This document shows positions 1 to 64,000 of a stretch of DNA of 64,000 nt, piece after piece (the first letter of the stretch is position 1; each line of letters opens with the position of its first letter). The translations under genes and the position numbers were made by a program. Location of the stretch: the NCBI GenBank assembly GCA_965200025.1, contig OZ241325.1:844674-908673 (forward strand), given 5' to 3'. The notes below the pieces were generated by a model that ran no database searches, was not told where the DNA came from, and saw nothing but the letters and a program-made list of their open reading frames with translations. The DNA comes from Bdellovibrionales bacterium. Lineage in GTDB: Bacteria; Bdellovibrionota; Bdellovibrionia; Bdellovibrionales; UBA1609.

Positions 1-45
1 AGAGGCTGCCGGCCCATCAATAGTAATTAAATTTTTAATTTTCAT
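1..45 (-). CDS. cmk: cytidylate kinase, first 15 codons only (runs off left edge)
   Basis: Minus-strand ATG at 45-43 overlaps the tpiA stop (ATGA). It reads MKIKNLITIDGPAAS, the start of the Cmk P-loop (IDGPxxxGK). Confidence 0.5.
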   Translation of the reverse strand, partial: MKIKNLITIDGPAAS

Positions 46-824
46 GGTTTTTTAACCTCTGTTAAAAGAGAGGCAAAATTCAACGGATTTAACGAATACC
101 CCCCCACCAACAGGCCATCCAGCTCCTGAACAGAGCAAAGTTCTTTGATATTTTTGTTATTCACACTCCCCCCGTAAAGCACCCCGGGTGCAAAAGACAC
201 CAGTTTTTTTACCTCACTCCGGATAAACCGGCACATCTTTTTTATATCATGAACTTTGGCACTTAAACCACTGCCTATGGCCCATACCGGCTCATAAGCA
301 ACAAGCACTTCAAAACCCCCTCTGAAAAAAGAAAACTTTTTACTCTCTGAAAAACAAAGCGGCTTTAAAGCACAACTGAGCTGGTGGCTGACCACTTTAA
401 AAGACAGGCCTTTATCCCTCTCCCCCTGGTTTTCCCCCACGCACAACACAGGACAAAGACCATGTTTTAATAAAGACTTTACTTTTTGACAAATTAAAGT
501 GTTGTTTTCCTTAAAAAACTTTCTTCTTTCGCTATGCCCCACCAGACAAAAACAAAGCCCCATCTCTTTAAGGGTTTTAGGGGAGTTTTCCCCGGTAAAA
601 GCCCCCTGGCTTTCCGTGTAACAGTTTTGCCCCCCCAGAGTAAAATCAGAATTTTTGACCTCCTCAGAACAGGCGGTGACAGTCAAAGCCGGTACAAAAA
701 AAACAAAATGTTTGTGATCTTCCGGCAAAAGATGGGTTTTTAAGGCTTGAAGGTATTGCTTTGCCTCAGGGGGATTTTTGTGCATTTTCCAGTTGGCACA
801 CAACAAAAAAGGATGAGATATCAT
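42..824 (-). CDS. tpiA: triosephosphate isomerase
   Basis: 260-aa ORF with the TIM motifs ANWKMH, VGHSERR and YEPVWAIGSG. Confidence 0.95.
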   Translation of the reverse strand: MISHPFLLCANWKMHKNPPEAKQYLQALKTHLLPEDHKHFVFFVPALTVTACSEEVKNSDFTLGGQNCYTESQGAFTGENSPKTLKEMGLCFCLVGHSERRKFFKENNTLICQKVKSLLKHGLCPVLCVGENQGERDKGLSFKVVSHQLSCALKPLCFSESKKFSFFRGGFEVLVAYEPVWAIGSGLSAKVHDIKKMCRFIRSEVKKLVSFAPGVLYGGSVNNKNIKELCSVQELDGLLVGGYSLNPLNFASLLTEVKKP

Positions 825-985
825 TGATTTTTACTCTCATAAAGCCCTTTTTTAGCAGTTTTTTGACAAAAAATCACTCAAAAAGTGTAAATTTTACACA
901 GGGCTTGAAATACAGGTTTTTTCTGTTATAACTGGCATCGTTAATGTTTTTAGTCAGAAAATTTATTTGTGTCAAAGGAGTGGCA

Positions 986-1534
986 ATGAAAAATACCATT
1001 TTGTTTGTTTTTGTTTTTTTCTTTTCTCTGGAGGTTTTGGCTTCCGGTGATCCGGCGAGGGTTCAGCCCAACACAGCACCTTTGAGTAATCCTGCTGATG
1101 AAAGGGCAAGAGCCTCTGAAGAACTCATTGATTTTGACCCTGACACAGCTTTTGGTGCCCCTATGGAGGAAACCATGGCAGACACACAAAAACTGATGGA
1201 GGGGCAAACAGAGCAAAAAGCTCAAAAAAAACCAAATCCCGCTCATCAGGCAGGGCTTCCCGTTTATAACACAGGCTCAGAAAGGGCTTCGTGTTCTCAT
1301 CACTCCGGATGTTCCTCCCCCGTGCATTATTCCCCTTATCCCTCTTACCCGGCTTATCCTTACACTTCTTATCCTTATGCTGTTACTCCGGTTTCCAATA
1401 TTTGCTATGCGGGGCTTTCTTATTGTTACATGTCGGTACCAGCGGTGGTGGGAACCCCCTGTACCTGTTCTTTCCTTCAGTTCACCTTTTATGGCAGTTA
1501 CTGGACCACAGTACCTGGCTTTGTGGGCTATTAA
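986..1534 (+). CDS. secreted hypothetical protein with a Tyr/Pro/Cys-rich C-terminus
   Basis: Internal ATG at 986 is preceded by AAAGGAG. The signal peptide is MKNTILFVFVFFFSLEVLASG. No family recognised. Confidence 0.5.
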   Translation: MKNTILFVFVFFFSLEVLASGDPARVQPNTAPLSNPADERARASEELIDFDPDTAFGAPMEETMADTQKLMEGQTEQKAQKKPNPAHQAGLPVYNTGSERASCSHHSGCSSPVHYSPYPSYPAYPYTSYPYAVTPVSNICYAGLSYCYMSVPAVVGTPCTCSFLQFTFYGSYWTTVPGFVGY

Positions 1535-1616
1535 ACTGAAGTAAAACTTTCCCCTACTTCCACCTAAAACCATACTCTCCGGGAGTTTTGATCTTAAAAA
1601 ATTATAAAAACGCTGC

Positions 1617-2555
1617 TTAAGTTTTAGAATCGTTTTTGAGCTTTTTAATTTCCTGCTCCGACAAACCTGTTACTTCAGAAATAAAAGACAAATCTGTCTT
1701 CTTTCTCAACATCTTTAAAATCAGCTCCTGCTGGCATTCCCGGCGGCCTTTTTGAAGCCCCAGTTTTAAGCCTTTGGACCTTTCCTCATCCAATGATATC
1801 TGTAATGGTGGCATAACTCTCTCCTCCTCCTTATCAATAGCCCTTACTTCTATCTCACTCAATATCCTCCAACTAAATCCCGGGCTGTAATGACGCACAT
1901 AATCCACAGCCTTCTTTATCAACCTCATACGATCCTTGACCGACAACCTTCTGCCGATTACAAACAAGGACCTCATAACCCTCTCATTCAAATCCCATAT
2001 ATGACTCATAATATACAGAGCCGGGTAGCTTGTCAAGCTCTTTAACTTTTTTCCATTTTTGCCCAAATCCTGAAGATTCAACAACCGGCACTTAAAATTC
2101 AAGACATTTTTACCAAAACACTTCCTCAAAACCCCACTAAAATCACTCAAATACTCATGGAAGCTTAAAACCCCCCTCCACCTCTTGCTTCCATGGTAGA
2201 CCACCACGGGTATCACCGGTTCTTTTGTCTTGTCGTATATTCCTGTCTGGTAATTCAGTATCTGCCTTAAAAGACCTTCGTCCTGGTAGGATTTATGTTC
2301 CAGCAAAAACAAAATACGGGTGCTTTTTTTTGAACCACGCTTTTTCACAGAAAACAGCAGGTCCATTCTCTTCTCTTTAAACTCTTTGTCCACAAAAGAG
2401 TTAAGCTCCAGTTTTAGAGTCTTGAAGTCAAAGAGTTTAAACTCTAAAGGGGTGAGGATAAGGCGAAAAATATCCAGGCTGTAAGGGAGGTGGGAATAGA
2501 CTTCTTTAAAGAAGATGTCGTGTAGAGAGGTTTTGCGGAGTTTGTTTTGAGGCAT
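1617..2555 (-). CDS. Rpn/YhgA-like recombination-promoting nuclease (PD-(D/E)XK, Transposase_31 family)
   Basis: 312 aa. The core DLLFSV...ILFLLEHKS (D...ExK) and VVYHGSKRW are typical of the Rpn family. The C-terminal helical tail resembles that of the second copy at 37469-38542. Confidence 0.75.
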   Translation of the reverse strand: MPQNKLRKTSLHDIFFKEVYSHLPYSLDIFRLILTPLEFKLFDFKTLKLELNSFVDKEFKEKRMDLLFSVKKRGSKKSTRILFLLEHKSYQDEGLLRQILNYQTGIYDKTKEPVIPVVVYHGSKRWRGVLSFHEYLSDFSGVLRKCFGKNVLNFKCRLLNLQDLGKNGKKLKSLTSYPALYIMSHIWDLNERVMRSLFVIGRRLSVKDRMRLIKKAVDYVRHYSPGFSWRILSEIEVRAIDKEEERVMPPLQISLDEERSKGLKLGLQKGRRECQQELILKMLRKKTDLSFISEVTGLSEQEIKKLKNDSKT

Positions 2556-2896
2556 GGTTTTGTTCTTTTACCGTATGTAAAGAGGGGGTGTGAAGTTGTT
2601 TTTTCATCGTAAGGTATCAGAATGGCACACTCCCAAGCCTTGTGGCAAGAGAAAAAGCAAAGTTTTACCCCCCCCCAACCCCTGAAGATTCAGGAAAGGA
2701 AGATGGCTGTGAAAGGAAGATTTACAGGCTTTATTTTGAGTCATGGTGTGATTTTTTTTTGCTTTAATGATGATTTAAAGGGTGCTTTTTAGGTAGCAAA
2801 ATGTGCGGGTGTTCTTTGCCTGATTATTGAAACCAAACTCATGCCTCTTTAAAAGCAGGGTCAAAGGTCCAGTTTTTGTTTTTCCAACCAAAAAGC

Positions 2897-2923
2897 TTGA
2901 AAAAAAATGGGGGGGGGTAACAT
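2897..2923 (+). promoter_or_regulatory. promoter-like element TTGAAA-N15-TAACAT with a G9 tract (2909-2917) filling the spacer
   Basis: Hexamers read by eye. The downstream ATG (2933) is only 9 nt after the -10-like hexamer. The same architecture recurs at 8310-8337 and 49892-49918. Confidence 0.45.
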
Positions 2924-2932
2924 GGCTTTATT

Positions 2933-4823
2933 ATGCTAAAAACCCTGTTGTCATTGGCCTTTTTGGTTCTCTCACCCCCACAGTTTAAAGCCTTCACTCA
3001 ACCGGGTTTTTTACATTCAGACTCTCATCCACAACCACCTTGCCGATGGACTGGCTCTATCTGTCCCAATCAGAATCAGGAAGATACAGAACATTTTCTA
3101 AAAAACATCACAAATGTTTTAAGAAAAAACACTCGCTCTGGAGAAGATTTAAGAACCAGCCGTTTTCAAAAACTGTTCAAAGTGATTCATCAGGGTACAG
3201 ACCAGCAGATTTTGTCCCTCATAAACACTCTTAAAAAACACCCTTACTTTGTTACCCCTAAAATTCTTCAGGCTTTTTTTGAAAAAGTGAACAAAATAAA
3301 AAGGAACAATCTTTCTTTTTACTCTCATAAAATAATTCCTGCATTAAAATCTTTTCGAGAGTTCGAAAACTTTCTTCACACCTCTTTGCAAAGCTCAATA
3401 AAAAAACCCCGGCATCAGGAAAGAATCACCTCTCTGGCCAAAAAAGAAAACCTGGCCCGCCTGGGAGTGTTTGAAGATATTTATGGAGACAGATCAAAAG
3501 CCAAAAAACTCAAAAACAAAATCCAGACTGATATTAAGAAAACATTTGAAGTGAGTGATATGAGTAAGAGATTAAACCTCACAAGAGAAACAAATAAACT
3601 GAAAAGTGCAGCTTTGCTGGTGGGGGGGCAGCTTTCAAACAGTTTTATTTTGCCTTTTATAAAGCAATCTCTTGAAGAGACACACAAAATGTCTTTGTCA
3701 TCTGCCAATCGCAGCTTTATAAAAATGAGGAACTCTGCCATACAGGCAGCAGGTGACAGTCTTCTGAAGGCCGGCTACCTGGACAACAAATACAACACTC
3801 TTAAAACCGGGGACCTTACCAAGCTTTCAGATATTATTTTTCATGAAGGCAACTATCCTCAAACGCTCAGACCCTCCTCCGTCCAGCTGGCACGTCAGGT
3901 CGCAGAAAAAATAAAAAACACCAAAGCCAAAAAATACCTCAATGAATCCGGCCTGTTTTATGGTGTTATGCAGGCACCTTCCATTCAAGCTGCCCTGAAA
4001 AGTAATCGGAAAGGTGATTCTTCTGTATCCCGTTACAATACTCAGTTTGCCCCGGATCAGGATTTTAAACCGCGTACAACACTTGTTAAAGAGCGTCTTA
4101 AAAACCTCTTTAAAAAAGAGTCCGATGAGTTTAAGAGGCTTCAAGGCTATAAACTCCTCACTGAAGCAGGGGGCATTTGTCAGTACTTTGGCAAAAGAAG
4201 GTTCAGAAGATAAAAATGTGGATGTGCGGGTGGCCTCCATGTCTGTTGCCTCCACCCTGCCTGTTGATCAGAGTGTATCCATTCTGGAAAAAGGACTTTA
4301 TGATGAGAATAGTTTTGTGCAGGAAGAGGCTTTAAAAGGCCTGGCCAAACTGAACCTGCCTGCTGAGCAGAGTGTGTCCATTTTTCAAAAGGGGCTTTAT
4401 AACAATAACAGTCTTGTGCAGGAAGAGGCTGTAAAAGTCCTGGTCAAAAACAAAAAAAAGGAAATACTTTTCAATATATATGACAGTAATTGGGCTCCAC
4501 AGGCTGCTCACCAGGAAATCCTGAGACAGGCAGGAAATGTAAGGGGAGAGCTGGGTCTTCAGATGCTCCAAAAGGCATTTGAGCAGAGAGGTGTAGAAAG
4601 TGATATTATTGCCGTGGAAAGTGCCTCCAAAATAGGGGGACCTGAGAGTTTAAAATTCCTGATAGAAATGTATGACGCAAGTCAAAGATTATACGAAAAT
4701 GAAAGAAAGAGAAAAGTGAAGGCCGCCATTATTGATGCTATAAACCGTGTGGATGGACCACAACAAGTTAAGTCCCGGCTTTTGAAAAAAGCAATCAGGG
4801 ACAAAATCATCAGAGGGAGGTAA
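2933..4823 (+). pseudogene. secreted HEAT-repeat protein, interrupted by a single frameshift (ORFs 2933-4213 and 4014-4823)
   Basis: Signal peptide MLKTLLSLAFLVLS. The second ORF carries HEAT/PBS-lyase-like repeats (DKNVDVRVAS, DENSFVQEEALKGL, NNNSLVQEEAVKVL). The frames can be joined by losing one base at G5 4169-4173 or A4 4193-4196. Confidence 0.6.
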
Positions 4824-4832
4824 AATCAGTAT

Positions 4833-5528
4833 TTAAAACAGGTGGCGGACCTGTAGATTAAGTGCGAAATACCGGGCCTTCAGGTTTGTGTGAAAAGCCA
4901 ATGTGGTGGAAAAATCAGATGTCCAGTGGCAGGTGTGAGAAGTCCCCACCTTAACAGCAGACAACCACCAGGAAGATTTTTTTCTTCCTCCACGAGATCT
5001 TTTGTTTTGTTCTCCATCGGCTGTGGAGGAGGATTTTGCCCCTCTATAATTTGAAAAACGATGCTTTTGCATCAAAGTGGGGGAAAAACCCAAATCCAAA
5101 GCGGCTTCGTAAGCCCCCCAGCGGGAACTGCCAACAAAAAAAACATTCACCAAAGGGGTTATTCCCATCCCGGCACCCAAGGCTCCCACCGCACCTGTCA
5201 CCCCCAAATCAAAGGTGTCTCCAGAAAAAAAATGGTATTTTGAAATAAAAGAAGCCTGATAAGCCTCACGCGACAGAGCATAAGATGCAGACAAACCCAA
5301 ATCCCATTTTCCAAAACCAAAGGCATAAGCCAAAGACAAGGGAACAGCTTTGTAAGAGAGCTTTTTTGTATTCAAACCCACATCCATTGCCACAAAGTGC
5401 CTGCCTGCCGCCACACTAGACCCCGTATAAACAAAATGGCTCGGAAACGCAACATGAGAAGCCGCTGTAAAAGAAAACAAACACAACAAACTAAAACACA
5501 TTTTTTTATATCCCGTAATATTTTTCAT
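4833..5528 (-). CDS. putative small outer-membrane beta-barrel protein, paralog 1
   Basis: Has a signal peptide and a C-terminal ...RHLF ending in Phe. It is a paralog of 7487-8122 and shares a 43-nt identical stretch near the 3' end. Confidence 0.6.
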   Translation of the reverse strand: MKNITGYKKMCFSLLCLFSFTAASHVAFPSHFVYTGSSVAAGRHFVAMDVGLNTKKLSYKAVPLSLAYAFGFGKWDLGLSASYALSREAYQASFISKYHFFSGDTFDLGVTGAVGALGAGMGITPLVNVFFVGSSRWGAYEAALDLGFSPTLMQKHRFSNYRGAKSSSTADGEQNKRSRGGRKKSSWWLSAVKVGTSHTCHWTSDFSTTLAFHTNLKARYFALNLQVRHLF

Positions 5529-5725
5529 CCTCCACCTCCCTGTGTCTAAAATAAAAGCTCTGAGGCCCTGTCTTTAGGACAGAGTAACACCAAATCCCCT
5601 GACAAAGTCATTATGCATTGTGTTACAATGCCACTACCGCAAGGGAACCCACTCCCTTGTTCCTGTAAAATTTAAAATCAAAGGTCCAGTTTTTAATTTT
5701 TTTTCCAAAAAGAAAAACCTTTCAT

Positions 5726-6877
5726 TTAAAATATTTTATGCGACCAAAGATCAGTTAAAAAACTTTTCCAGTGACGGGTTTGAATGCCATCAAACCTGGC
5801 TTCCATTTCGTCCTGACTGATGAGAAAAAGCTTTTTAAACCGACTGCACTCTTTAAGCACCCGTAAGGATTTTATATCCCTGTTGGAGGCTTTTCGGGAG
5901 GCCTTTACCTCTAAAGCGGTGTGATCCCCAATAATAAAATCCACTTCCTGTCCGTAACGGGATTGCCAGTAGCATAAAGTGTCGTCTTTTCTGAAGTAAC
6001 TTAAATAAGCTCTTATTTCAGAAGCTATAAAGTGTTCAAAACTTCTTCCATAAAAATCGGAGTGCCTGTTTAACCACTTCACATCACAAAGAACATGAAC
6101 CAAACCAATATCAAAGAAAAAAAACTTTGCTTTGCTCACAGTTTTACGGCGGGGGGTTTTTTTATAAGCTGGCACCATAAAACCCAAAAGCATATCCTGC
6201 AAGACACTGTAATAATCCCTGACAGTGGCAGGGGAAATATTAAAATCGTTTCCCAGTTTGGCAAAATTTAAAATCAGGGTGTTGCTTAAAGCCGCCCCCT
6301 TTAAAAAAGAATGAAAGTTGGAAATGGATCGTGTTAAGGCTTCCGTTTGTGCTTCCAAAATCAGATAATTGGATACATAAGCCTTTAAATCCTCCCAGGG
6401 TTCTTTGCTGAGGTATACATAAGGCAAAGAGCCATAGAGCAGGCGTTTGTCCAGCTGAAACCGATGGGAAAGCTCTTTCCATGAAAGTGCAAAAAGCTCA
6501 GCATTTCTTGCCCTTCCCGCCAACAGATTAATGGGTTTTCGCTTTAACTTTCTGGAGCTTGAACCTGTCAGTAAAAATCGGATATTTTTTTCCTCAATCA
6601 AAAGATGCACCAAATTCAACAGCTCAGGATTTTTTTGAACTTCATCAATAACAACATATTTTTGATGTTTTTTTCTGTTGGCAACCAGAGCCTTCAAATA
6701 AGAAGGTTCTCTTTGCAGCCTGTGGCTTAATTCATTATCCAGTAAATTGATGAACAAAGTTTGCCCCTTCAGCTGTGTTTTAATCAGATGCGTTTTACCG
6801 GTTTGCCTGGGCCCCAGAAGAAAAAAAGACTTTTTGCTTAAAAGAGCGGGAAGGTTTAAAACTCTTGGAATATTCAT
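5726..6877 (-). CDS. AAA+ ATPase with DUF4143-type C-terminal PD-(D/E)XK-like domain, paralog 1
   Basis: Walker A is GPRQTGKT. The C-terminus is EVDFIIGDHTALEVKAS. The start is moved to ATG 6877 to match the N-termini of the two paralogs. TTGACA-N18-TAAAAT (6939-6910) and AGAGGAG lie inside the longer track ORF. Confidence 0.8.
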   Translation of the reverse strand: MNIPRVLNLPALLSKKSFFLLGPRQTGKTHLIKTQLKGQTLFINLLDNELSHRLQREPSYLKALVANRKKHQKYVVIDEVQKNPELLNLVHLLIEEKNIRFLLTGSSSRKLKRKPINLLAGRARNAELFALSWKELSHRFQLDKRLLYGSLPYVYLSKEPWEDLKAYVSNYLILEAQTEALTRSISNFHSFLKGAALSNTLILNFAKLGNDFNISPATVRDYYSVLQDMLLGFMVPAYKKTPRRKTVSKAKFFFFDIGLVHVLCDVKWLNRHSDFYGRSFEHFIASEIRAYLSYFRKDDTLCYWQSRYGQEVDFIIGDHTALEVKASRKASNRDIKSLRVLKECSRFKKLFLISQDEMEARFDGIQTRHWKSFLTDLWSHKIF

Positions 6878-7128
6878 TTTTTGAAGTACTCCTCTAAAAT
6901 CCACCACTGATTTTACCAAAAAATCAGCGATTATGTCAATGTTTTTTAGAAAAAACCAGTGGTTCTGTCTGCTCTTTTCTCCCAAAAAATCTGTCATTGT
7001 AAAGCAAAAGGTCCAGTTTTTTGTTTTTTTTTGAAAAAACCCTTTCCTGATATTTCAATAAAGCATTATTTTTGTAATTAAAACAAAGCAAGAGAGTGTT
7101 GCTCTCATATTTAAGGAGGACTTTTGAG

Positions 7129-7404
7129 ATGTTTAAAAAAATCAGTTTTGTTACTTTTTTACTCTTTACAGTGGGATTGTTAAATGCCTGCTCTTCCAAA
7201 GATGAAGACAAGCCCCCTAAAACAGAACCTCCTAAAAAAGAGGAGGCAGCTTCTCAGGAACAAGGGGTAACAGCTCCCCCAAAGGGGCCGGTTTCCGCCC
7301 AAAACCATCCTCCGGGAGTTTTGGTCTTAAATAATCTGGATCTGGAAGGGGAACCCAAAAACAAGCAAGCCACTTCATCAGCTCCCCAGCCTTCCACACA
7401 ATAA
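7129..7404 (+). CDS. small lipoprotein, Pro/Lys/Glu-rich
   Basis: AGGAGG lies 8 nt upstream of ATG 7129. Lipobox LLNAC. Confidence 0.55.
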   Translation: MFKKISFVTFLLFTVGLLNACSSKDEDKPPKTEPPKKEEAASQEQGVTAPPKGPVSAQNHPPGVLVLNNLDLEGEPKNKQATSSAPQPSTQ

Positions 7405-7486
7405 TTACCAAAACCTCTTACTGGAATAGATAACTCACCTTTGAGAGAATCTTACCAGGTTATTGGTAGTTTAATATAACCCTAAT

Positions 7487-8122
7487 TTAAAAACGACAAC
7501 GAGCCTGTAAGTTGAAGGCAAAATACCGGGCCTTCAGGTTTGTGTGAAAAGCCAATGTGGTGGAACAATCCGATGTCCAGTGGTAGGTGTGGCAAGTCCC
7601 CACCTGGGTATAAGACCACCCACGGGAAAACTTTCTGCCAGAGAAGAAGGTATGTGTTCTTTTTCCTAAAGTGGGGGCAACACCTATATTAAATGCAACT
7701 TCATAAACACCCCACCGGGAACTTGCAACAAGAAAATTACTCAAGACAGGAACCAATCTCAAACCGGCACCCAAAAACCCCGCTGTAATTGTGGTCCCTA
7801 TATCAAAAATACCACCAGAAAAAAAATGATACCTGGATATAAGAGAAATCTGATAAACATGTGATAAAGCATAAGAGGCAGACACACCTACATCAAACGA
7901 TCCAGAACCAAAAGCATAAGCCATCGAGGCAGAGACGGAATCATAAGAGAGTTTTTTCGTATCACCCCCCACATCCATTATCATAAATTGTTTTCCAGAC
8001 CCTGCACCAGATCCTGTATCCACAAAATAGTTTGGGAACGCAACATAAGAACTGGCTGTGAAAGAAAACAAACACAAAAAACCAAAACACAACTTTTTAT
8101 ACCCCGTAATATTCAATTTCAT
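7487..8122 (-). CDS. putative small outer-membrane beta-barrel protein, paralog 2
   Basis: The N-terminus MKLNITGYKKLCFGFLCLFSFTASS is nearly identical to that of 4833-5528. The C-terminus ends in Phe. Confidence 0.6.
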   Translation of the reverse strand: MKLNITGYKKLCFGFLCLFSFTASSYVAFPNYFVDTGSGAGSGKQFMIMDVGGDTKKLSYDSVSASMAYAFGSGSFDVGVSASYALSHVYQISLISRYHFFSGGIFDIGTTITAGFLGAGLRLVPVLSNFLVASSRWGVYEVAFNIGVAPTLGKRTHTFFSGRKFSRGWSYTQVGTCHTYHWTSDCSTTLAFHTNLKARYFAFNLQARCRF

Positions 8123-8309
8123 CTTCCACCCTCCCTTGTCTAAAATAAAAGCTCCAAGGCTCTGTTTCAGGACAAAGTAACATTAAATCCTCTGGAAAAT
8201 AATTACGCATTGCATATATTATAATGCCATTACCACGGGAATCCACATTCCTTTGTTTCTGTAAAGTTTAAAGCCAAAAGTCCAGTTTTTTGTTTTTCCA
8301 AACAAAAAA

Positions 8310-8337
8310 CTGGAAAAAAAACGGGGGGGGGTAAAAT
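8310..8337 (+). promoter_or_regulatory. promoter-like element CTGGAA-N16-TAAAAT with G9 tract (8323-8331)
   Basis: Homologous to 2866-2923, including the upstream AAAGTCCAGTTTTTTG block. Confidence 0.35.
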
Positions 8338-8420
8338 CAGCTTTAAGTCAAAGTTTTTGGTGTTCTTATGGATCCGCTGATTATCTGAATGATCAAATTC
8401 TCAAATACTGTAAAGTATTC

Positions 8421-8801
8421 ATGGTAAAACTCTTAAGAGGAGATTCTAAAAACTTAAGTTATAACATTCACCGGCACAAAAGATATAAAGTATTAGGACC
8501 AAGCCGCATACTGGATCAATGGACTTGCAGGGCAGGTAACACAGAGGAAACAAAAAAATACCATGCCTATATAAAAGGATTTGAGGTCACAGCAACAAAT
8601 GACAAAAACAAGCAGGAAACCTATAAGGAGACAGCCTATAACAATGCTCTGTCAAAGCACACCCAGAATCATATAATAGCAGTAAGTGCTGTGAATTATA
8701 CCAAGTATTTTTTATTTCACGGCGAACACCCAATGATTATGTATGTTGCTATTACGGGAGTTAAATCGAACCCTCCTGATCTTTTGTCAGGACCTTATTA
8801 A
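8421..8801 (+). CDS. hypothetical protein
   Basis: 126-aa ORF downstream of the G9 element. No obvious RBS, signal peptide or family. Confidence 0.3.
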   Translation: MVKLLRGDSKNLSYNIHRHKRYKVLGPSRILDQWTCRAGNTEETKKYHAYIKGFEVTATNDKNKQETYKETAYNNALSKHTQNHIIAVSAVNYTKYFLFHGEHPMIMYVAITGVKSNPPDLLSGPY

Positions 8802-8864
8802 ACAACCGGATACTGCTTCCCAGTGAGAATCATTTCCACAAAAATTGTGTCGTCTTTATAATTT

Positions 8865-9401
8865 TTAGGAGTTTTCCCTGTCCATAAAAATACGGGTTCC
8901 CTGCACACCTTTTTGTCCCTGGTACTTGCCCTTATAGGGATTTTTGGTGGCCTGGTCCATTTTACAAAAAACAATCTGGCAAATTCTTCTCCCCGCCCGC
9001 AACCGAATGGGAAGAGCATTGGCGTTGTAAAGCTCCAAAGTGAGCTGCCCCTTAAAGCCCGGGTCCACCCACCCCGCATTTTGAATAAAAAGCCCCATAC
9101 GTCCCACAGAACTCCTTCCCTCCACAAAAGCTGTTAAATTGTGAGGCAGACTTAAAGTCTCCACCGTCATGGCCAGCACAAAAGAATGAGAGGGAACAAT
9201 AAACTCATCTGTTTTAATCACCTGATAATTGGGCTGAGAGTTAAAGTCCAAAATATTTGTATTCCAGTGCTTGATAATAACAAACTCCCTGCCCAATTTT
9301 AAATCCACAGAGGCCGGCTGAATGCAAAGCTCATCCAAAGGATCAATGGCAAGGTCTTTGTTTTTCAGGCTTTGCCGGATACTTATGTCAGAAAGAATCA
9401 A
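8865..9401 (-). CDS. dcd: dCTP deaminase
   Basis: 178 aa with [23 protein letters not shown] and [10 protein letters not shown] motifs. The TTG start overlaps the fusA stop (TTGA). Confidence 0.9.
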
Positions 9402-11500
9402 GCCCTTTTCTCCTTTTTGGCATACTCTTCAATCAGCTCCTCCTGTATGTTTCGGGGAACCTGGGCATAGCGGGCAAACTCCATCGTAAACTCCCCTTTT
9501 CCCTGAGTGGCAGAGCGAATCTCCGTGGAATACTCAAACATTTCAGACAAGGGCACTTCTGCCTCAATGGTGACAAATTTACTTTCCGTGTGCGTGTTTT
9601 TAATAATTCCCCTTCTTTGGTTAATCTGCCCTATAACATTCCCCTGAAACTCCTCCGGTGAGGACACCTCAAGCTTCATCACAGGTTCCAAAATTACAGG
9701 ACCGGCTTTGGAAAAATACTCCCGAAAAGCCGTTTGGGCACAAATCTTAAAAGCCAGCTCTGAAGAATCCACATCGTGAAAAGCCCCGTCCATCAAAACC
9801 GCCTGCACCCCAAGAATGGGAAAACCAATCAGGGGGCCTTTTTTCATCTGTTCCTGAAAACCCTTGTCCACTGCCGGTATGTATTCTTTGGGAATCCTCC
9901 CTCCGGTGATTTTATTCATAAACTCATAATGCTTTTCCCCCTCCACAGGCAGGGGACTGAAAGTTCCCACCACCTTGGCAAATTGCCCGGCACCCCCGGT
10001 TTGTTTTTTGTGAGTGTAATCAAACTCCACCTCACGGGTCAGGGTTTCGCGGTAAGCCACCTGAGGTTTGCCCGCCTGAATTTCACACTTAAACTCTCTT
10101 CTCATCCGTTCAATGTAAATATTAAGGTGAAGCTCACCCATGCCAGAGATAACAGTTTGTGCCGATTCCTCATCCCTGTGGACACGAAAAGTGGGGTCTT
10201 CCCTCGTAAACTTATGAAGAGCTTTGCTGAAGTTGGCCGTTCCACTTCTTTCTTTCGGGGCTATGGCCAAAGATATCACCGGATCGGGAACAAACATGGA
10301 TGTCATGGTGTATTCTATGTCCGAAGAACAAAAAGTGTCCCCGGAAGCACACTCCACACCAAAAAAAGCAACAATATCCCCCCCATAAGCCTCTTCAATA
10401 TCCTCCATCTCATCAGAGTGCATATAAACAATACGGGGGATTTTTACTTTCGCCCCTGTACGCACATTAAAAATAAAATCCCCTTTTTTTACCCTCCCCT
10501 GGTAAAGACGCATATAGGTGAGTTGTCCAAACCGGCCATCCTCCAGTTTGAAAGCCAAAGCCACAAAAGGTTTTTCAGGGTCGGGGGACAACACCACCTC
10601 CTCTTCGTTTTTCCTTTGATTTAAAGCTTTGTTACTCACCTCGCCCGGGTGAGGAAGGTAGCGTAACACAGCATCCAAAACGGGCTGTACCCCTTTGTTC
10701 TTAAAGGCCGAACCCATAAAAACCGGTGTAGCCTTCAGGGAAAGACAGGCTTTTCTGGTGGCCTGGTGTATTTCCTCTTCTGTGGGGTTTTTCTCATTCA
10801 AAAACTTTTCTGCCAAAATGTCGTCAAAATCCGAAAGAGCCTCAATCATCTTCAGGCGATACTCTTCAGCCTGGCTTTTTAACTCTTCAGGAATGTCTTT
10901 TTGCACCGGGGTTTCGCCGTCTGCACCTTCAAAATAAACAGCCTTCATGGTGATAAGATCCACCACCCCCTCATGGGCATTTTCCAAGCCAATGGGAATT
11001 TGCATTAAAATGGGATTGTGAGCCAGTTTGTCTTTTAACATCTCAGCCACCCGGAAGGGATTGGCCCCCGCCCGGTCCAGTTTGTTAATAAAGGCAATAC
11101 GGGGAACCTGATACCTCCGCATCTGCCGGTCCACAGTGATGGACTGGGACTGAACACCTGCCACCCCGCAAAGAACCAAAATCGCCCCATCCAGCACCCG
11201 AAGGGAACGCTCCACCTCAATGGTGAAGTCGACATGCCCCGGGGTATCGATAATGTTGATATCGTGGCCTGACCACCTGACATTGGTGGCAGCGGATTTA
11301 ATGGTAATGCCCCGTTCTTTTTCCAGATCCATGGAGTCCATTTTGGCGCCCACGCCGTCTTTGCCCCGCACATCGTGAATGGCGTGTATACGCCCGGTGT
11401 AAAAAAGCACCCGCTCTGTCAGCGTGGTCTTGCCCGAATCAATATGGGCGGAAATGCCGATGTTTCTTACTTTTTCAATATTCCATTTTTTTGCACTCAT
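9398..11500 (-). CDS. fusA: elongation factor G (paralog outside the str operon)
   Basis: 700 aa with [17 protein letters not shown] and NKLDR GTPase motifs and full EF-G domain length. Confidence 0.9.
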
Positions 11501-11673
11501 TGTGAGAGAACCTCTTGTTTAAAGTTATACAGTTTTGGTGGGTGGGTTTTTAACTTTTAGTATCACACACTCCTCAGAAGGCAAGGTTTTACCCGGCTTT
11601 TTCAGGTTAAGCCTCACAGCCACTTTACAAAACAAAGCCCGTGGGAGTCAAATTTTTTCTTCCCCTGCCCTTG

Positions 11674-12804
11674 TCACAGGCGGGCCAGGTAAGGGGCGGC
11701 TTTTCTGATCTCCACCCCGTCGGGAAAAGTTTTTTCCCTTCTTAGGGAACGAACCAGCTGCACCTTCTGAATACTGGGAAAAGACCTCGAAAACAACCTC
11801 AAATTGCTTGACACTTCACTTTCAGACCACTTCACCTCTATCATGGCCGAAGGGGTTTGATTCTTAACTATTAAAAAATCCACCTCTTTCTTTTCCCTGT
11901 TCCTCAGGTAAAATAATTTGGCATCCTCCCCCTTAACATCTTCAAGAAAATGCACATGTTTTAACAAAGCCTGGGCCACCAGGTTTTCAAATCGTGCCGG
12001 CATACCCTGCACCTGTGCCGTATCATAAAAGTAGTACTTCGGAGCCTTTACCAAAGAACGGGCTATGTTTCTGTGCCATGGTGTGAGTTTAAAAATAATA
12101 TACAAATTCTCCAAAAGCCCAAGCCAATGTTTCACTGTTTTGGGGGCAACACTTAAATCCTCTGCCAAAGCTGTATAAGATACAGGAGAGGCCACACGAT
12201 TTTTTAATAACATCACCAAAGTCTCCAAAGAGGAAAGCTGCTTGGTGTCTATAAAATAAATCAAATCCTGCCGAAGAATAATATGGTTGTGGGATCTGGC
12301 CCACTTTCCGTAAAATGAGGGATTTGCCCTTAAAAAAGGCTCTGGAAAACCACCAAAATGGAGCAGACGATCCAAAGCCCCCTCTGCGTCCAGCAAGCCA
12401 TGTCTGACAATCTCTTTCACATCAAAAGGATGAAGACGAAACTGAAAAAACCGGCCAGCCAGAGAGTCGCCAATTTTTTTACGCAAATCCAGGCGGGCCG
12501 AACCCGTTACCACCATCCCGGGACACAAACCTTCCGTATCGTAAATCCCCTTTAACCATTTTTTCCAGTTTGGTTTTTTGTGTATTTCATCAAATATAAT
12601 GTATTTCTTTCTTCTGTCCCAAGCTTTGCCTCTCATCACCTGCTGATGTTCTTCATTGTCGTAATTCAGATAGTCATACCCGGAAAAAAGACTCTTCGCC
12701 AAAGTGGTTTTTCCACACTGGCGGGGACCTGTGAGCAAAAGGATTTTGTGTTTTAAATCCTGACGCAAAACACTTGTTAAGTACCGCTTAAGAACAGGTT
12801 TCAT
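11674..12804 (-). CDS. AAA+ ATPase with DUF4143-type C-terminal PD-(D/E)XK-like domain, paralog 2
   Basis: GPRQCGKT Walker A. The C-terminus is EVDFLIVKNQTPSAMIEVKWS. Confidence 0.85.
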   Translation of the reverse strand: MKPVLKRYLTSVLRQDLKHKILLLTGPRQCGKTTLAKSLFSGYDYLNYDNEEHQQVMRGKAWDRRKKYIIFDEIHKKPNWKKWLKGIYDTEGLCPGMVVTGSARLDLRKKIGDSLAGRFFQFRLHPFDVKEIVRHGLLDAEGALDRLLHFGGFPEPFLRANPSFYGKWARSHNHIILRQDLIYFIDTKQLSSLETLVMLLKNRVASPVSYTALAEDLSVAPKTVKHWLGLLENLYIIFKLTPWHRNIARSLVKAPKYYFYDTAQVQGMPARFENLVAQALLKHVHFLEDVKGEDAKLFYLRNREKKEVDFLIVKNQTPSAMIEVKWSESEVSSNLRLFSRSFPSIQKVQLVRSLRREKTFPDGVEIRKAAPYLARL

Positions 12805-12812
12805 TACTTGGG

Positions 12813-12841
12813 AGTTTAAGAAAAAACAGAGAACATGTCAA
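12813..12841 (-). promoter_or_regulatory. TTGACA-N17-TAAACT promoter placing the ATG of ATPase paralog 2 about 8 nt after the -10 (leaderless candidate)
   Basis: Minus strand reads TTGACAtgttctctgttttttctTAAACTcccaagtaATG. No SD is possible. Confidence 0.5.
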
Positions 12842-12965
12842 TAGACAAAAAAGACTTGCAGGTCTGAAAAGTCACGACTAAACAGACTTTCAGGTCCTTT
12901 TAGTCATACTTTCTTAATGAAAATGCCTTAAATCCAAAAACAAGCCTCTTAAGGCACCTTAAACC

Positions 12966-13452
12966 CTAGGGAGCGGAAGACGGGCAGGAACCACAACCGG
13001 CCTTATCACAGGCTTTCCCCCCACCATAACAGGTGAAGGACTTGGCCGGGCAATTAGAGCGGGAACATCTTTCACCCCCACAAGGGCAAGACACTTTGTC
13101 TTTACAATCAGGCTGTGTCCCACACTTCCCCAAAGAGGTACAAGTGGGACAGAGTGAATGAGAGCAGGCTTCTGTCCCCCCGTAACAAGATACCTTGGCC
13201 GGGCAAGTTTGATTTGTGCATATATCGGGACCACAATCACAAGACTTCTTTTCACAAGGGCATGGTATTTCCCTGAATACACAGTGAGAGTTCCCTGTGA
13301 CTTCACAACAGGTACTTAAAAGTGCACCCGGGCCATAACCCTGTTTACCACTGTAACAACATAGAGAAGGACCGCCATAAATAGCCAGAGCTTCAAAGCT
13401 TAAACTGAAAGTGAAAAATAAAAGAAGTGAGAGGGCAATTCCCCCCCCCCAT
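12966..13452 (-). pseudogene. Cys-rich secreted protein, out of frame at an ATG-proximal G10 tract (phase-variable candidate); absent from the ORF track
   Basis: The minus strand reads AGGA-A8-ATG then the G tract. A stop-free frame of about 158 codons follows the tract and has no ATG/GTG/TTG of its own. It encodes signal peptide IALSLLLLFFTFSLSFEALA plus about 130 residues with about 25 Cys and an internal repeat (CPAKVSCYGGTEAC / CPAKSFTCYGGGKAC). The frame is restored by one fewer G. Confidence 0.65.
13441..13450 (-). repeat. homopolymer C10 (G10 on the coding strand), including the G of the ATG
   Basis: Counted directly in the sequence. Confidence 0.95.
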
Positions 13453-13660
13453 TTTTTTTCCTGGAAACCTAAAAAACAAAGCCTTCATACTTCCCCGTAT
13501 CGGCAGAACCAAAAAAAACTTTAATTCCAGCCACCAGGGGGATTTTGGGATGTTTCAGAGTGAGACACTTTTGGGTAAAACTGCCTAGCTGCTGGTGTGG
13601 CCGGGCAATTATTCCCCGCCCCGGCCAAAGACCCCCAGGATAAGGGTATAAAAATGGAGT

Positions 13661-13903
13661 TTATCTTATAAAACGAATCTTGGTATGTGGAAGTTTTTTT
13701 CTTATGCGGTCTTTGTCCTTTTTTGACAAAGAATGGTCTATATTAAGCCACTTAAGAGAACGAGTGAGTCCTGAAAATACCCCGGCAGGCAAAGCACTTA
13801 AATGGTTATGATTCAAGTCAATCCACCTAAGAGAACCAAGTCCTGAAAAGTCCTCCACTGTCAGCGATTCAATACCCTTATTGTCTATAATTAAAAACTC
13901 CAA
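13661..13903 (-). CDS. short leucine-rich-repeat protein or LRR gene fragment
   Basis: LRR pattern LGSLRWIDLNHNHLSALPAGVFSGL. Only a TTG start is available, directly after an in-frame stop. Confidence 0.35.
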   Translation of the reverse strand: MEFLIIDNKGIESLTVEDFSGLGSLRWIDLNHNHLSALPAGVFSGLTRSLKWLNIDHSLSKKDKDRIRKKLPHTKIRFIR

Positions 13904-13926
13904 AGAAAAGCCTTTTTTCAGGGATT

Positions 13927-13960
13927 ATGAGTGTTATCAGTGTCAGCAGATAACACTCAT
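13927..13960. promoter_or_regulatory. perfect 12-bp inverted repeat ATGAGTGTTATC-N10-GATAACACTCAT just upstream of the ATPase-3 promoter
   Basis: Seen directly. It lies between the divergent LRR and ATPase genes and is operator-like. Confidence 0.5.
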
Positions 13961-13978
13961 GAGTTTTATCCACAAAAC

Positions 13979-14007
13979 TTGACATTACTCATGCCATGGA
14001 TTACACT
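13979..14007 (+). promoter_or_regulatory. TTGACA-N17-TACACT promoter for ATPase paralog 3
   Basis: Hexamers and spacing read directly. The ATG lies 29 nt downstream. Confidence 0.5.
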
Positions 14008-14036
14008 CCACTTGCCATAAAGGCTCAAGGAAAGTT

Positions 14037-15170
14037 ATGCACAAAAGGTATTTATTTTCTGATATTAAAAAAGACCTAAAAACCAAAATGGTTTTTGTGG
14101 GAGGGGCCAGGCAGGTGGGAAAAACCACTTTGGCTTTAAGGTATTTAAAACCTCCCCACAGAAAGCACCCCGCTTATTTTAACTGGGACATTCCCTCTCA
14201 TCAGGAGCAAATTATAAAAAATCAAATCCCTTTAAAAAATAACACCCTTGTGTTTGATGAAATACACAAATACATTCGGTGGAGGGGTTTTATGAAGGGT
14301 CTGTATGATGCTTACCGGGACAGTCATTCTTTTTTGGTCACAGGCTCTGCCCGACTGGATTTTTTTTCCAGGGGGGGAGATTCTCTTTTAGGCCGTTATC
14401 ATTACTACCGGCTTCACCCTTTTTCTTTGTTGGAGATCAACAAAAACCCCTCATCTGAAGACCTTTCAACCCTTTTGAAGTTTGGTGGGTTTCCTGAACC
14501 TTTTTTAAGAGGCTCCCACACTTTTTCAAAAAGGTGGAGGAGGGAAAGAAGACACCGTATTATACATGAAGATTTAAGAGACTTAAGTCAGGTGAGAGAG
14601 ATTTCCCTTATATCCCTGTTGGTGGAGGGGCTTTTAAACCGGGTGGCATCTCCTCTTTCCATCCGGTCTTTAAAGGAGGATTTACAGGTCTCGCACCAGT
14701 CTGTGGAAACCTGGATCACCATTTTAGAAAACTTATATATGGTTTTCAGAATACCCCCCTTCGGCAGTCCCAGAATACGGGCTGTTAAAAAAGAACAAAA
14801 ACTTTATTTTTATGACTGGTCTGCTCTTGGGAATCCCGGGATTCAATTTGAAAACCTGGTGGCCTGCCACCTGCTAAAGTACTGCCATTACATGGAGGAT
14901 ACAAAAGGAGAGGATATGGAACTCAGGTTTTTAAGAGACACAGACAAAAGAGAGGTGGATTTTGTGGTTCTCAAAAATCAAAAACCCCTGTTTGCTGTGG
15001 AGTGCAAGACCGGACAAAAAACTTTATCCCCCCATATCACCTACTTTAAAGAAAGAAGCCGGATCCCTTTGTGGTTTCAGGTACATAAAGAAACCAAAGA
15101 CTACGGGTCAGAAAAATCAGGACGGGTTTTACCCTTCACCACTTTCTCAAAAGAATACTTAAAAATTTAA
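14037..15170 (+). CDS. AAA+ ATPase with DUF4143-type C-terminal PD-(D/E)XK-like domain, paralog 3
   Basis: GARQVGKT Walker A. The C-terminus is EVDFVVLKNQKPLFAVECKTG. Confidence 0.85.
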   Translation: MHKRYLFSDIKKDLKTKMVFVGGARQVGKTTLALRYLKPPHRKHPAYFNWDIPSHQEQIIKNQIPLKNNTLVFDEIHKYIRWRGFMKGLYDAYRDSHSFLVTGSARLDFFSRGGDSLLGRYHYYRLHPFSLLEINKNPSSEDLSTLLKFGGFPEPFLRGSHTFSKRWRRERRHRIIHEDLRDLSQVREISLISLLVEGLLNRVASPLSIRSLKEDLQVSHQSVETWITILENLYMVFRIPPFGSPRIRAVKKEQKLYFYDWSALGNPGIQFENLVACHLLKYCHYMEDTKGEDMELRFLRDTDKREVDFVVLKNQKPLFAVECKTGQKTLSPHITYFKERSRIPLWFQVHKETKDYGSEKSGRVLPFTTFSKEYLKI

Positions 15171-15295
15171 CCTTTAGCCTTTATTATTCGATTTTTAACT
15201 GATGAGGGAATCAATAAATCGGATTCCAAAATAAATATCTGAAAGTATTTTTCCAATAATCTTAGAAATAATGACAGGTTTGAACACATTAACAG

Positions 15296-16708
15296 TCAGG
15301 CGGTGGTTTTTTGGTGTTGAAGCAAAAGACTTACCCGGTTTAAAAGCACCTCTTTGGGTATCAAAGGTACCACCTGCTTGAGCTCTGCCCCGCTGGGTTG
15401 GGCCAAAACAGCACACCGGATGGGCATGAACAAAAACTTTCCCTTAGCCCCTGTTTGCTCTTTAATCTTTTTCACCACAGAGAGAAAAAACCCATCATCC
15501 AGCCACCTCCCCTTAGAAGAGGTCTGCAAACAAGACTCCCAGGCTTTAAGCACTTTAACACTTAAAGGCCAGTGCAAAACCTCTTTCACACTGTCCTTTA
15601 TCACAAATTGATTTTGAGCCAAAAGACTTAAAAGAGGCTCAGCCTCCAAAAAAGTGGAAAAAGACTCCCTTATTAAAAACAAAACCCGCTTTTTCCACTC
15701 TCTTTCAGAGGGCAACTGCCAATTTCTGTCGGAAAAAAATGCTGTGAGTTTTTCCCACAGATCCTCCTCATCCAGACGAAGAAGATGCTGGCGATTGATC
15801 CACCTTAATTTTTGCTCATCAAACACAGCGGCTGCCGCATTTAAACCCTTAAGGGAAAACACCCCCTCCAGCTCTTTGAGAGTAAAGACCTCCTGTGTGG
15901 TCTTCGGATTAAAACCCTGAAGAGCCAAAAAATTAAGCAAAGCCTCCGGCAAATATCCTTTTTTTAAATACTCTCCTGCACTTAAAGCTCCTGTACGCTT
16001 GCTTAATTTTTGACGATCCTGCCCCAAAATAAGAGAGAGATGCCCAAAAACCGGAGGTTTGAGATTCAAAGCCTCATAAATCATCAGCTGCCTGAGAGTG
16101 TTGGGTAAATGCTCCTCTGATCTCAACACATGAGAGATACCCATGAGGTGATCATCCACAGCACAGCAAAAATTATACACCGGAAGACCTGAAGATCGAA
16201 TGAGAACAAAATCCCCCACCATATCCGAAGGTAAAGAGATTTTTCCCCGCACCTGATCTTCAAATGTGTGGATTTTTTTATGGGAAAAATTTTTAAACCG
16301 AAGCACTGGTTTTGTACCTGCCTGAGGGGGCGGCTGGTTTTTTTCACCTTTCACCGAAGGAGGGGAATCGTCGTAATAAGCCCTTCCCTTTTGAACCAGT
16401 TTTTCACCATATTCTTTATAGATGGCCAGCCGCTGACTTTGCCGGTAAGGGGCAAAAGGACCCTCACTCTTTAAAGTGTGGGGGTTTAAACCCTCTTTCC
16501 AATGAAAGCCCATGTGTTTTAAATCCTGAAGCTGCTCCCTAATGTAAATGTCCTGGCTTCGGGTTAAATCCGTATCCTCCACCCGTATAATCATGCAGCC
16601 TTTTTGATTTTGAGCAAACAGGTGGTTGATAAGAGCCGTTCTCAGGCTCCCCACATGCAAACTCCCCGTGGGGGAAGGAGCAAAACGAACCCGCACCCCT
16701 GACATCAC
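15296..16708 (-). CDS. gltX: glutamyl-tRNA synthetase
   Basis: RFAPSPTGSLHVGSLRTAL (HIGH region) and KLSKR (KMSKS). Confidence 0.9.
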   Translation of the reverse strand: MMSGVRVRFAPSPTGSLHVGSLRTALINHLFAQNQKGCMIIRVEDTDLTRSQDIYIREQLQDLKHMGFHWKEGLNPHTLKSEGPFAPYRQSQRLAIYKEYGEKLVQKGRAYYDDSPPSVKGEKNQPPPQAGTKPVLRFKNFSHKKIHTFEDQVRGKISLPSDMVGDFVLIRSSGLPVYNFCCAVDDHLMGISHVLRSEEHLPNTLRQLMIYEALNLKPPVFGHLSLILGQDRQKLSKRTGALSAGEYLKKGYLPEALLNFLALQGFNPKTTQEVFTLKELEGVFSLKGLNAAAAVFDEQKLRWINRQHLLRLDEEDLWEKLTAFFSDRNWQLPSEREWKKRVLFLIRESFSTFLEAEPLLSLLAQNQFVIKDSVKEVLHWPLSVKVLKAWESCLQTSSKGRWLDDGFFLSVVKKIKEQTGAKGKFLFMPIRCAVLAQPSGAELKQVVPLIPKEVLLNRVSLLLQHQKTTA

Positions 16709-16767
16709 ACCCTTAACCCCTTAAGCCAAAAAAAAAATGGAACTTAAATCTATTGCCTTCACAAATA

Positions 16768-17280
16768 TCAGTGCTTCAGCTGAGCCAAAAGACTAAAAAA
16801 ATCAATGGCTTTTTTTAGTTCTTCTTTTTCCACCACCATTGAGATTTCATCAAACAGCATTTGACATATTGTGAGCATCATTTGTCTTTCATAAAAACTT
16901 AAGCCCTTGGATTTTTCTGTATTTAACAGCTCTCTTAAAATACGGGCTGTGTGAAACACATTACCGGTTTTGATAATCCTTAAATACTCCTGGTGCCGTT
17001 TACTCCAGTTTTTTCCAGGCTCCACAAGGCTCCCTTTACAGTTATGATCTTTTAAAACCTCCAGCACCTGCTCGGCCTCTTTACGGGTGATCACAGAGCG
17101 GATGCCTATTTTTTTCATCCGGTTTTCAGGTATCATCACCTTCATTTCAGAATTCATAATAAAAAGAGAGTAAAATTTTTGCCTCTGACCGGATATCTCT
17201 TTGGTTTCTATGGAAGTGATTTTCCCCAGGCCATGCCCTGGATAAACAGCCTTATCACCCACTTTAAAGTCCATAGCCAA
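16768..17280 (-). CDS. carD: CarD/CdnL-family RNA-polymerase-binding regulator
   Basis: N-terminal FKVGDKAVYPGHGLGKI Tudor-like motif. 170 aa. Confidence 0.85.
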   Translation of the reverse strand: MAMDFKVGDKAVYPGHGLGKITSIETKEISGQRQKFYSLFIMNSEMKVMIPENRMKKIGIRSVITRKEAEQVLEVLKDHNCKGSLVEPGKNWSKRHQEYLRIIKTGNVFHTARILRELLNTEKSKGLSFYERQMMLTICQMLFDEISMVVEKEELKKAIDFFSLLAQLKH

Positions 17281-17432
17281 ATCCCTCCCCTTTCAGAAAA
17301 TTTCTTTATCATTGTGCTCAAAATGCCTGCCAAGGTCCGACTTGTAACAAAAAAAGCCACAGGTATCAAGAAAAATTTTCTGAAGAATAAAAAAAACCAA
17401 AAAATACACGGGCTTTTTTTAAAATTTGACTT

Positions 17433-19682
17433 TCAGGAACGCTTGACACTGATCACAGGTTTCAGGGATTTGAGGGATTTTAAGACCTCCTGAAGCTGTT
17501 TGAGGTTGTGCAGCTGAACACTGAACAGGCAGGTGGATTTTAAGTCCTGACTGGCTTTCACATTGAGATTTAAGATATTCACATTATGCTCGGCAAAAAC
17601 ACCGGACAAGCCGCTTAAAACCCCCGGGCCGTCATGTACCAAAACCTCCACAAGAGCAGGATGCCAAACCTTGTGTTCTTTGCTCTCATTCCACTCCACA
17701 TCCACATAACGCTCTGAATCCAAAGCCAGAAGAGTGCGGCAGGAATGACGATGCACCATAATACCCCGGCCCCGACTGATAAACCCGGTGATCAGATCCC
17801 CTGGCAGGGGTTTGCAACATTTTGCAAAATGCACCATCACATTCCCAGAACCCTCCACACTCACAGGACAGGCCGCAGAAGAAGAGGGCCTGTCTTTTTT
17901 CTTAACCTCCCCGTGGGAAGTCAGCTTTTTCTCCTGCACAGGAGGGGCAGGCACAAGATTTGCCATTAAATCAGAGATAAGAATTTTTCCATAAGCCAGG
18001 CGGGAAAACAAATCCTCTTGAGAGTTTAATCCCTTTTCCCTGGCATACTTTTGCCAGGCCGGGGATTTAAAAACCTCCTCTTTTTTTAACTTATGGGATT
18101 TTAACTCCTTCTCCAGCAGATTTTGGCCAATGGTTAAGGAGGCTTTTTTTCTCTCCATACGAATAAAAGATTTGATTTTGGATTTTGCCTTGGAGGTGAC
18201 ACAATACTTGAGCCATTCTTCAGAGGGGTTTTGGTTTTTCGAAGTGATAATCTCCACTGTGTCTCCATTTTTGAGTTTCCATTTCAGGGGAACCAAACGG
18301 CCATTGACCCTGGCTCCACTGATTTTGTGACCCAAATCTGTATGAATGGCATAGGCAAAATCAATGGGGGTGGCACCTTTTGGAAACTCCTTCACATCCC
18401 CCTGAGGGGTAAAAATATAAATTTCCAGGTCAAAAAGATCCATTTTAACAGATTCCAAAAACTCCCCGGATTTGGAATGATGCTGGTGAAGGCTTACCAG
18501 ATTTTGAAGCCAGTTAAATTTTTTTAAAGTGTTTTTATCCACCTGGGAGCCTTCCCTCCAGGATTCTGTTTTATACTTCCAATGGGCTGCAATCCCCTTT
18601 TCAGCAAGCAGGTGCATGTCAAAAGTGCGAATTTGCACCTCTATTCTTCGCCCCTGCTCCCCCAACACAGTGGAGTGAAGGCTTTGGTAATTGTTGGTTT
18701 TTGGAATGGCAATGTAGTCTTTAAATCTCCCGGGGACCGGCTTGTAAAAGGAATGAAGTACACCCAAAATCTGATAACATTCCTCCATTTTATGAACACA
18801 AATACGGAAAGCCAAAACATCATACACCTGATCATAATCCACATTCTGACTCATCATTTTTTTATAAATGGAGTACATGTTTTTTAACCGGCCGGTGATT
18901 TCCACCGGGATATGTGTTTTTACACGAATTTCTTTTTTTAAAATAGCAATCACATTTTTTATGTACTTTTCAGTTTGTGTTTTTTCCTCATTCATTTTCC
19001 GTTTTAAGGAACTAAAGGTTTCCGGATCAGAGTACTGAAATGCCAAATCCTCCAGCTCCACCTTTAAAGAGTAAATACCCAGGCGGGAGGCCAGGGGGGC
19101 GTAAATATCCAGGGTCTCCTGTGCGGTCAAAAGTTGTTTTTCCGGAGTGAGGTGTTTGAGGGTTCTCATATTGTGCAAACGATCAGCCAGTTTCACCAGC
19201 AGCACACGCACATCCTGTGCAATGGCCACAATCATTTTTCGCATATTTTCACTGGTTTTGTGGTGGGTGTTTCGAAAAGAGATATGAGATATTTTACTCA
19301 CCCCATCCACCAAAAAAGCCACTGTTGGGTTAAATTCTTTTTCCAGGTCTTTGACACTCCATTCTGTATCCTCCACCACATCGTGAAGCAGTCCTGTTAC
19401 AACCGTGTAAAGGTCCAGATGCAAATCTGCCAACAGGGCCGCCACATTTAAAGGGTGTAAAATATAAGGGGAGCCGTCTTTTCTGAGCTGACCTTTGTGG
19501 GCCCGACTGGCCAACTCAAAGGCTTTTTGCACCAGGCTTAAATCTGCCGAAGAGTAATAGGTTTCTATTTTGTCCAGAAGATCCTGAAGACAGGATATAT
19601 CACCGGATCTCAAAGTTCCATAAGAGGCGGCAGGGGAAAATTGTGGATTTTCATCCTCTGGTAAAGAACGGGGTAAAGCCAT
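17433..19682 (-). CDS. spoT: bifunctional (p)ppGpp synthetase/hydrolase, RelA/SpoT family
   Basis: 749 aa with an HD motif (HDVVEDT), a synthetase core, and TGS and ACT-like C-terminal regions. It sits downstream of rpoZ. Confidence 0.9.
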   Translation of the reverse strand: MALPRSLPEDENPQFSPAASYGTLRSGDISCLQDLLDKIETYYSSADLSLVQKAFELASRAHKGQLRKDGSPYILHPLNVAALLADLHLDLYTVVTGLLHDVVEDTEWSVKDLEKEFNPTVAFLVDGVSKISHISFRNTHHKTSENMRKMIVAIAQDVRVLLVKLADRLHNMRTLKHLTPEKQLLTAQETLDIYAPLASRLGIYSLKVELEDLAFQYSDPETFSSLKRKMNEEKTQTEKYIKNVIAILKKEIRVKTHIPVEITGRLKNMYSIYKKMMSQNVDYDQVYDVLAFRICVHKMEECYQILGVLHSFYKPVPGRFKDYIAIPKTNNYQSLHSTVLGEQGRRIEVQIRTFDMHLLAEKGIAAHWKYKTESWREGSQVDKNTLKKFNWLQNLVSLHQHHSKSGEFLESVKMDLFDLEIYIFTPQGDVKEFPKGATPIDFAYAIHTDLGHKISGARVNGRLVPLKWKLKNGDTVEIITSKNQNPSEEWLKYCVTSKAKSKIKSFIRMERKKASLTIGQNLLEKELKSHKLKKEEVFKSPAWQKYAREKGLNSQEDLFSRLAYGKILISDLMANLVPAPPVQEKKLTSHGEVKKKDRPSSSAACPVSVEGSGNVMVHFAKCCKPLPGDLITGFISRGRGIMVHRHSCRTLLALDSERYVDVEWNESKEHKVWHPALVEVLVHDGPGVLSGLSGVFAEHNVNILNLNVKASQDLKSTCLFSVQLHNLKQLQEVLKSLKSLKPVISVKRS

Positions 19683-19736
19683 ACCCTGATTTTACTACAG
19701 ATCCCCCTCTTCTGCCATATTTTCCAAAAAAAACTT

Positions 19737-20006
19737 TTAATTTTCTGGTTTTAAGGAAGTCACAGGATACTTTTTTTCCACCCTGAGGTCTTGTTCCAGC
19801 TGCTGTTCAGGAGGTAGCGTGCCACAATCAAAATTGACTTTGTCCGCAGAAACCTCTCTTAAGGCATTCACCACGGGTTTGTTTTTTTGCCTCACAAGGC
19901 AGGGGTCTCCTTTTAAAAGCTGCTTGACCCTCTTTGTCACCAAAGCCACCAAAGCAAAACGGTTGGAAACTTTTTTTAAACAATCCTCCACAGTCACCCG
20001 GGCCAT
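19737..20006 (-). CDS. rpoZ: RNA polymerase omega subunit
   Basis: [10 protein letters not shown]...NRFALV N-terminus typical of RpoZ. GGAGG RBS. Confidence 0.85.
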
Positions 20007-20046
20007 ATTTTACCTCCTTTTAAGGTTTTTTAAGCCCTCTGCTTAC

Positions 20047-20099
20047 CACTTCCCGCTCTCTGTTGTCAAATGTGAGGGCCATAATTTTTCCAAAGCCCC
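20047..20099. repeat. direct repeat, left copy (decayed duplicate of the gmk-rpoZ spacer)
   Basis: 52/53 identical to 22939-22991. A second shared block is TAAAACTATGACT at 20105-20117 and 23016-23028. Confidence 0.95.
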
Positions 20100-20336
20100 T
20101 CCCTTAAAACTATGACTTTTAGCAATTTCTGCTTTGTAAGGGACACTATGTAATAAATACACACCCTTTTATGAAAAATATCCTGACTGCCACCAAGTAC
20201 ATTGTAATATAGCTTGCATTTTGTGAATAATGCAATGCATAAAAAGTCAATATTAAGGATTTGATTATTGTTGGTGATGAAAGTATATTGAAGGACCAAG
20301 ACGGGTAGCCAAGTACCTAAAAGGGGATTAAGTTTT

Positions 20337-20549
20337 ATGAAGTGCATTGTATGCCATAGCAAACTTACAAAGGCTGAGTACGATGAGTTGGCCCCGGAAT
20401 TTAAGCCTCATCCTGTACACAAAGAATGTTTTGATACATTTGTAAATGCAGATGAGTTTTTAGAGTTTGCCTCTGAACAGACATCTTCAAAAAAATTCTC
20501 ACCCCCTCCCGCAACACAAGCACCTCCCCCGGATCTGTCACCAAACTAA
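20337..20549 (+). CDS. small Cys/His-rich protein (possible zinc ribbon, possible controller of the island)
   Basis: 70 aa with CxxC...HxxHxxC, i.e. MKCIVCH...HPVHKEC. It is transcribed opposite to (convergent with) the nuclease/methylase genes. AAGGGG lies upstream of the ATG. Confidence 0.4.
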   Translation: MKCIVCHSKLTKAEYDELAPEFKPHPVHKECFDTFVNADEFLEFASEQTSSKKFSPPPATQAPPPDLSPN

Positions 20550-21047
20550 TATTTTGGAAGGGGATAAAGAACCTTCAGGCAAACAGTTTATAATATCCAC
20601 CTCACTTCTTTCCCCGTTCCATTTTGCAATGGTAATTTTCCTGTTTTTTCCATAATTCAATAAGTTATGTTTTTGGTCGCTATTTAAAAAAGCATTTAAG
20701 CCTGTGGTTTTCTCTTTCGGACTCAATAAAATGGCACACACAGGTTGCATAATACGAGAGTACCCAATAAGCTGGCTTAAATGTTGTAAAGTCAGTTTTT
20801 TGGTTTTACATTCCACTAAAACCAGGCCAGTTTTATTATTTTGCGACACAACAGAAAACACATCAATTTTTATATTAAAATAATGAGAATGAGTAATTTT
20901 CTTTGTAAGATTTTTCCTGATTAATATTTTGCTGATGAATTCATCGGCACCTATATATGTTTGGACAATGCTTTGTGGCTTGAGACTCCTTTTTAAATAA
21001 GCATCCAACCAGGTTTTAACGGGGTGATATAATTCCAGTTCTTTCAC
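20538..21047 (-). CDS. NucS/RecB-like PD-(D/E)XK mini-nuclease
   Basis: IDVFSVV-x9-LVLVECKTKK-LTLQHLSQLIGY gives the D...ExK...QxxxY signature. The GTG at 21047 overlaps the upstream TGA (GTGA), suggesting translational coupling. The track ORF start at 21101 is probably too long. Confidence 0.55.
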   Translation of the reverse strand: MKELELYHPVKTWLDAYLKRSLKPQSIVQTYIGADEFISKILIRKNLTKKITHSHYFNIKIDVFSVVSQNNKTGLVLVECKTKKLTLQHLSQLIGYSRIMQPVCAILLSPKEKTTGLNAFLNSDQKHNLLNYGKNRKITIAKWNGERSEVDIINCLPEGSLSPSKILVW

Positions 21048-21937
21048 TTTTTTTCTTTCTGTGTGCAACCCATGGCAATGCATATTTCTCTGAAGTTGCA
21101 AATATGTTTTCGGACTTGTGAGGGAAGTTTATCACTGTGTTCATCAGGATGCAATGGCTTTGATTTGATCCTTGGCTTTTTATCCGGCCAACAAAAGGAT
21201 GGGGTTGTTTTATTGATCTGGTTATCACGTTGGACAAACATTTCCAAAATTTTTTGTTTAAACTCCAATCCAAAACCAATACGGATAAAATGTTTTGAAT
21301 AGAATCTAATCCTATGCTCTTTAGTCCAGCTATGAGAACGGGGTCTGGTGGGGGTTCTTAAGTTAGGATGTCCCCATATTATATTGTCAACAGGAATATT
21401 TAAGCTTTCCTGTAATATCCGACATATTTGCACAGGAAGCTTCCAGTTCTCAAAAGGAATATCCAGGCAGATTCTTGTATACTTGTTCCAATCTCTGTCA
21501 CCAAATGTGGGAATGGAGCATGAATCAGCCACTCCTCTAATAAAATGCTTTTTTATATCAAGAGATGCATTCCTAACAGATTCAGGAACAAGGGCAGTTT
21601 TATAACTAAAAGTTTCCAAAGGACCCAATATATCGTATAATATATCCCATACCACAGTGTTTTTTGAAACAGGTACAATAACAGAGTACATCAGGTCATC
21701 CCGTTGTACTTTTATATCTGTTTGCAGGTATTCTTTAAGCAGTTCGGTAACACTGGTACCATCTATTGTATACTCACGACCCTTTTGAGACAGCTCGCTA
21801 ATATCACAACCAGGAGGAAGCTTAAACCTTTTGTTTTTGTACTTGAATCTTACAATTATACTTGAGTCAACAAAGTATCCTCTGGCAATACACATTCCCA
21901 AAAAATAAGAAAGCTCAGGTTTGTTTAAGGCTTGCAT
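21044..21937 (-). CDS. hypothetical protein with two degenerate LAGLIDADG-like motifs
   Basis: LSYFLGMCIARGYF (res 9-22) and KKHFIRGVADSCSIP (res 128-142) have the spacing of single-chain LAGLIDADG enzymes. Assignment is by eye only. Confidence 0.35.
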   Translation of the reverse strand: MQALNKPELSYFLGMCIARGYFVDSSIIVRFKYKNKRFKLPPGCDISELSQKGREYTIDGTSVTELLKEYLQTDIKVQRDDLMYSVIVPVSKNTVVWDILYDILGPLETFSYKTALVPESVRNASLDIKKHFIRGVADSCSIPTFGDRDWNKYTRICLDIPFENWKLPVQICRILQESLNIPVDNIIWGHPNLRTPTRPRSHSWTKEHRIRFYSKHFIRIGFGLEFKQKILEMFVQRDNQINKTTPSFCWPDKKPRIKSKPLHPDEHSDKLPSQVRKHICNFREICIAMGCTQKEKK

Positions 21938-22833
21938 TTTTTAAATATCAGTAAAAATTCATGAATTTTATTTACCCGGAAAACATAAGGGTACCCCAAA
22001 GGCCGCAAATTGTTGTAGTCCTGCTTCCTGTCCCATATAATGATGTCATCCAAAGTGTACCCAACTGAACACAAAGCCTGTGTAATATCCATATGAAGAG
22101 GATAAAACATGCTTTTTTTTCTTAAATCCATAACATTTATTATACAGTAAGCATTGGGTTTTAAAACCTTAGACACCTGATGAAATATATTTTTCATGGT
22201 GAAAAGATACTGTTTATATTCAGAAATTACACCTATGTTCTCTTTTGACAAATGATATTCTTTTTTTATTTTTCCATCCACTGTTCTTTTTTGACTTAAA
22301 ATATCCCAATAAGGTGGACTGGTAAAACATAAATCAATCGTATTATTTGGAATATATTTTCCAACATTAATGGCATTACTTTTTACCACTTGAATCTTTG
22401 ATTTTTTTTTAGTTATTGATTCAAGTTTTTTTATTCTGCTTTTGGAAATGGAAATATATTTTTTACTTATATCAAAGCCTATTCCGGTTTTATTGAGCTT
22501 ATGGCAAGCCACAAGAGTGGAACCAGATCCCACAAAAGGATCCAGAATATTTGTTTTGCGTGAATCTGTAAAAGTCTCTATGACTTTATATGCCAACTTC
22601 CAGGGAAATACCGCCGGATGTTCCAGTTTCCTCTCTTCAGTGTCTTTGGACATGCCGTTCCATATCGATACAGAGTTTTTGAGCCAGTCACTTCCATTAA
22701 GATCGTTGGCTTTATTTGTGGATTTCCTGTGTTTTTTTACAGGCAATGTATCATGATGAAACAAGTTCAATACCAAACCCCATTTTATAAAAATTAAAAT
22801 CTTCTTTAAAATTGTGCAATTATTGAGAAACAT
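21925..22833 (-). CDS. DNA methyltransferase (N4-C/N6-A family, SPPY type)
   Basis: HPAVFP and DPFVGSGST (AdoMet motif I) lie upstream of FTSPPYWD (motif IV). Confidence 0.85.
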   Translation of the reverse strand: MFLNNCTILKKILIFIKWGLVLNLFHHDTLPVKKHRKSTNKANDLNGSDWLKNSVSIWNGMSKDTEERKLEHPAVFPWKLAYKVIETFTDSRKTNILDPFVGSGSTLVACHKLNKTGIGFDISKKYISISKSRIKKLESITKKKSKIQVVKSNAINVGKYIPNNTIDLCFTSPPYWDILSQKRTVDGKIKKEYHLSKENIGVISEYKQYLFTMKNIFHQVSKVLKPNAYCIINVMDLRKKSMFYPLHMDITQALCSVGYTLDDIIIWDRKQDYNNLRPLGYPYVFRVNKIHEFLLIFKKCKP

Positions 22834-22841
22834 TGATAAGT

Positions 22842-22882
22842 AAAAAAAACAAAGCCCGACCTTGGGCTTGAATTTTTGTTTT
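22842..22882. terminator. bidirectional intrinsic terminator candidate
   Basis: A8 run, then stem AAGCCC / loop GACCTT / GGGCTT, then GAATTTTTGTTTT. It lies between gmk and the methyltransferase start. Confidence 0.5.
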
Positions 22883-22938
22883 CCACTATTCGACGAACAT
22901 GCTCTTTATAATATCTTAAAAACCACTTATAAGACCCA

Positions 22939-22991
22939 CACTTCCCGCTCTCTGTTGTCAAATATGAGGGCCATAATTTTTCCAAAGCCCC
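22939..22991. repeat. direct repeat, right copy (immediately downstream of gmk)
   Basis: 52/53 identical to 20047-20099. Confidence 0.95.
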
Positions 22992-23007
22992 CACAGCCTG
23001 CCTCTTC

Positions 23008-23619
23008 TCAATCTATAAAACTATGACTGTGGGGTTTTTTGATATACGCCTCAATGATATTTCCCAGCTGTTTTAAGGTGTGTGTCAGATTGTGGTTTAC
23101 CACCTGGTGATCAAATTCTTTGGCTTTGGCAATTTCTGCATTTACGGCAACAGAACGCTTTAAAATATCCTGTACACTTCCCTCCCGCCTTTTTTGCACA
23201 CGATCTGTCAGAGCATCCAGGGAGGGGGGCAAAATAAAAATTCTTAGACAGGTGGGGATTTTTTTTTTCACCTCATCCGCCCCCTGTGTATCCAGGTCTT
23301 TAATCACTATTTTTTTCGACTTCCAAATCCTGCTTAACTCCCCAAAAGCTGTTCCGTAATAGTGCTGATAAACACAGGCCCATTCCAAAAAAAAGTTTTT
23401 TTGCCTTAACTCTTTAAACCGCGAAGAGCTCACAAAATGGTAGTCTCTTCCACACACCTCCCCTGCCCTGGGCGGGCGTGTGGTGTAAGACACAGGGACC
23501 CTTAAGCTCTCCGTGTATTTTTTTAAAACCTTTTGAATGAGAGTGGATTTTCCCACCCCACTGGGACCACAAATCACCAAAAAACCCCCTGCCCGGTTTT
23601 TTCGCTCTGTTGTTTTCAT
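23008..23619 (-). CDS. gmk: guanylate kinase
   Basis: GPSGVGKST P-loop and TTRPPRxGE motif. Confidence 0.9.
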   Translation of the reverse strand: MKTTERKNRAGGFLVICGPSGVGKSTLIQKVLKKYTESLRVPVSYTTRPPRAGEVCGRDYHFVSSSRFKELRQKNFFLEWACVYQHYYGTAFGELSRIWKSKKIVIKDLDTQGADEVKKKIPTCLRIFILPPSLDALTDRVQKRREGSVQDILKRSVAVNAEIAKAKEFDHQVVNHNLTHTLKQLGNIIEAYIKKPHSHSFID

Positions 23620-23721
23620 CTTTGAAACCCCTCATAACAATCTCTTAAGTGTTTTGTAACTCCCTTTCAACACTTTAAAATCTTAATCATCTGCCTTTCT
23701 GTGATCCCCACAAAAAAACAT

Positions 23722-24558
23722 TTACTCTATGTTTTGCACCTGCTCTCTCATTTGCTCAATAAGGGTTTTTGCCAACACCACCTGATGAATCATATACACA
23801 TTTTGGGATTTTGACCCAGCGGTATTCACTTCACGAATCATCTCCTGAAGGTAAAAAGCCAGCTTTTTACCACAATAAGGGGCAGGAGCTGAAAGCAGGT
23901 GGCGAAACACCTTAATATGCTCCCTCCACCTTAAAAGCTCCTCCTGAATATCCTGACGAAAAAGAGAGCTTTCCCCGTTTTTGGAAGCCAAAGTGTGTTT
24001 TCTTATTTTTTTTACCTGTTGATGAGAGGCTTTTTTAATACGAAAAAAACATTTCATAAGTTGTGTTAAGTTTTTTTTCAGGCTTTTTCTTAAAGCCTGT
24101 CCCTCTCTTCCCCTCTCCTTCAGGCAGCGGTTTAAAGCTTCCCCAAAAAGTTTTTTAACAAGGGTTTTTTCTGAAACAGAAGGGAAATTTGTTCTGTCTG
24201 TGCAAAGCACCCCGGGGAGGAGGGCCAAAGTGCTTAAATCCAGATTGTTTTTTATTTTGATATCTTTGGACATTTTTTGATAAAGCTTTTTCCACCGAAG
24301 GGCCTGTGCCATGTTAAAATAACTTCCTTTCATTTTAGGCACTGGTACAGACGGAGTGCGTGTAACAAAAACCTCCACAAAACCTCTTTTTATTTTTTTT
24401 TCCAGACTCTTTTTGAGATCCACTTTTAAAGAGCTGTAAAAAGGGGGAAGAATAATTTTAAGATCCAGGTATTTGTGGTTTAAAGAGCTTATGCTCACTT
24501 CCACACGCCCTCCCGAAAAGGAGGACACACAGTTTCCATAACCTGTCATGCTTTTCAT
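23722..24558 (-). CDS. yicC: YicC-family stress-induced protein
   Basis: MKSMTGYG N-terminus, C-terminal REVNTxGSK-type motif, 278 aa. Confidence 0.8.
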   Translation of the reverse strand: MKSMTGYGNCVSSFSGGRVEVSISSLNHKYLDLKIILPPFYSSLKVDLKKSLEKKIKRGFVEVFVTRTPSVPVPKMKGSYFNMAQALRWKKLYQKMSKDIKIKNNLDLSTLALLPGVLCTDRTNFPSVSEKTLVKKLFGEALNRCLKERGREGQALRKSLKKNLTQLMKCFFRIKKASHQQVKKIRKHTLASKNGESSLFRQDIQEELLRWREHIKVFRHLLSAPAPYCGKKLAFYLQEMIREVNTAGSKSQNVYMIHQVVLAKTLIEQMREQVQNIE

Positions 24559-24594
24559 AAAAAAACCCCTTCTAAAATATCTGACAACTCTTAA

Positions 24595-25182
24595 TTAAAA
24601 ACACAAACGGGATACACAAACAAGCTGCCAGCCAAAAAATAAAACCAGAGCCAGGCCTTTTTGTTTTCTGTCCGGGCTTTTAAACTCACAACGATAGGTG
24701 TTCTCAAAAAGCTGCCAGCCTTTAACCTGTATGTTTTTAAGGGTAAGATTACCAGCAAAGCTTTTGAAGGCCGCCTCCTTAACAGACCACAAAGCCCCCC
24801 GGTGAGGGGCAAAGGCTATTTCACGGGCCGTTGCCACACGGGAAAGGGATTTTACCCTAAAAGTCCCCTCCATGTCAAAACCCAGCCCCGCTTCAGGAGA
24901 ATCGCAAAAAACAAAACCCGCCAAACTCTCACTGTGGGAAAGAGAAACAGACAGGCCCTTAAACCGGGGCAACAAACCAGGAGTTAAAAACTCTTTTTGC
25001 TCTGAACAGGAAAGTTTTTTGCTTTTGAGTAAAATATTTAAAAAATCCGACCTGAAAACCCTTCGATGCTGTAAAAGAGGTTTTTTTATATGGCTTTTTT
25101 GAATATGACAGCAAAGATTTAGTTTTAAATACCTCCTGCTTTTTAATTCCACACAGGAACATATATTTTTTAAATCACTCAC
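24595..25182 (-). CDS. 4'-phosphopantetheinyl transferase superfamily protein
   Basis: GFDMEG and WSVKEAAFKS motifs. GTG start, exact start uncertain. Confidence 0.55.
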   Translation of the reverse strand: MSDLKNICSCVELKSRRYLKLNLCCHIQKSHIKKPLLQHRRVFRSDFLNILLKSKKLSCSEQKEFLTPGLLPRFKGLSVSLSHSESLAGFVFCDSPEAGLGFDMEGTFRVKSLSRVATAREIAFAPHRGALWSVKEAAFKSFAGNLTLKNIQVKGWQLFENTYRCEFKSPDRKQKGLALVLFFGWQLVCVSRLCF

Positions 25183-25191
25183 CCGGCTGGC

Positions 25192-27633
25192 TTAACTTAA
25201 GGGAGTGTTTAAAGCCTCCTGGGAGGAGGCTGTGGCATCCAAAACTCTGGGAGTGAGAAACAGAAGCAATTCGTTTCTGCTTTCGTCTGAGATTTTTTTT
25301 GTAAAAAACCAGTTGATAATGGGTATGTATTTGAGAAGAGGCAGAGATTCATCCGATTTGGTGACATCACTTTGGTACATACCACCTATGACAATGGTTT
25401 GCCCATTACCCACCAAAACCTTGGTGTTGGCCTCACGGGTGTTGGTGGGCCGGGCCTGAGTGGCATCATGGATAATAGGGCCGGAGAATTGTCTTCGCAT
25501 AGTCACCTGCATAAAGACAGAACCCACCGCCGTAATATTGGGTGTGACATTAAACTCAAACACCACAGGGTTACGGTTGGCCTGTGTGGTGGTACCGGCA
25601 TTGGGGGCTGTAACAGTTGCGATATCAATGCTTTCTGTGGATTGAGTGATCTGAGCCGTTTCTCCATTAAGAACCATAATTCGCGGGGCGGAAATCACCC
25701 GGGCCATTCCCTCATTCTCAGAAATACCCAGTACAGCATCCAGCTGGCCCACAGGGGCAAAACCAATATTGAGGTTGGAGTTTAATGTCCTTCCCCCTGT
25801 AGCCCCACCCTGGCTTCCCCCCTGTTGACTGGCGGGAAAAGCGGTAATATCCCCACCCACACTCAATCCCATGGAATCCTTACCAAAAAGAGGAAAATCA
25901 TTGAGACTCCTTCCCACAAACTCAAGATTTAGCCCAAAGTTTTTTACAAAAGTTTCTCTGGCCTCCACAATTTTGGCCTCAATCATCACCTGCTGGGGGG
26001 ACTTGTCCAGTTTTTCAATCAAAGGGTTTAACCTTTCAATGGCAGAGGCCACATCTGTAACAATTAAAGAGTTGGTCTTTGTGTCCTGACTGACTTTCCC
26101 CCTCCCCTGAGTTAAGAAAGGTCTGATTTGGTTAACAATCTCCCCCACCTTGGCATAAACCACAGGGATAACCTTTACCTCCAAAGGTTCCAGTATTTTT
26201 TTACTCTGAAGCAGCTGCTTCAGTTCATTTTGCCTGGCCTGAAAAGTACTCTTGGTCATAATGCGAAGGACATTGCCCTCCCGCGAGTAGGCCAGGCCCT
26301 TGGTTTTCAACACAGTGACCAAAGCCTGATCCCAGGGAACATTTCTGAGTTTAAGATTTAAGCTTCCCTGTACATTGTCATCCACCACCAGGTTCAGTCC
26401 GGTTTGCTCAGAAATATAATACAGTATTTCCTTGAGATCCATATTCTTAAAATGAAGACTGATGGACCGGCCTGTAAATTTGTATTTGTTCATCAAAAAA
26501 TCCTCATAAGTGGTACTCTGGGGACCAACAAACATGTTTCCCTGTACCCCTCCCCCCGGCTCTGGTTCTGTGTCGTCAGAAAACACATCCCCTTCATCTG
26601 CCAAAAGCAGGTCTTTTTGCCGGGACTTTGGAGAAGTAAAAACCACAAGCCCTCCCCCGGCTTCAGAACTCACAGAGGGCCAGCTCCCCTCCTCTCTCAT
26701 CTGTATAACAACTCTTACTGTTGTGGGGTCTTTTTGATCCGCTTTTAAAAAAGCCATGCGGGTGTTAAACTCCTTCATAACAAAAGGCCATTTTAAACTT
26801 TTGGACAATACCGCATTGGACATTTCTATAATGAATTGTTTTTGTTCTTCGTTTTTTCGAACCTGATACAAAATCTCATCACTTCCTGCGATATGGATTT
26901 TGTCTTCACCGGCCACATAACGAATACTGTTAATGCTCACCTGTGGGCTTTCCTGCAAAACATCCCCCCCTGTGGCCTGAGCCAGGGCAGCATCCACCTC
27001 ATCATCCTCTTCTTCAGGAGACTCTGTTGCCTCTTCACCGGCAACACTGCCTTCTGCCTGTGCAGAGGAAAGCTCCTGGGCAGGAAGCTCACCGGCCTCC
27101 CCTTCTGTTTCCCCCGCCACAGAGGCCACTTCTTTTTGCACACCCTCCTCCTGCCGCACTGCCTCTTCCTCTTCCAGCTCGGCTATCTCCTCCTCTTCAT
27201 CTATAAAGACCTCCTCTGCTGCTTCCCCCTCTTCAGGGTCAAGCTCTGCCAGGGCTGAATCCCCCCCTTCCCCGGCTTCTGCCTGCTGCTCCCCGGGAAC
27301 TGAACCTTCCTGTGTGTTATCAGGAGAGGGAGAAACAGAAGCTTCCTCAAAACTTTCCCCCCTACCTTCTGCATCCTCCAAAAAATCTCTTTCAAAATCC
27401 TCAGAATCCACAAATTCATTTTCCAAATCCGTGCTTTCACCCTCTTCCTCCTCCTGTCTTTCCGCACCAATCACATCGCCCGCATCATCGGCCTCCTCAG
27501 GGAAAGACTCCTCCCCATCCATAAAACTCTCCTCCCCCTCATCTGCATAAAAAGCCTCCTGCCCCGTCTGACAGGACACAAAAAACACAAAACACAAAAA
27601 AACCTGAAAGCCTTTTTTTATACTGTCCTTCAT
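25192..27633 (-). CDS. pilQ: type IV pilus secretin PilQ with acidic low-complexity N-terminal region
   Basis: C-terminal secretin domain (VLVGNGQTIVIGG, LFLTPRV). Start moved to ATG 27633 (GGAGGG RBS, lipobox FFVSC). Confidence 0.85.
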   Translation of the reverse strand: MKDSIKKGFQVFLCFVFFVSCQTGQEAFYADEGEESFMDGEESFPEEADDAGDVIGAERQEEEEGESTDLENEFVDSEDFERDFLEDAEGRGESFEEASVSPSPDNTQEGSVPGEQQAEAGEGGDSALAELDPEEGEAAEEVFIDEEEEIAELEEEEAVRQEEGVQKEVASVAGETEGEAGELPAQELSSAQAEGSVAGEEATESPEEEDDEVDAALAQATGGDVLQESPQVSINSIRYVAGEDKIHIAGSDEILYQVRKNEEQKQFIIEMSNAVLSKSLKWPFVMKEFNTRMAFLKADQKDPTTVRVVIQMREEGSWPSVSSEAGGGLVVFTSPKSRQKDLLLADEGDVFSDDTEPEPGGGVQGNMFVGPQSTTYEDFLMNKYKFTGRSISLHFKNMDLKEILYYISEQTGLNLVVDDNVQGSLNLKLRNVPWDQALVTVLKTKGLAYSREGNVLRIMTKSTFQARQNELKQLLQSKKILEPLEVKVIPVVYAKVGEIVNQIRPFLTQGRGKVSQDTKTNSLIVTDVASAIERLNPLIEKLDKSPQQVMIEAKIVEARETFVKNFGLNLEFVGRSLNDFPLFGKDSMGLSVGGDITAFPASQQGGSQGGATGGRTLNSNLNIGFAPVGQLDAVLGISENEGMARVISAPRIMVLNGETAQITQSTESIDIATVTAPNAGTTTQANRNPVVFEFNVTPNITAVGSVFMQVTMRRQFSGPIIHDATQARPTNTREANTKVLVGNGQTIVIGGMYQSDVTKSDESLPLLKYIPIINWFFTKKISDESRNELLLFLTPRVLDATASSQEALNTPLS

Positions 27634-27831
27634 GGTGAAAAACCCTCCGATGAAATATCCTGTGCCGAACTTCAAATTTTTAAAACCACTAAACCTGCTT
27701 CACTTCCCTTTTTAAATTGTATGATACTTTTTAAAAAAAACACCAATTTATTCTGTAACAAGCTGCGGCTTAAAATGTAACACACTCCGTTAAATACAAA
27801 ATTTTTCTTAACAAATATGTTACGCAATACA

Positions 27832-28818
27832 TTATCTTATCTGGTTTAATCTGTTCAGAGTTACAATAACAGGAACATAAGCCTGTTCCTGTCCTATACG
27901 CTCTTCCAAAATAACCACTTCGTCTTCCCTAATCTGGTAAATAATGCCTTTGTTTTTTCCGATACGATCATTTTTTTGCAACTCATGAATGGTATTGGAG
28001 GGATCTTTAAAAAAAGCTTTTGAAGATCCAAAGCCTGTACCCCAGGTGATTCCCACCAGGTGCATGTCTTTCAGCTCGTACATTTCAGAGGGGGTGGGAA
28101 TGTAAGGGGCTTCCTCCTCCACTGGACTTTCCACGGGAGGTAAAACCTGTTCCACCTGAGTCCTGTGGGATGGAGTGGTGGGGGGGGGTGGCTGCTCACT
28201 GAGAGGGGGTACAAAGGGGTTTCGCTTCTGTGTGGGATCATAACGGTACTCACTGAGAATCTGTTGAATGTAAGCCACCCGGCTTCGGAAATTACTTCTT
28301 ATCCCTTCTGGTGTGTCATCACTGAAATTGTTCTCCCCGTCCTCTTCTGTCACCATTTGATTTTCCTCTTCCGGCATGGGTTCTCTTTCCTGTTTTGGGG
28401 CAGAAGTTTCCCCCTCTGCCTCCGGTAAGTCAGAAAGAATGTCCCCGGTGGGGGAGTGCAAAGAAGCGGGCTGCCTTTCCCCCTGCTCCGGAAAATGAAC
28501 TTCCGGCAGAGTGGGAAAAGCCTCCGGCAAAGAAAGATCCCCTTCCCCGGAAGGCAAATCAGAACCCCCCACAGGGCCTGCCGGTTGTGAAGCCCCTTCA
28601 GGAAGATCTGGTAAGGCAGGGCCTGAAACCTCTTCCCCCCTCCGGACCCCGCTTTCAACAGAGACCTCCTCTTTTTTTGGAACTGTGCTTTCCTCTGCAG
28701 GAAAAGGCTGGCCCCCCTCCTGTGCATGCAGTTCAAAATGCACAAACAACCAGGTGGAAAAAGCCAAAGCCCCCATCCCCACACTCACATATAAAACACT
28801 GTAAAAAAGTGGCTTCAT
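27832..28818 (-). CDS. pilP: PilP-like pilus assembly protein with long Pro/Glu-rich linker
   Basis: Position in the pilMNOPQ order. The C-terminal beta domain (LVGITWG...IGKNKGIIYQIREDEVVILE) resembles PilP. Confidence 0.6.
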   Translation of the reverse strand: MKPLFYSVLYVSVGMGALAFSTWLFVHFELHAQEGGQPFPAEESTVPKKEEVSVESGVRRGEEVSGPALPDLPEGASQPAGPVGGSDLPSGEGDLSLPEAFPTLPEVHFPEQGERQPASLHSPTGDILSDLPEAEGETSAPKQEREPMPEEENQMVTEEDGENNFSDDTPEGIRSNFRSRVAYIQQILSEYRYDPTQKRNPFVPPLSEQPPPPTTPSHRTQVEQVLPPVESPVEEEAPYIPTPSEMYELKDMHLVGITWGTGFGSSKAFFKDPSNTIHELQKNDRIGKNKGIIYQIREDEVVILEERIGQEQAYVPVIVTLNRLNQIR

Positions 28819-28846
28819 TGCTCTATCCTTTTTTTAACCTTTCTCT

Positions 28847-29446
28847 TTAAGGTGTGTTTGGTTTTTCCGCTGTGGCATGCACATAACGATAACCAAAAAC
28901 ATCCATTTTCATCTCCACTTCACCGGTGGAGGAACCCTGACCCCTCCCACTGGTGTGATCCATGGTAAAACTTTCCACAGTTACAATCTCAGGCAGGCCT
29001 GTCAGCTTGGATAAAAACATTAAAATCTGGCCATAAAAACCCTTTATAATAATATCCACTTTAAATTTTTCGTAAAAATCCTTTTTCTCCAAAACCTTTG
29101 TGTTTTGAACAGTTTGAAGGTGTACCCCTGTAATTTTTGAAATACTGGTCAGATAATCCAAAATCACAGAAGAGTTCATTTTGTCAGGTATCAGTGCCAA
29201 AAACTGGTTAAACTCATCACCCATTTCATTTATGGCGTTGTCTGTCTCCTGTAAAGTGACAAGCCGCAACTCCAGCTCTTTAACCTCTGATTGTGTTTTG
29301 GTGTTTGTCGCTTTTATATTATCTATTTCTTTTTGAATGGAAGATCCATTGTCATACTGAAAAAGCCAGTAAAAGCCTGTAAATCCGGAACTTAGCAGTA
29401 TCATCATAACCAAAGGCCACTGTGAAAATATTTTTAACCACATCAT
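28847..29446 (-). CDS. pilO: type IV pilus assembly protein PilO
   Basis: Single N-terminal TM segment, coiled coil, gene order. Confidence 0.65.
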   Translation of the reverse strand: MMWLKIFSQWPLVMMILLSSGFTGFYWLFQYDNGSSIQKEIDNIKATNTKTQSEVKELELRLVTLQETDNAINEMGDEFNQFLALIPDKMNSSVILDYLTSISKITGVHLQTVQNTKVLEKKDFYEKFKVDIIIKGFYGQILMFLSKLTGLPEIVTVESFTMDHTSGRGQGSSTGEVEMKMDVFGYRYVHATAEKPNTP

Positions 29447-29458
29447 TTTTCTTCCCCC

Positions 29459-30088
29459 TTATTTTATCTTTAAAACACTCTCAATAGAAAACTTTTTGTT
29501 GCTCTGTATTCTTTTTTGCCCGGTGGTGACATCATTGGATCGACTGAGAACCACCGTGCTAAAAACAGGAGAGCCCTCCAAATTCTTTATAAAAGACTGT
29601 ATTTCCGTATTATTTAACGCTATTCCATCGATGGTGAATTTACCGTCCCGAAAACTGACTTTCTCCAGCCAGACCTTCTCAGGCAAAACATCCTGAATTT
29701 GATCCAGCCCATTAATGGCAAGAGATCTCACTTTGGCCAAATCCTGCATAATGGTAATCCTCTTCATAAACTCCTCTGACTTGCCAGCCACATAATTAAA
29801 GCCCTTTATCTCTTTTTCTATTTCTGATTTTTTTGACTTTAAACTTTCCCCCTCTGTTTGAACCTGCCGCCTTTTGATTTGAAGCTCTTTTATCTGTTTG
29901 TCCTCCCAAAACATCAATGCCAAAATACCCGACACACAAATCACCAAACGAAGCAAAATGGCCACAATATCTTTTGTGTCCAGGGAAACCTGCCACTCCC
30001 CCACACTTTCCTCTGTGGATATGTCGTCCACAAAAGTGTCTGAGTCGTATTGATCTTTACCGGTTTTTCTTATATCAAAATCACTCAT
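29459..30088 (-). CDS. pilN: type IV pilus assembly protein PilN
   Basis: Single TM segment, coiled coil, Fimbrial_assembly-like C-terminus, gene order. Confidence 0.65.
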   Translation of the reverse strand: MSDFDIRKTGKDQYDSDTFVDDISTEESVGEWQVSLDTKDIVAILLRLVICVSGILALMFWEDKQIKELQIKRRQVQTEGESLKSKKSEIEKEIKGFNYVAGKSEEFMKRITIMQDLAKVRSLAINGLDQIQDVLPEKVWLEKVSFRDGKFTIDGIALNNTEIQSFIKNLEGSPVFSTVVLSRSNDVTTGQKRIQSNKKFSIESVLKIK

Positions 30089-30127
30089 AAAACACTCCTT
30101 GTTTCCGGGGCCTCTTTGGCCCCTGCC

Positions 30128-31165
30128 CTACCTCAAACACATTCCCACCACCGGGGGGAGAAGGTATTTTACAAAATCCCCTGGAGAGGATCCCTCTTTT
30201 TTGAGTTTTTGAAAAGGATCCAAGACCTCTGTGGGAAGCTGAAGGGATGAGCTGATTTCCTCCACCAGATTTTTCACCTGACTTCCCCCACCTGTGACAT
30301 AACATTTATGAATTTTTTGCCCGGGAAACTGGTTATAAAAATACTCAAAACCCACTGCCAAATCATCACAAAAATACTTCACATGCTCCCCCAGAATTTT
30401 ATGCACCTCCTCAGGTGTGCCTTTTTCATCACAAAAACCACTCACTTTTAAAGCTTCCGCCTCTTTTTCATCCACACCCATCTCCTTCATCAGGGCGGTA
30501 CTAAAAAAATCCCCCCCCCCGGCAAGAATCCGGGAAAACACAAGCTCCCCACTGTTAAAAACACAAAACTCAGTGGCACTTTTACCAATATCCAGAACCA
30601 AAATGTTTTTTCCCGCAGGCGGGGATAAAAACTTCATACAGTAAGAAAGGGCAAAACCCCCTATATCAATACACTCACATTTAAAGCCAGAGGTTTTAAT
30701 CAGCTGCTCGTAGTTGAATATCATGTTTTTTCTGGCTGCCACCAGCAAAACATTCACTTTGCTTTTATCCACAGTGGGAAGGCTGTTTATCACCTGATAA
30801 CTGTAATTGACTTCGTCCAGGTCAAAAGGGATGGTCTCTTTGGCCTCCATATACACCAGCTCGTCCATCAGCTTTTTTTCTGACTGGGGGATTTCCACCT
30901 TTTTTATAATGGTGGCCTTGCCACTGACACAAAGACGTATTTTACGCACCGGGCCTTTTGTGTGTTTTTCAACAAATCGCCTTAAAGGCAGCTGCATACG
31001 GGATATGTTGAAAAGCTGCTCCTCCCTGCACTCGTCCGGAATGGGGAGAAAAGCAAAATTCTTCAACACAGGGGTTTTGCGTTCAAATACCAGCTCTGCC
31101 CACTTGATACAGTGATCCCCTATATCCATGGCAAACACCTTCCTTGGTCCAAACAAAGACAACAC
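30128..31165 (-). CDS. pilM: type IV pilus assembly ATPase-fold protein PilM
   Basis: Actin/HSP70-like fold motifs (DIGxxxIK, LVLDIGKSATEF, VTGGGSQV). Contains a G10 coding-strand tract at 30511-30520. Confidence 0.85.
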   Translation of the reverse strand: MLSLFGPRKVFAMDIGDHCIKWAELVFERKTPVLKNFAFLPIPDECREEQLFNISRMQLPLRRFVEKHTKGPVRKIRLCVSGKATIIKKVEIPQSEKKLMDELVYMEAKETIPFDLDEVNYSYQVINSLPTVDKSKVNVLLVAARKNMIFNYEQLIKTSGFKCECIDIGGFALSYCMKFLSPPAGKNILVLDIGKSATEFCVFNSGELVFSRILAGGGDFFSTALMKEMGVDEKEAEALKVSGFCDEKGTPEEVHKILGEHVKYFCDDLAVGFEYFYNQFPGQKIHKCYVTGGGSQVKNLVEEISSSLQLPTEVLDPFQKLKKEGSSPGDFVKYLLPPVVGMCLR

Positions 31166-31332
31166 TTTGTTATTACTCCTTCCTTAGAGTGATTTTTATC
31201 TCCCTGTCTTCAGCAGACACCAAAGCAGGAGGGAGGCAAATAATTTACAAATCCGGCCTAACCTTTTAAATTAAACCCAAAGTCTGGGAAAAAGTCAAAT
31301 ATTGCCCTGTATCATCTTTATTTCAGTGTTTT

Positions 31333-32079
31333 TTAAAAATTGGGCAGAAAAAACTCAAGATACCTCTCCCCCAGCCACTGGCCAAAGAACAGGTATATTA
31401 CAGCAGACAGGGACAAAAAAGGGCCAAAAGGGAGAGCCTGCCTCCTGTTTATTTTTCGATGGAACAAAGAACAGCCCATGGCCGCCAACAGGCCCGTAAA
31501 ACAGGAACACAAAATAACAAAAGGTATAGCACGCCATGTTAAAACCGCCCCCAGCCATGCCATAAGCTTAATGTCCCCGCCCCCCATGCCTTCCTCTTTA
31601 CGAACAGCATAATAAACAAGGGCGGTAAGCCACAAAAAGCCCCCTCCCAAAAGCACACCAGACAAAGCGGGTAAAAAACTGCGGTCGGGATTAAGAAAAG
31701 CCCCTAAAAGCCCTATTAAAATTCCAGACAGGGTAAAAGCATCGGGAAGCACCATATACCTTATATCCACTGCACTCACCACCACCAGACCAAAAATCAG
31801 AAGGGCGTATTCCATAAAATTAAAAAGCCCCCCTTCTGTGTGCCACCACAGACAAAGAAAAAGCAAAGGCATAAGAACCTCTATAACCAAACTCACCCTT
31901 TTTTCATTTGCCAAAGAACCCGGAAGGGAGATCCATGAGTGCTTTTCCTGTGTTTTAAGAAAAAAACTCCAAAAATCAGGCTTTAACACCCCACTTTCCG
32001 GAATAAAAAGATAAAGGCAGGCTGCCACCCTTCCCAAAAAAACACCAATAAGCAGGACAACCAATAAATCCATAAGCAA
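31333..32079 (-). CDS. pilD: prepilin peptidase (A24 family)
   Basis: Polytopic membrane protein with MGGGDIKLMAWLG. Confidence 0.8.
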   Translation of the reverse strand: MLMDLLVVLLIGVFLGRVAACLYLFIPESGVLKPDFWSFFLKTQEKHSWISLPGSLANEKRVSLVIEVLMPLLFLCLWWHTEGGLFNFMEYALLIFGLVVVSAVDIRYMVLPDAFTLSGILIGLLGAFLNPDRSFLPALSGVLLGGGFLWLTALVYYAVRKEEGMGGGDIKLMAWLGAVLTWRAIPFVILCSCFTGLLAAMGCSLFHRKINRRQALPFGPFLSLSAVIYLFFGQWLGERYLEFFLPNF

Positions 32080-32110
32080 AATCCTTAAAAGTTTTTTGTT
32101 TAACCCTTAA

Positions 32111-32884
32111 TTATTCATTTAATTTGTGCCTTTTAAAAAGTATATAACTGAGTGCCAAAAACAAAACCACCCATAAAAGAGCATATACAGAAGAAGATCC
32201 CCATTGTTGAAAAGTCACCGGTTCCTGATACACCACAAAATTTTTAAAATTCAGTCTTTCCAAATCAGGTACCATATAAGACACAAAATAAAGCAGGGTG
32301 TAAAGCCCCGCAGGAGAGCTTAAATTGTCCCATAAAGACAGAGCGGAATGCAGACTGTGTCCTGTCACAAACAACAATGTGGAGCAAATAAAAACGAAAA
32401 AAGAGGAGGCAAAAGTACTGAAAACAAAACAAAGAGCTATAAGAACCAGAGCTTCCAGAAACATACCCCACAGGGCCAATGCCACCACCATGGTTAAAGG
32501 ACGCTCATAAAACCAATAAACAAACACCACAGCCAAAGAAAGAACCACAAGCCCTGCCAGCACCCACCCGCTGAGACCCGCAAACTTTCCCATTAAAAAC
32601 TCCCACTTTCCCACAGGTCTTGCAAACAAAGTGAGAAGGGTTTGTTTTTCTCTTTCCCCCGCCATCACCTGAGTGGAAAAATAAATGGCAAAAAGTACCA
32701 GGACAATATGACACACCGCCAATGAGAAGTTAACACTCAGACGTTCCTGCTCTGTCACACTGAGAAAACCCAGTAAAAAGCCCCCTCCTGTCATAAAAAC
32801 CAAAATAAGGGCCAGAGTGCAAAACATGGAGTGCCTTTGAATCTCCCTGACTGTGTTTAAAGCAATGTAAAATGTGTTGTTCAT
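32111..32884 (-). CDS. ABC-2 type transporter permease
   Basis: Six predicted TM segments. Overlaps the upstream ATPase gene by 4 nt. Confidence 0.6.
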   Translation of the reverse strand: MNNTFYIALNTVREIQRHSMFCTLALILVFMTGGGFLLGFLSVTEQERLSVNFSLAVCHIVLVLFAIYFSTQVMAGEREKQTLLTLFARPVGKWEFLMGKFAGLSGWVLAGLVVLSLAVVFVYWFYERPLTMVVALALWGMFLEALVLIALCFVFSTFASSFFVFICSTLLFVTGHSLHSALSLWDNLSSPAGLYTLLYFVSYMVPDLERLNFKNFVVYQEPVTFQQWGSSSVYALLWVVLFLALSYILFKRHKLNE

Positions 32885-33765
32885 AAAGATCCTGATTTTG
32901 TTATCTGTTGAAACACTTTTTGAAGGCTTTGCTCTTCACTCTGAATTTGTATCACTTCAAAGCCCTCTTTTCTGATATGGTCCAGCTTGTTTTGGCACTC
33001 TTTTAAAGTCTCTGAGAGTGTGCTGTGTTTTTTACCCTGTTTTAAATAAGTGATTTTTCTTTTGCCCCCCACTCCGGCCTTTAAAAGAGAGGTCAGCTTT
33101 CCCTCAAAAAAAATTTTGCCCTCTTTCAGTAAAACCACCCGGTGGCAAATTTCCTCCACATCATAAAGCTGGTGGGAGCTGAAAAAAACACAAAGCCCCT
33201 CATTTTTCACCAAAGTCTGAAGCATCTCTTTGACATCAAAGCGGGCCTTGGGGTCCAGGCCGTTTAAAGGTTCATCCAAAATCAAAAGCCCTGGTCGGTG
33301 AAGAAGAGCCTGTGCCAGGCCCATTTTTTGCAACATACCCCGTGAGTAGGTTTTTAATCTTTGATCTTTTGCCCCGTACAAATCCAGTTTTTTAAGTAAA
33401 AAAGAAATTCTGTCTTTAAAATCCCCTTTTTTTAACAAGGGGGACAGACGGGCGTAAAACTGAAGCAGCTCCCAGCCTGTGAGAAAATCATAAAAACAGG
33501 GCTGCTCTGGCAAAAAACCTGTGCGTTTTAAAACTTCAGGCCCGGGACTTTGTTTATCAAAAAAAAAAATATCCCCTTTGTCAGGAAGGATAAAGCTTAA
33601 AACACATTTTAAGGTTGTGGTTTTTCCCGATCCATTCAGTCCCAAAAAACCCGTCATGGAAGCTTCGGGAAGGGAAAAATTCAGCCCTTTTAAAACCTCC
33701 CTTTCCGCACCAAAAAAACCGGAAGATCGAAAACTCTTTCTTAAATTGTTTACTTTTAAAACCAA
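32881..33765 (-). CDS. ABC transporter ATP-binding protein
   Basis: GLNGSGKTT Walker A, YSRGMLQK signature, LLILDEP Walker B. Confidence 0.9.
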   Translation of the reverse strand: MVLKVNNLRKSFRSSGFFGAEREVLKGLNFSLPEASMTGFLGLNGSGKTTTLKCVLSFILPDKGDIFFFDKQSPGPEVLKRTGFLPEQPCFYDFLTGWELLQFYARLSPLLKKGDFKDRISFLLKKLDLYGAKDQRLKTYSRGMLQKMGLAQALLHRPGLLILDEPLNGLDPKARFDVKEMLQTLVKNEGLCVFFSSHQLYDVEEICHRVVLLKEGKIFFEGKLTSLLKAGVGGKRKITYLKQGKKHSTLSETLKECQNKLDHIRKEGFEVIQIQSEEQSLQKVFQQITKSGSL

Positions 33766-33852
33766 GTTTTTACCACCACCTTTTTCTATGTTTTAAATTT
33801 GATTGCTTAAAAATGAATGGCGTTTTAAAACCGCCGGGTTTTCAGGGATGGT

Positions 33853-34560
33853 TTAAGTTTTTAAGGCTCTTAGGGCCTGGTGAGTGCTCATCCCGGGGCG
33901 TACCCTTCTGTCATAAAGAATTTGTATCACCTCTTTATCCAGAAGGGAATACTGAACGGGCATAAACTCCGGGTCCTGTTGAAAAATACTGTCTTTATAG
34001 GTATAGGAGTCTTTTCTTAAGCCCATACACTGGGTCAGTTCCTCCCTTAAGATATGAAGCCTGTGCCGGCCCTGAATATCCCTTCGAATCAGTATGGTGG
34101 CAGACTGCACCTCATGGGTTTGCTTGTCGTACTTTAACTCAAACAGGCCATCCTGGGGGTTGGAAGGCTTGTACTGGGGAACAAGAGAACGAAACCGATC
34201 CTGATCCAAAAAATGAATTTTAATATTGGGATTTTTGCTGTCCCATTCAAAAGAAAGACCGGTCAGATGGGAAAGCTCCTGCATAATGTTTTCCACCTCT
34301 GCCCGGTCTTCCGGGGTGAAAGCCCCGTAAATCCCCAAACGAATGCCTTGTGTCCACTTTTTGATCCCGGAAGTGGAGGTCCGGGTGGCAAACTCCTCCT
34401 CCTCCTCAAAACCAATCTCCTGAAAATACTCCACCGCCTGTTCAGAATAAACCCCATATATACTCCGCGGCTGAAAAACCCTCTCATTCAAAAGGGGGGG
34501 GGAGCAGGAAACAAAAATCAGAGCAAAAAAAACAAAGCAGAAAAAGGACATAAGCCACAC
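33853..34560 (-). CDS. lipoprotein, DUF2927-like (putative metallopeptidase-like)
   Basis: Lipobox FVSC. REELTQCMGLRKDS resembles the conserved EExxQxxGLxxD of DUF2927. A C9 coding-strand tract starts directly after the lipobox Cys. Confidence 0.45.
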   Translation of the reverse strand: MWLMSFFCFVFFALIFVSCSPPLLNERVFQPRSIYGVYSEQAVEYFQEIGFEEEEEFATRTSTSGIKKWTQGIRLGIYGAFTPEDRAEVENIMQELSHLTGLSFEWDSKNPNIKIHFLDQDRFRSLVPQYKPSNPQDGLFELKYDKQTHEVQSATILIRRDIQGRHRLHILREELTQCMGLRKDSYTYKDSIFQQDPEFMPVQYSLLDKEVIQILYDRRVRPGMSTHQALRALKT

Positions 34561-34603
34561 TGTAAATCAAAGAAAAGAAAAAATAAAATAATGCTGCTTA
34601 TAG

Positions 34604-35767
34604 TCACCGGGAAAGAAAAAGGGAAGTGTAGCGTCGGCTGCGGTGATGAGTGGGAACAGCTTTTTTACGCTTAAAATCCCTGTTCTCTTTTCTGTCTCTA
34701 AAGCTTCCCTCCCGAAGAAAAAGGCTTTCCTCTTCATCATCCTCTTCTGCTGCGGCTTCCTCTTCTGCGGTTTTATCCTCCTCTGAGTCTTCCCCCCAAT
34801 CATCTGTTAGGGGGGTGGCTTCACCATTCAGTGTTTGTACAATACGATTTGACAGGGCTGTGTAATCCTCTTCACAGATGCTAAAGACCTCCCCTCCCGT
34901 GGCCCGGCTGAGGGCCTGAATACTGTGTCCATAATGGTTGGACCTCAAACTTAAAACGGGTTGAGCTTTTTTGTCCTGCTTTTTGCATTCCTCATCTTCA
35001 GGAACAATAATCAGCCCAAAGACAAAAAATCTTTTTTCCGAACCATATACAGATTGAAAATCAGATATCACCTCTTCCGGCGAAAAACGCTTCTTTGGTT
35101 TTTTTAAAGGTTCCTCATCTGTGTTGGTCAGGATAAGAGCCACAAGGTCGGCCTCCTCACGGATAATATCCTGGTTGGCGGAAAAAGCCTGCGACAAAGC
35201 CCTTAAAGGCTGCACCAAAGCCCCATGACAAAAGGGGGGGTTGAGCCGGCACTGAGACAAAGAGGGATAAGTCAGAGTGTTGTAAAACACCTGCTCATAG
35301 TCTTTCAGATCGGGATCGATAAACCTGCGTTTTAAGATTTTTCCCCCTGAGGCGGATTCCAGATTCATGGCCGCTCCATTAAGAGCCTTTTTGTCCCTCA
35401 AAGAGGAAAGAAAAACATCCGAATTACTCACATCCGTATGGGTGATGAGTACTCTCCAGTCTTTGTCTTCAAAAGGGGAAAGAAAATTCAAAAACCGGTG
35501 TTCAAAAGCCCTTGTCAGGTAAAACCTCATATCTTCACTGGTGTCCAAAACAAACAGGAGATCAAAGGGTCTGTCTTCGTAAGAGTTTTGGTTTTCCCCC
35601 TCCTCTTTCAGATCTTTAAAACCCCCTGTGCGGTCTCTGTTGACTTCCCCCTCCCTGTCCCTGCGGGAGGACTGCTGCGATGTGCTGGTCATCTTCTGGC
35701 ATGCCACAAGCAAAAACACCATAAAAAATATAAAAACCGTTCTCAATGTTTTTGACCCCTCCCCCAC
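34604..35767 (-). CDS. lipoprotein with von Willebrand factor A-like domain and acidic C-terminal tail
   Basis: Lipobox LLVAC. DLLFVLDTSEDM is MIDAS-like. The GTG start is followed by GGGGAGGGG. Confidence 0.5.
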   Translation of the reverse strand: MGEGSKTLRTVFIFFMVFLLVACQKMTSTSQQSSRRDREGEVNRDRTGGFKDLKEEGENQNSYEDRPFDLLFVLDTSEDMRFYLTRAFEHRFLNFLSPFEDKDWRVLITHTDVSNSDVFLSSLRDKKALNGAAMNLESASGGKILKRRFIDPDLKDYEQVFYNTLTYPSLSQCRLNPPFCHGALVQPLRALSQAFSANQDIIREEADLVALILTNTDEEPLKKPKKRFSPEEVISDFQSVYGSEKRFFVFGLIIVPEDEECKKQDKKAQPVLSLRSNHYGHSIQALSRATGGEVFSICEEDYTALSNRIVQTLNGEATPLTDDWGEDSEEDKTAEEEAAAEEDDEEESLFLREGSFRDRKENRDFKRKKAVPTHHRSRRYTSLFLSR

Positions 35768-35999
35768 TTTTTGTAAAGAGAACCAAAACTTTCCCTACCG
35801 GCTAAAACCACTTCCCTTGCATCAGGTTTAAAAAACCAAATTCCTTTACATTATAACCAGCTTAAAACACAAAAAACAAAAAGCCTTTAAAAAATCCAGA
35901 CCACAGCAACAAAACCACCCGGGCCACCCCATTTAAAAGAGAGGGCAATACCCACCTGTCCGACAAAAATACAAAGCACCCCCCGGGCCGCTTCCTGCT

Positions 36000-37289
36000 C
36001 TAGGAAAGTGTTTGTTTTTCCCCGTTTTGAGAGGAGGGAAGACACTCTTTTGCCATCTGTGCCTGAAGAACCTTGGGCAAAGACACAGTTCCGTCTGATT
36101 TTTGGTGATTTTCCAAAAACACAGCCAAAAGCCTGGGAACAGCCACAGCGGTATTGTTTAGGGTGTGGCAGTAATGGACTTTTTGGTCTGCACTTTTGTA
36201 CCTTAAACCTGTTCTTCGGGCCTGCCACTCCCTTAAGGAGGAGCAGCTGTGTGTTTCCACATACTTGTTCAGCGAAGGCAAAAAACACTCTATGTCATGC
36301 ATCATATACTTGCCCGGTCCCATATCCCCTGTGGAAACCAAAACCACCCGGTAGGGAATTTCAAAAGCCTGTAAAATATCCTCTGCGGTGTGGAGCAAAA
36401 AATTATGCCACTTGCGGGTACTTTCCTCACTGTTCTCACAGATTACAAACTGTTCCAGTTTTCGAAACTGATGCACTCTTAAAAGACCTTTCACATCCTG
36501 TCCAAAAGAGCCTGCCTCCCGCCGAAAACAGGAGCTTAAACCCGCCATTAAAACAGGAAGCCTGCTGTGTTTTAACACCTCCCCCTGGTAAAGACTGTTG
36601 AGAAAAACCTCAGAAGTGCCTGACAAATAAAGCTGGTCTTTTTCCACAGGGTAAATATCCGCCTCCCCTTCGGGAAAATGCCCGCTTCCCACAAGGGCTT
36701 TTCGGTTGGAAAAACTGGGACAGCTGATAAGCTCAAAACCTTTTTTTACCAAAAAAGCCGCTGCCCAGTCCAAAAGAGCCTGCTCCAAAAACACCGCATC
36801 CCCCTTTAAAGCATAAGTGCGGGAGCCGGACACACCAGCCGTTCTTAAAAAATCAGCCCACTGGTTTTGGGACAAAATCTCTATATGACTTTTGGGCTTC
36901 TTTAAAGCCTGCCCCCAGGTTTTTATCACCTTGTTAGAGCGGGAGTCTTTACCCACAGGGGCTTGCTTACAGGGAATGTTGGGAACCCTGAGCATTAAAG
37001 AATCAAACTCCTTTTTTTTACTTTTTTGTAAAGCCTGATGTTCCTGAATTTGAAGGGCCAGCTTTTTTCCCTCTTCCACAACCCGGGTTTTTTGCTCCGG
37101 GGTCCTGGCCGATTTAAAACCCCGGGCATTGATGTTCTTTTTCCTTTGCAGCTCCTGAAGAGAGGCGGTTAAACCCGCAAGCTCTTTATCCGTATGTAAA
37201 AGATGGTCCAGATCCAGGTCCATGTTTTTTGCCCGAAGAGCCTGAAGGACCTCTTCCTTATGTTTTCTGATGTATTTGATATCCAACAT
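36000..37289 (-). CDS. serS: seryl-tRNA synthetase
   Basis: 429 aa with an N-terminal coiled-coil arm (MLDIKYIR) and class II motifs (FRREAGS, TLNNTAVAVPR). Confidence 0.9.
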   Translation of the reverse strand: MLDIKYIRKHKEEVLQALRAKNMDLDLDHLLHTDKELAGLTASLQELQRKKNINARGFKSARTPEQKTRVVEEGKKLALQIQEHQALQKSKKKEFDSLMLRVPNIPCKQAPVGKDSRSNKVIKTWGQALKKPKSHIEILSQNQWADFLRTAGVSGSRTYALKGDAVFLEQALLDWAAAFLVKKGFELISCPSFSNRKALVGSGHFPEGEADIYPVEKDQLYLSGTSEVFLNSLYQGEVLKHSRLPVLMAGLSSCFRREAGSFGQDVKGLLRVHQFRKLEQFVICENSEESTRKWHNFLLHTAEDILQAFEIPYRVVLVSTGDMGPGKYMMHDIECFLPSLNKYVETHSCSSLREWQARRTGLRYKSADQKVHYCHTLNNTAVAVPRLLAVFLENHQKSDGTVSLPKVLQAQMAKECLPSSQNGEKQTLS

Positions 37290-37468
37290 TTTTTCTTTTT
37301 CCCAAAGCTCCCATGGAATTTAACTGTGACCAGATATGGTGCAAATCCAATGTTTTTTCCTCACAACCCCCAACAGGATACCCATCAGCATCCCAAATAA
37401 CAGTACAAGACAGAAGATTTAACGCAACAAGACATAAAACCACACCAGACTTTTTTTATACAATATAA

Positions 37469-38542
37469 CTCACAAAACATAAGAGCTGCCTCATATCCCT
37501 GCTTCATACCTTCCTCCCCCTCCCGGAAGAGCGTAAAATCACCTCCCTCAACATTCTGGACCCAAAGCTCCACCCCTCTTCAGACAACCTGGCAGAAAAA
37601 AACTCCATCTGCGACCTCAAACTCACCCTCAACACCGGGGAAAAAGTGAATGTGGAAATGCAAAACTTCCCCGAAAAACACTTCTTTAAAAGAACGCTTT
37701 TTTACCTGTCCCGTCTGTACACAGAAGGTTTAAAAAAAGGGGGAAGCTACAACCAACTGCCAGACACCTATCTGTTGATTTTAACCAATTTTACCCTGTT
37801 TAAACAGGCAGAGGCTTACTATTCCTCTTTTTCTTTGAGGAGGGATGAGGTTCCTCATTTTATGTTCCACCGGGCATTAAGGGTGGTGACTGTAGAGCTG
37901 GGCAAGTTTCCTGAAAAGAGAATAAGTGCTTTACTTGACTTAAAAGAGCAGTGGTGCTATATGTTAAGGAGGTCGTTCAGGATGGGCAGAGAAGAGCTCA
38001 ACCGTTTGGGGGAAAGGAGTAGTGATATGAAGCAGGTGACGAATCATTTTTTGGAGTTAAGTGCTTCGGAGCAGGACCGGCTTTTGGAAGAGCATCGTGA
38101 GAAGTCGAGGCTGGTTTTACACAACCAGAGAGAGTATGTGAGGGAGAAAATCCACAGGCAAGTGGGGGAATACATGAAGAGGATGGCAGAGGGTACAACA
38201 GAAGATATGGAAATAGAACCAGACATAAAAGAAATTATAGAACAGGAAATACAAGAAAGTATGGAACAAATTAGAAAAGCAGGTATGGAAGCAGGTAGAA
38301 GAAAAGGTATGGAACAAGGTAGAAAAAAAGGTATGGAACAAGGTAGAAAAAAAGGTATGGAACAAGGTAGAAAAAAAGGTATGGAACAAGGTAGAAGAAA
38401 AGGTATGGAACAAGGCATGGAAGCAGGTGTGAAGCAGGTGATTTTGCAGATGCTGAAGGAAAAAGCAGACATTAATTTTATATCCAGAGTAACAGGAATC
38501 ACAAAAGAAAAAGTGTTAAAACTCAAAACAAAAATTGATTAA
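37469..38542 (+). pseudogene. Rpn/YhgA-like nuclease gene lacking its 5' end and a canonical start
   Basis: The open frame extends upstream of the track start (GTG 37646) to 37469 and encodes ICDLKLTLNTGEKVNVEMQN (D...ExQ core). There is no ATG/GTG/TTG before the core, and serS begins 180 bp upstream. Confidence 0.6.
38282..38428 (+). repeat. 24-bp in-frame tandem repeat, about 6 copies (GMEQGRKK)n
   Basis: GGTATGGAACAAGGTAGAAAAAAA is repeated head to tail with A/G variants. Confidence 0.95.
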
Positions 38543-38717
38543 AAAGTAGGGGTAAAAATGGTGAAACTTCAATGACAAAAAAGAAAACCAAGCACATTTT
38601 GTTGCCCAAAAATCATTAAAACAACCCACTTAAGGTAAGCTTGAACCATGATGATTAAAGCAGACCTCTTAAAGTACCCTTGAATCCAAAAGAAAAAACT
38701 TATAAGAAAGATACAGT

Positions 38718-39317
38718 GTGGCTTCACTTTTTTATCCTTCCATTGTTTTGGCCAGTGCCTCAGCTTCCCGTAAAGCTCAGCTAAAGGCTTTGGGCTTTAC
38801 TTTTACTGTACAGGTTTCCGGTGTGGATGAGGATCCCTACAAGTCTTTGGCAGAAGACCCAAAAAAAATATGCCAAAAGATTGCCCGGGCAAAAGCCAAA
38901 AAGGTGGCAGGGCTTTTCCCAAAGGCTCTTGTACTGGCAGGGGATCAGATGGCCGTACTGAAGGGGAAGATTTTTAACAAAACCCCCACGCAAAAACAGG
39001 CCTTTGAGGCCTTAATGAAGCTTCAGGGTCAAAAGCACCATCTTCTGACAGCCCTTCATATCTGTTATGGAAAAAAGTCTTTTGCCCACCTTCAGATCAA
39101 CACCATGCACATGAGGGAGTTAAGCCCTGAGCAGGTGCTTCGCTATGTAAAAGCAGCCAAACCCATTGATTGTGCCGGCTCTTACGCTTTGGAGCGAAAA
39201 GGCATTGGCCTGTTTCAAAAAATACAAACAGCCGATCAAAGTGCTGTGGTGGGCTTTCCCCTGATAGTTCTTATTAACCAGCTGATAAAATGGAAAATTG
39301 CCCTTCCCTTTTTGTAA
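38718..39317 (+). CDS. maf: Maf-family nucleotide pyrophosphatase
   Basis: VLASASASRKAQL, AGSYALE and GFPL motifs. Confidence 0.85.
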   Translation: MASLFYPSIVLASASASRKAQLKALGFTFTVQVSGVDEDPYKSLAEDPKKICQKIARAKAKKVAGLFPKALVLAGDQMAVLKGKIFNKTPTQKQAFEALMKLQGQKHHLLTALHICYGKKSFAHLQINTMHMRELSPEQVLRYVKAAKPIDCAGSYALERKGIGLFQKIQTADQSAVVGFPLIVLINQLIKWKIALPFL

Positions 39318-39358
39318 CAAAAGCAATAAAAAGTGTTTTTTAAGCAGAGTTTAAATTT

Positions 39359-40429
39359 ATGGCCTCATGGACTTACTTTCACACCCTGGACCCTTTTCTG
39401 ATAGCCTTTACAGAAAGCCTGGGAATCCGCTGGTACTCTCTGGCTTACCTGCTGGGTTTTTTTATGAGCTATGTTCTTATAAAGCACTGGCTTATTAAAA
39501 CCAAAACCACAGCCTTTACAGAAAAAACCCTGACAGATTTTATTGTTTGGGTGGCTTTTGGAATCATCTTGGGGGGGCGGGTGGGTTACGCCCTGTTTTA
39601 CAGCCCTTCTCTTTTTATGGAATTTAATGCGGATTTTCCCTTCTGGGAGCTGTTGAAAATCTACAAAGGGGGGCTTTCCAGCCACGGAGGTATTTTTGGC
39701 CTGACAGCGGCCTGTTTTTTATTTGCCAGAAAACACAAAATAGCGTTTTTTCACTGTCTGGATTTAACTGTTCTGGGGGCCTCTTTTGGGATTTTTTTTG
39801 GCAGGCTTGCCAACTTCATTAATGGAGAGCTTTTTGGCCGGGTGATTCAAAACTATGCCCCTGTGGCTGTGCAGTTTCCCCAGGAGATGCTGCTTTGGCT
39901 TTCAGAAAAAAACACCGCCTCCTTACATGCCTTAAAACAGGCGGTAAGTCACTTAAAAAACACAAACCTGAAGGCTCACCAGTGGACCGATCTCATCCAC
40001 CAGTTTGAAGCCACAGGTGCAGGTCATTATCAAATTTACCAGGTGATATCCGCTTTGATAAAAGCCTGTGAGAGGGGGCAGCAGGCAGTGGTAAATGCTT
40101 TAAGTCTTGTGCTTTCTCACCGCCATCCTTCGCAAATTTATCAGGCTTTGCTGGAGGGTCTTATACCTTTTTTATTGGTGTGGTGGCTGTGGAGGGCAAA
40201 ACCACAAAGAGCGGGCCTGACAGCCAGTTTTTGGATGCTGGCTTACGCCCTGATGCGTATTGTGGGGGAGCAGTTTCGTATGCCGGACTCTCAGCTGGGT
40301 TTCAGAGCCTGGGGACTGACAAGGGGGCAGTGGCTCAGTGTTTTTATGCTTCTGTGGGTGGGGCTTTGTTTTTTTCTGGTGTGGAAAAGCAAAAACCCAA
40401 AAAAATGGGGAGGCTGGAAAGCCTCTTAA
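39359..40429 (+). CDS. lgt: prolipoprotein diacylglyceryl transferase (with an internal insertion)
   Basis: GIRWYSLAYLLGF, GGRVGY, GGLSSHGG and GRLANFINGELFGR motifs. At 356 aa it is longer than typical Lgt. Confidence 0.85.
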   Translation: MASWTYFHTLDPFLIAFTESLGIRWYSLAYLLGFFMSYVLIKHWLIKTKTTAFTEKTLTDFIVWVAFGIILGGRVGYALFYSPSLFMEFNADFPFWELLKIYKGGLSSHGGIFGLTAACFLFARKHKIAFFHCLDLTVLGASFGIFFGRLANFINGELFGRVIQNYAPVAVQFPQEMLLWLSEKNTASLHALKQAVSHLKNTNLKAHQWTDLIHQFEATGAGHYQIYQVISALIKACERGQQAVVNALSLVLSHRHPSQIYQALLEGLIPFLLVWWLWRAKPQRAGLTASFWMLAYALMRIVGEQFRMPDSQLGFRAWGLTRGQWLSVFMLLWVGLCFFLVWKSKNPKKWGGWKAS

Positions 40430-42075
40430 AGCCCGGTGTAGCCCTTGCAGCTCAGTCTTTTGGTTTGGCACATGTAACGGTAGCGGTTGCTTATTCTTTC
40501 AAAAATATTTTCGTGCGGGCTACCCAATTTACCGACCACAGGGTTAATGTTTTTTTTGGATTTTCCAAAGAGTTTTTTTAAATCCAGAGAAGCCATTTTT
40601 CTGCCTTTTTCTTTGGCCCCTTTTGCTCTTCTTTGGTCCCACTTGCCACCCCCTCCCCGGCTGGAGTTGTACCCATAACCACCAAAACCTTTGCTTCCCT
40701 TATAACCACCGGCAAGCACTTTGCCGGCTCCCCCTTTGGCTGTGGCTGCTTTTTGTTTTTTGCCCTGATCTCCATAACCACTGCCTGCCCCGGAACCTCC
40801 TCCTGCACTGCCACCACTGGCCCCTCCACTGCTGCTGCCACTCACAAGGCCTCCGGAACCGGGAAGAGCACCGGGGAATTTGTCCTCATCATCCCCATCC
40901 ACTACCAAATCAGGGGGGGCAATGGGGTGTTCATTTGTGTTGGAGGAATTGGAACCTCCCGGCTTTTTTGTGTCTTCTTCTGTGGTATCCCCTCCTCCGA
41001 TACTGCTGCCCCACTCCTCACCTCCCAGGTTAAAGGGAATGTTGGGGCGGGTAAGCCCCCCGGGGGGGGGTGGTCTATAAACCCCTCTTCCGCCTGCAAA
41101 TTTTTGACAGGCCTGGCTTAAAGCCATACTCTGTATGGCTTTTTCCATAAAACCATTTAAAGCCTCATCAAACAAATTACTGACATTTTTGCACTCTTTA
41201 ACAATACCGGAAAGAGGGATTTTTTTATCATTAAAAAGAGGGTCCGGGTTAAGATCAGAGGCACACTTGTCTTTCTTAAATTCTTTTTCCACATACTTTT
41301 CAAAAAAATCTTTTGTACAGGTAAACTCCGGCTTGTATTCTATTTTGCTTAAATCTGTGTCTTCGGAGTCTTCAGGTTCTTCAGATTCTTCACTACTTTC
41401 ACCAGAATCCTGATTTGATTCCTCTTCAAAAAGGCTACAAGCCTGGTTTAATCTTGTTTTCACTTTTTTTATGGCCTCACCACATGTTTTTTTGCATTTG
41501 TTGATTTTTAAATAGCACTCGGTTTTAACGGCTTTGGCATGGGCTGTGTTGGCGAGCATGCCGTCTTTCAGCATCTGGCATCTGTCGTTAATACCCCCCC
41601 CCGCCATGTTTTTAAAAACGGCTGTAAAGGTAAAAGGAACTTGCAGCATATTGGCCCGGCATTTTTCAGGGTAATGGCAACACATGGCTGCATTCTCATA
41701 AACTTCTTTACAGATCTCTTTGGCCTCTTTTATGGCTTTTTCTATGTTTGTTTCTCTTGTGGTTTCCCCTTCTTTATCTCTTCCTCTTTTACTTTGAAGA
41801 CCCACCCGGCAACCTTCAGGTTTGGCTGCTGCACTGCAAATACATTTACTTGTTGTTGCTGACGGGACTCTTATTCCGCTATTAGATACAGATGCTGCTG
41901 ACCAGCCTATATTTTGCATATCATTCTCAGGAATACATAAACAATCTTCTGGGGGAGTGGCTGTTGTACCGCCACATTCCGGGTAAGATGTTGTTTCCTC
42001 TGCCTCCTCTTCTGCCAGAGTTGGAGGGGAAAAAGTCAAAGAAGCCACCATAAAAGTTAAAAACAACAAAATCAT
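40426..42075 (-). CDS. secreted protein with a Cys-rich central region and a Gly/Ser-rich, Lys-rich C-terminus
   Basis: Signal peptide MILLFLTFMVASLTFSPPTLA. AGGAAGG RBS. No family recognised. Confidence 0.55.
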   Translation of the reverse strand: MILLFLTFMVASLTFSPPTLAEEEAEETTSYPECGGTTATPPEDCLCIPENDMQNIGWSAASVSNSGIRVPSATTSKCICSAAAKPEGCRVGLQSKRGRDKEGETTRETNIEKAIKEAKEICKEVYENAAMCCHYPEKCRANMLQVPFTFTAVFKNMAGGGINDRCQMLKDGMLANTAHAKAVKTECYLKINKCKKTCGEAIKKVKTRLNQACSLFEEESNQDSGESSEESEEPEDSEDTDLSKIEYKPEFTCTKDFFEKYVEKEFKKDKCASDLNPDPLFNDKKIPLSGIVKECKNVSNLFDEALNGFMEKAIQSMALSQACQKFAGGRGVYRPPPPGGLTRPNIPFNLGGEEWGSSIGGGDTTEEDTKKPGGSNSSNTNEHPIAPPDLVVDGDDEDKFPGALPGSGGLVSGSSSGGASGGSAGGGSGAGSGYGDQGKKQKAATAKGGAGKVLAGGYKGSKGFGGYGYNSSRGGGGKWDQRRAKGAKEKGRKMASLDLKKLFGKSKKNINPVVGKLGSPHENIFERISNRYRYMCQTKRLSCKGYTGL

Positions 42076-42325
42076 TTTAAACTGCCTTCCTAAATTTTAA
42101 AAATCACTCACAAAACGAAACTGAGTATTGCTTTTTCTGCTTTACCCTCTCGTCATACTTCTTTACCAAACACATCCACTGACCCAATGTAGTTCCTCTC
42201 CAGTGTTTTATCCTCTGTACAACTATGCGTTATCCATCTCATTGAGACATGTTCTTCACCTGTGTATGACTTAAGCATTATCCATCTCCTGGGACTGCAA
42301 ATAAACTTTACCTTTTAAGCAGCTA

Positions 42326-42589
42326 TTAGCCACAGCCACTCTTCTTTTTTGGTCTTTGGATTCGGCTGGGGAAAGGGGGATGAGGGGGATTTTCGGGAGG
42401 AGAAGATGACACACTTCCGTCCCCCGCGGGGGCTTCCGGGGGAGATGCTGAAGGCTCTTCCGGAGGGCAGGGCCAACACCCCTCACCACATTCCGTACAA
42501 GAGGCCGGATAACCCGGCACACCTTCAGAAAAGGCCTGAAAACTCCACAACATTCCCAGTATCAAAAAACAACCACTGTATTTTATCAT
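42326..42589 (-). CDS. small secreted Cys/Pro-rich protein
   Basis: Signal peptide MIKYSGCFLILGMLWSFQAFS, then CTECGEGCWPC. Confidence 0.4.
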   Translation of the reverse strand: MIKYSGCFLILGMLWSFQAFSEGVPGYPASCTECGEGCWPCPPEEPSASPPEAPAGDGSVSSSPPENPPHPPFPSRIQRPKKKSGCG

Positions 42590-42836
42590 TAATTATTCCT
42601 TTCCCTTAAAATTATAAAAAACCTTAAACCACACTCTACTCAATCCCTTTGAGGCAAAAAAACCACTTTTTTTGTTCACAAGCTCTGCATTTTTAATTTT
42701 CGGAAAGTTTGTCTGATTTCTTAAATTTTTTATTTTTCTTTGAGTGGTCCCGTTTTCAGCAGCGGGCAGCCACAGGCTGAAAACCAAAAAATTTTTTTAG
42801 AGTTCTTCCCCCTCCGGCCGATACAGGCTAAGTGTT

Positions 42837-44081
42837 ATGAAAGCCCCCCTTCCACTTAAAAAACACTTTTTTGCTCTTCCTGAAGAGCTTAAGCCCTTTC
42901 AAGACCTGCCCCTTTTAAGCCTCATAAAAAGAGTTCTTAAAGGGGAGGATATGCGTTTGGTGGATTTAAACCAGGTGAGGGCCAATTACTCCACTTTAAC
43001 AAAAAGCTTTCCTTATGCAGAGGTTTATGCCGCTTTAAAAGCGGTATCCACCCCCCAGGTGCCAGAGCTTTTAAGGGATCTCAATGCCCGGTTTGAGGTG
43101 GCAAGCCTGGAGGAGGCCCTTAAACTGGAAAAACTTAAAATCCCCCCCCGGCACATTATCTTCACCCACCCGGACAAAGACCACATAGAGCTTCAACACC
43201 CCTTCGTAAAAAAATTGAAGGCTTTTGTCTCCGACAGCCCCTCTGACTTAAAAACTTTGGCCCGGTATGTTCCCAAAGCCTCTGTGCTTATTCGTATATC
43301 CCCTTTAAATCAGGATCAAAGCATAGGGCAGCGTTTTGGAGTAAGAGAGGAAGAAGCCAAAAAACTCATCCTTCAGGCTTTAAAACTCAAACTTAAACCC
43401 CGGGGTTTGACTTTTCATGTGGGAACACAAGCCCCCACAGCTCAAGCTTATAAAACCCCCATTCAAATTTCAGCCCGTATTTTTAAAGACATGAGAAAAC
43501 AAAACATCCCCCCCCTGGACACTTTGGATTTGGGAGGGGGGCTTCCCGCCCTCATAGACCCTCAGGTTCCCTCCTATAAAGAATTCGGCCGTAAAATCAA
43601 AAGCTATATAGACACATACTTTAAAGGCCACAGGCCCCCTTGTATCTTTATAGAGCCTGGCAGAAGCCTGAGCGGCACCGCTGGCATCACCCTGGGACGG
43701 GTGATAAGTACAAAAACCTTAAAAACCTCTGAGGGCAAAACCCACATGGTAACCCTTTCCACCGGACGATTTAATGCCGGACTGATTGGCATCGGACAAA
43801 AACTGATATTTTACCGCAGGCACCAGGCGGGTTTTCTGCGTTTAAAAAACCAGATGGAGGGGGCTGTTTATGGAAAGGTCTCTGCCACTATGGACAAAAC
43901 CCACCTTCAAAATCTTATTCCCATCCCCAAAAACCTGCAGGCCGGAGACCTGGCCCTGTGCCTTGGGACAGGGGCTTATGTGGATCAAATGTCCACAGAA
44001 TGGTGTGGAAAAAAAATCCCCACCAATATTATCTTCGACAGTGAAAAAAGCCCGAAGCTTGCCTTTAAAAAAGCCTCTTGA
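42837..44081 (+). CDS. PLP-dependent decarboxylase, Orn/DAP/Arg decarboxylase (alanine-racemase fold) family
   Basis: YAALKAV (PLP Lys region), HVGTQ, DLGGGLP, EPGRSL and GTGAY motifs. Confidence 0.7.
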   Translation: MKAPLPLKKHFFALPEELKPFQDLPLLSLIKRVLKGEDMRLVDLNQVRANYSTLTKSFPYAEVYAALKAVSTPQVPELLRDLNARFEVASLEEALKLEKLKIPPRHIIFTHPDKDHIELQHPFVKKLKAFVSDSPSDLKTLARYVPKASVLIRISPLNQDQSIGQRFGVREEEAKKLILQALKLKLKPRGLTFHVGTQAPTAQAYKTPIQISARIFKDMRKQNIPPLDTLDLGGGLPALIDPQVPSYKEFGRKIKSYIDTYFKGHRPPCIFIEPGRSLSGTAGITLGRVISTKTLKTSEGKTHMVTLSTGRFNAGLIGIGQKLIFYRRHQAGFLRLKNQMEGAVYGKVSATMDKTHLQNLIPIPKNLQAGDLALCLGTGAYVDQMSTEWCGKKIPTNIIFDSEKSPKLAFKKAS

Positions 44082-44120
44082 CACTTAAAAGGCTTTTTGT
44101 TTTACTCACACGGTTTTTGA

Positions 44121-45743
44121 AAGTGGGGGTTTGTTATTTTTCTTAAAAGCCTTTGCATCCTGTTTTGTGTAAGCTTTTTATCCTGTGTAAAAAAGCCAGA
44201 TCCTTTAAAGGAATTTCCCCCGGAAAACACTTTTCGTTTCCATATTATTACCGAACCTCCCACTTTGGACTGGAACAAAGCCCACGATTCCACTTCAGCT
44301 CTTATTACCGACAATCTGATGGAGGGCTTAACAGGGTATGATTTTTCCCAACCTGGTACAGTTTTAAAACCGGTGCTGGCTCAAAAGTGGCATTCCACCC
44401 CTGATAAAAAAACATGGACTTTTACACTAAAAAAAAATATTTTGTGGAATGATGGCAGGCCTTTAAAACCAGAGCATTTTTTACACAGCTTTCAAAGGCT
44501 TTTGGATCCTCAAACCGCTTCCGAATACGCTTATTTTTTGTTCCCCATTAAAAATGCCCAGGCTTATAACAAGGGGAAAATCAGGGATTTTCGCAAAGTG
44601 GGGGTTTTTGTTAATGCTTCCGGGGAGCTGGTTATCACTTTGGAACAGGGAACAAGCTATTTTCCTTATTTGATGGCTCACTTCAGCACTTATCCCATAA
44701 GAAAAGACATCATTCAAAAAACAGGGGAGGCCCGGTGGACCGAAACCCACAACCTTGTCACTTTAGGGGCTTACCGGTTAAAAAAATGGGACCATGATCA
44801 CCAGATTATTCTGGAAAAAAACCCCCTTTACCATGGAAAACCAGCCTCTTTAAAATATGTTTTGATTCATATTATACCCAATATCACTGCGGCCTTAAAT
44901 CTGTTTGAACAGGGACGGCTGGATGCCTTAAGAGGGCTTCCTTCCGGCCACCTCCCCATGTTAAGGAAAAAAAAACAGTACCGGGAAAAAGATCTTCTTG
45001 CCACCTATTACTACGGGCTTAATGTTCAAAAGCCCCCTTTTAACAATGTTCTGGTGCGAAAGGCCTTTGCCCTCAGCATTGACAAACAGAAGATCACCCG
45101 GCTCCTGGGAGGAGGGCAAATCCCTTTAAAGGGCTGGATCCCCAAAGGAATGTTTGCTTATACCCCCGGCTTAAATGAGGGGTTTAAGCCTCAAAAAGCC
45201 CGCACCTTACTGAAAAAAGCCGGGTATGGAAGGGGGGGGAAGCCTTTCCCCAAAGTGGTACTCTCTTACAATACAGGTGCTGAACAGAAGAGGATAGCTG
45301 AAAATGTACAGGCCCAGCTGAAAAAAAATCTGAACATTTCGGTGGAGCTTTCAGGCCAGGAGTGGAAAAGCTACCTCTTTAGCCTGAGAACAGGAACACA
45401 ACAAATGTACCGTATGGGATGGGGGGCTGATTTTCCGGACCCGGACAATTTTATGACTCTGATGACTTCTGAGTCCGCCAGTAACCACACTTTTTGGAAC
45501 AACAAAACTTACGACAGGCTGGTAAAAAAAGCCCGCAGCCTTCCCAACGGAAAACAAAGATTTATGCTTTACCAAAAAGCCCAGCGTATTTTGACAGAAG
45601 AGGATGTTCCCGTTATTCCCATTTACTCCTCCCGGTCCCACTTTCTCGTCTCTGACAGAGTCAAACATTTTCCTTTAAACACCATGTCACAAATTTTGTT
45701 TCAGTATGTGACCCTTCACCAAAAAAAACCACAAGCCCCTTAA
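44121..45743 (+). CDS. ABC transporter substrate-binding lipoprotein, family 5 (peptide/nickel type); start codon unresolved
   Basis: The frame is open from 44121 and encodes a lipoprotein signal, KWGFVIFLKSLCILFCVSFLSC. It contains no ATG/GTG/TTG before the TTG at 44265, which lies inside the mature domain. Confidence 0.75.
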   Translation, partial: KWGFVIFLKSLCILFCVSFLSCVKKPDPLKEFPPENTFRFHIITEPPTLDWNKAHDSTSALITDNLMEGLTGYDFSQPGTVLKPVLAQKWHSTPDKKTWTFTLKKNILWNDGRPLKPEHFLHSFQRLLDPQTASEYAYFLFPIKNAQAYNKGKIRDFRKVGVFVNASGELVITLEQGTSYFPYLMAHFSTYPIRKDIIQKTGEARWTETHNLVTLGAYRLKKWDHDHQIILEKNPLYHGKPASLKYVLIHIIPNITAALNLFEQGRLDALRGLPSGHLPMLRKKKQYREKDLLATYYYGLNVQKPPFNNVLVRKAFALSIDKQKITRLLGGGQIPLKGWIPKGMFAYTPGLNEGFKPQKARTLLKKAGYGRGGKPFPKVVLSYNTGAEQKRIAENVQAQLKKNLNISVELSGQEWKSYLFSLRTGTQQMYRMGWGADFPDPDNFMTLMTSESASNHTFWNNKTYDRLVKKARSLPNGKQRFMLYQKAQRILTEEDVPVIPIYSSRSHFLVSDRVKHFPLNTMSQILFQYVTLHQKKPQAP

Positions 45744-45794
45744 CTTTGTGTGGGGAACGGAACTGCACTACACAATGGGTTGTTTGTCTCTGTT

Positions 45795-46235
45795 TTATTC
45801 CTCACTCAGTCTATAAACAGGTATATAAGTTATAGGGGTCATAACACCTGGCAGGCCATTACCATATAACAAACCCACGCTTACTGTATCAGAGAGACTG
45901 TGAAACCTTAAAGCATTTTGATAAAATACACCATGATACAGTGCCACTATCTTTAAAAACAAAGCCTTGTAAGTTTTATCCCGTATATCAAACTTACACT
46001 CCCAACCGGGAGAAGTCATGCCAGTCAGAAGACGAACAGAAGGCATAAAGGGACCAAGGGCAACATTATCCACTTCTTCCTCATCACCTGTGTTTTTTTT
46101 TGCCACAGCCTGTGCAACCCGCTCACAGTAAAGGGATGCGTTTTTTCTCAAAAAAGTGCTTTCCTCCCCGGCAAATGTGGATACACACCACAAGCCTGCC
46201 ACAAACAAGCACAGTATCTGTTTTTTCATTATCAC
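45795..46235 (-). CDS. secreted hypothetical protein
   Basis: Signal peptide MIMKKQILCLFVAGLWCVSTFAG. Confidence 0.45.
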   Translation of the reverse strand: MIMKKQILCLFVAGLWCVSTFAGEESTFLRKNASLYCERVAQAVAKKNTGDEEEVDNVALGPFMPSVRLLTGMTSPGWECKFDIRDKTYKALFLKIVALYHGVFYQNALRFHSLSDTVSVGLLYGNGLPGVMTPITYIPVYRLSEE

Positions 46236-46413
46236 ACCTCCTTTTTGCCATTTATTGTCCTTAAATAAGGTTTAACAGGCAAGCACTGGGAAAGTGTTTT
46301 AAACCAAAACAAGCCCTTTGGCTGTCCGTGACCCCCAAAAAGTGACTACTTTTCCCTAAAGAGGAGATGAGGTAGTGATGTTAAGATACACGAGGAGGTA
46401 ACATACTCTTTAT

Positions 46414-46914
46414 TCAAAGAAGACCAGATGGGTACCCATACTCATCATAACCAGGTATGGTTCTTTCAAATTCTTTACGCCTTTTAATATATTTATCACA
46501 ATAACCTTTCCATAATTTAGTCCTTCTGTGATGTTTGAGTTGTTTGTTTTCCACAAAAACTTTCAAGTTTTCGATCTTCTCTCTTGCTATATCATCCCAC
46601 TTTTCAAAAGGTACTCCTCTGGCACCCATATAAAAACAATCACTCTGCATATAATCACAAAAATCTTCGCATACAGAGGCCACATCAAAATGTTTTTCTT
46701 CACCCCAAGCTCTCCAACCATTGAGTTCTGTTACTATTATCCAAGCCAAGACACTTAATCGATCATATTTTTTTTCACTCCATCTCCCCTTAAGTAAAAA
46801 CCTTAAAAACCGATCATCCTTCAAAAGATTTTTTGCGTTCTTGTCAAAAAAATCAGCAGCTTTTAAATCACCTCCACTCAATATATCTTGAAATTTTTTA
46901 AAACTTACCATCAC
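46414..46914 (-). CDS. hypothetical cytoplasmic protein
   Basis: 166-aa ORF. No family recognised. Confidence 0.4.
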   Translation of the reverse strand: MMVSFKKFQDILSGGDLKAADFFDKNAKNLLKDDRFLRFLLKGRWSEKKYDRLSVLAWIIVTELNGWRAWGEEKHFDVASVCEDFCDYMQSDCFYMGARGVPFEKWDDIAREKIENLKVFVENKQLKHHRRTKLWKGYCDKYIKRRKEFERTIPGYDEYGYPSGLL

Positions 46915-46944
46915 TTTACAAATTCTCTAAAATGGATCACCGGG

Positions 46945-48597
46945 TTACATTTGCCGGTAGTCAGGGCCTGTGCCTCCCTCTTTTGGAGTCCAGCGGGGAC
47001 CCAGTACATCAGTGGCTTTGCAGTCCACACAGTTGGGAGGATGAGTAAAAAAACCCTCTTTTGTTTTTTCATAAACACCGGCCGGACACAAATGAGTGTA
47101 AAAATCCTTTACCTCTTCCGGTAAATCCTCTTTGGACTTCAGATGAGAGGGAATATCATCTCTACTTTTGTTTCCCGATAAAAACACCGCCTCGCTCTTG
47201 CTTAAACCCTTCACCGGCTTTGCATAAGACATATCCCGAAAACGAACTTTTTTTGCATCCTCACAAAACCGGGCTTTTTGATCCCCTGGAAACCTCCCCC
47301 CACTTAAAAACATTAAAGCGGACTTAAAAACCCCTTTTAAAAAATGAGAGTCAAAAGCCTGACGAACATTGCGAACCGGGTAAAGCTCTTTTCCAATACA
47401 GCTGTTGTATCTTACCTGCTCATCATAATGTTTTAAAACCGGGTGGGAAAAATCGTTTTTCTTTAAAGCCTCAAAAGCCGTTTCAGCGGCTAAAAGCCCT
47501 GCTGTCATCGCATAATGTATGCCTTTTAAAGCCGGTACATTCACCATGTGGGCAGCATCCCCCACAAGCAGCAAACCATGATCGGAGAGCTGATGAGGCA
47601 TACTGTGATACCCCCCTTCAGGAATGGTCTTGGCCCCCCACTCCACACACCTGCCCCCCTTTAAGACAGAAGCAAAAAAAGGATGAGTTTTTAACTCCTG
47701 AAGTTTAAGATGCACATCCAGATTTTTAAAAGAGGAATTTAAGCCTGCCACCAGGCCCAAAGAAACTTTGTTTTCCTCCAGAGGGTAAAGCCAGCTTCCC
47801 CCAAAACAGCTTAAGGGAAGGGGCCAGCCCATGGTGTGAAAAACCCCTGTTAAGGGGCAAGCCACCTCCCACACCTCCTTGACTCCCAGAGCATAAGTGG
47901 AAGGATAGGTGGAGGATATTTTTTTTAAATGCTGCCATGCCTGGCTTAAGTGTCCCCTTGAGCCATCCGCCAGTATCAAAAGCTTTGCCTTCACATGCAC
48001 AGGCTTTTGGTGGGAAGTGCCAGGCTTTCCGTCCCTGTTCAGCCCTACCGGAAAAGTGCTGACACCTTTAATACGGCCCTTTTCAACAAGAAGTTTGTCT
48101 GCCGTAAAAGAGGTAAAAAGAGATATCTGTTTGTCTTCCGCACGGCGGGCCATCCACTTTACCACATGGGTTAAAGAGGCTGTGTAAAAATTTTTGTTTT
48201 TCATGGGAGGGGGAAAGGGAAGAGGCCATTTGTAATTTTTGGTTAAAAAATAAAAGCTTTCTTTTTTTACTTTTCTGTGGAAAGGAAAATCTTTTTCGTG
48301 CAAATCAGGAAAAAGTTTTTTAAAAGGGGCAGGGTTGATAACAGCCCCGGAAAGGCTATGCCCCCCCATACGGGAAGCCTTTTCCATAACTGCAATATGA
48401 ACATTGGGAAAGTCTTTTTGACAAAGTTGTTTAAGATGCAGGGCAGCACTTAAACCTGCAGGCCCCCCTCCCACCACCAAAACATCCACCTCCAGCTCCT
48501 CTTCTTCAGCGGAGGGGGAAAGCTCTTTAACCGATCGTTTTAAATCATACTCTGGCTGGTGATGAAAAGGTGTAAAGCCAGAGTTTTGTGTTTTCAT
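46945..48597 (-). CDS. electron-transfer flavoprotein:ubiquinone oxidoreductase
   Basis: VLVVGGGPAGLSAA FAD motif, a C-terminal 4Fe-4S Cys cluster region, and a GGTGPDYRQM end typical of ETF-QO. Confidence 0.85.
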   Translation of the reverse strand: MKTQNSGFTPFHHQPEYDLKRSVKELSPSAEEEELEVDVLVVGGGPAGLSAALHLKQLCQKDFPNVHIAVMEKASRMGGHSLSGAVINPAPFKKLFPDLHEKDFPFHRKVKKESFYFLTKNYKWPLPFPPPMKNKNFYTASLTHVVKWMARRAEDKQISLFTSFTADKLLVEKGRIKGVSTFPVGLNRDGKPGTSHQKPVHVKAKLLILADGSRGHLSQAWQHLKKISSTYPSTYALGVKEVWEVACPLTGVFHTMGWPLPLSCFGGSWLYPLEENKVSLGLVAGLNSSFKNLDVHLKLQELKTHPFFASVLKGGRCVEWGAKTIPEGGYHSMPHQLSDHGLLLVGDAAHMVNVPALKGIHYAMTAGLLAAETAFEALKKNDFSHPVLKHYDEQVRYNSCIGKELYPVRNVRQAFDSHFLKGVFKSALMFLSGGRFPGDQKARFCEDAKKVRFRDMSYAKPVKGLSKSEAVFLSGNKSRDDIPSHLKSKEDLPEEVKDFYTHLCPAGVYEKTKEGFFTHPPNCVDCKATDVLGPRWTPKEGGTGPDYRQM

Positions 48598-48635
48598 TAT
48601 ATCCAGGTACCTTTATACCATTTTGTCCCAATCAA

Positions 48636-49280
48636 TCAAACAGCTTTTAACCATGCCTGAAGAAGAAGGTCAAATTCACCGGCCTCGTATTTAAAAAAAT
48701 GGGCAGATCTTTTTTCAAAATCAGAGTCTTTTTGTTTCAACCTGGTGGTGACCTCTTTAAGATGCCCCCCCTCCTCTTTTAAAACAAAATCCAGATTAAA
48801 AGAAAACCCATTTTGTTTTAAAAAAGTATTGTAAAGTGTATAAACCTCCACGGCACGCTCTTCTATCATGTAAGTGGTATAGAGGTAATTTAAAAACACA
48901 CCCTGGGAGTCTGAAAAATCAGCCTTTAAGTGTTTTTCTGCATAATGATCCAGATTTTGAAAATACTGCTCTGCCATCTTGCCCTTAAGCAGGTATTTTT
49001 CTTCAAAAGTTTTTGTATGGGAGGGGGAAAGCTTACAGGCCAGGTTTTTAAAGTAGGCTGCATGGCGGGTTTCCTCACTGATATGCATCAACACCTCTTT
49101 GTTGATGAGGGAGGAATTCTGGCTTTTTATAATCTTTCGGGAACCAATATGCTCCAAAAAAGCCAGGGTGTTTAACCACCGGGCATGAAGGGGTTTGTTC
49201 TCTAAAAGGAGAGCAAAAAAATCCTTTAATTTTTCTGTATAACTCTTTAAATACTTATATTTTTCACATACAAGAGACAT
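48636..49280 (-). CDS. ferritin-like / di-iron carboxylate superfamily protein (putative)
   Basis: Helical 214-aa protein with LEHIGSRK and EETRHAAYF (ExxH). Assignment is tentative. Confidence 0.35.
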   Translation of the reverse strand: MSLVCEKYKYLKSYTEKLKDFFALLLENKPLHARWLNTLAFLEHIGSRKIIKSQNSSLINKEVLMHISEETRHAAYFKNLACKLSPSHTKTFEEKYLLKGKMAEQYFQNLDHYAEKHLKADFSDSQGVFLNYLYTTYMIEERAVEVYTLYNTFLKQNGFSFNLDFVLKEEGGHLKEVTTRLKQKDSDFEKRSAHFFKYEAGEFDLLLQAWLKAV

Positions 49281-49483
49281 TAATATCCTGTATCTCCTGG
49301 AGGAAATGGATCATTACCATAAGAGTCTTTAGATCGTATTTTTCCGTCCCTGCCGTGAATAACAACTTCAGACTGCATTCTTTTGGCTCTTATAACTGCA
49401 TTTTTTATAGCGTTGTGTTGAGTGTCATGTGAAGATAACACATATCCACCACTTTTAACAGACCAAGCCACTCCCAACCTCAC
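49280..49483 (-). CDS. DUF2188-domain protein
   Basis: HGRDGKIRSKDSYGNDPFPPGD matches the conserved DUF2188 C-terminal motif. Confidence 0.6.
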   Translation of the reverse strand: MRLGVAWSVKSGGYVLSSHDTQHNAIKNAVIRAKRMQSEVVIHGRDGKIRSKDSYGNDPFPPGDTGY

Positions 49484-49891
49484 AATTTCTTTTAGACATG
49501 ATTTTACCTTCTTTTAAAACAAGCATGGATATTATACAATAACATGGTAGTTTGTCAATAGATTTTTTAACAAATCCCCTGAATTCTGGATAATGTAATA
49601 CAATAAATTAGTAATTTCAAGTACTTATAAATATCTGGTGCCTGTTTGTGATCCCCAAAAGGTGGTTACTTTTTCCTAAAGAAGAGAATGTGGTGTCTTT
49701 AGAACCTGCGAATGGCAGAGACTTTTGTGAAGACAATAACAATCTTGTCTGGCAGACCACTTCCCCCCCCCCCTACCTGGGGGGAGTACCGCCCCCGTCT
49801 CAGTCACAGCTCAATCAGTCCAGCTTTGTTGTAATTTTTACACTTCCCAATGAAAAAACCACTGTTTTTCTGCCCTTTTACAAATTAATTC

Positions 49892-49918
49892 TTGACAAAA
49901 AATGGGGGGGGGTAAAAT
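49892..49918 (+). promoter_or_regulatory. promoter-like element TTGACA-N15-TAAAAT with G9 tract (49904-49912)
   Basis: Consensus hexamers read directly. The downstream gene (ATG 49973) has its own AAGGAG RBS. Confidence 0.5.
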
Positions 49919-49972
49919 ACCTCTAAACTGGCAGTACAGTTAATATATAAAACCCTTTCAAAGGAGTTTAAG

Positions 49973-50875
49973 ATGTTTAAAGCTTATGTTATTGTTTTTC
50001 TGATATTCTTTTCTTTTAAAAATAATGCATCACCTTGTGACCAGGTTTTTGATGAAACAGCTCCCTTGAATCAAAAAGTGAAAAAAATTCTTAACAGAGA
50101 CCTCACAAGGGAGGAATTGCAATTTATATCTGAAAGTCCAAAGAAAGAGTTTTTACCTGACAGATTTTATAAAATCCCAGACTTTATAAAAGTTGGCTTT
50201 ACTCTTAATGATCTAAAAAAATTAAGCCTCCATAGTGCTATGCATATCCATACCACCAGTGTAACTGACACAGCAGAAAAATTAAATCATTACATAAAAA
50301 GTGTGGATATAATAAAAAACATTTTGGATCAAAAAGAACCCCTCAATGTAAATCAACACGATGCAATGGTGAATATTCTTACATCAGCATACTACCTGTT
50401 TCACAACTACCCTGATCTATTATCCAAAAAGGATCATGAACACCTGATAGGGGCAGTCACAGAGCTTGTGTTGCACTCATCATCAAAGAAAGATGTCAAA
50501 GAAGTTCTTACTTCCCATTATAACCATTTATATCCAGACTCCCCCCTGCCTCCTAAATTTTTCAAGTACTACAAAAGAAGGAAACAGGCTGAAAAACAAA
50601 TGGGAAAACCTTTAACTTACATACAAAGTCAGAAGATTTATTTCTCTCAACTGCGCAGTTATGATGATGCCATTCAAACATTAAAAGAATATGATTTAAC
50701 TTCGGAGAATATACAAATTTTGGCAAACCACAAAATCTTCTCTAAAAAACTCACTAAACAGATAAATGAGACCTTAGGGCAATCAAAAAGTTTGGTAAAT
50801 CAAGCTGATCACATAGTGGATACACTTGAAGAAGCAGTTTTTGGGAAAAAGAAAAAAATAACCATTCAATATTGA
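49973..50875 (+). CDS. secreted hypothetical protein, paralog family A
   Basis: Has a signal peptide. The N-terminal 60 aa (CDQVFDE...LTREELQFIS) are shared with 50953-51363. Confidence 0.55.
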   Translation: MFKAYVIVFLIFFSFKNNASPCDQVFDETAPLNQKVKKILNRDLTREELQFISESPKKEFLPDRFYKIPDFIKVGFTLNDLKKLSLHSAMHIHTTSVTDTAEKLNHYIKSVDIIKNILDQKEPLNVNQHDAMVNILTSAYYLFHNYPDLLSKKDHEHLIGAVTELVLHSSSKKDVKEVLTSHYNHLYPDSPLPPKFFKYYKRRKQAEKQMGKPLTYIQSQKIYFSQLRSYDDAIQTLKEYDLTSENIQILANHKIFSKKLTKQINETLGQSKSLVNQADHIVDTLEEAVFGKKKKITIQY

Positions 50876-50952
50876 TATGATTCCTTATTTTTCCCGTTCA
50901 GCTCTGAAAACTCATTCCTGCCACTTATGGCATACACCGGTAGTGCTTCTTA

Positions 50953-51363
50953 TCACAATAACCCCGCCGATGGCCAGGTGGCTTTAAGCCTGTCCATTAA
51001 GTTATCATCGATGTGGCCTAATCCTTTCAATTCTTTAACAAAGAAAATTAATTTTTGATGGAATGTTAAAGGTAATTTTTTATCCAGTTCCAAAAGCAGT
51101 ACCTCTACATAATCTTTAGCACTGTATGTATACAGATCCCGATGGCGGCTTAAATCTATGAGACCATTTAAAGTAAAACCTTTGTATTCCCATTTGGATA
51201 TAAACCTCAATTCCTGAGAAGTGAGCTCTCTTTCCAGAATTTTCTCTAATTCCCCACTTAACGACAGGGAAGCTGCGTCATCAAAAACCTGGTCACATAC
51301 GGAAGATGCATTACCTTTTAAAGAAAAAAGCATCAAAAAAACAACAATGGTATGTTTAAACAT
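50953..51363 (-). CDS. secreted hypothetical protein, paralog family A (short form)
   Basis: Start moved to MFKHTIVVFLMLFSLKGNASS at 51363, which removes the overlap with bioD. Confidence 0.5.
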   Translation of the reverse strand: MFKHTIVVFLMLFSLKGNASSVCDQVFDDAASLSLSGELEKILERELTSQELRFISKWEYKGFTLNGLIDLSRHRDLYTYSAKDYVEVLLLELDKKLPLTFHQKLIFFVKELKGLGHIDDNLMDRLKATWPSAGLL

Positions 51364-51379
51364 TTTAAAATCAATGAGT

Positions 51380-51994
51380 TCAGTTAAAAAATGAAGGCAA
51401 AGATTTAAAATGGGAAAGCAGGGCTTTTTGAGAGAGCTTTTTGATAAAGGGAAGTTCCAAAAGCACGGGGATCCTTCCCCACTTTTCAATATCTTTTTTG
51501 TTTTCCGGCCGGGAAGGGCCAAGCAAAACAAGGCCCAAAACCTTTATTTTTTTGGACCTTAAAAAAGACAGGGTTAAAAAGGTGTGATTTAAAGTCCCCA
51601 AAGTGCTTCGTGCCACCACAAGAGCTGGCACCTTAAGCCACTGGATAAGATCAGCCACTGTCTCACCCTTTTGGTTCAAAGGCACAAAACTGCCACCTGC
51701 CCCCTCTATCACCAGGGAACCAGACACCAAAGGCAGGGATATGTTTTTTTTTTGAATGCACACCCCCTCCCTTAAAGCCGCCTGATTGGGCGAAAGAGGG
51801 GCTTTCAACACATAAGAGGAGGGACAGATACGGCTTGAGGGTATAAACCGGGCAACAAACTCACTGTCTGTATGAGGAACAGTGCCACACTGAATGGGTT
51901 TAAAATAAGAGGCCTTAAACCGCAAACACAGGCCCGCACAAACCACAGTTTTACCCACATCCGTATCGGTACCCGTAACAAAAACATTTTTCAC
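51380..51994 (-). CDS. bioD: dethiobiotin synthase
   Basis: FVTGTDTDVGKT P-loop, 204 aa. Confidence 0.85.
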   Translation of the reverse strand: MKNVFVTGTDTDVGKTVVCAGLCLRFKASYFKPIQCGTVPHTDSEFVARFIPSSRICPSSYVLKAPLSPNQAALREGVCIQKKNISLPLVSGSLVIEGAGGSFVPLNQKGETVADLIQWLKVPALVVARSTLGTLNHTFLTLSFLRSKKIKVLGLVLLGPSRPENKKDIEKWGRIPVLLELPFIKKLSQKALLSHFKSLPSFFN

Positions 51995-51998
51995 AATC

Positions 51999-52535
51999 TT
52001 AAAGGGTTTTATCCCCCGGCTTCCAGTTACAGGGGCAAAGCTCTTTGGTTTGGAGAGCGTCCAAAACCCTTAAAACCTCTTCAGGGCTTCGGCCCACACT
52101 CAGGTCTGTGACATAAACAAAGCGTATCACCCCTTCCGGGTCCACAATAAAAGTGGCCCTTTGTGCCACCCCCTCCTGAGGATCCAAAATACCCAAAGCC
52201 GCACAAAGCTCTCTTTTTACATCAGCCAGCATGGGAAAAGGAAGGTGATTTAAACTGGATTCATGTGTTCTCCAGGCATGGTGGACAAACTCTGAATCGG
52301 TGGAGCCAGCCAAAATTTGAGCATTTTTTTTCTCAAATTGCTCATTTAACTTACCAAAGCCTGCAATCTCCGTGGGACACACAAAGGTAAAATCCTTGGG
52401 ATAAAAAAACAAAATCAGCCATTTCCCCTTATAGGTCTTGTTGTCCACATCCTTAAAAGCCCTGCTCAAATCCTTGTCCGTGGACACAGTGGCCTTCATT
52501 TTAAAAGACGGCAGCAGATCTCCCACTCCCAACAT
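51999..52535 (-). CDS. 2-Cys peroxiredoxin (AhpC/TSA family)
   Basis: FTFVCPTEI peroxidatic Cys and ELCPCNW resolving Cys region. Confidence 0.9.
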   Translation of the reverse strand: MLGVGDLLPSFKMKATVSTDKDLSRAFKDVDNKTYKGKWLILFFYPKDFTFVCPTEIAGFGKLNEQFEKKNAQILAGSTDSEFVHHAWRTHESSLNHLPFPMLADVKRELCAALGILDPQEGVAQRATFIVDPEGVIRFVYVTDLSVGRSPEEVLRVLDALQTKELCPCNWKPGDKTL

Positions 52536-52651
52536 AAAAAACCTCCTTGAAATAAAGTGAATAAACAGAAAAAAGACAGTTAAAAATCCCCTTCCTTACA
52601 GAAAAATAAGCATAAAACACTTTTTTTCAAAAAAGCAACACTTTTTTAACT

Positions 52652-53380
52652 TTACAAAAGGTTTTTTAAGAGGATTTGCCGGCATCCCACAGAGGAAGTC
52701 TGCCACTCATCCTCTCCTGTGCATATCTCATAAAGGTTTTTCCCCTTCATTTGCTCCAGAAGTATACCCACTTCAGGGGTCACAGCAGCAGCCAGAGAAT
52801 AATGCTGATAAAAATAGAAAAATCCAGATACAAAATACAAACCGACAACAGAAGCCAACACAACAAGAGCTTTAAACCCCTCACTGTCTCTGTTATACTC
52901 CCTTATAAAGTGTACAATCCGGATGAGACTTTCCCATTCCTCCTCAGACAAATTTTCCAACTCAACCATGGATGGGAGCAAGAGCTTGGACTCCTCCCAA
53001 TAAAAGTCCTGATCAAGTATGAGTTCCAAATCCGGTTTATAAGTATCCGAAGCAAATATTTCTTCTTCAATTTTCTCCACCAAAGGGGTGGGGAATCCGG
53101 ACCACATCTTTTTGTGATCTCTACTCCCTTCTTTTGTTATCTCCCGCAAAAAAGAAAGCCAGGCCTGTTTTTTTTCATCTGACATCAAATGCAAAATCTT
53201 TGAAACTCTATAAAACCCAGTCTCATCCTGTATGGAGGAGTACTCCCCTTCAACAGGCAAACCTTCAAACACCCGGGTAAAAACAGCATATAAAGCCGTC
53301 TCCTGAAAATTATCCGCAAAACCAGCAACACTGTACACTGTCAAAAGGAAGATCATAAAGACTTTTTTAAATAAATACAT
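52652..53380 (-). CDS. hypothetical membrane-anchored protein
   Basis: Signal peptide plus a C-proximal TM segment. It is the last gene of the 59372-52652 co-directional cluster. Confidence 0.45.
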   Translation of the reverse strand: MYLFKKVFMIFLLTVYSVAGFADNFQETALYAVFTRVFEGLPVEGEYSSIQDETGFYRVSKILHLMSDEKKQAWLSFLREITKEGSRDHKKMWSGFPTPLVEKIEEEIFASDTYKPDLELILDQDFYWEESKLLLPSMVELENLSEEEWESLIRIVHFIREYNRDSEGFKALVVLASVVGLYFVSGFFYFYQHYSLAAAVTPEVGILLEQMKGKNLYEICTGEDEWQTSSVGCRQILLKNLL

Positions 53381-53382
53381 AA

Positions 53383-55047
53383 TTAAAAATCCTCATCGCA
53401 GGCATCAGGTTCAAAAAAAGCACTCCTTCCACACTGGGGATATTCCAGGTTTAAGGGGCATCTTCTGGGTTCCCCCATAAGCTTGTATTGCCGGCAAAGC
53501 TCTTTAAGAGACCACAGCTGACATTTTCTAAAATCGTACCCCCAGGCATAACAATCCACCTCTTTGGTTCTGTTCCACCAGGCCCGAAACTCTGCCTTCA
53601 AAGAGGGGGAGGACGAAGACCCACCACCAGCTGCTTCCCCGGTGAAAAAACCAGAAATAAAGTCCGGTACCAAAGAATCCCAAAAAGCAGCCTGGGTTTT
53701 ATACCCCTGTATTCTCCACTCCTCCAAAGTTTCGCTGAACAAAAAATCGTCCCAAAATTTGGAAAAATCATAAAACCGGAAGGGAGGTATAAAAGCCCCT
53801 GGCAACAAAGCATCACAGCGAACCTGGTAGTTGTTTTCATCTTTTAACCACTCGTCTTTGTTTCTGTAACGAAAAATATGCTTCAGCTCCCCTGCCCCAT
53901 CCGCATGGGCCACAAAGTAGTGGTGTGTGGTCTCAGAGGGTCCGTGGTAAATGTCTTTTTCCCTGTCATAATTCACTTCCGCATGAAGACGAAGGTGTAC
54001 CAGGTCATATTCAAATTTTTTCTCTCTTAAAGACAAACGAAAATCCGCATAAGCAATGGGTTTTACATAAGAATTGCACTCAGAAGTATAGGTTTTGTGT
54101 TTATTGTCAAACAAAACCCCCTGGTCGTACCAGGCTTTTTCCGGTGCATTCAGTTTTCCACGCTTTAAAGGGGGGGGCTGCACCAAAGAAACTTCAGCTC
54201 TTTTTAAGGCCTCTTCCCGCAAGTCCTCCCTGCTGCGGGCAGGGCTTTCTATAAAATCATAAAACATCTGCCTGAGTAAGACTCTTTTTTCTTTTTCACA
54301 AAGCCCTTTTAAGGAAGGTTTTTCAGAACCAAAAAACTCCCTGGTGCCTGATACAGGAACAGGCCCCCCGTCCACCGCTTTAAGCTCAGGCACTTTGCCA
54401 GAAGACCTGACCTGAACACTAACACCTTCGCCATCCCTTAAGGCTTTAAGTTTAGGCAATTCCTCACCAGAGGAAGAAGATTTTGATACCACCTCCATGT
54501 TATCACCCACAGCAGAAGGCAGGTCAGACACAGAGGCCAGCCCCCCCACACTTAAGGAATCCTCACCCTCTTTTGCATCACTGGCTGGTGTTTGTTGAGA
54601 GACATTTGTGGCACCAGCCGTTGCAGGGTTTAAAGCCAGAGAAGAACTCCCCTCTGCCACCACCCCACCATCGGAAGAGGAAACAGGAGGGCTTTCTTTT
54701 TCGGGGGGGGCAACAGCAGGTACGCTTTCAGGTTTTAAAGCAACAACAACAGCAGGGGGGGAAGCCATCTCCGCTGCCACCACCACACTCTCCTCACCGG
54801 AAGGGGAAACAGCCACACCCTGTGGCTTTTTTCCAGAAGTTTGAGCAACAGATTTTACATCTTCAACTTTTTGATCAGGATCTGGATCATCAACAGGTGG
54901 TGTAAAATCCCCGGGCTTTTCGTCAGGAGTTAAAACCTCAGGCCCCTGCTTCCCCGGTTTTTCCTGATCAGAATCAGAGACCGGATCTTTACAAGCCACC
55001 ATAAAACAGGAAAGTAAAAAAACAAAAATAAAAAAAGGCTTCATCAT
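53383..55047 (-). CDS. lipoprotein with a Pro/Ser/Val-rich linker and a Cys-containing C-terminal domain
   Basis: Lipobox LSCFMVAC. 554 aa. No family recognised. Confidence 0.5.
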   Translation of the reverse strand: MMKPFFIFVFLLSCFMVACKDPVSDSDQEKPGKQGPEVLTPDEKPGDFTPPVDDPDPDQKVEDVKSVAQTSGKKPQGVAVSPSGEESVVVAAEMASPPAVVVALKPESVPAVAPPEKESPPVSSSDGGVVAEGSSSLALNPATAGATNVSQQTPASDAKEGEDSLSVGGLASVSDLPSAVGDNMEVVSKSSSSGEELPKLKALRDGEGVSVQVRSSGKVPELKAVDGGPVPVSGTREFFGSEKPSLKGLCEKEKRVLLRQMFYDFIESPARSREDLREEALKRAEVSLVQPPPLKRGKLNAPEKAWYDQGVLFDNKHKTYTSECNSYVKPIAYADFRLSLREKKFEYDLVHLRLHAEVNYDREKDIYHGPSETTHHYFVAHADGAGELKHIFRYRNKDEWLKDENNYQVRCDALLPGAFIPPFRFYDFSKFWDDFLFSETLEEWRIQGYKTQAAFWDSLVPDFISGFFTGEAAGGGSSSSPSLKAEFRAWWNRTKEVDCYAWGYDFRKCQLWSLKELCRQYKLMGEPRRCPLNLEYPQCGRSAFFEPDACDEDF

Positions 55048-55079
55048 TTTATATCCTCCTTCGTTTTCCTATAGAACTG

Positions 55080-58000
55080 TTAAAACTCCAGGTCCCCTCT
55101 GTCGGTGTTAAAAAGATTTTTACAAAACCGGGTGACAGGGGATATGAGGTTTGTGGTTTTTTCGTGCAGAAAGTCTGTCGCATTCACAATGTACTCAGAA
55201 ATGGCATTGCCTCCATATATCATTTTTTGAAAAGTCCTGGGGCCAAAAGGCCGGTCCACCCCCATAAACAGCTCGGACAAATTACCCTGCCACCCTATCA
55301 GGTTGTCATAAAGCAGAGCATACCAGACATTATACTTCCTTCTGTATTTGTTGGAGGCTTTGAGCAGATAATCCTGCAATTCAGGCTGAAACAAAAGGTT
55401 TTTGTCTTTATCTTTAAAATCAATACCTTTTAAAATCAAATCCTTCAGGCCAAAATATATGGAATACTCAAAAGCATGATCTGATTTAAACTGCATGGCT
55501 GATACAGGTACCGCCAAAGCGACAAAAATATAACCCGCCAGATAAAAATCAATGTCTATTCTTCCCATGCTGAGAAGATGCATACTGGATATAAGCATGG
55601 CCGCCGGTACAAAATTGGCTATCACCACCGTCATATAATCCTTATAGTTTTTCCAGATACTGTTTTCCGGATGATGACGCCAGTAAGACCAAAACCAATG
55701 ACGATATTTGTGCTTTTCCAAATACTCTTTTGAGGGAACCTGCCTGTCTGTTTCCAAAAAAGAATCCATTTGAACCTTGTACCATGGTTCGGCCAATATA
55801 TCCAGCATAAAATGTATCATAAAGCCATACCAAAACACATAGCGGGAAAGGTGAAACCAGTGACTGTTGGAAAACATCTCTTCAGAAAGAGGCTTTAAAA
55901 CCCCCTGATCCACACCGGCCATAAAGATCAGTGAATACAAAAGCTCAACAGGTTTGTCTATAAGCAGTTTGTACTTCATATATCTGGTGAGGCGGGCAAG
56001 AGCTTCATTACTGGTCTTTAGCATCTCATTGGATTTTTTAAACCGGGTCAGAGGGTTGGCCGGTCTACTCATATCAGGGATAAGAAGGTTTTCTCTTTTG
56101 AACTCTCTTTTGATTTTGTTTTTTATTGCTTTTGAAGTACCTGCCCATGAGGCCACCACATCCTCTGCCTTTTGAACAATGTTTTTTTCTGCCATTAGGC
56201 GAAGCATTCTTTTTTGAATCTGCTTTTCTGTCTCTTCAGGAAAAGAAAAATCAGCCAGACCCTTCTTTCTTATTTGCTTCAGCAGCAAAGATTTAATTTT
56301 TTTGTCTGAAAAGGCAGAACGGTTTGCCCCACCACCCTCCACCTGCTCTGCCAGATAATCCCTTAAAGCGGCTTCAAAAAGAAGTCTTTGACAGGTTTCA
56401 AAAAACAAACGGGAGTTTTTGTTTAAATTACGCGGCTGAATATGAAAGGCTTTTCGAATGGAGGTGTTTATATCTTTTTGATCTGTGGTGTGAGAGAGAG
56501 AAAACTTTATGGTTTCCAAAAAAGCAGCCTGTGTACTTAATTTGATATATTTTTTTTCCACAGGTATAACCTGATTTTCAAAATACCGCAAGGCTTCCAG
56601 TTTCTCTTTGAGAGTCTGTCTTTTTTCCGGAGGGGAGATTTTTGAAGACAGCCACTGAGCCGTCTTTTTTATACGGGTGGTATATCCCCCGTTAAAAGAA
56701 GTGGCTCTGTGTTCTTTTGAATAAATTCTATCAAACAAATTCCCATACCAAAGCACACTGAAAGCGGCTTGGGGGTTGTATGCCATAACCCGGGTAATAT
56801 ACCACCCATTCCATACCAGGCCAAAACGCCGAAAAAAGTTTCTGAAAGAAAAAGCACTTGTTAAAAACTGCCGGAAAGCCTTCCAGAATGTCTGAACCTG
56901 CCGGTCATTCAGATCCTCTTCCCATTGACCTTTTTGGTCCACCTCTGAAAGAGCTTTTTTTAATCTGCTAATCTGATCCAACGAGGCTTTTGTACTCACC
57001 AAAGCCCCATCTATGTTAAAAGTTCTGTCTGGTTTGTCTGAAAACACAGAAGATATACCAGAGACCAGCTCTTCCCCCAGCCCCATTAAGGCCTGGGCAT
57101 TTCCATGCACCACCCGAAACACCCTTTTGGCAGATTTGTTGTGAAAGGGATATATCTCGAAAGTTACAGTGTGATCCCTATAGAGCTTTCTCTCTGAGGG
57201 TTTTTCATACTCCTTCATGGATAAAAGATCCCAAAAATGAGTGGTCACACCACCTTCTTTTTGTACAATCTCCCAGGTCAGACTGCTCAGATTTTGAAAT
57301 TTATCCAGCACATCCTGCCAATGAGCTTTCGTTTTAAATACAAAGGAATGGCGGGAACCATTGGGCAGGGTCAGCACCGCACTCATCCCCACAGCCCTTT
57401 TGGCATCCTGAGAAAGGTCCTCCAAAAAACGGGACTTTTCCATATTGACATAATTTACAAAATTTTTCTCATTAATCCATAAGGTTTTAAAGCTTTCCTC
57501 CTTAAACTTGTTTAAAACCCTCTCCTTAAAAGAGGCGTTTTGATGAGGTTTGCCGCCAAACTGTTTTTCTCTCATGCTCTGGATGTATTTTTGTGTGTTG
57601 ATAATAAAGTGGGGGATAAAAACAGCCGCTGAACCCGCCAGCAATAAAGACAACAAACCCACAGAGAGTTGTTCCCATTTTCCCTCTTTTATATAATTGT
57701 CAAAAAATGAGCTGGAATAAAACCCCTCAAACCCCAAAACCAGCGAGGAAGTCCCCAGGTCCCACAAATGATAAAAGTGCATGGGCAGCATCTTTAAGGT
57801 TTGCCAAAAGTATTTGGCAGCCTCCAAAGAGGCCGTGGAGGAAAGCCCCACCGCACCCACCAGCACCGCAGCAGATATTTTTTTATGCCGACTCATTTTT
57901 TGACGAAGAAGTTTTATTTTGTCTTTAAAGGGGAGTTTCAGGTTTTTTTCTGCCGCCACACCCGCCAAAGCCTTTTGAATCTTTAAGCCCCCCATGGCCC

Positions 58001-59372
58001 TGTACCTGCTGATGTGACTCAGCCAAAGACCAAAACGCACAGAAAACTTTTTTTCCAGCATGGCATGGCTGCTGGTTTGCCTTAAAGCCGCCTGCCATTG
58101 TGGTTCCTGATTTAAATGGCTGGAAAAGGTCTCAAGAGTTTTTAAATCCTGTGGGTTGAGATCTTTTATTCTTTCGTTTAAGTAATCCTCGTGGTCTTTT
58201 TTCTGATAAAACCGGCCGGAAAAATCATTAATGGAACCCATATCCTGACGGGTGACCACAGAGTTTAAAATGGCCTCTTTAACAGAGTTGTAAGATTCAT
58301 GCAAATGAGGCTGGAACTGTTGAACCACCTGTGAGTGTTTTTTCTCCAAAGCCCCAATGTAAGTGTCCACAATGTCTTTTGTCAGAGTGGTGCTTTCGTT
58401 AATGGAGGTTTGATCCAAAAAAGAAACCACTATGTTATAAACAATCTGATTCAGCTGGGATAAAAAATCCATTTGCTGAAGGGAGATCTCCAAAGAACCC
58501 ACATATAAAGTGTCCTCTTTAAAATGCAGGTAGTCGGGATCCTGAAGGGTTTCCCTTTGAACATGGTTGTTAAAAATAACCGGAAAGTGAAACACCGGAA
58601 GAGCGGACTTCCCCAAATCCATCTGCAAAAATTTTAAATCGATAAAAGAAATGGTGGCTTTATCCTCTTTAATACGGGAGGGTTCCAAAAAAACCAGATA
58701 AGACCCCATAAAAACCATCCAGTGTACATGGTTGGGAAAACTGTGTATGGCTTTGCCACGATAATTAATTTGAAAAGAATACTTAAGGGGCTGTGCTTCC
58801 TCCCCCCCCTCTTTTTGGAGTAAAGAAAAATCACTGGCAAAAACAGTGTTTGAAGAACCTGTTTCCCCCAAAGCCCTTAAAGCCCGCACCACTTTTTTTT
58901 GAGTGGGGTGGGAAGGCTCAGAGGATGTGTCTTTAAAAATCTCCACACTCAAATCCTCTATGGGGATCACCCCATGAAAAAACTGATACACATCCTGTCT
59001 GACTTCAGAAAAAACACTTTTGGTACTGTAGGTGTTAATATTTTCCGGATCAAAAGCCTGAGGGGGCTTTACCTCATGATCATCAGACTTTTTACCATTG
59101 GGGGGATGCACCTGTTGCTTCAGAAGGGAAAAGGTGTCCAGAGGGTGATCTTCATGGAAGCCTCTGTGATCTTCACCAAACAAAGCCTGCCTTAAAGATT
59201 CCACATCACGGTTAAAGGCTTCAGCCTCTGTTAAGGCGTATTGAAAACGCTCATCACTTTCTTTGCTTATTGGTGTGTCTGGTGGCACAGGGGGCTGATT
59301 TTGAGCATAAAGCCCCAAAGGTTGAAAAGCTGTCAGGCCACAAATCAAAATACGAAAGATCATTTTCCACAT
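55080..59372 (-). CDS. giant (1430 aa) multi-pass membrane protein of unknown function
   Basis: Signal peptide, a large soluble N-terminal part, and hydrophobic clusters mid-protein and near the C-terminus. Confidence 0.6.
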   Translation of the reverse strand: MWKMIFRILICGLTAFQPLGLYAQNQPPVPPDTPISKESDERFQYALTEAEAFNRDVESLRQALFGEDHRGFHEDHPLDTFSLLKQQVHPPNGKKSDDHEVKPPQAFDPENINTYSTKSVFSEVRQDVYQFFHGVIPIEDLSVEIFKDTSSEPSHPTQKKVVRALRALGETGSSNTVFASDFSLLQKEGGEEAQPLKYSFQINYRGKAIHSFPNHVHWMVFMGSYLVFLEPSRIKEDKATISFIDLKFLQMDLGKSALPVFHFPVIFNNHVQRETLQDPDYLHFKEDTLYVGSLEISLQQMDFLSQLNQIVYNIVVSFLDQTSINESTTLTKDIVDTYIGALEKKHSQVVQQFQPHLHESYNSVKEAILNSVVTRQDMGSINDFSGRFYQKKDHEDYLNERIKDLNPQDLKTLETFSSHLNQEPQWQAALRQTSSHAMLEKKFSVRFGLWLSHISRYRAMGGLKIQKALAGVAAEKNLKLPFKDKIKLLRQKMSRHKKISAAVLVGAVGLSSTASLEAAKYFWQTLKMLPMHFYHLWDLGTSSLVLGFEGFYSSSFFDNYIKEGKWEQLSVGLLSLLLAGSAAVFIPHFIINTQKYIQSMREKQFGGKPHQNASFKERVLNKFKEESFKTLWINEKNFVNYVNMEKSRFLEDLSQDAKRAVGMSAVLTLPNGSRHSFVFKTKAHWQDVLDKFQNLSSLTWEIVQKEGGVTTHFWDLLSMKEYEKPSERKLYRDHTVTFEIYPFHNKSAKRVFRVVHGNAQALMGLGEELVSGISSVFSDKPDRTFNIDGALVSTKASLDQISRLKKALSEVDQKGQWEEDLNDRQVQTFWKAFRQFLTSAFSFRNFFRRFGLVWNGWYITRVMAYNPQAAFSVLWYGNLFDRIYSKEHRATSFNGGYTTRIKKTAQWLSSKISPPEKRQTLKEKLEALRYFENQVIPVEKKYIKLSTQAAFLETIKFSLSHTTDQKDINTSIRKAFHIQPRNLNKNSRLFFETCQRLLFEAALRDYLAEQVEGGGANRSAFSDKKIKSLLLKQIRKKGLADFSFPEETEKQIQKRMLRLMAEKNIVQKAEDVVASWAGTSKAIKNKIKREFKRENLLIPDMSRPANPLTRFKKSNEMLKTSNEALARLTRYMKYKLLIDKPVELLYSLIFMAGVDQGVLKPLSEEMFSNSHWFHLSRYVFWYGFMIHFMLDILAEPWYKVQMDSFLETDRQVPSKEYLEKHKYRHWFWSYWRHHPENSIWKNYKDYMTVVIANFVPAAMLISSMHLLSMGRIDIDFYLAGYIFVALAVPVSAMQFKSDHAFEYSIYFGLKDLILKGIDFKDKDKNLLFQPELQDYLLKASNKYRRKYNVWYALLYDNLIGWQGNLSELFMGVDRPFGPRTFQKMIYGGNAISEYIVNATDFLHEKTTNLISPVTRFCKNLFNTDRGDLEF

Positions 59373-59461
59373 AGTGGAAACCAGCTATACACAAGAGATA
59401 AATGCTTTGTCAAAAATAAATTTTAAAATTGTAAAATTTACACTTTAAAGTGATTTTAAAC

Positions 59462-61093
59462 TTATTTTTTTAAAGGGGCAGCAGGACTTTGAAGTTTTTT
59501 TAAGCGGCCCTCTGCGGTTTTGAGATCCAAATAAGCTTGGTGGGTGTCCTGACCCAGAAGTTTTAAAATCCCCTTTGTGGCTTTTTGCTGCCGTTGCTTT
59601 CCACTTTCTGTGATATCACCCAGCTTTTGCACCAAAATGGGGACAAATTGTTTGATGTACTGAGTTTTTTTCTCCAGCTCCTCCGCCTTTTTTTCTCTTC
59701 GGATGTGGCGGGCCAGCTTTTGCCCCGTCTGCATAAGCGACTTTCTGATCTCCTCCACCAGCTCCTCACTGCTGTCGATGGTCTCTTTGGAGGCATTTTT
59801 AAACTTGATAAAGGGGGAAGTGACAGAAATGGCAAACACATAAGGCCCTGTGGGAAGGGAGTTTTTTGGCTGCACCAGCCCATAAGCCTTCCAGTTTACC
59901 GATTCCACAGCTTTTGTAATGGCACAGGCGGACTTGTCAAACTGAAGGGGAACACGGTTGGCAAACCTCATCATCTGAATGGGGGGGGCTTCCTGAAGAT
60001 CTTTTTTGTCCTTCAGACGGGCCACAGCGGTTTCCACCACAACAGGCTTGCCATCACATATCACAGGCTTTCTGGTGACCACACTAAAAAAATCCACCTC
60101 CCCTATCCTTTGTATGGACTGGGAAAGAGCCTCCTCCCCCACAGTCAAAACCGAACTGGTGGAGGGGGCCAGCATTTTCACTTTATGAACACTTTGAAAA
60201 AGATGTTTAAACTCCCCTTCAGAAAGAGACCCCACCGATTTTTTTAAAAGAGAGGGTTTTAAACCCTGGGACTGCAACTCTTTTATGGTCTTCATTGTGA
60301 CACGGGAAAATCCTTTTTGTAAAAAAGACGCAAGGGGGGTCTTGCCGTAGAGATGGGCATAAGAGATAAGCTCACCCAGTTTCATGGTGTGAGGGTGAGG
60401 GAGAGTGGCGGGAGGTACCAAAGGCACAGTCTCACTCACTCTTTCAATAAGTCTCGCAGGCTGATCCACCAGCTTGTAGTGAAGGCTTAAGTGGGGGTTC
60501 ACCAAAGCTGTGGCCTCCAGATAGGCCACAAGCCCCCCATCGCCTTTCAGCTGAATACGCCCACTGATACGAAAAATCACTTTTAAGCCATGTTTTTTGT
60601 TCCATGTGGTGTTTTCTTTTTTTCTGAAAAGCCCTTTGTTTTTCTTGATATTCACATCAATAAATGCCCTCACCGGCCCCCTCATGCTTTTGGTTTGGCT
60701 TATCACCTCCACACCTCTGGCATTGGTGAGCTGGGCCCATGTGGTGGCGGCAGAGATACCAATACCCTGCTGGCCCCGCGAACACCTCCCTTTTGCAAAC
60801 TTGGAGGAGGCCAGATATTCCCCAAAAACCCGGGGCAAATCTTCCGTCTTAAGCCCCGGACCATTGTCCTCCACACTCACCTCCACCAGCTCTGTATGAG
60901 GTCCCATTTTCTGCAACCTCTTAATATCCACTTTAATGGCAGGAAGGATACCTGCCTCTTCACAGGCATCCAGGGCATTGTCCATAGCCTCCTTTAAAGT
61001 GGTAAGAACAGCCTTCACCGGAGAGGAAAACCCCACCTGTTGAAGATTTTTGGCAAAATACTCTGCGGTACTGCTGGTGGTGATTTGAGACAT
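59462..61093 (-). CDS. top6B: DNA topoisomerase VI subunit B
   Basis: GHKL ATPase motifs EAMDNALDA, DNGPGL and SRGQQGIGISA, with the length and N-terminal AEYFAKN typical of Top6B. Confidence 0.85.
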   Translation of the reverse strand: MSQITTSSTAEYFAKNLQQVGFSSPVKAVLTTLKEAMDNALDACEEAGILPAIKVDIKRLQKMGPHTELVEVSVEDNGPGLKTEDLPRVFGEYLASSKFAKGRCSRGQQGIGISAATTWAQLTNARGVEVISQTKSMRGPVRAFIDVNIKKNKGLFRKKENTTWNKKHGLKVIFRISGRIQLKGDGGLVAYLEATALVNPHLSLHYKLVDQPARLIERVSETVPLVPPATLPHPHTMKLGELISYAHLYGKTPLASFLQKGFSRVTMKTIKELQSQGLKPSLLKKSVGSLSEGEFKHLFQSVHKVKMLAPSTSSVLTVGEEALSQSIQRIGEVDFFSVVTRKPVICDGKPVVVETAVARLKDKKDLQEAPPIQMMRFANRVPLQFDKSACAITKAVESVNWKAYGLVQPKNSLPTGPYVFAISVTSPFIKFKNASKETIDSSEELVEEIRKSLMQTGQKLARHIRREKKAEELEKKTQYIKQFVPILVQKLGDITESGKQRQQKATKGILKLLGQDTHQAYLDLKTAEGRLKKLQSPAAPLKK

Positions 61094-61416
61094 AAAAACT
61101 CCTTCAAGACCTTATCGGGGATACAAAAACCCCCCACTGGATAGAGGTTTTTTACCCCCATAGACTTAATTTATAACAAACAAACAAAAAGGGTCTGTGT
61201 CCATAACTTCTGTTATTTTTGATCTTTCTTTTTGGACTATAGACCAGATAAAAAACTTTCCCGCCACTTTCCCAACAGGTGATTGCCTGATAACCAAACA
61301 AAATCCCTGCCTCCCAATTGGCGTACCCTGGCGGGCCTTAATATAGGGTCTCTGTTGGACTCCTCATCCCCAATCCACAATGAGGAACTTTGGACAGGTG
61401 GTTTGATCTCCAAATA

Positions 61417-61867
61417 TCACTTGCTTTGCTTACAGGTACAAACTTCACCCTTGATTTTTACAGGCTCACCATCGATAAGAACAGGCTTGCCACCTTTAAA
61501 AACAGCCGTACCACTCACAGTCTGGTCCATCATTGAAGGATCAGGGGGAAGCTTTTTACAGTTCTCTTTAGCTTGATCAATTAAGGCCCGACATGCGTCA
61601 TGATCAGGATGAGTTTGATCCTGTCTTACATCTCCTATATAAAAGAGGCCCGTCATAACAGAATCCCTGTTTTTGTCCCAGCTCAATGGCATCCCCCACC
61701 ATATTGTGGCAGCGAATATCCCCGGGCATTATTACTGAAGCCTGGATGTTACTGTCATCAACTTTTGACCGGTTACAGTAATCCTCACAGGAAGCATAAT
61801 CTGCCTTATCAACCTTGCAAGACACAAATACAAAACCTGTTATTAAAAATGTTACCAAAATCCTCAT
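61417..61867 (-). pseudogene. small lipoprotein gene split by a frameshift (ORFs 61604-61909 and 61417-61692)
   Basis: AGGAGG RBS and lipobox FVFVSC at ATG 61867. The two frames overlap at 61604-61692. Losing one base of the G5 run (plus-strand C5 at 61693-61697) joins them. Confidence 0.45.
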
Positions 61868-61880
61868 TTTTTCCTCCTTT

Positions 61881-62081
61881 TTAATATCTATTCCTTCGGA
61901 GTTCTTCAAGTTTAGACCTAACGGATTTTACCCAACGATCCCTGTCATCCAGGTATATGTCAGCTTCCAACACTGCACGAATCAAATCTTCATCATCTTT
62001 TTCCCTTTGGATTTTTTCAAACTCTCTCCGAACGTATTGTACCCAACGATCCGTATCATCTGTCCATTCAGCTCTCAACAT
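61881..62081 (-). CDS. small acidic protein with an internal duplication
   Basis: DDTDRWVQYVRREFEKIQRE and DDRDRWVKSVRSKLEELRRN. At DNA level there are 24-nt repeats at 61927-61950 and 62039-62062. Confidence 0.35.
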   Translation of the reverse strand: MLRAEWTDDTDRWVQYVRREFEKIQREKDDEDLIRAVLEADIYLDDRDRWVKSVRSKLEELRRNRY

Positions 62082-62088
62082 CGCAAGG

Positions 62089-62652
62089 TCAAGATCTTTC
62101 TCCCTTTCGTGTTTTCATATAACGCTTTTCCACCGGGTTTTTTGACTTATGGTAAGCCAAAACATCACCCTCTGTGGGACCAAACACCGGATAAACAAGA
62201 TTGTATTTTTTCTTGTCGCAAGACCATACTATCAACTTTACAGTAGGATCAGGCCAACCGCTTACAAAATAACTCCTGTTATCAACACGATGATAAAGGT
62301 GACTTTCTGGAAAAGGAAAATCTAAAGGATTGGAAACTAAAGTGTCATACTCGTAGGATTGTACAAAAGCATGATATTGTTTATTCCACGCATCCACGGC
62401 TTCCCCGGTCCAGTTTAGATGTTTTTGTGAAAAATTATGTTTTCCCTTTGGGAAACAAATCCCCCAGGGGTAATCCCAAGGTTTTTCCAAAACAGCATAC
62501 TTTGCTTTCCTATAAGCCCCGCTTGGTATATGAAAACTTTGGACTATTTTACCACCCGGATTATGGGCCTTACTCTGTTTATACACAATACCATGGCTTT
62601 TAAAGCAAAAACAGAAAAAAACAAACAGACTTAAAATTATTTTCATCATCAT
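62089..62652 (-). CDS. secreted hypothetical protein
   Basis: Start moved to MMMKIILSLFVFFCFCFKSHG (signal peptide). Confidence 0.45.
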   Translation of the reverse strand: MMMKIILSLFVFFCFCFKSHGIVYKQSKAHNPGGKIVQSFHIPSGAYRKAKYAVLEKPWDYPWGICFPKGKHNFSQKHLNWTGEAVDAWNKQYHAFVQSYEYDTLVSNPLDFPFPESHLYHRVDNRSYFVSGWPDPTVKLIVWSCDKKKYNLVYPVFGPTEGDVLAYHKSKNPVEKRYMKTRKGERS

Positions 62653-62766
62653 GTTTGCTGAATAACAGGGCAAAATCCAGATAGCAAGGGGGGTGTGATA
62701 AGAAATCCCACCGCGGTGGGATTTTCCGGTGAAAAACCATCCCACCATGGGATAAAGGGCCAAAAA

Positions 62767-63663
62767 TCAGGTTTTATAGCTGTTGGTTATCCCATGATGG
62801 GATAAATCCCTCTCTTCAGAAAACAACTTATGAACTTTACTTTTAAAAGGTTTAAGATCTTTGCTCACCACCACATGCAGTCTGCCTGGCATGTCAAAGG
62901 TTTTGTGTTTGAAATCAGAGGGAGTGGCAAAAAAAATCTCTGAACGAAAAGGCCGATGAGTTTTTGTTTTTACCAAAGGGTTTTTAAGATCAAACACAGG
63001 ACTTAAACCCCTCAAGCCCTTTTTAAAACATGGAAGAATACGGCAGGAAAGCCTGTTTTTCTTAAAATAACTGACAAGCCAGGACTTAAAATACAAATAG
63101 TGTGTGCAGCCCAAAATTAAGGTGTCTGTCCCTTTTTCCAAAAGCACTCTGACATCTTTCAGAAGTTTTTTTTTGACAAGAGCCTCTTTATTTACGACAT
63201 CTTTTTGCACCGGTCCCAAAGAGAGTTCCACAAAAGGGGCCAACCAGGGACAGGGTTTTTGATAAATTTGCAGTGTGCCTGACAAAGCCCGGGCTTTTTT
63301 AACAAAGACCTGTGAGTGAACTGTGGCCTCTGTGGCCAAAACCCCCACTTTACCGTTTTGACTTAAACTTTGAGCCTGCTGCAAAGAGGATTTGATAATC
63401 CCCTTCACCGGTACCAGGTAAGTTTTTTTATCCTCCAGTGTGCAAGAGGCCGTGTTACAAGCCACCAAAACCTCACTCACTCCCCTCTCAGCTAAAAACC
63501 TTATGTTTTTTTTTACCACAGTTTTGAGTTGGGAAAGACTTTTTTCCCCATAAGGGAAATGAAGAGTGTCTGCCAGATAAACAAACCGGTGGGAGGGGTA
63601 AAGCTTAAGCAGCTCTTTTAAAACAAAAAGCCCTCCCACTCCGGAATCCAAAACACCTGTCAT
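62767..63663 (-). CDS. murI: glutamate racemase (with C-terminal extension)
   Basis: DSGVGGL, ACNTAS and GCTHY motifs. Confidence 0.85.
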   Translation of the reverse strand: MTGVLDSGVGGLFVLKELLKLYPSHRFVYLADTLHFPYGEKSLSQLKTVVKKNIRFLAERGVSEVLVACNTASCTLEDKKTYLVPVKGIIKSSLQQAQSLSQNGKVGVLATEATVHSQVFVKKARALSGTLQIYQKPCPWLAPFVELSLGPVQKDVVNKEALVKKKLLKDVRVLLEKGTDTLILGCTHYLYFKSWLVSYFKKNRLSCRILPCFKKGLRGLSPVFDLKNPLVKTKTHRPFRSEIFFATPSDFKHKTFDMPGRLHVVVSKDLKPFKSKVHKLFSEERDLSHHGITNSYKT

Positions 63664-63679
63664 AGTGTGGTTGTTCCTC

Positions 63680-64000
63680 TCATTTGCGGGTGGGAAGGGG
63701 AGGCATGTCTGATACAGCCTCCCATGCAGAAAAAGGAGTCTCCTGTGGGTGAGTCACAGAATCCGGTTTATGCCCTCCTCCCGGAAAACCTCTTTTTCTC
63801 ATGGTTTGACATTCCCTGGAAAACAAATCCTCCCTTTGAACATGCTGAAGAGTCACATAAGCCAGTGCTTTTCCAAAATCCGGATTACACAGGTCCATCA
63901 GGTACCCACCTGTGTTGTGGGCCAAATCCGCTATGGCCACTCTGTCTTCCGGTTTCTCTTTTTTCTGCCGGGTCTGAATACCACTGCGGGACAAAGCCCG
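63680..64000 (-). CDS. hypothetical protein, C-terminal part (frame remains open to the right edge)
   Basis: The frame is open to position 64000. The track start at 63994 is only a TTG. No family recognised. Confidence 0.3.
   Translation of the reverse strand, partial: RALSRSGIQTRQKKEKPEDRVAIADLAHNTGGYLMDLCNPDFGKALAYVTLQHVQREDLFSRECQTMRKRGFPGGGHKPDSVTHPQETPFSAWEAVSDMPPLPTRK

Follow-up and report, generated by a model that had tools for sequence, protein, structure and literature searches.

Layout of the locus

The stretch of DNA analyzed here (the window, 64,000 nucleotides) carries on its minus strand a frame that is a genuine gene for a cysteine-rich protein, predicted to be exported, and that is interrupted at a run of 10 G residues. 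The features of the locus are as follows.

13497 to 13523, minus strand: putative sigma-28 (FliA)-type promoter, TAAAGTTT-N11-GCCGATAC, ending 8 nt before ATG1
13486 to 13488, minus strand: ATG1, lying 12 codons upstream of ATG2 and in frame with it, probably the start codon actually used
13450 to 13462, minus strand: AGGA (13462 to 13459), A8 run (13459 to 13452), and ATG2 (13452 to 13450), by direct reading
13441 to 13450, minus strand: G10 homopolymer, the frameshift site, encoding Gly14 to Gly16 (codons 14 to 16) of the precursor
13393 to 13395, minus strand: TGA closing the out-of-frame product, which is 31 aa long from ATG1 and 19 aa long from ATG2
13383 to 13439, minus strand, +1 frame: signal-peptide h- and c-regions (IALSLLLFFTFSLSF-EALA), with a predicted signal peptidase I site between ALA and IY
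12969 to 13382, minus strand: predicted mature Cys-rich protein of 138 aa with 25 Cys, in which two repeated Cys modules follow an N-terminal segment that is variable
12966 to 12968, minus strand: TAG stop, aligned with a Cys of the paralog P0001 (AP-stop-GL versus APCGL), the point of truncation relative to that paralog

Read directly, the minus strand is CCAGG-AAAAAAAA-TG-GGGGGGGGG-AATTGCC, that is, eight A residues, then TG, then nine G residues, the count of 10 G including the G of ATG2. The original prediction, which had AGGA, an A run, and an ATG followed by G10 on this strand, is borne out in these elements. Its spacing AGGA-A8-ATG is right as to the A8 run, but the eight residues overlap AGGA by its final A and ATG by its first base, which makes the arrangement AGGA-N6-ATG, with the Shine-Dalgarno-like AGGA 6 nt before ATG2. 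At G10, the ATG2 frame reads MGGGNCPLTSFIFHFQFKL and then stops, and a short product of this kind had indeed been predicted. In the +1 frame, no stop occurs between 13484 and the TAG at 12968-12966, a total of 172 codons, 157 of them past the tract; an open stretch of such length was seen in 2 of 2,000 shuffles of the local region. Past the tract, this frame encodes IALSLLLFFTFSLSFEALA and then the 138-residue mature part, of which 18% is Cys. The claim of a frame of about 158 codons that is devoid of ATG, GTG, and TTG and absent from the ORF track needs amending: the 157 open codons agree with it, but codon 118 of the open stretch is TTG and codon 131 is GTG, leaving only the first 117 codons start free, and an ORF of 55 aa at 12966-13133 was listed within the +1 frame. 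The gene as such is unseen by ORF callers. The toggle is one unit: at G10, translation is cut short at 19 or 31 codons, whereas at G9 the frame yields a 173-aa precursor collinear with P0001.

The predicted product has the appearance of a secreted protein. From ATG1, the n-region is MKALFFRFPGKK (net charge, +4), and by inspection the leader as a whole is a canonical Sec signal, in which this n-region is followed by a 15-residue hydrophobic core (mean Kyte-Doolittle hydropathy, 2.23) and a cleavage site between ALA and I, with Ala at -3 and -1. On the basis of this leader, the product would be exported. The signal peptide and the roughly 130 residues with about 25 Cys that were first described come close to the 138 residues and 25 Cys that we count, except that the core has three Leu after Ser and not four. 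The internal duplication holds as well: CDCGPDICTNQTCPAK-VSCYGGTEAC aligns with CPCGGERCSRSNCPAKSFTCYGGGKAC at a score of 103, compared with a mean of 47 and a maximum of 76 in 500 shuffles. No match for the window product or for its relatives P0001 and P0002 was found in Pfam, NCBIfam, or PDB sequences, even at E = 10, and an AlphaFold2 model from a 2-sequence alignment was unusable (pLDDT, 41).

Start codon and promoter

The tract had been thought to lie directly after the start codon, but the probable start is the ATG 12 codons upstream. The start of P0001, MRALFFRILRKKMGGG, matches the n-region encoded from ATG1, and tblastn with P0001 aligns frame -2 from 13488; a signal beginning at ATG2 would carry no positive charge. 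With ATG1 as the start, the tract falls inside the signal-peptide coding region and not directly after the start codon. Whichever ATG serves, the tract is downstream of the start and within this region.

The putative promoter upstream of ATG1 agrees at 15 of 16 positions with the consensus TAAAGTTT-N11-GCCGATAA, which is that of E. coli. Searched for with a relaxed pattern (TAAA-N14-16-GCCGATA), it is the sole site in the window, where 0.04 would be expected. To judge from this site, the gene may well depend on sigma-28, and transcription would start at about 13491-13489, giving an mRNA that is nearly leaderless for ATG1. In Bdellovibrio bacteriovorus, sigma-28-type sites account for two thirds of the promoters active in the attack phase, some of which serve genes for cell-surface proteins (Karunker et al. 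2013, PMC3627812). A further sigma-28-like site in the window, at 42798, departs from the consensus at three positions and precedes a decarboxylase gene, and we take it as a chance occurrence; counts of sigma-28 sites in the loci of relatives were at chance level and uninformative. Neither fliA nor another flagellar gene is present in the 64-kb window, mismatch-repair genes were not found there, and Rfam and tRNA scans of the window returned nothing. The 5' mRNA showed no unusual structure (z = -0.02), for which reason a "terminator-like" match on the tract was dismissed.

Paralogs in the same genome

When the G9-corrected product was compared with about 5.8 billion proteins, it gave a single match, P0001 (284 aa; E = 2e-70), which is 74 to 78% identical to it across the whole query. 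The N terminus of P0001 is MRALFFRILRKKMGGGIALSLL (as a longer stretch, MRALFFRILRKKMGGGIALSLLFFFTFSLSFEALAIYG). The leader KKMGGGIALSLL is common to P0001 and the window copy and is in frame in P0001, which at the protein level carries MGGGI in frame at the position of the tract. The h- and c-regions are identical at 17 of 19 residues, and every Cys of the conserved modules is kept in the window copy. When P0001 is aligned to the window by tblastn, the match begins in frame -2 (MKALFFRFPGKKMGGG) and passes into frame -3 precisely at the G tract.

The in-frame GGG of P0001 points to G9 as the ON length of the window gene. That G9 restores the frame, as originally proposed, is confirmed by the collinearity of the corrected product with P0001. 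The other ground offered for G9 was that three further tracts of the same family have this length. Three A-run/G9 tracts do exist in the window, at 2909-2917, 8323-8331, and 49904-49912, all in promoter-like noncoding contexts, but on alignment they share with the gene's tract only a low-complexity A8-T-G9 core, so they provide no evidence for G9 as the ON length. Membership of the tract in a promoter-like G9 element family, defined by a -35-like hexamer, an A run, T or C, G9, and then a TAAAAT-like -10 in noncoding DNA ahead of a gene, was rejected on the same alignment: the gene's tract is followed by GAATTG and no -10 box, and the tract is coding in P0001.

P0001 might be taken for an ortholog from another species, but the contig on which it lies rules this out. 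P0001, P0002, P0003, and P0123 are each recorded on one contig only, of 1,898,558 bp, and the EF-G and DUF2927 lipoprotein encoded in the window are 100% identical to P0003 and P0123, respectively. The shared contig makes P0001 an intact paralog in the same genome, and as such it carries no information on conservation across strains. When 1.84 billion cluster representatives were scanned with HMMER, P0001 and P0002 were the only matches, the latter through its C-terminal domain only; P0002 resembles P0001 over the C-terminal ~70 residues alone (69% identity) and, in its annotated form, lacks a signal peptide. Peptide-pattern scans of genome and metagenome contigs found no relative, and a degenerate DNA pattern for CPCEKKSCDCGPDIC had no match in metagenomes. 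By these searches, the protein family is confined to one genome and consists of the intact P0001, the tail-sharing P0002, and the window copy.

The coding signal expected of a real gene behind the tract is found in the corrected frame, both in the existence of P0001, an intact homolog albeit a same-genome paralog, and in synonymous codon usage. The latter scores 0.03, compared with -0.20 ± 0.07 for random synonymous choice. This value is under the core-gene expectation of 0.16 ± 0.05 (P = 0.005) and similar to that of the other orphan genes in the window (0.02 to 0.05).

Truncation and genomic setting

Relative to P0001, the window copy is without the C-terminal 111 residues, which comprise an acidic linker, a third Cys module, and a Pro-rich tail; the tail domain is the part common to P0001 and P0002. 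Neither residues 176 to 284 of P0001 nor P0002 had a match anywhere in the window. On either side of the gene is a DUF4143 AAA-ATPase gene; these two paralogs are divergently oriented and share 41% identity. An LRR fragment of 80 aa is found 170 bp upstream of the Cys-rich gene. The host itself is a divergent member of the Bdellovibrionota, with GltX at most 49% and EF-G ~83% identical to those of Bdellovibrionales metagenome-assembled genomes (MAGs). In a 2.5-kb contig (L081) from a relative present in SRR17504026, with 91% nucleotide identity in fusA, the sequence upstream of fusA is unrelated, and the contig ends before the locus.

A frameshift at the tract together with the missing C-terminal residues and domain is what a pseudogene would show, and a partial or decaying duplicate of P0001 is a serious rival to any functional reading, one that we consider quite possible although we somewhat doubt it. 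The C-terminal domain would have been lost by deletion or rearrangement, and a 1-nt slippage would have occurred in the G tract, the likeliest place for an inactivating mutation; the OFF state would then be unselected and the locus eroding. The TAG at a position where P0001 has Cys, the absence from the window of the remainder of P0001 and of the domain shared with P0002, the LRR fragment, and the DUF4143 paralogs on both flanks all suit this explanation, as does a codon usage weaker than that of core genes. With an intact paralog in P0001, loss of the window copy would be tolerable, and the region is not conserved, as the sequence upstream of fusA in the relative indicates. Multiple lesions or eroded signals, however, are not found. 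The single frameshift aside, the frame is undamaged, with 157 open codons and all Cys of the conserved modules, and the promoter, both ATGs, the Shine-Dalgarno-like sequence, and the signal peptide are intact. Furthermore, a short product with two complete Cys modules up to its end might function all the same, and a G10 frameshift is reversible by nature. The sole difference between a pseudogene and a copy in a phase-OFF state is whether selection maintains the switch.

Homopolymers in the window

Residual indel errors in long-read assemblies most often fall in long G/C homopolymers, and the locus might be an ordinary, intact secreted-protein gene whose true tract is G9. The single 1.9-Mb contig suggests a long-read assembly, P0001 has the same leader in frame, and all other features of the window gene are intact, each of which would agree with an assembly or base-calling error. 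Among the coding homopolymers of at least 9 nt in the window, however, 15 of 16 are in frame within intact ORFs, including a G10 in pilM (at 30511-30520, with a full-length PilM_2 match), an A11, and two T10 runs, one of them in bioD. The per-tract error among the 15 other coding homopolymers (9 to 11 nt) is 0/15, with a 95% upper bound of ~18%. That all of these are in frame indicates that the assembly is reliable at such tracts, and a miscall is not favored; we consider it improbable.

Programmed recoding, with a functional G10, is more improbable still. In this case, ribosomes slipping +1 on GGG-GGG-GGG-A, or RNA polymerase slipping on A8 or G10, would regain the frame. Two homopolymers do adjoin at the shift site, and an mRNA with A7 in place of A8 (in the frame of ATG1) or G9 in place of G10 would encode MKALFFRFPGKK(W/M)GGGIALS... 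Against it stand the lack of a stimulatory RNA structure in the 5' mRNA (z = -0.02), the lack of a slow codon after the tract, and the fact that P0001 needs no recoding. A8 is also shorter than the runs that give efficient transcriptional slippage.

The distribution of G/C tracts fits a genome with contingency loci, as far as our analysis of the window goes. There are 11 G/C tracts of at least 9 nt in the 64 kb (~0.17 per kb). Loci of distant Bdellovibrionota totaling 547 kb have 3, so that the window density is ~30 times higher, and a third-order Markov model of the window expects 3.9. Five of the 11 are intergenic, whereas intergenic DNA makes up 13% of the window (P = 0.009). A -10-like hexamer abuts four of these five (G9-TAAAAT, G9-TAACAT, and G9-TAAAAC), and two of the tracts so placed precede orphan genes with signal-peptide-like N termini. 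In length, the intergenic G tracts are four G9 and one G11, and this near uniformity suggests a constrained motif rather than free drift. A second 5'-proximal coding tract is the C9 directly after the lipobox Cys of the DUF2927 lipoprotein. A relative whose EF-G is 83% identical has a C10 at codons 13 to 16 of an orphan gene beside fusA. Orthologs of the DUF2927 lipoprotein were considered as a test of tract variation, but those of relatives are at most 49% identical and too distant for the purpose. A literature search for homopolymers in Bdellovibrionota returned nothing relevant.

A possible phase-variable copy in the OFF state

The reading that we favor, tentatively and at somewhat less than even confidence, is that the window gene is a copy subject to slipped-strand phase variation that is now OFF, with P0001 ON. 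With a homopolymer of at least ~8 nt in its 5' coding region (G10), the gene has the layout of a contingency locus. It would be one copy of a small, one-genome family of Sec-exported, disulfide-rich repeat proteins, transcribed probably from the sigma-28 (FliA) promoter, of a type that is characteristic of the attack (free-swimming) stage in Bdellovibrio. The G run in the signal-peptide coding region would encode Gly-Gly-Gly when in frame. At G10, there is one G too many, and translation from either ATG would end after 19 to 31 codons, giving no protein. A run of this kind is prone to slipped-strand mispairing in replication, and a reversible change in length, from G10 to G9 or from G10 to G12, would switch the gene ON or OFF in a subpopulation. 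On this reading, the tract would vary in length and the truncated product would be functional.

This phase-OFF reading draws on the intrinsic instability of G10, on a gene that is otherwise undamaged, and on a tract pattern that fits. It is supported by the intact state of the promoter (15/16), both ATGs, AGGA, and signal peptide. Homology to P0001, which shows the gene to be real, the 157 open codons, and the retention of the conserved Cys argue for it in the same way, as do the tract density, the intergenic excess, the C9 in the lipoprotein, and the C10 in a relative. It is weakened by the 111 missing C-terminal residues and by the setting next to an LRR fragment and DUF4143 genes, which looks decaying, as well as by a codon usage under the core-gene level and by intergenic tracts that are nearly all G9. 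The original prediction of a contingency locus thus keeps its gene, its toggle, and its tract pattern, but the copy is truncated, it lies beside a gene remnant, and the pseudogene explanation is a serious competitor.

A broader proposal, which we think rather unlikely although conceivable, is that a genome-wide contingency system built on G9 to G11 tracts operates in this deep-branching Bdellovibrionota lineage with a small genome (1.9 Mb). Its tracts would be found at three kinds of sites, namely, in signal-peptide coding regions (those of the sigma-28-driven Cys-rich family and of the DUF2927 lipoprotein), in promoter spacers that run right up to the -10 box of orphan genes for secreted proteins, and inside type IV pilus assembly genes. 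If true, the attack-stage surface could vary stochastically, with the window locus OFF and P0001 ON, and predatory or Bdellovibrio-like bacteria would have their first described system of phase variation.

Should the tract vary, homopolymer phase variation, known mainly from host-adapted pathogens, would extend to the Bdellovibrionota, the switch would be tied to the sigma-28 attack-stage program, and an orphan family of disulfide-rich exported proteins would become candidate variable surface or prey/host-interaction factors. For annotation, similar switches may be concealed elsewhere in the same genome, which has many further long G tracts at promoters and at the starts of genes. A decaying duplicate or a base-calling slip would make the locus routine. 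What merits further work is the broader possibility of genome-wide G-tract switching in a Bdellovibrionota lineage.

Comparison with known systems

The mechanism considered here is a classical one; what is new is the protein family and the lineage. In Neisseria, the pilC and opa families of surface-protein genes carry repeat tracts inside the signal-peptide coding region, the tract of pilC being poly-G. The window locus is similar in that its tract lies in the leader coding region and in that it has paralogs with conserved leaders and copies in different frame states. In Neisseria, however, variation is experimentally documented, whereas the window locus is known from one assembled sequence. 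The protein family is also unrelated to those of pilC and opa, the copy is truncated with respect to its paralogs, and the host belongs to the Bdellovibrionota and is not a mucosal pathogen.

Poly-G/C contingency genes, including flagellum-associated ones, are also known from Campylobacter jejuni and Helicobacter pylori, and C. jejuni has roughly 30 tracts per genome. As in these species, G/C tracts of ~9 to 10 nt are overrepresented in the window and concentrated at surface or secreted functions and at 5' ends, and there would be an association with the sigma-28 regulon. Unlike in C. jejuni and H. pylori, many of the window tracts are in promoter-like spacers or in housekeeping-like pilus-assembly genes, and the density of ~0.17 per kb in the window is far higher than that of C. 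jejuni. Homopolymeric tracts near gene 5' ends are the subject of a general survey (PMC2831843).

With respect to transcription, B. bacteriovorus offers the closest parallel in the notation of its FliA promoter, TTAAG-N16-CCGATA, which is of the same type as TAAAG-N15-CCGATA in the window (PMC3627812). The FliA regulon of this species includes cell-surface and uncharacterized secreted proteins (PMC3627812). Our host is only distantly related to it (GltX at most 49% and EF-G ~83% identical to those of Bdellovibrionales MAGs). To our knowledge, phase variation has not been described for the FliA attack-phase regulon of B. bacteriovorus.

Finally, chlamydiae have both the Cys-rich envelope proteins OmcA and OmcB and, in Chlamydia pneumoniae, pmp genes that bear poly-G tracts. 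The likeness to the window family lies in exported, Cys-dense proteins that are presumably disulfide cross-linked, and in poly-G frameshifts among surface-protein paralogs of a host-associated bacterium. There is no sequence similarity (no Pfam, NCBIfam, or PDB match at E = 10), and the relationship is one of analogy only.

Density of long G/C tracts

G/C homopolymers of at least 9 nt are concentrated in the window: its 64 kb contain 11, compared with 3.9 expected from a third-order Markov model and with 3 across 547 kb of loci from other Bdellovibrionota. Of these 11 tracts, 5 are in intergenic DNA, which accounts for 13% of the sequence. Tracts of 9 nt (8 in number) outnumber those of 8 nt (7), a bump in the length distribution. 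The longest G tract, a G11 at 49763-49773 on the minus strand, lies in a stretch of about 490 bp without a convincing open reading frame (ORF), flanked by a DUF2188 gene and an orphan gene at 49973.

Tracts within genes, all in frame
28180-28188, C9, codon 211 of a PilP-domain gene
30511-30520, minus strand, G10, codon 216 of pilM
34494-34502, C9 in the DUF2927 lipoprotein gene 33853-34560 (minus strand)

The pilM and PilP-domain tracts both belong to the type IV pilus assembly cluster at 25192-31165, which runs from pilM to the secretin gene, and mark places where pilus genes may be prone to frameshifts. The lipoprotein C9 codes for S-P-P-L right behind the lipobox Cys; orthologs of this DUF2927 protein are Pro-rich at the same position and, being at most 49% identical, are too distant for a comparison of tract length.

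A tract of similar makeup occurs in a relative whose EF-G is 83% identical. At 6771-6788 of its 2.03-Mb contig L082, a C10 is followed by TCA and T8, the reverse complement of an A8-TGA-G10 motif similar to that of the Cys-rich secreted-protein gene. It occupies codons 13 to 19 of a 982-amino-acid orphan gene that adjoins fusA, and a Transposase_31/Rpn gene is found nearby, as one is also in the window (1617-2555).

Surroundings of the Cys-rich gene and other genes

Upstream of the Cys-rich gene, an exact 14-nt copy of its NCPAK-coding DNA (TAATTGCCCGGCCA) is present at 13598-13611 on the minus strand, within a GC-rich hairpin. One frame of the surrounding region (13540-13640, minus strand) reads PHQQLGSFTQKCL and bears a faint likeness to PTQQLATPAECL, the C-terminal tail of the family formed by this gene and its paralogs, a resemblance to which BLAST gave no significance. 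The region may be the leftover of an upstream tandem paralog.

Other ORFs and genes
4014-4823, plus strand, HEAT-repeat ORF
13661-13903, minus strand, 80-amino-acid ORF with a TTG start and two leucine-rich repeats (LRR_8, E = 3e-10)
59462-61093, minus strand, gene with topoisomerase VI B-subunit transducer and GHKL ATPase domains

The leucine-rich-repeat ORF looks like a piece of a larger protein of this type, and together with the HEAT-repeat ORF it hints at a eukaryote-associated lifestyle of the organism. The HEAT-repeat ORF overlaps ORF 2933-4213 on the same strand by 200 nt, its frame becoming recognizable immediately 3' of a G5 run near 4165; a frameshift may have broken one gene into these two ORFs, or an internal GTG may be the start of the second gene. 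The domain combination of gene 59462-61093 is uncommon in bacteria.

G9 tracts adjoining -10-like hexamers

G9 followed without a gap by a -10-like hexamer
2668-2682, minus strand, TAAAAC
2909-2923, plus strand, TAACAT
8323-8337, plus strand, TAAAAT
49904-49918, plus strand, TAAAAT

The three plus-strand elements also have an A-run and a -35-like hexamer (TTGAAA, CTGGAA, or TTGACA), with a spacer that is 15 nt long with G9 and would be 17 nt with G11. The elements at 2909 and 8323 also share a hairpin-containing stretch of about 60 nt on their upstream side. Downstream lie the orphan genes 2933-4213 and 49973-50875, whose products have signal-peptide-like N termini. In layout, these elements look like the promoter-spacer tract of the porA type, yet every copy in the window is exactly G9.

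Follow-up and report, generated by a model that had tools for sequence, protein, structure and literature searches.

The locus examined here raises the question of how a low-GC island carrying a DNA methyltransferase gene came to lie between gmk and rpoZ, and why this island is bracketed by a direct repeat. We consider it very probable that a horizontally acquired restriction-modification-type cassette of ~2.7 kb was inserted between the two genes with a long target duplication. This mode of insertion had been put forward in a preliminary description of the DNA, and it is backed by the gmk remnants at the island boundary, a longer remnant in a relative (L004), an empty site in a more distant genome (L010) and a 116-bp duplication around another copy of the cassette (L007). 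The features identified are collected in Table 1, with positions counted in the window, i.e. the whole 64,000-nucleotide stretch of DNA that was analysed.

Table 1. Features of the gmk-rpoZ region, in order of position in the window.
Feature	Position	Strand	Remarks
rpoZ (RNA polymerase omega subunit)	19737..20006	-	Pfam; island lies between it and gmk
Left (rpoZ-proximal) copy of the 53-bp repeat	20047..20099		followed by a 40-nt rpoZ leader with ribosome-binding site AAGGAGG
TTGACA hexamer in the left repeat	20065..20070	-	twin at 22957-22962; kept in L004; no acceptable -10
gmk 3'-end remnant, orphan target copy	20100..20209	-	riddled with deletions; collinear with gmk 23172-23016; longer homologue in L004
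Inserted cassette proper, ~2.73 kb, GC ~0.35	20210..22938	-	end on the small-ORF side set where island homology to L004 stops (...AAAATGCAAGCTA)
70-aa ORF, convergent	20337..20549	+	CxxC...HxxC, EFKPYPVHxECFDTFVNADEFLEFA; in 8/8 cassette copies examined
169-aa protein	20538..21047	-	D62...E79-C80-K81 (PD-(D/E)xK signature); GTG start shares GTGA with the stop of the 297-aa gene
297-aa protein, predicted double-LAGLIDADG fold	21044..21937	-	start overlaps the methyltransferase stop
DNA amino-methyltransferase of type II, ~283 aa	21925..22776	-	mechanical ORF reaches 22833; start inferred by alignment with six homologues
Promoter-like site TTTAAA-17-TAAAAT	22782..22810	-	upstream of the TTG at which the methyltransferase gene probably starts
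Bidirectional intrinsic-terminator-like hairpin	22852..22869		just within the island; minus strand AAGCCCAAGGTCGGGCTT, then a T-run
Right (gmk-proximal) copy of the 53-bp repeat	22939..22991		native gmk-rpoZ spacer, 16 nt past the gmk stop
gmk (guanylate kinase), intact	23008..23619	-	Pfam; last ~280 nt and the spacer are the source of the duplicated target

The direct repeat and the duplicated end of gmk

The coordinates previously given for the repeat were reproduced: the two copies are identical at 52 of 53 positions (G/A at 20072/22964) and offset by 2892 bp, with 2.84 kb between them. Counted within the 64-kb window, the 53-mer occurs twice at up to three mismatches, and it was found in 0 of 100 dinucleotide shuffles. 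The enclosed sequence (20100-22938) has a GC content of 0.348, compared to a window mean of 0.427 (sd 0.025, equal-size windows), and no stretch of that size in the window is lower; the island is also the most deviant stretch of the window in tetranucleotide composition (z about 5). The interior is thus indeed richer in AT than its flanks, as first described, and both compositional checks proposed at that time single out the island.

The 110 nt between the left 53-mer and the island end hold three exact blocks (11, 11 and 13 nt) that are collinear with the 3' end of gmk (20185-20175 = 23172-23162; 20132-20122 = 23139-23129; 20117-20105 = 23028-23016). This chain of 35 nt was matched by none of 2000 shuffles and by none of 2835 random pieces of the window. 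The third block, TAAAACTATGACT, had already been noticed as a second shared sequence, and it was found at both positions then given (20105-20117 and 23016-23028), the right copy lying within the final codons of gmk (stop codon at 23008-23010). A longer remnant is present in the relative L004 (Logan SRR17504026, an independent assembly from another sample), where a homologous island is followed by a gmk pseudogene, rpoZ and spoT. The L004 remnant comprises ~300 nt, is frameshifted and begins at gmk nt 334 (codon 112); it was recovered by blastn (77% over 185 nt, E 2e-35) and by tblastn as three frameshifted segments (combined E 1e-12). The preliminary description had seen in the left copy the gmk end and the gmk-rpoZ spacer in duplicated and decayed form, and this view is upheld by the significant gmk blocks and by the L004 remnant. 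The original duplication is implied to have been ~350 bp rather than 53 bp, with the 53-mer as the best-kept block of the decayed copy.

The near-identical (98%) 53-mers are not a pristine insertion scar. While the repeat copies are 98% identical, orthologous non-coding DNA is only 76-78% identical between the window and L004; the repeat thus looks younger than the insertion shared by the two, so that a lone ancient event is insufficient and an added process is needed. We infer that the near-identity reflects later homogenisation, by gene conversion or repeat-by-repeat recombination, and not a recent scar.

An island-free arrangement was found in a Bdellovibrionales MAG (L010, SpoT 65% identical) with the gene order yicC-gmk-rpoZ-spoT-carD. 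Its gmk-rpoZ spacer is 24 nt long, contains no second gmk fragment and cannot be aligned with the 53-mer. The search for an empty site, suggested previously, was thereby successful at about the order level only, as the closest other Gmk is just 48-50% identical, and it returned no same-species or same-genus site with a single 53-mer.

Gene content and probable restriction-modification character of the cassette

The genes for the methyltransferase, the 297-aa protein and the 169-aa protein are co-oriented and overlapping. The methyltransferase matched N6_N4_Mtase in Pfam (E 3e-32) and, over its full length, MTase_II in PADLOC (E 1e-44), and its best matches among solved structures are N4-cytosine methyltransferases. 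Motif I (DPFVGSGST) precedes motif IV (SPPYW), and both are conserved in seven homologues; the protein thus has the AdoMet motif I and the (D/N/S)PP(Y/F) motif IV by which type II methyltransferases are recognized.

The 297-aa protein gave no Pfam match even at E 10, and none in NCBIfam, PADLOC or PDB sequences. Its AlphaFold model (pLDDT 83, pTM 0.86) yielded 41 PDB matches at E ≤ 0.001 in Foldseek, all of them LAGLIDADG proteins, as was the remainder of the 50 listed (best E 1e-6, probability 1.0). By mapping of motifs and helix ends, without superposition, the two LAGLIDADG helices end in R19-G20 and C140-S141, and these positions are non-acidic across 17 aligned members. A canonical LAGLIDADG endonuclease was rejected on this ground, since the catalytic Asp/Glu is absent from both helix ends. 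The earlier assignment of a methyltransferase and nuclease-like genes to the interior hence holds for the N6_N4 methyltransferase, while one of the supposed nucleases is a degenerate LAGLIDADG protein lacking the catalytic acidic residues.

Compared to the LAGLIDADG homing endonucleases (I-DmoI, I-SceI, PI-SceI), the 297-aa protein is likewise encoded by a mobile, selfish-looking element, but it has lost the acidic residues of both motifs, lacks a Pfam LAGLIDADG match and is encoded outside any intron or intein; as the cassette is inserted at sites that differ between genomes, it does not home to a single cognate site. Another parallel is offered by WhiA/DUF199, a catalytically dead LAGLIDADG scaffold that serves as a DNA-binding regulator and shares the monomeric double-LAGLIDADG fold. 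In WhiA, the acidic metal-binding residues at the helix ends are replaced by Arg and Gly (PMC3384342), as they are by R19 and C140 in the 297-aa protein, and Foldseek placed the N-terminal domain of WhiA among its best matches (3hyj, E 1e-5). Unlike WhiA, the 297-aa protein has a conserved C-terminal region with WGHPNLR, KEHRIR and a number of His and Cys residues that do not vary, shows no similarity at the sequence level, and is encoded in a mobile methyltransferase/nuclease cassette and not at a housekeeping locus. It is a putative DNA-recognition subunit of a restriction enzyme.

For the 169-aa protein, 12 sequences show no variation at D62 or E79-C80-K81; the motif persists as IESK in a fused form and as IEAK in a plasmid homologue. 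No significant Pfam, NCBIfam or PADLOC model was matched, the weak sub-threshold matches including HSDR_N_2 in Pfam (E 0.013). The structure model is poor (pLDDT 61), and its Foldseek matches (best E 3e-3) show a weak likeness to PaqCI, BamHI, EcoT38I and MspJI. The protein is a putative catalytic nuclease subunit. A natural fusion of the 297-aa and 169-aa types was found in P0174 (hhalign probability 98.7%, E 3e-16), and on L. plantarum plasmids the gene pair sits behind a C5 methyltransferase. Since the two proteins are fused in relatives and paired elsewhere with another class of methyltransferase, they probably form a single restriction enzyme in which recognition and catalysis fall to separate parts.

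Taken with the clear methyltransferase, the D...ExK signature, the weak fold matches, the fusion and the pairing with a second methyltransferase class point to a putative restriction component in the cassette. As in type II PD-(D/E)xK systems, an amino-methyltransferase lies beside co-oriented, translationally coupled genes, one of which encodes an invariant D...ExK. In contrast to these systems, the putative nuclease has only 169 aa and never occurs without a LAGLIDADG-fold protein of ~300 aa, either alongside or fused to it, and a convergent conserved Cys/His gene takes the place of the helix-turn-helix controller protein; the 70-aa product of this gene is possibly a regulator. Neither the 297-aa nor the 169-aa protein matched any named restriction enzyme family, and public records of the family carry the annotation "hypothetical" only. 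The combination of a degenerate LAGLIDADG protein and a PD-(D/E)xK-like protein thus appears to be an uncharacterised enzyme architecture. If a WhiA-like dead LAGLIDADG scaffold does act together with a small PD-(D/E)xK nuclease, it would represent a new DNA-recognition module for restriction enzymes.

The cassette at other loci and known long target duplications

The four-gene cassette was also found in at least six other genomic contexts (L005/L006, L007, L008, L009, L090 and L091), and is thus kept as a unit across unrelated surroundings. Its GC content elsewhere is 0.29-0.33, which is below that of the flanks in every chromosomal context and equals that of the backbone on L091, a small and probably circular element with a 10,581-bp period. 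In L007 the cassette sits between the copies of a perfect, and therefore recent, 116-bp duplication that takes in a Na+/H+ exchanger gene's 3' end; this constitutes a second, independent long duplication. A flanking repeat is absent from five of the seven independent contexts, so the long duplication is not obligatory for the cassette. In L009, a gene encoding HTH_17, followed by a Phage_integrase gene, lies ~1.4 kb from the cassette.

Domain searches detected neither an integrase nor a transposase in the island, as the preliminary description had also noted, nor in the ~10 kb to each side of it; a tRNA was likewise not found in the 64-kb window. Terminal inverted repeats were not detected, terminal alignments being within the range of shuffled sequences for both the window and L007, and no conserved cassette termini were found between loci. 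An insertion sequence or transposon was rejected given the lack of a transposase and of terminal inverted repeats, and the duplication lengths of 116 bp and about 350 bp. An integrase-type genomic island was likewise rejected, as no recombinase domain was detected in this range, there is no tRNA in the window and the repeats differ between loci.

Restriction-modification units inserted with long target duplication were reportedly described by Nobusato et al. in 2000. Such insertions of restriction-modification genes have been catalogued since that year, while their mechanism is still unexplained (PMC2853133); the known target duplications span 46-423 bp, some of them over gene 3' ends, and involve restriction-modification types I-IV (Furuta, Abe and Kobayashi 2010, PMC2853133). 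The units in that catalogue resemble the present one in being smaller than 20 kb (here about 2.73 kb), in combining methyltransferase genes with nuclease genes (putative ones here), in having a target-derived repeat of more than 30 bp that overlaps a gene 3' end, and in lacking mobility genes. The insert is also lower in GC than the host, and the repeat length varies, in PMC2853133 over 46-423 bp and here with values of 116 bp and about 350 bp. The present case differs in its host, an uncultured Bdellovibrionales-like bacterium from a lineage not included in PMC2853133, in the strong deletion of one repeat copy, the rest of which is 97-98% identical, in the two independent events within one cassette family, and in nuclease genes of an undescribed type. 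The mode of insertion is already known for restriction-modification genes, and it is the architecture of the nuclease pair that appears to be uncharacterised. A single compact family of four genes in ~2.7 kb occurs at numerous unrelated loci, both in uncultured Bdellovibrionales-like bacteria and in others, as well as on small circles resembling plasmids, and its two independent long duplications make it a defined small unit for studying how such insertions originate and whether the repeats drive excision, amplification or homogenisation.

Possible routes of insertion

In the favoured reading, the cassette would have entered the conserved yicC-gmk-rpoZ-spoT operon at a point 40 nt upstream of rpoZ, and ~350 bp of target would have been copied, starting at gmk codon ~112 and extending over 69 nt of the gmk-rpoZ spacer. 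Because the insertion duplicated its target, gmk would have stayed intact on one side, and the orphan gmk 3' end on the rpoZ side would since have been trimmed by deletions to about 160 nt. We infer that the joining was a transposase-free illegitimate integration of the break-repair type, in which the two ends of the cassette may have been attached to the target at staggered positions, with copying of the stretch between them.

Homologous integration of the Campbell type, where a circle carrying the cassette and one gmk-end segment recombines with the chromosomal gmk end without any new duplication in this lineage, is an unlikely account of the locus, although its product would be identical in structure to the observed arrangement. 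Repeats of 116-350 bp suffice for RecA-type recombination, and the cassette is carried on small, probably circular elements (L091 and the L. plantarum plasmids). A cycle of invasion, amplification and release has furthermore been suggested by Furuta et al. for repeat-flanked restriction-modification units (PMC2853133), and repeated excision and reintegration would help to account for the young-looking repeat. Such recombination can explain how the cassette spreads, or is renewed, at a locus that it already occupies, but not the first duplication at two unrelated loci (gmk and the Na+/H+ exchanger gene of L007), and the heavy deletion of the left copy relative to the right is not expected of a fresh homologous integration. 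A circle of this kind could come from excision through the repeats in another cell.

We think it rather improbable that the cassette is an autonomous transposase-free mobile element whose own two-part nuclease makes widely staggered breaks at loosely specified sites, the repair of which would leave target duplications of 100-350 bp. Targeting would then fall to the degenerate LAGLIDADG module and cleavage to the PD-(D/E)xK domain; if true, a restriction-like enzyme would double as insertion machinery, giving insertion with long target duplication its missing mechanism.

Chance insertions between repeated sequences are a class recognized by Furuta et al. (PMC2853133), and the gmk end and spacer could similarly have been duplicated in tandem before the cassette landed between the copies. 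This is very improbable, as it needs two such occurrences for one cassette family at unrelated loci, gmk in L010 runs straight to rpoZ without a second gmk fragment, and an empty tandem duplication within an essential operon would be unstable.

A trans-acting integrase could be invoked on the grounds that islands entering gene 3' ends bring replacement ends and leave direct repeats, and that a Phage_integrase gene lies near the L009 cassette. The repeats would then be attL/attR cores, with the left gmk-like sequence brought in by the element to restore the gene end. As with integrase-borne islands, direct repeats surround an island that is low in GC and sits at a conserved gene's 3' end, but no integrase was found in the ~10 kb to each side and no tRNA in the window, and the repeats are unrelated between loci, differ in length (about 350 bp and 116 bp) and each match their own local target, while the element ends are neither conserved nor inverted repeats. 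Moreover, the gmk end is intact on the chromosomal side, the orphan being the copy that has decayed, and such site-specific integration is scarcely credible. Finally, a chimeric join or collapsed repeat is hardly conceivable: the source is apparently uncultured and the self-matches lie on one metagenome-assembled contig of 1.9 Mb, but the independent L004 assembly has island, gmk remnant and rpoZ in the same order, the reading frames of the intact cassette overlap, and mis-joins do not yield decayed remnants.

The island accounts for the break in the otherwise conserved gmk-rpoZ-spoT operon and for the gmk pseudogene fragment. A TTGACA hexamer in the repeat had been taken to keep rpoZ expressed; the hexamer is present (20070-20065, minus strand), while the claim of expression is unsupported because it has no usable -10 partner, and a promoter scan from the island to rpoZ called no promoter. 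At the opposite end of the island, the terminator-like hairpin would be expected, from its sequence, to halt transcripts arriving from gmk.

Target duplication around the cassette

On the minus strand the genes run in the order yicC, gmk, island, rpoZ, spoT and carD, and the island is bracketed by two copies of a 53-bp direct repeat (see table). Direct reading and a repeat finder agreed with the preliminary description on both coordinates and identity (52/53 positions), with the starts of the two copies 2892 bp apart and a single G/A difference at 20072/22964. At a tolerance of three mismatches the 64-kb window yielded exactly two copies, compared to zero in 100 dinucleotide-preserving shuffles, so that a dispersed repeat is ruled out within the window. 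The AT-richness previously noted for the interior was also borne out, with a GC content of 0.348 compared to a window mean of 0.427 (sd 0.025, equal-size windows), the lowest of any such stretch in the window, and the strongest tetranucleotide deviation (z ~5). The island interior is compositionally foreign.

Features of the gmk-rpoZ region (window coordinates; block positions are given as island-side copy = gmk copy)
Feature	Position	Strand	Remark
carD	16768-17280	-	
spoT	17433-19682	-	
rpoZ	19737-20006	-	
53-mer, left copy	20047-20099		rpoZ-proximal
Shared block, 13 nt	20117-20105 = 23028-23016		
Shared block, 11 nt	20132-20122 = 23139-23129		
Shared block, 11 nt	20185-20175 = 23172-23162		
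Convergent 70-aa ORF	20337-20549	+	12-nt overlap with the end of the 169-aa gene
169-aa protein gene	20538-21047	-	begins with GTG at 21047, overlapping the stop of the 297-aa gene
297-aa protein gene	21044-21937	-	
Promoter-like site	22810-22782		just upstream of the methyltransferase start
Bidirectional terminator-like hairpin	22852-22869		between the methyltransferase gene and gmk, ~70 nt inside the island
53-mer, right copy	22939-22991		gmk-proximal
gmk	23008-23619	-	
yicC	23722-24558	-	

The left repeat copy had been proposed to be a decayed duplicate of the gmk end, based on a second shared block, TAAAACTATGACT, which lies where it had been placed and whose right copy is located in the last codons of gmk. 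Two lines of evidence show this origin. Three exact blocks of the gmk 3' end recur, with their order preserved, in the 110 nt that separate the island from the left 53-mer, and this three-block chain was reached by 0/2000 shuffles and 0/2835 random window pieces. The second line, which decides the question, comes from L004, a 3.3-kb Logan contig (SRR17504026) from a relative, encoding a homolog with 81% identity to the 297-aa island protein. Along this contig the methyltransferase gene, represented by its 3' end, is followed by homologs of the 297-aa, 169-aa and small convergent genes, then by a stretch of ~300 nt, rpoZ and spoT. By blastn, the ~300-nt stretch matched the window gmk from exactly nt 334 onward (E 2e-35, 77% across 185 nt), and tblastn split the match into three collinear pieces that lie in different frames and include an internal stop (combined E 1e-12), which identifies the stretch as a gmk pseudogene. 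The island homology between the window and L004 stops at ...AAAATGCAAGCTA (window ~20210), and the gmk remnant of L004 starts directly after. This remnant also holds an internal tandem duplication of ~72 bp (2004-2043 and 2077-2115), in which AAAGACTTTGACCA...GGCGGGCCACAACCTGC is present twice. The cassette boundaries were set against L004 alone, as the non-coding ends of more distant copies were too diverged to align.

Together, the remnants in the window and the L004 pseudogene allow the original event to be reconstructed. The duplicated target reached from gmk codon ~112 through the 53-mer, with gmk contributing ~279 nt and the spacer 16 nt in addition to the 53 nt, and the cassette was inserted 40 nt ahead of the rpoZ start; the orphan copy in the window has since shrunk to ~160 nt by several deletions. 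A target of ~350 bp was thus duplicated around a foreign cassette while gmk was kept intact. The long target duplication of the preliminary description is upheld, and its length is revised from 53 bp to ~350 bp.

An island-free counterpart was found in L010, a Bdellovibrionales MAG and the best match among GTDB genomes (SpoT 65% identical to that of the window), where the gene order yicC-gmk-rpoZ-spoT-carD is conserved and gmk and rpoZ are separated by only 24 nt. As far as gene order goes, L010 represents an empty site, though not one with a single 53-mer, and no site of the latter kind was found among the available relatives. Exact-protein look-ups of the window RpoZ, Gmk and island proteins returned no record, a SpoT scan of GTDB genomes gave no close relative, and a Gmk scan of metagenomes gave homologs of 32–36% identity only. 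The closest other Gmk among 5.8 billion proteins is just 48–50% identical, and accordingly no same-species empty site was found.

Gene content of the cassette

The methyltransferase, with a start placed at a TTG near 22776 by comparison with homologs, matches Pfam N6_N4_Mtase (E 3e-32) and, over its full length, PADLOC MTase_II (E 1e-44). The motifs DPFVGSGST and SPPYW are conserved in its homologs and its best relatives of solved structure are N4-cytosine methyltransferases, and it is accordingly annotated as a predicted type II amino-methyltransferase, the SPPY motif pointing to N4-methylcytosine as its product. The convergent 70-aa ORF had no family match but is kept in 8/8 cassette copies with the signatures CxxC...HxxC and EFKPYPVHxECFDTFVNADEFLEFA; it might be a zinc-binding regulator standing in for a controller protein.

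The 297-aa protein had no sequence-family match. Its confident structural model (pLDDT 83, pTM 0.86) was compared to solved structures using Foldseek, where 41/41 PDB matches at E ≤ 0.001 were LAGLIDADG proteins, as were the rest of the 50 listed (E down to 1e-6), including the intein endonucleases PI-SceI and TliVMA, the WhiA N-terminal domain, I-DmoI, I-SceI and I-AniI. The LAGLIDADG-type helices end in R19-G20 and C140-S141, so the metal-binding acidic residues are missing across 17 aligned members, giving the protein a degenerate LAGLIDADG fold. WhiA likewise lacks the metal-binding acidic residues and cannot cut DNA (PMC3384342). The 169-aa protein family has invariant D62 and E79-C80-K81; Foldseek matches to PaqCI, BamHI, EcoT38I and MspJI were weak (E 3e-3 or weaker) and came from a poor model (pLDDT 61), and the Pfam match to HSDR_N_2 was likewise weak (E 0.013). 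Profile searches of both families against PDB sequences gave nothing. Of the "methyltransferase and nuclease-like genes" originally assigned to the interior, the methyltransferase is clear and the 169-aa protein appears PD-(D/E)xK-like on weak matches, while the 297-aa protein has the LAGLIDADG fold without its catalytic acidic residues.

The two proteins are tied to each other and to restriction by two observations. P0174, a relative of 541 aa, is a fusion of both types (hhalign probability 98.7%, E 3e-16), and small Lactiplantibacillus plantarum plasmids (NZ_CP060181.1, NZ_CP141333.1; L093 3659-5036) carry this gene pair behind a C5 methyltransferase (dcm). An exhaustive profile search yielded 284 family representatives at 50% clustering, some of 1000–1300 aa, and every named member is called hypothetical protein. 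None of ten long or fused forms scanned (450–1300 aa) had a Pfam domain, the relatives P0249 and P0177 had no 169-aa-type domain, and a scan of viral contigs for the LAGLIDADG-like family gave nothing. The two proteins form a conserved, uncharacterized pair with a putative nuclease role.

The cassette at other loci

The same four genes were found as a unit in at least six further contexts, encoding the methyltransferase (~282 aa), proteins of ~295 and ~168 aa and the convergent ORF (~70 aa). The cassette lies between HAD-like and TolB-like genes (L005/L006), between genes for a peptidase M14 and a Na+/H+ exchanger (L007), next to rpsI-rplM (L008), ~1.4 kb away from an HTH_17 gene with an integrase gene behind it (L009), between two genes without a Pfam match (L090), and on a contig with a 10,581-bp period (L091). 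Its GC content at these loci is 0.29–0.33, below the flanks in every chromosomal context and equal to the backbone (0.29) on L091. The cassette is a mobile unit. L091 (ENA ERZ25072670 ctg236759_1x_c, 1-12888), which repeats itself at the above period and is probably a circular element of ~10.6 kb, also carries Z1/ResIII, Fic, HTH and AlbA_2-type genes.

The L007 cassette (ENA ERZ21830245) lies between two perfect copies of a 116-bp direct repeat (8862-8977 and 11752-11867); the right one is the 3' end of the gene for the Na+/H+ exchanger and the left one an orphan, showing that a long duplication arose independently at a second locus. No flanking repeat above the shuffle range was found in the other five contexts (L005, L008, L009, L090 and L091).

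Mechanism, age and rpoZ expression

Transposon-like ends can be ruled out, as terminal inverted repeats are absent from the islands of both the window and L007, which also show no similarity between their termini. A tRNA-derived att site was rejected since no tRNA or tmRNA gene was detected in the 64-kb window (1-64000). In agreement with the preliminary description, the island encodes no integrase or transposase, and none was found within ~10 kb on either side, showing that there is no dedicated recombinase. Integration would instead have been illegitimate and break-associated, with the two cassette ends joined at staggered positions and the interval copied. Kobayashi's group named this mode insertion with long target duplication and reported it for restriction-modification types I–IV with repeats of 46–423 bp, some over gene 3' ends; the mechanism was left unknown, with double-strand breaks suspected (PMC2853133). 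The match to this mode proposed from the sequence is supported, as the same cassette produced a second long duplication in L007. Insertions into an essential operon would be tolerated only where the gene end is duplicated, a possible reason for the location of both visible cases at gene 3' ends. While the phenomenon itself is known, the present case adds a single compact cassette that made long duplications at two unrelated loci, as well as an uncharacterized putative nuclease pair combining a predicted degenerate LAGLIDADG fold with a PD-(D/E)xK-like partner.

At the nucleotide level the window and L004 are 87–88% identical in rpoZ and spoT, 82–83% in the 297-aa and 169-aa genes, 79% in the small convergent ORF and 76–78% in non-coding DNA, a pattern which fits one insertion before the two lineages split. 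The two 53-mers of the window are nonetheless 98% identical, against the 76–78% of non-coding DNA, and each remnant block agrees with the gmk of the window itself, among them the 13-mer in a C-terminal extension missing from the L004 remnant. The repeats may have been homogenized later by gene conversion, inter-repeat recombination or cycles of amplification and reduction, the latter having been described for repeat-flanked restriction-modification units (PMC2853133). Alternatively, there may have been a renewed event at the same locus in the window lineage.

The repeat had further been proposed to keep rpoZ expressed through a TTGACA motif. Although conserved in L004, this motif is followed at 16–18 nt by GGTAAG, GTAAGC or TAAGCA, none acceptable as a -10 element, and no promoter was called there by a promoter scan, leaving a sigma-70 promoter unsupported. 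The island terminator probably uncouples rpoZ and spoT from gmk transcription; rpoZ could plausibly be expressed by read-through from the island operon, since no terminator was predicted in the interval separating the 169-aa gene from rpoZ. A structured RNA or known RNA family in the repeat or rpoZ leader was rejected, as Rfam gave nothing relevant and the fold z-score was -1.1.

Elsewhere in the window, the second most tetranucleotide-deviant stretch (~48400-49300) contains a 214-aa ORF without a Pfam match (48636-49280, minus strand) adjoining an ETF-ubiquinone oxidoreductase gene. Two divergently oriented paralogous AAA_14/DUF4143 ATPase genes (11674-12804, minus strand; 14037-15170, plus strand) lie ~1.2 kb apart. 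A PilQ-type secretin (25192-27675, minus strand), followed by pilP, pilO, pilN, pilM and prepilin peptidase genes, has a long acidic low-complexity N-terminal region (~26.8–27.6 kb) that causes a strong local GC-skew and GC anomaly.

What the first reader, a model, noticed from the sequence alone, without database searches (positions are those of the whole stretch)
20538..22833. Atypical methylase-linked module: a LAGLIDADG-like protein translationally coupled to a NucS-like PD-(D/E)XK mini-nuclease
Three co-directional, overlapping genes make up the module.
1. **Methyltransferase.** HPAVFP and DPFVGSGST (motif I) precede FTSPPYWD (motif IV). This is a permuted order for enzymes of this sequence flavour.
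2. **A 297-aa protein** that overlaps the methyltransferase gene by 13 nt. It has two helix-like motifs about 120 residues apart, LSYFLGMCIARGYF and KKHFIRGVADSCSIP. These resemble the paired LAGLIDADG motifs of single-chain homing endonucleases, but most acidic residues are lost.
3. **A roughly 170-aa protein** whose best start, GTG 21047, overlaps the upstream TGA (GTGA). It carries IDVFSVV...LVLVECKTKK...QHLSQLIGY, the D-ExK-Q-Y signature of NucS/DUF91/Shedu-type nucleases.

My inference is that recognition (the LAGLIDADG-like scaffold) and cleavage (the PD-(D/E)XK unit) are split between two polypeptides. I do not know a described R-M or defence type with this composition.
Basis: inference. 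Interest (0 to 1): 0.75.

Follow-up and report, generated by a model that had tools for sequence, protein, structure and literature searches.

The report
Restriction system built on dead LAGLIDADG
A 2.8-kb mobile island encodes a DNA methyltransferase, a catalytically degenerate homing-endonuclease-like (LAGLIDADG-fold) protein and a small PD-(D/E)XK nuclease; this gene set recurs across many bacterial phyla, plasmids and phages and looks like an undescribed kind of restriction-modification enzyme.

Summary
Three overlapping minus-strand genes are real and conserved:
- M, 21925-22833: a circularly permuted N6_N4 methyltransferase with an SPPY motif.
- L, 21044-21937: 297 aa.
- N, 20538-21047: 169 aa, GTG start in a GTGA overlap.

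Fold evidence:
- The AlphaFold2 model of L (pLDDT 83) matches only LAGLIDADG proteins in the PDB, both homing endonucleases and WhiA.
- Both catalytic acidic positions are replaced family-wide (Arg19; Cys140 or Ala).
- The model of N (pLDDT 88) matches PD-(D/E)XK restriction enzymes and keeps invariant E...D...ExK...Q.

Context evidence:
- The order M-L-N recurs in every sufficiently long related locus, in five or more phyla.
- L and N are fused into one roughly 540-aa protein in 24 of the 150 best representatives.
- The L-N pair also sits next to unrelated methyltransferases: an m6A-m5C fusion on Lactiplantibacillus plasmids and a Lachnospiraceae phage, and two separate methyltransferases next to an L-N fusion.
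- The window copy is a low-GC island flanked by a 53-90-nt target duplication, a known signature of R-M mobility.

Best reading: a Type II R-M system in which a domesticated LAGLIDADG scaffold recognises DNA and a separate PD-(D/E)XK subunit cleaves it. No library or paper I searched describes this. I rate it a new variant of a known kind.

The parts
21925..22833 (-). M: DNA methyltransferase (N6_N4_Mtase family). Circularly permuted, motif I before motif IV. The TSPPYW motif IV suggests N4-cytosine specificity. The true start is probably the in-frame TTG near 22770.
   Evidence: Pfam PF01555 at 2.8e-32 and PADLOC MTase_II at 1e-44 to 1e-45. Best PDB sequence hit is the N4-cytosine methyltransferase 8s9n, matched in permuted order. 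TSPPYW is invariant in 12 orthologues, and homologues start about 21 codons later.
21044..21937 (-). L: 297-aa pseudo-dimeric LAGLIDADG-fold protein with both catalytic acidic positions replaced (Arg19, Cys140). It also has a conserved Cys/His-rich C-terminal tail (H278, C286, C291, plus C172). Inferred to be the DNA-recognition subunit.
   Evidence: AlphaFold2 pLDDT 83.4, pTM 0.86. Foldseek matches LAGLIDADG proteins with E from 1e-6 to 1e-3. A profile alignment to PI-PfuI places motif 2 on FIAGLFDAEG. Conservation is. pI is 9.4.
20538..21047 (-). N: 169-aa minimal PD-(D/E)XK nuclease (E3, D62, E79-x-K81, Q92, Y96). Its GTG start overlaps the TGA of L. Inferred to be the cleavage subunit.
   Evidence: AlphaFold2 pLDDT 88.4. 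Foldseek matches PaqCI, AF1548, NucS, EcoT38I, BamHI and MspJI. It is fused to L in other genomes (hhalign probability 99.1, E 7e-19).
20337..20549 (+). Small acidic 70-aa protein with a CxxC...HxxC pattern. It is convergent with N and overlaps the 3' end of N by 12 nt. It is conserved in this position in all Bdellovibrionota copies of the module. Its role is unknown; it may be a regulator or inhibitor.
   Evidence: Homologues lie in the same place and orientation in L001/L004, L003, L005 and L006, with E from 1e-12 to 1e-22. It is absent outside Bdellovibrionota. No family hit was found.
20047..20117 (.). Left copy of the target duplication: a 53-nt exact-register repeat plus a 13-nt continuation after a 19-nt deletion. 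It is a remnant of the gmk 3' end and downstream spacer.
   Evidence: the repeat finder families D1 and D13 and the pairwise alignment.
22939..23028 (.). Right copy of the target duplication. It overlaps the 3' end of gmk (gmk is 23008-23619, -).
20118..22938 (.). The inserted island, about 2.8 kb, with 34.8% GC against 43.7% in the flanks. It lies between rpoZ and gmk and carries the small gene, N, L and M.
   Evidence: Homologous modules sit in unrelated neighbourhoods elsewhere.
22852..22869 (.). Terminator-like GC hairpin with T runs on both strands, between the right repeat and the start of M. It would insulate the module from gmk read-through.
   Evidence: This is a consensus scan only.

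Best explanation
The island is a mobile Type II restriction-modification system of an undescribed architecture.

- M methylates a short target, probably at N4 of cytosine, and so protects host DNA.
- L is a domesticated single-chain LAGLIDADG scaffold that has lost both canonical metal-binding acids. It acts as the sequence-reading subunit, binding unmethylated target DNA through its beta-sheet saddle. The invariant WGHPNLR...KEH(R/Q)IR hairpin lies on that saddle.
- N is a minimal PD-(D/E)XK domain with no evident DNA-recognition module of its own. L recruits it, and it probably dimerises to cut both strands at or near the site. This resembles a FokI-type Type IIS enzyme, except that the linker between the recognition and cleavage modules has been cut.
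- Translational coupling (a 13-nt overlap and a GTGA overlap) keeps the three products in proportion.

Shown here: the genes, the folds, the loss or retention of motifs, the co-occurrence, the fusions, the partnering with different methyltransferases, and the mobility.

Inferred: that L binds DNA specifically, that N is the only catalytic centre, the L-N contact, the cleavage position, and m4C as the modification.
For: **Folds**
- The N model matches PD-(D/E)XK restriction enzymes.

**Active sites**
- In L, the penultimate position of motif 1 is Arg/Lys/Gly, and that of motif 2 is Cys/Ala/Ser, in 38 diverse members.
- The alignment to PI-PfuI puts the catalytic Glu of FDAEG opposite Ala/Cys.
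- WhiA, a proven non-nuclease, has Arg and Gly at these positions (PMC3384342).
- N keeps E/D/ExK/Q invariant across phyla.

**Linkage**
- The order M-L-N is found in all 14 distinct related loci that have enough flanking sequence. They come from Bdellovibrionota, Planctomycetota, Chloroflexota, Armatimonadota and one unclassified bacterium (L011). In the two contig-truncated loci L009 (Ignavibacteriaceae) and L012 (Ardenticatenia) only the adjacent L and N genes are visible.
- Pairwise identities of M, L and N correlate, r = 0.87-0.93.
- 24 of the top 150 representatives are L-N fusions.

**R-M behaviour**
- The same L-N pair is partnered with different methyltransferase families. These are a fused EcoRI-like m6A + C5 methyltransferase on L. 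plantarum plasmids and a Lachnospiraceae phage, and an N6_N4 methyltransferase plus an Eco57I/TaqI_C-type methyltransferase next to an L-N fusion.
- The window copy is a low-GC island with a 53-90-nt target duplication that overlaps the 3' end of a gene. This matches the pattern described for R-M insertions (PMC2853133).
- Degraded copies exist (L008, L017, L019).
- L and N are both basic, pI 9.4 and 9.7.
Against: - There is no biochemical evidence at all.
- LAGLIDADG saddles normally read 14-22 bp. That length is too rare to serve defence, and too long for a 300-aa methyltransferase to mask. L would therefore have to read a much shorter site than its relatives do.
- In WhiA the LAGLIDADG domain may not bind DNA at all (PMC3384342).
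- Foldseek TM-scores are modest (0.33-0.46 normalised to the query). The E-values for N are weak (3e-3 and worse).
- L keeps other invariant polar residues (D138, H190, E207, H208, K227) that could form a non-canonical active site.
- A single methyltransferase in the window system is unusual if the site is asymmetric.
- I could not inspect model coordinates or predict the L-N complex.
Confidence: 0.62

Rival explanations
1. It is an R-M system, but L is itself catalytic. It would use a non-canonical centre (for example D138/H190/E207/H208) to nick one strand, while N nicks the other. This resembles heterodimeric Type IIT/IIS enzymes such as BspD6I, BtsI and BsrDI, where a large recognition-bearing subunit and a small catalytic subunit each cut one strand.
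For: - Invariant polar residues in L lie outside the canonical positions.
- Fused L-N proteins are followed by a second, divergent N-like gene (N'). This suggests that two different nuclease units are needed per site.
- D138, position 6 of motif 2, is retained.
Against: - Both canonical metal ligands are lost family-wide, as in the non-nuclease WhiA.
- The conserved WGHPN/KEH residues lie on the beta-hairpin that contacts DNA in homing endonucleases. They are equally well explained as base or backbone contacts.
- The window system has only one N, and N could homodimerise.
Confidence: 0.13
2. L and N are not a restriction enzyme. They would be a methyltransferase-associated repair or maintenance module (Vsr- or EndoMS-like) or a homing-type selfish nuclease with a long target, with M merely a neighbour or a protective accessory.
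For: - N shows a weak resemblance to NucS/EndoMS.
- LAGLIDADG proteins are typically homing enzymes.
- The module is clearly mobile.
Against: - Insertion sites differ in every genome, so there is no conserved homing site.
- The pair associates with m4C-type, m6A and m5C methyltransferases. That fits restriction, not repair of deamination at m5C.
- The genes overlap and co-evolve with M.
- No Pfam NucS or Vsr signature is present.
Confidence: 0.08
3. N alone is the restriction endonuclease (a small homodimeric Type IIP enzyme). L is a regulator of the operon, such as a controller-like DNA-binding protein, or a scaffold, and is not the specificity determinant.
For: - WhiA shows that a dead LAGLIDADG protein can be a transcription factor.
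- Small PD-(D/E)XK restriction enzymes of about 170-200 aa do exist; BamHI-like folds are among the hits.
Against: - L is fused to N in about a quarter of full-length representatives. This is not expected for a transcription factor.
- L is as strongly conserved and co-evolving as N.
- The model of N shows only the catalytic core, with no extra recognition elements.
Confidence: 0.1

Closest known systems
Type IIS / heteromeric Type II restriction enzymes (FokI; the two-subunit BspD6I, BtsI and BsrDI). From my own knowledge; the review PMC3017599 was listed but I did not read it.
   Same: - A recognition module is separate from a non-specific PD-(D/E)XK cleavage module.
- A small subunit of about 170-190 aa contains only the catalytic domain.
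- In relatives, two methyltransferases or a fused double methyltransferase accompany the nuclease genes, as expected for asymmetric sites.
   Different: - The recognition module here has a LAGLIDADG fold, which none of the reviews I searched lists for a restriction enzyme.
- The recognition subunit appears to have no active site of its own.
- There is no sequence similarity to any PADLOC restriction-enzyme model.
WhiA/DUF199 (a domesticated LAGLIDADG transcription factor)
   Same: - A single-chain LAGLIDADG fold without the catalytic acids. Arg occupies the first position in both proteins.
- It is bacterial and has been recruited to a host function.
   Different: - L lacks WhiA's C-terminal HTH domain and has a Cys/His-rich tail instead.
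- No Pfam LAGLIDADG_WhiA hit was found.
- L is encoded in a mobile R-M operon and is often fused to a nuclease domain.
LAGLIDADG homing endonucleases (I-DmoI, I-SceI, PI-SceI, PI-PfuI, the TliVMA intein endonuclease)
   Same: - The fold and the two-motif helix pair are shared.
- Gly at motif position 3 is conserved, as is Asp at position 6 of motif 2.
   Different: - The penultimate acidic residues are absent.
- L is not in an intron or intein.
- L is paired with a methyltransferase and a separate nuclease.
Engineered fusions of catalytically inactive I-SceI with PvuII or FokI (PMC3258161)
   Same: A dead LAGLIDADG protein serves as the DNA-binding module, joined to a PD-(D/E)XK cleavage module. 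The natural L-N fusions of about 540 aa have this same layout.
   Different: The L-N system is natural, ancient and widespread, comes with a cognate methyltransferase, and in the window is non-covalent (two polypeptides).
NucS/EndoMS and Shedu (PD-(D/E)XK nucleases with a D-ExK-Q-Y pattern)
   Same: The core fold and the order of catalytic residues are shared.
   Different: - N lacks the N-terminal domain of NucS.
- No Pfam NucS (DUF91) or Shedu (DUF4263) hit was found at E <= 1.
- The Foldseek alignment to 2vld covers only 70 columns.

Membership tests
Type II restriction-modification system | A DNA methyltransferase with intact AdoMet-binding and catalytic motifs | tested here: met
   PF01555 at 2.8e-32. 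DPFVGSGST and TSPPYW are invariant in 12 orthologues.
Type II restriction-modification system | An adjacent, co-inherited gene or genes encoding a nuclease fold with an intact active site | tested here: met
   N has a PD-(D/E)XK fold and an invariant D/ExK. The order M-L-N holds in all 14 adequately flanked loci. Identities co-vary, r about 0.9.
Type II restriction-modification system | The nuclease genes partner with different methyltransferase families, and the unit is horizontally mobile | tested here: met
   Partners include an m6A-m5C fusion methyltransferase and an N6_N4 + Eco57I-type pair. Copies occur on a plasmid and a phage. The window copy is a low-GC island with a target duplication.
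Type II restriction-modification system | Sequence-specific cleavage of unmodified DNA that is blocked by the cognate methylation | not testable with these tools
   This needs biochemistry or in vivo restriction assays.
LAGLIDADG superfamily (fold level) | [quoted passage not shown] | tested here: met
   The DSSP pattern of the model. All top-50 Foldseek PDB hits are LAGLIDADG proteins, with probability 0.97-1.00. UniRef names a relative a 'DOD-type homing endonuclease domain-containing protein'.
LAGLIDADG homing endonucleases (active enzymes) | An acidic metal-binding residue at the penultimate position of each motif | tested here: not met
   The positions hold Arg19 (Arg/Lys/Gly in the family) and Cys140 (Ala/Cys/Ser). 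The criterion is from PMC3384342.
LAGLIDADG homing endonucleases (active enzymes) | A match to the Pfam LAGLIDADG_1/2/3/WhiA sequence profiles | tested here: not met
   No Pfam hit at E <= 1. The A3 profile only reaches PI-PfuI at E 0.069.
PD-(D/E)XK nuclease superfamily | An alpha-beta-beta-beta-alpha-beta core with D at the start of beta2 and (D/E)xK in beta3 | tested here: met
   D62 lies just before strand 63-69, and E79-x-K81 lies at the end of strand 72-80. Weak HSDR_N_2 match, 0.016.
NucS/EndoMS (DUF91) or Shedu (DUF4263) | A match to the family profile and the family's domain architecture (the N-terminal domain of NucS; the DUF4263 core of Shedu) | tested here: not met
   No Pfam, NCBIfam or PADLOC hit to these families. 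The partial Foldseek match to 2vld has E 5e-3 over 70 columns.
N4-cytosine DNA methyltransferases | An SPP[YF] motif IV and similarity to characterised m4C enzymes | tested here: inconclusive
   TSPPYW is invariant, and the best PDB sequence hit is an N4-cytosine methyltransferase. The modified base has not been determined.

The most novel reading that the evidence does not exclude
L-N would define a new class of restriction enzyme. A domesticated, catalytically dead LAGLIDADG homing-endonuclease scaffold serves purely as the specificity module, and a separate or fused PD-(D/E)XK cleavage module does the cutting. This would be the first use of the LAGLIDADG fold in restriction-modification. 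It would also be a natural counterpart of engineered fusions of inactive I-SceI with a nuclease. Its recognition surface may be reprogrammable, and it may read a longer or asymmetric site.
Probability: 0.55. Interest if true: 0.8.

Novelty: new variant of a known kind. Interest (0 to 1): 0.72.

Why it matters
- **A new fold for restriction enzymes.** From my own knowledge, restriction endonucleases have been assigned to the PD-(D/E)XK, HNH, GIY-YIG, PLD and half-pipe folds. The 2012 review of relatives of homing endonucleases (PMC3384342) links restriction enzymes to the GIY-YIG, HNH and PD-(D/E)XK families. For LAGLIDADG it lists only maturases, WhiA and similar regulators. A widespread R-M family that uses a LAGLIDADG scaffold for target recognition would add a second independent domestication of this selfish-element fold. 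It would also connect homing endonucleases and R-M systems in a new way.
- **Practical value.** It would be a natural modular nuclease: a LAGLIDADG binding module plus a detachable cleavage domain. Protein engineers built exactly this design artificially (PMC3258161).
- **Testability.** Cultured carriers exist, namely Lactiplantibacillus plantarum plasmids and [Ruminococcus] torques.

Tried and rejected
- Pfam, NCBIfam, PADLOC and PHROGs scans of L, N and the small gene gave nothing significant. N reaches only HSDR_N_2 at 0.016 and NsnC at 0.015.
- PDB sequence searches of L and N gave nothing significant.
- My first coordinates for the GTG start were out of frame.
A1 worked.
- P0015 and P0029 were not on record for a context look-up.
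- The roughly 170-aa C-terminal domain of the 440-482-aa L variants shows no relation to N by hhalign and has no Pfam hit. I left it unexplained.
- The third gene of L026 only begins an N-like domain before the contig ends, so hhalign was uninformative.
- Literature searches combining LAGLIDADG with restriction-modification, Type IIS, REBASE, defence systems or AlphaFold found no description of such a system.
- I rejected the idea that N' (next to the fusions) is simply inactive. Its ExK may be displaced by two residues (NRExK), so its activity is undecided.
- I did not try to infer the recognition sequence from k-mer avoidance, because 64 kb is too little sequence.
Full report
**1. What is there**

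On the minus strand of 20.5-22.8 kb lie three overlapping ORFs:

| Gene | Coordinates | Length |
|---|---|---|
| M | 21925-22833 | 302 aa |
| L | 21044-21937 | 297 aa |
| N | 20538-21047 | 169 aa |

- M and L overlap by 13 nt (AAAAAATGCAAGCCTTAA). L and N overlap by GTGA.
- The GTG start proposed for N gives a 169-aa product identical to a protein already called in NCBI/ENA. Homologues are 163-178 aa long.

**2. The methyltransferase**

- M is an N6_N4_Mtase: Pfam 2.8e-32, and PADLOC MTase_II models at 1e-44 to 1e-45.
- Against the solved N4-cytosine methyltransferase 8s9n the two halves match in swapped order, so the permutation is real.
- One PADLOC Type II methyltransferase model matches colinearly over the whole length, so this order is a known subtype.
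- TSPPYW, LDPFxGxGST and HPAxFP are invariant in 12 orthologues. An SPPY motif IV and the 8s9n hit point to m4C, but the modified base is undetermined.
- Orthologues start about 21 codons later, so the real start is probably the in-frame TTG near 22770.

**3. The 297-aa protein L**

- No Pfam, NCBIfam, PADLOC, PHROGs or PDB sequence match was found.
- The first search found a small family of 17 proteins, mostly from Bdellovibrionales MAGs.
- An AlphaFold2 model built on that alignment is confident (pLDDT 83.4, pTM 0.86). [quoted passage not shown]
- Foldseek against the PDB returns only LAGLIDADG proteins in the top 50: the TliVMA intein endonuclease at 1e-6, the WhiA N-domain 3hyj at 1e-5, then PI-SceI, I-DmoI, I-SceI, I-AniI and others. 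TM-scores are modest (0.33-0.46 normalised to the query).
- A profile of 38 diverse family members reaches PI-PfuI in the PDB at E 0.069. It aligns firGlaDvag with FIAGLFDAEG.
- Active LAGLIDADG enzymes need an acidic residue at the penultimate position of each motif (PMC3384342). In L these positions hold Arg19 (Arg/Lys/Gly across the family) and Cys140 (Ala/Cys/Ser).
- WhiA, which does not cut DNA, has Arg and Gly there.
- L therefore has the LAGLIDADG fold but fails the test for an active LAGLIDADG nuclease.
- Other features are an invariant WGHPNLR...KEH(R/Q)IR hairpin in the second half and a conserved tail (HPxE...LRGKHF...IC...GC). The tail residues H278, C286 and C291, together with C172, could bind Zn. 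That is an inference.
- L is basic, with pI 9.4.
- UniRef independently names a 290-aa relative from [Ruminococcus] torques a 'DOD-type homing endonuclease domain-containing protein'.

**4. The 169-aa protein N**

- The model is confident (pLDDT 88.4, pTM 0.87). It shows the alpha-beta-beta-beta-alpha-beta core.
- Foldseek hits are PD-(D/E)XK restriction enzymes and relatives: PaqCI, AF1548, NucS, EcoT38I, BamHI and MspJI. E-values are weak (3e-3 to 1e-1), but the hits are consistent.
- E3 in helix 1, D62 before strand 2, E79-x-K81 at the end of strand 3 and Q92 are invariant from Bdellovibrionota to Firmicutes.
- No Pfam NucS or Shedu profile matches, so 'NucS-like' holds only at superfamily level.

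**5. Linkage**

- A profile search of 1.84 billion representatives with the L alignment gives 284 hits at E <= 1e-3, and 180 at <= 1e-10.
- The best 150 break down as follows:

| Class | Count |
|---|---|
| Stand-alone L | 47 |
| L-N fusions (about 540-557 aa) | 24 |
| L plus an unrelated C-terminal domain of about 170 aa | 21 |
| Giants of 1000-1300 aa with L at the C-terminus | 5 |
| Fragments | 52 |

- The fusion is verified by hhalign: the N profile against P0056 residues 402-556 gives probability 99.1 and E 7e-19.
- All 14 distinct loci with enough flanking sequence carry a homologous methyltransferase (E <= 1e-57 to the window's M), then L, then N. They come from Bdellovibrionota, Pirellulales, Gemmatales, Chloroflexota (including Thermoflexus), Armatimonadota and one unclassified bacterium. 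The Gemmatales copy (L017) has L split in two.
- The contig-truncated loci L009 (Ignavibacteriaceae) and L012 (Ardenticatenia) show L followed by N only.
- Pairwise identities of the three proteins across 12 loci correlate, r = 0.87-0.93.

**6. Behaviour as an R-M unit**

The L-N pair occurs with other methyltransferases:
- On two small Lactiplantibacillus plantarum plasmids and in a Lachnospiraceae phage, a 700-aa fusion of an EcoRI-like m6A methyltransferase and a C5 methyltransferase precedes L-like and N-like genes. Both genes are annotated 'hypothetical protein'.
- Next to the fused L-N protein P0056 lie an N6_N4 methyltransferase and an Eco57I/TaqI_C-type methyltransferase.
- A 1299-aa protein ending in an L domain is followed by an orthologous methyltransferase, and then by a gene that begins an N domain at the contig edge.

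Two methyltransferases, or a double methyltransferase, are typical of asymmetric (Type IIS-like) sites. That statement rests on my own knowledge.

The fused systems also carry a second, divergent N paralogue, N'. It has D...NRExK, the helix-1 Glu is absent, and Gln is replaced by Glu. This hints that N domains work in pairs.

**7. Mobility of the window copy**

- The module is bounded by a 53-nt direct repeat, 20047-20099 and 22939-22991, at 98% identity. With a 19-nt indel the duplication extends to about 90 nt and includes the 3' end of gmk.
- The 2.8-kb insert has 34.8% GC against 43.7% in the flanks. It splits the gmk-rpoZ-spoT cluster.
- 'Insertion with long target duplication', with a low-GC insert and repeats overlapping the 3' end of a gene, is a described mobility signature of R-M systems (PMC2853133).
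- Related modules sit in unrelated neighbourhoods, one of them next to an integrase. Some copies are degraded (L008, L017, L019).

**8. A fourth gene**

- A 70-aa acidic protein (20337-20549, +) with a CxxC...HxxC pattern converges on N and overlaps its end by 12 nt.
- It is conserved in that place in all Bdellovibrionota copies and is absent elsewhere.
- It lies inside the repeat-bounded island. Its role is unknown; it could be a regulator, an inhibitor or a source of antisense control.

**9. Interpretation**

- The best-supported reading (0.62) is a Type II R-M system in which L, a domesticated dead LAGLIDADG scaffold, reads the DNA and N cleaves it. N probably acts as a dimer. The window version is then the split form of a FokI-like recognition-plus-cleavage layout that is seen fused elsewhere.
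- The rivals are:
  - L retains a non-canonical nicking site (0.13).
  - N alone is the enzyme and L is a regulator (0.10).
  - The pair is a repair or homing module (0.08).
- The main difficulty is target length. LAGLIDADG saddles normally read long sites, whereas defence, and masking by a small methyltransferase, call for a short one.
- Nothing here demonstrates binding, cleavage or the L-N contact.

**10. Novelty**

- No protein-family library recognises L or N.
- RefSeq calls the cultured-organism copies hypothetical.
- Four literature searches found no LAGLIDADG-based restriction enzyme.
- A review of host relatives of homing endonucleases lists restriction enzymes only for the other nuclease families.
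- The closest precedents are WhiA (a dead LAGLIDADG regulator), heteromeric or Type IIS restriction enzymes, and engineered fusions of inactive I-SceI with a nuclease (PMC3258161).
- I rate it a new variant of a known kind (R-M), with interest 0.72.

Noticed in passing
window 20337-20549 (+); L001 7377-7583 (-); L003 7371-7595 (-); L005 6375-6569 (-); L006 2297-2611 (-): A small acidic protein of 64-104 aa (CxxC...PVHxxCF motif) is convergent with N and overlaps its 3' end. It is conserved in all Bdellovibrionota copies of the module, lies inside the repeat-bounded island, and is absent in other phyla. No family hit was found.
   Followed up: partly
window 20047-20117 and 22939-23028: A 53-nt direct repeat at 98% identity extends to about 90 nt with a 19-nt indel. 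It duplicates the gmk 3' end and spacer on both sides of the 2.8-kb low-GC insert. This fits the 'insertion with long target duplication' described for R-M systems.
   Followed up: yes
L020 2857-3354 (+); L021 2204-2701 (+): Genes for L-N fusion proteins are followed, with a 4-14-nt overlap, by a 165-aa N paralogue (N'). Its motif is altered: D...NRExK instead of D...ExK, no helix-1 Glu, and Gln replaced by Glu. It may be an inactive or shifted-site partner for heterodimerisation.
   Followed up: partly
L022 (NZ_CP060181.1, L. plantarum P9 plasmid p9) 690-4316; L023 (phage PV036410.1) 609-4110: Cultured-organism and phage copies of the L-N pair lie behind a 700-aa fused EcoRI-like m6A + C5 methyltransferase. 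A near-identical L protein (WP_004845618.1, [Ruminococcus] torques / [Bacteroides] pectinophilus) occurs on more than 1000 contigs, so the family is common in the human gut.
   Followed up: partly
proteins P0130-P0179 (about 440-482 aa) and P0058, P0063-P0065, P0110 (991-1299 aa): The L domain is also joined to an uncharacterised C-terminal domain of about 170 aa that is unrelated to N. It also sits at the C-terminus of giant proteins whose 700-1000-aa N-terminal regions have no Pfam match. L therefore behaves as a portable module.
   Followed up: partly
window 22770-22833: The annotated ATG start of M at 22833 adds about 21 residues that are absent from all orthologues. An in-frame TTG near 22770 aligns with their starts. 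A promoter-like site (22810-22782, -) lies just upstream of it.
   Followed up: partly
L008, L017, L019 (Candidatus Fervidibacter sacchari NZ_CP130454.1): These are degraded or rearranged copies of the module: a split or truncated L, a methyltransferase fragment, and a duplicated N in L008. This is consistent with the frequent decay of R-M systems.
   Followed up: no
window 25192-27675 (-): An 827-aa secretin-like protein has a very acidic, Glu/Asp/Gly-rich low-complexity N-terminal region of about 200 aa.
   Followed up: no
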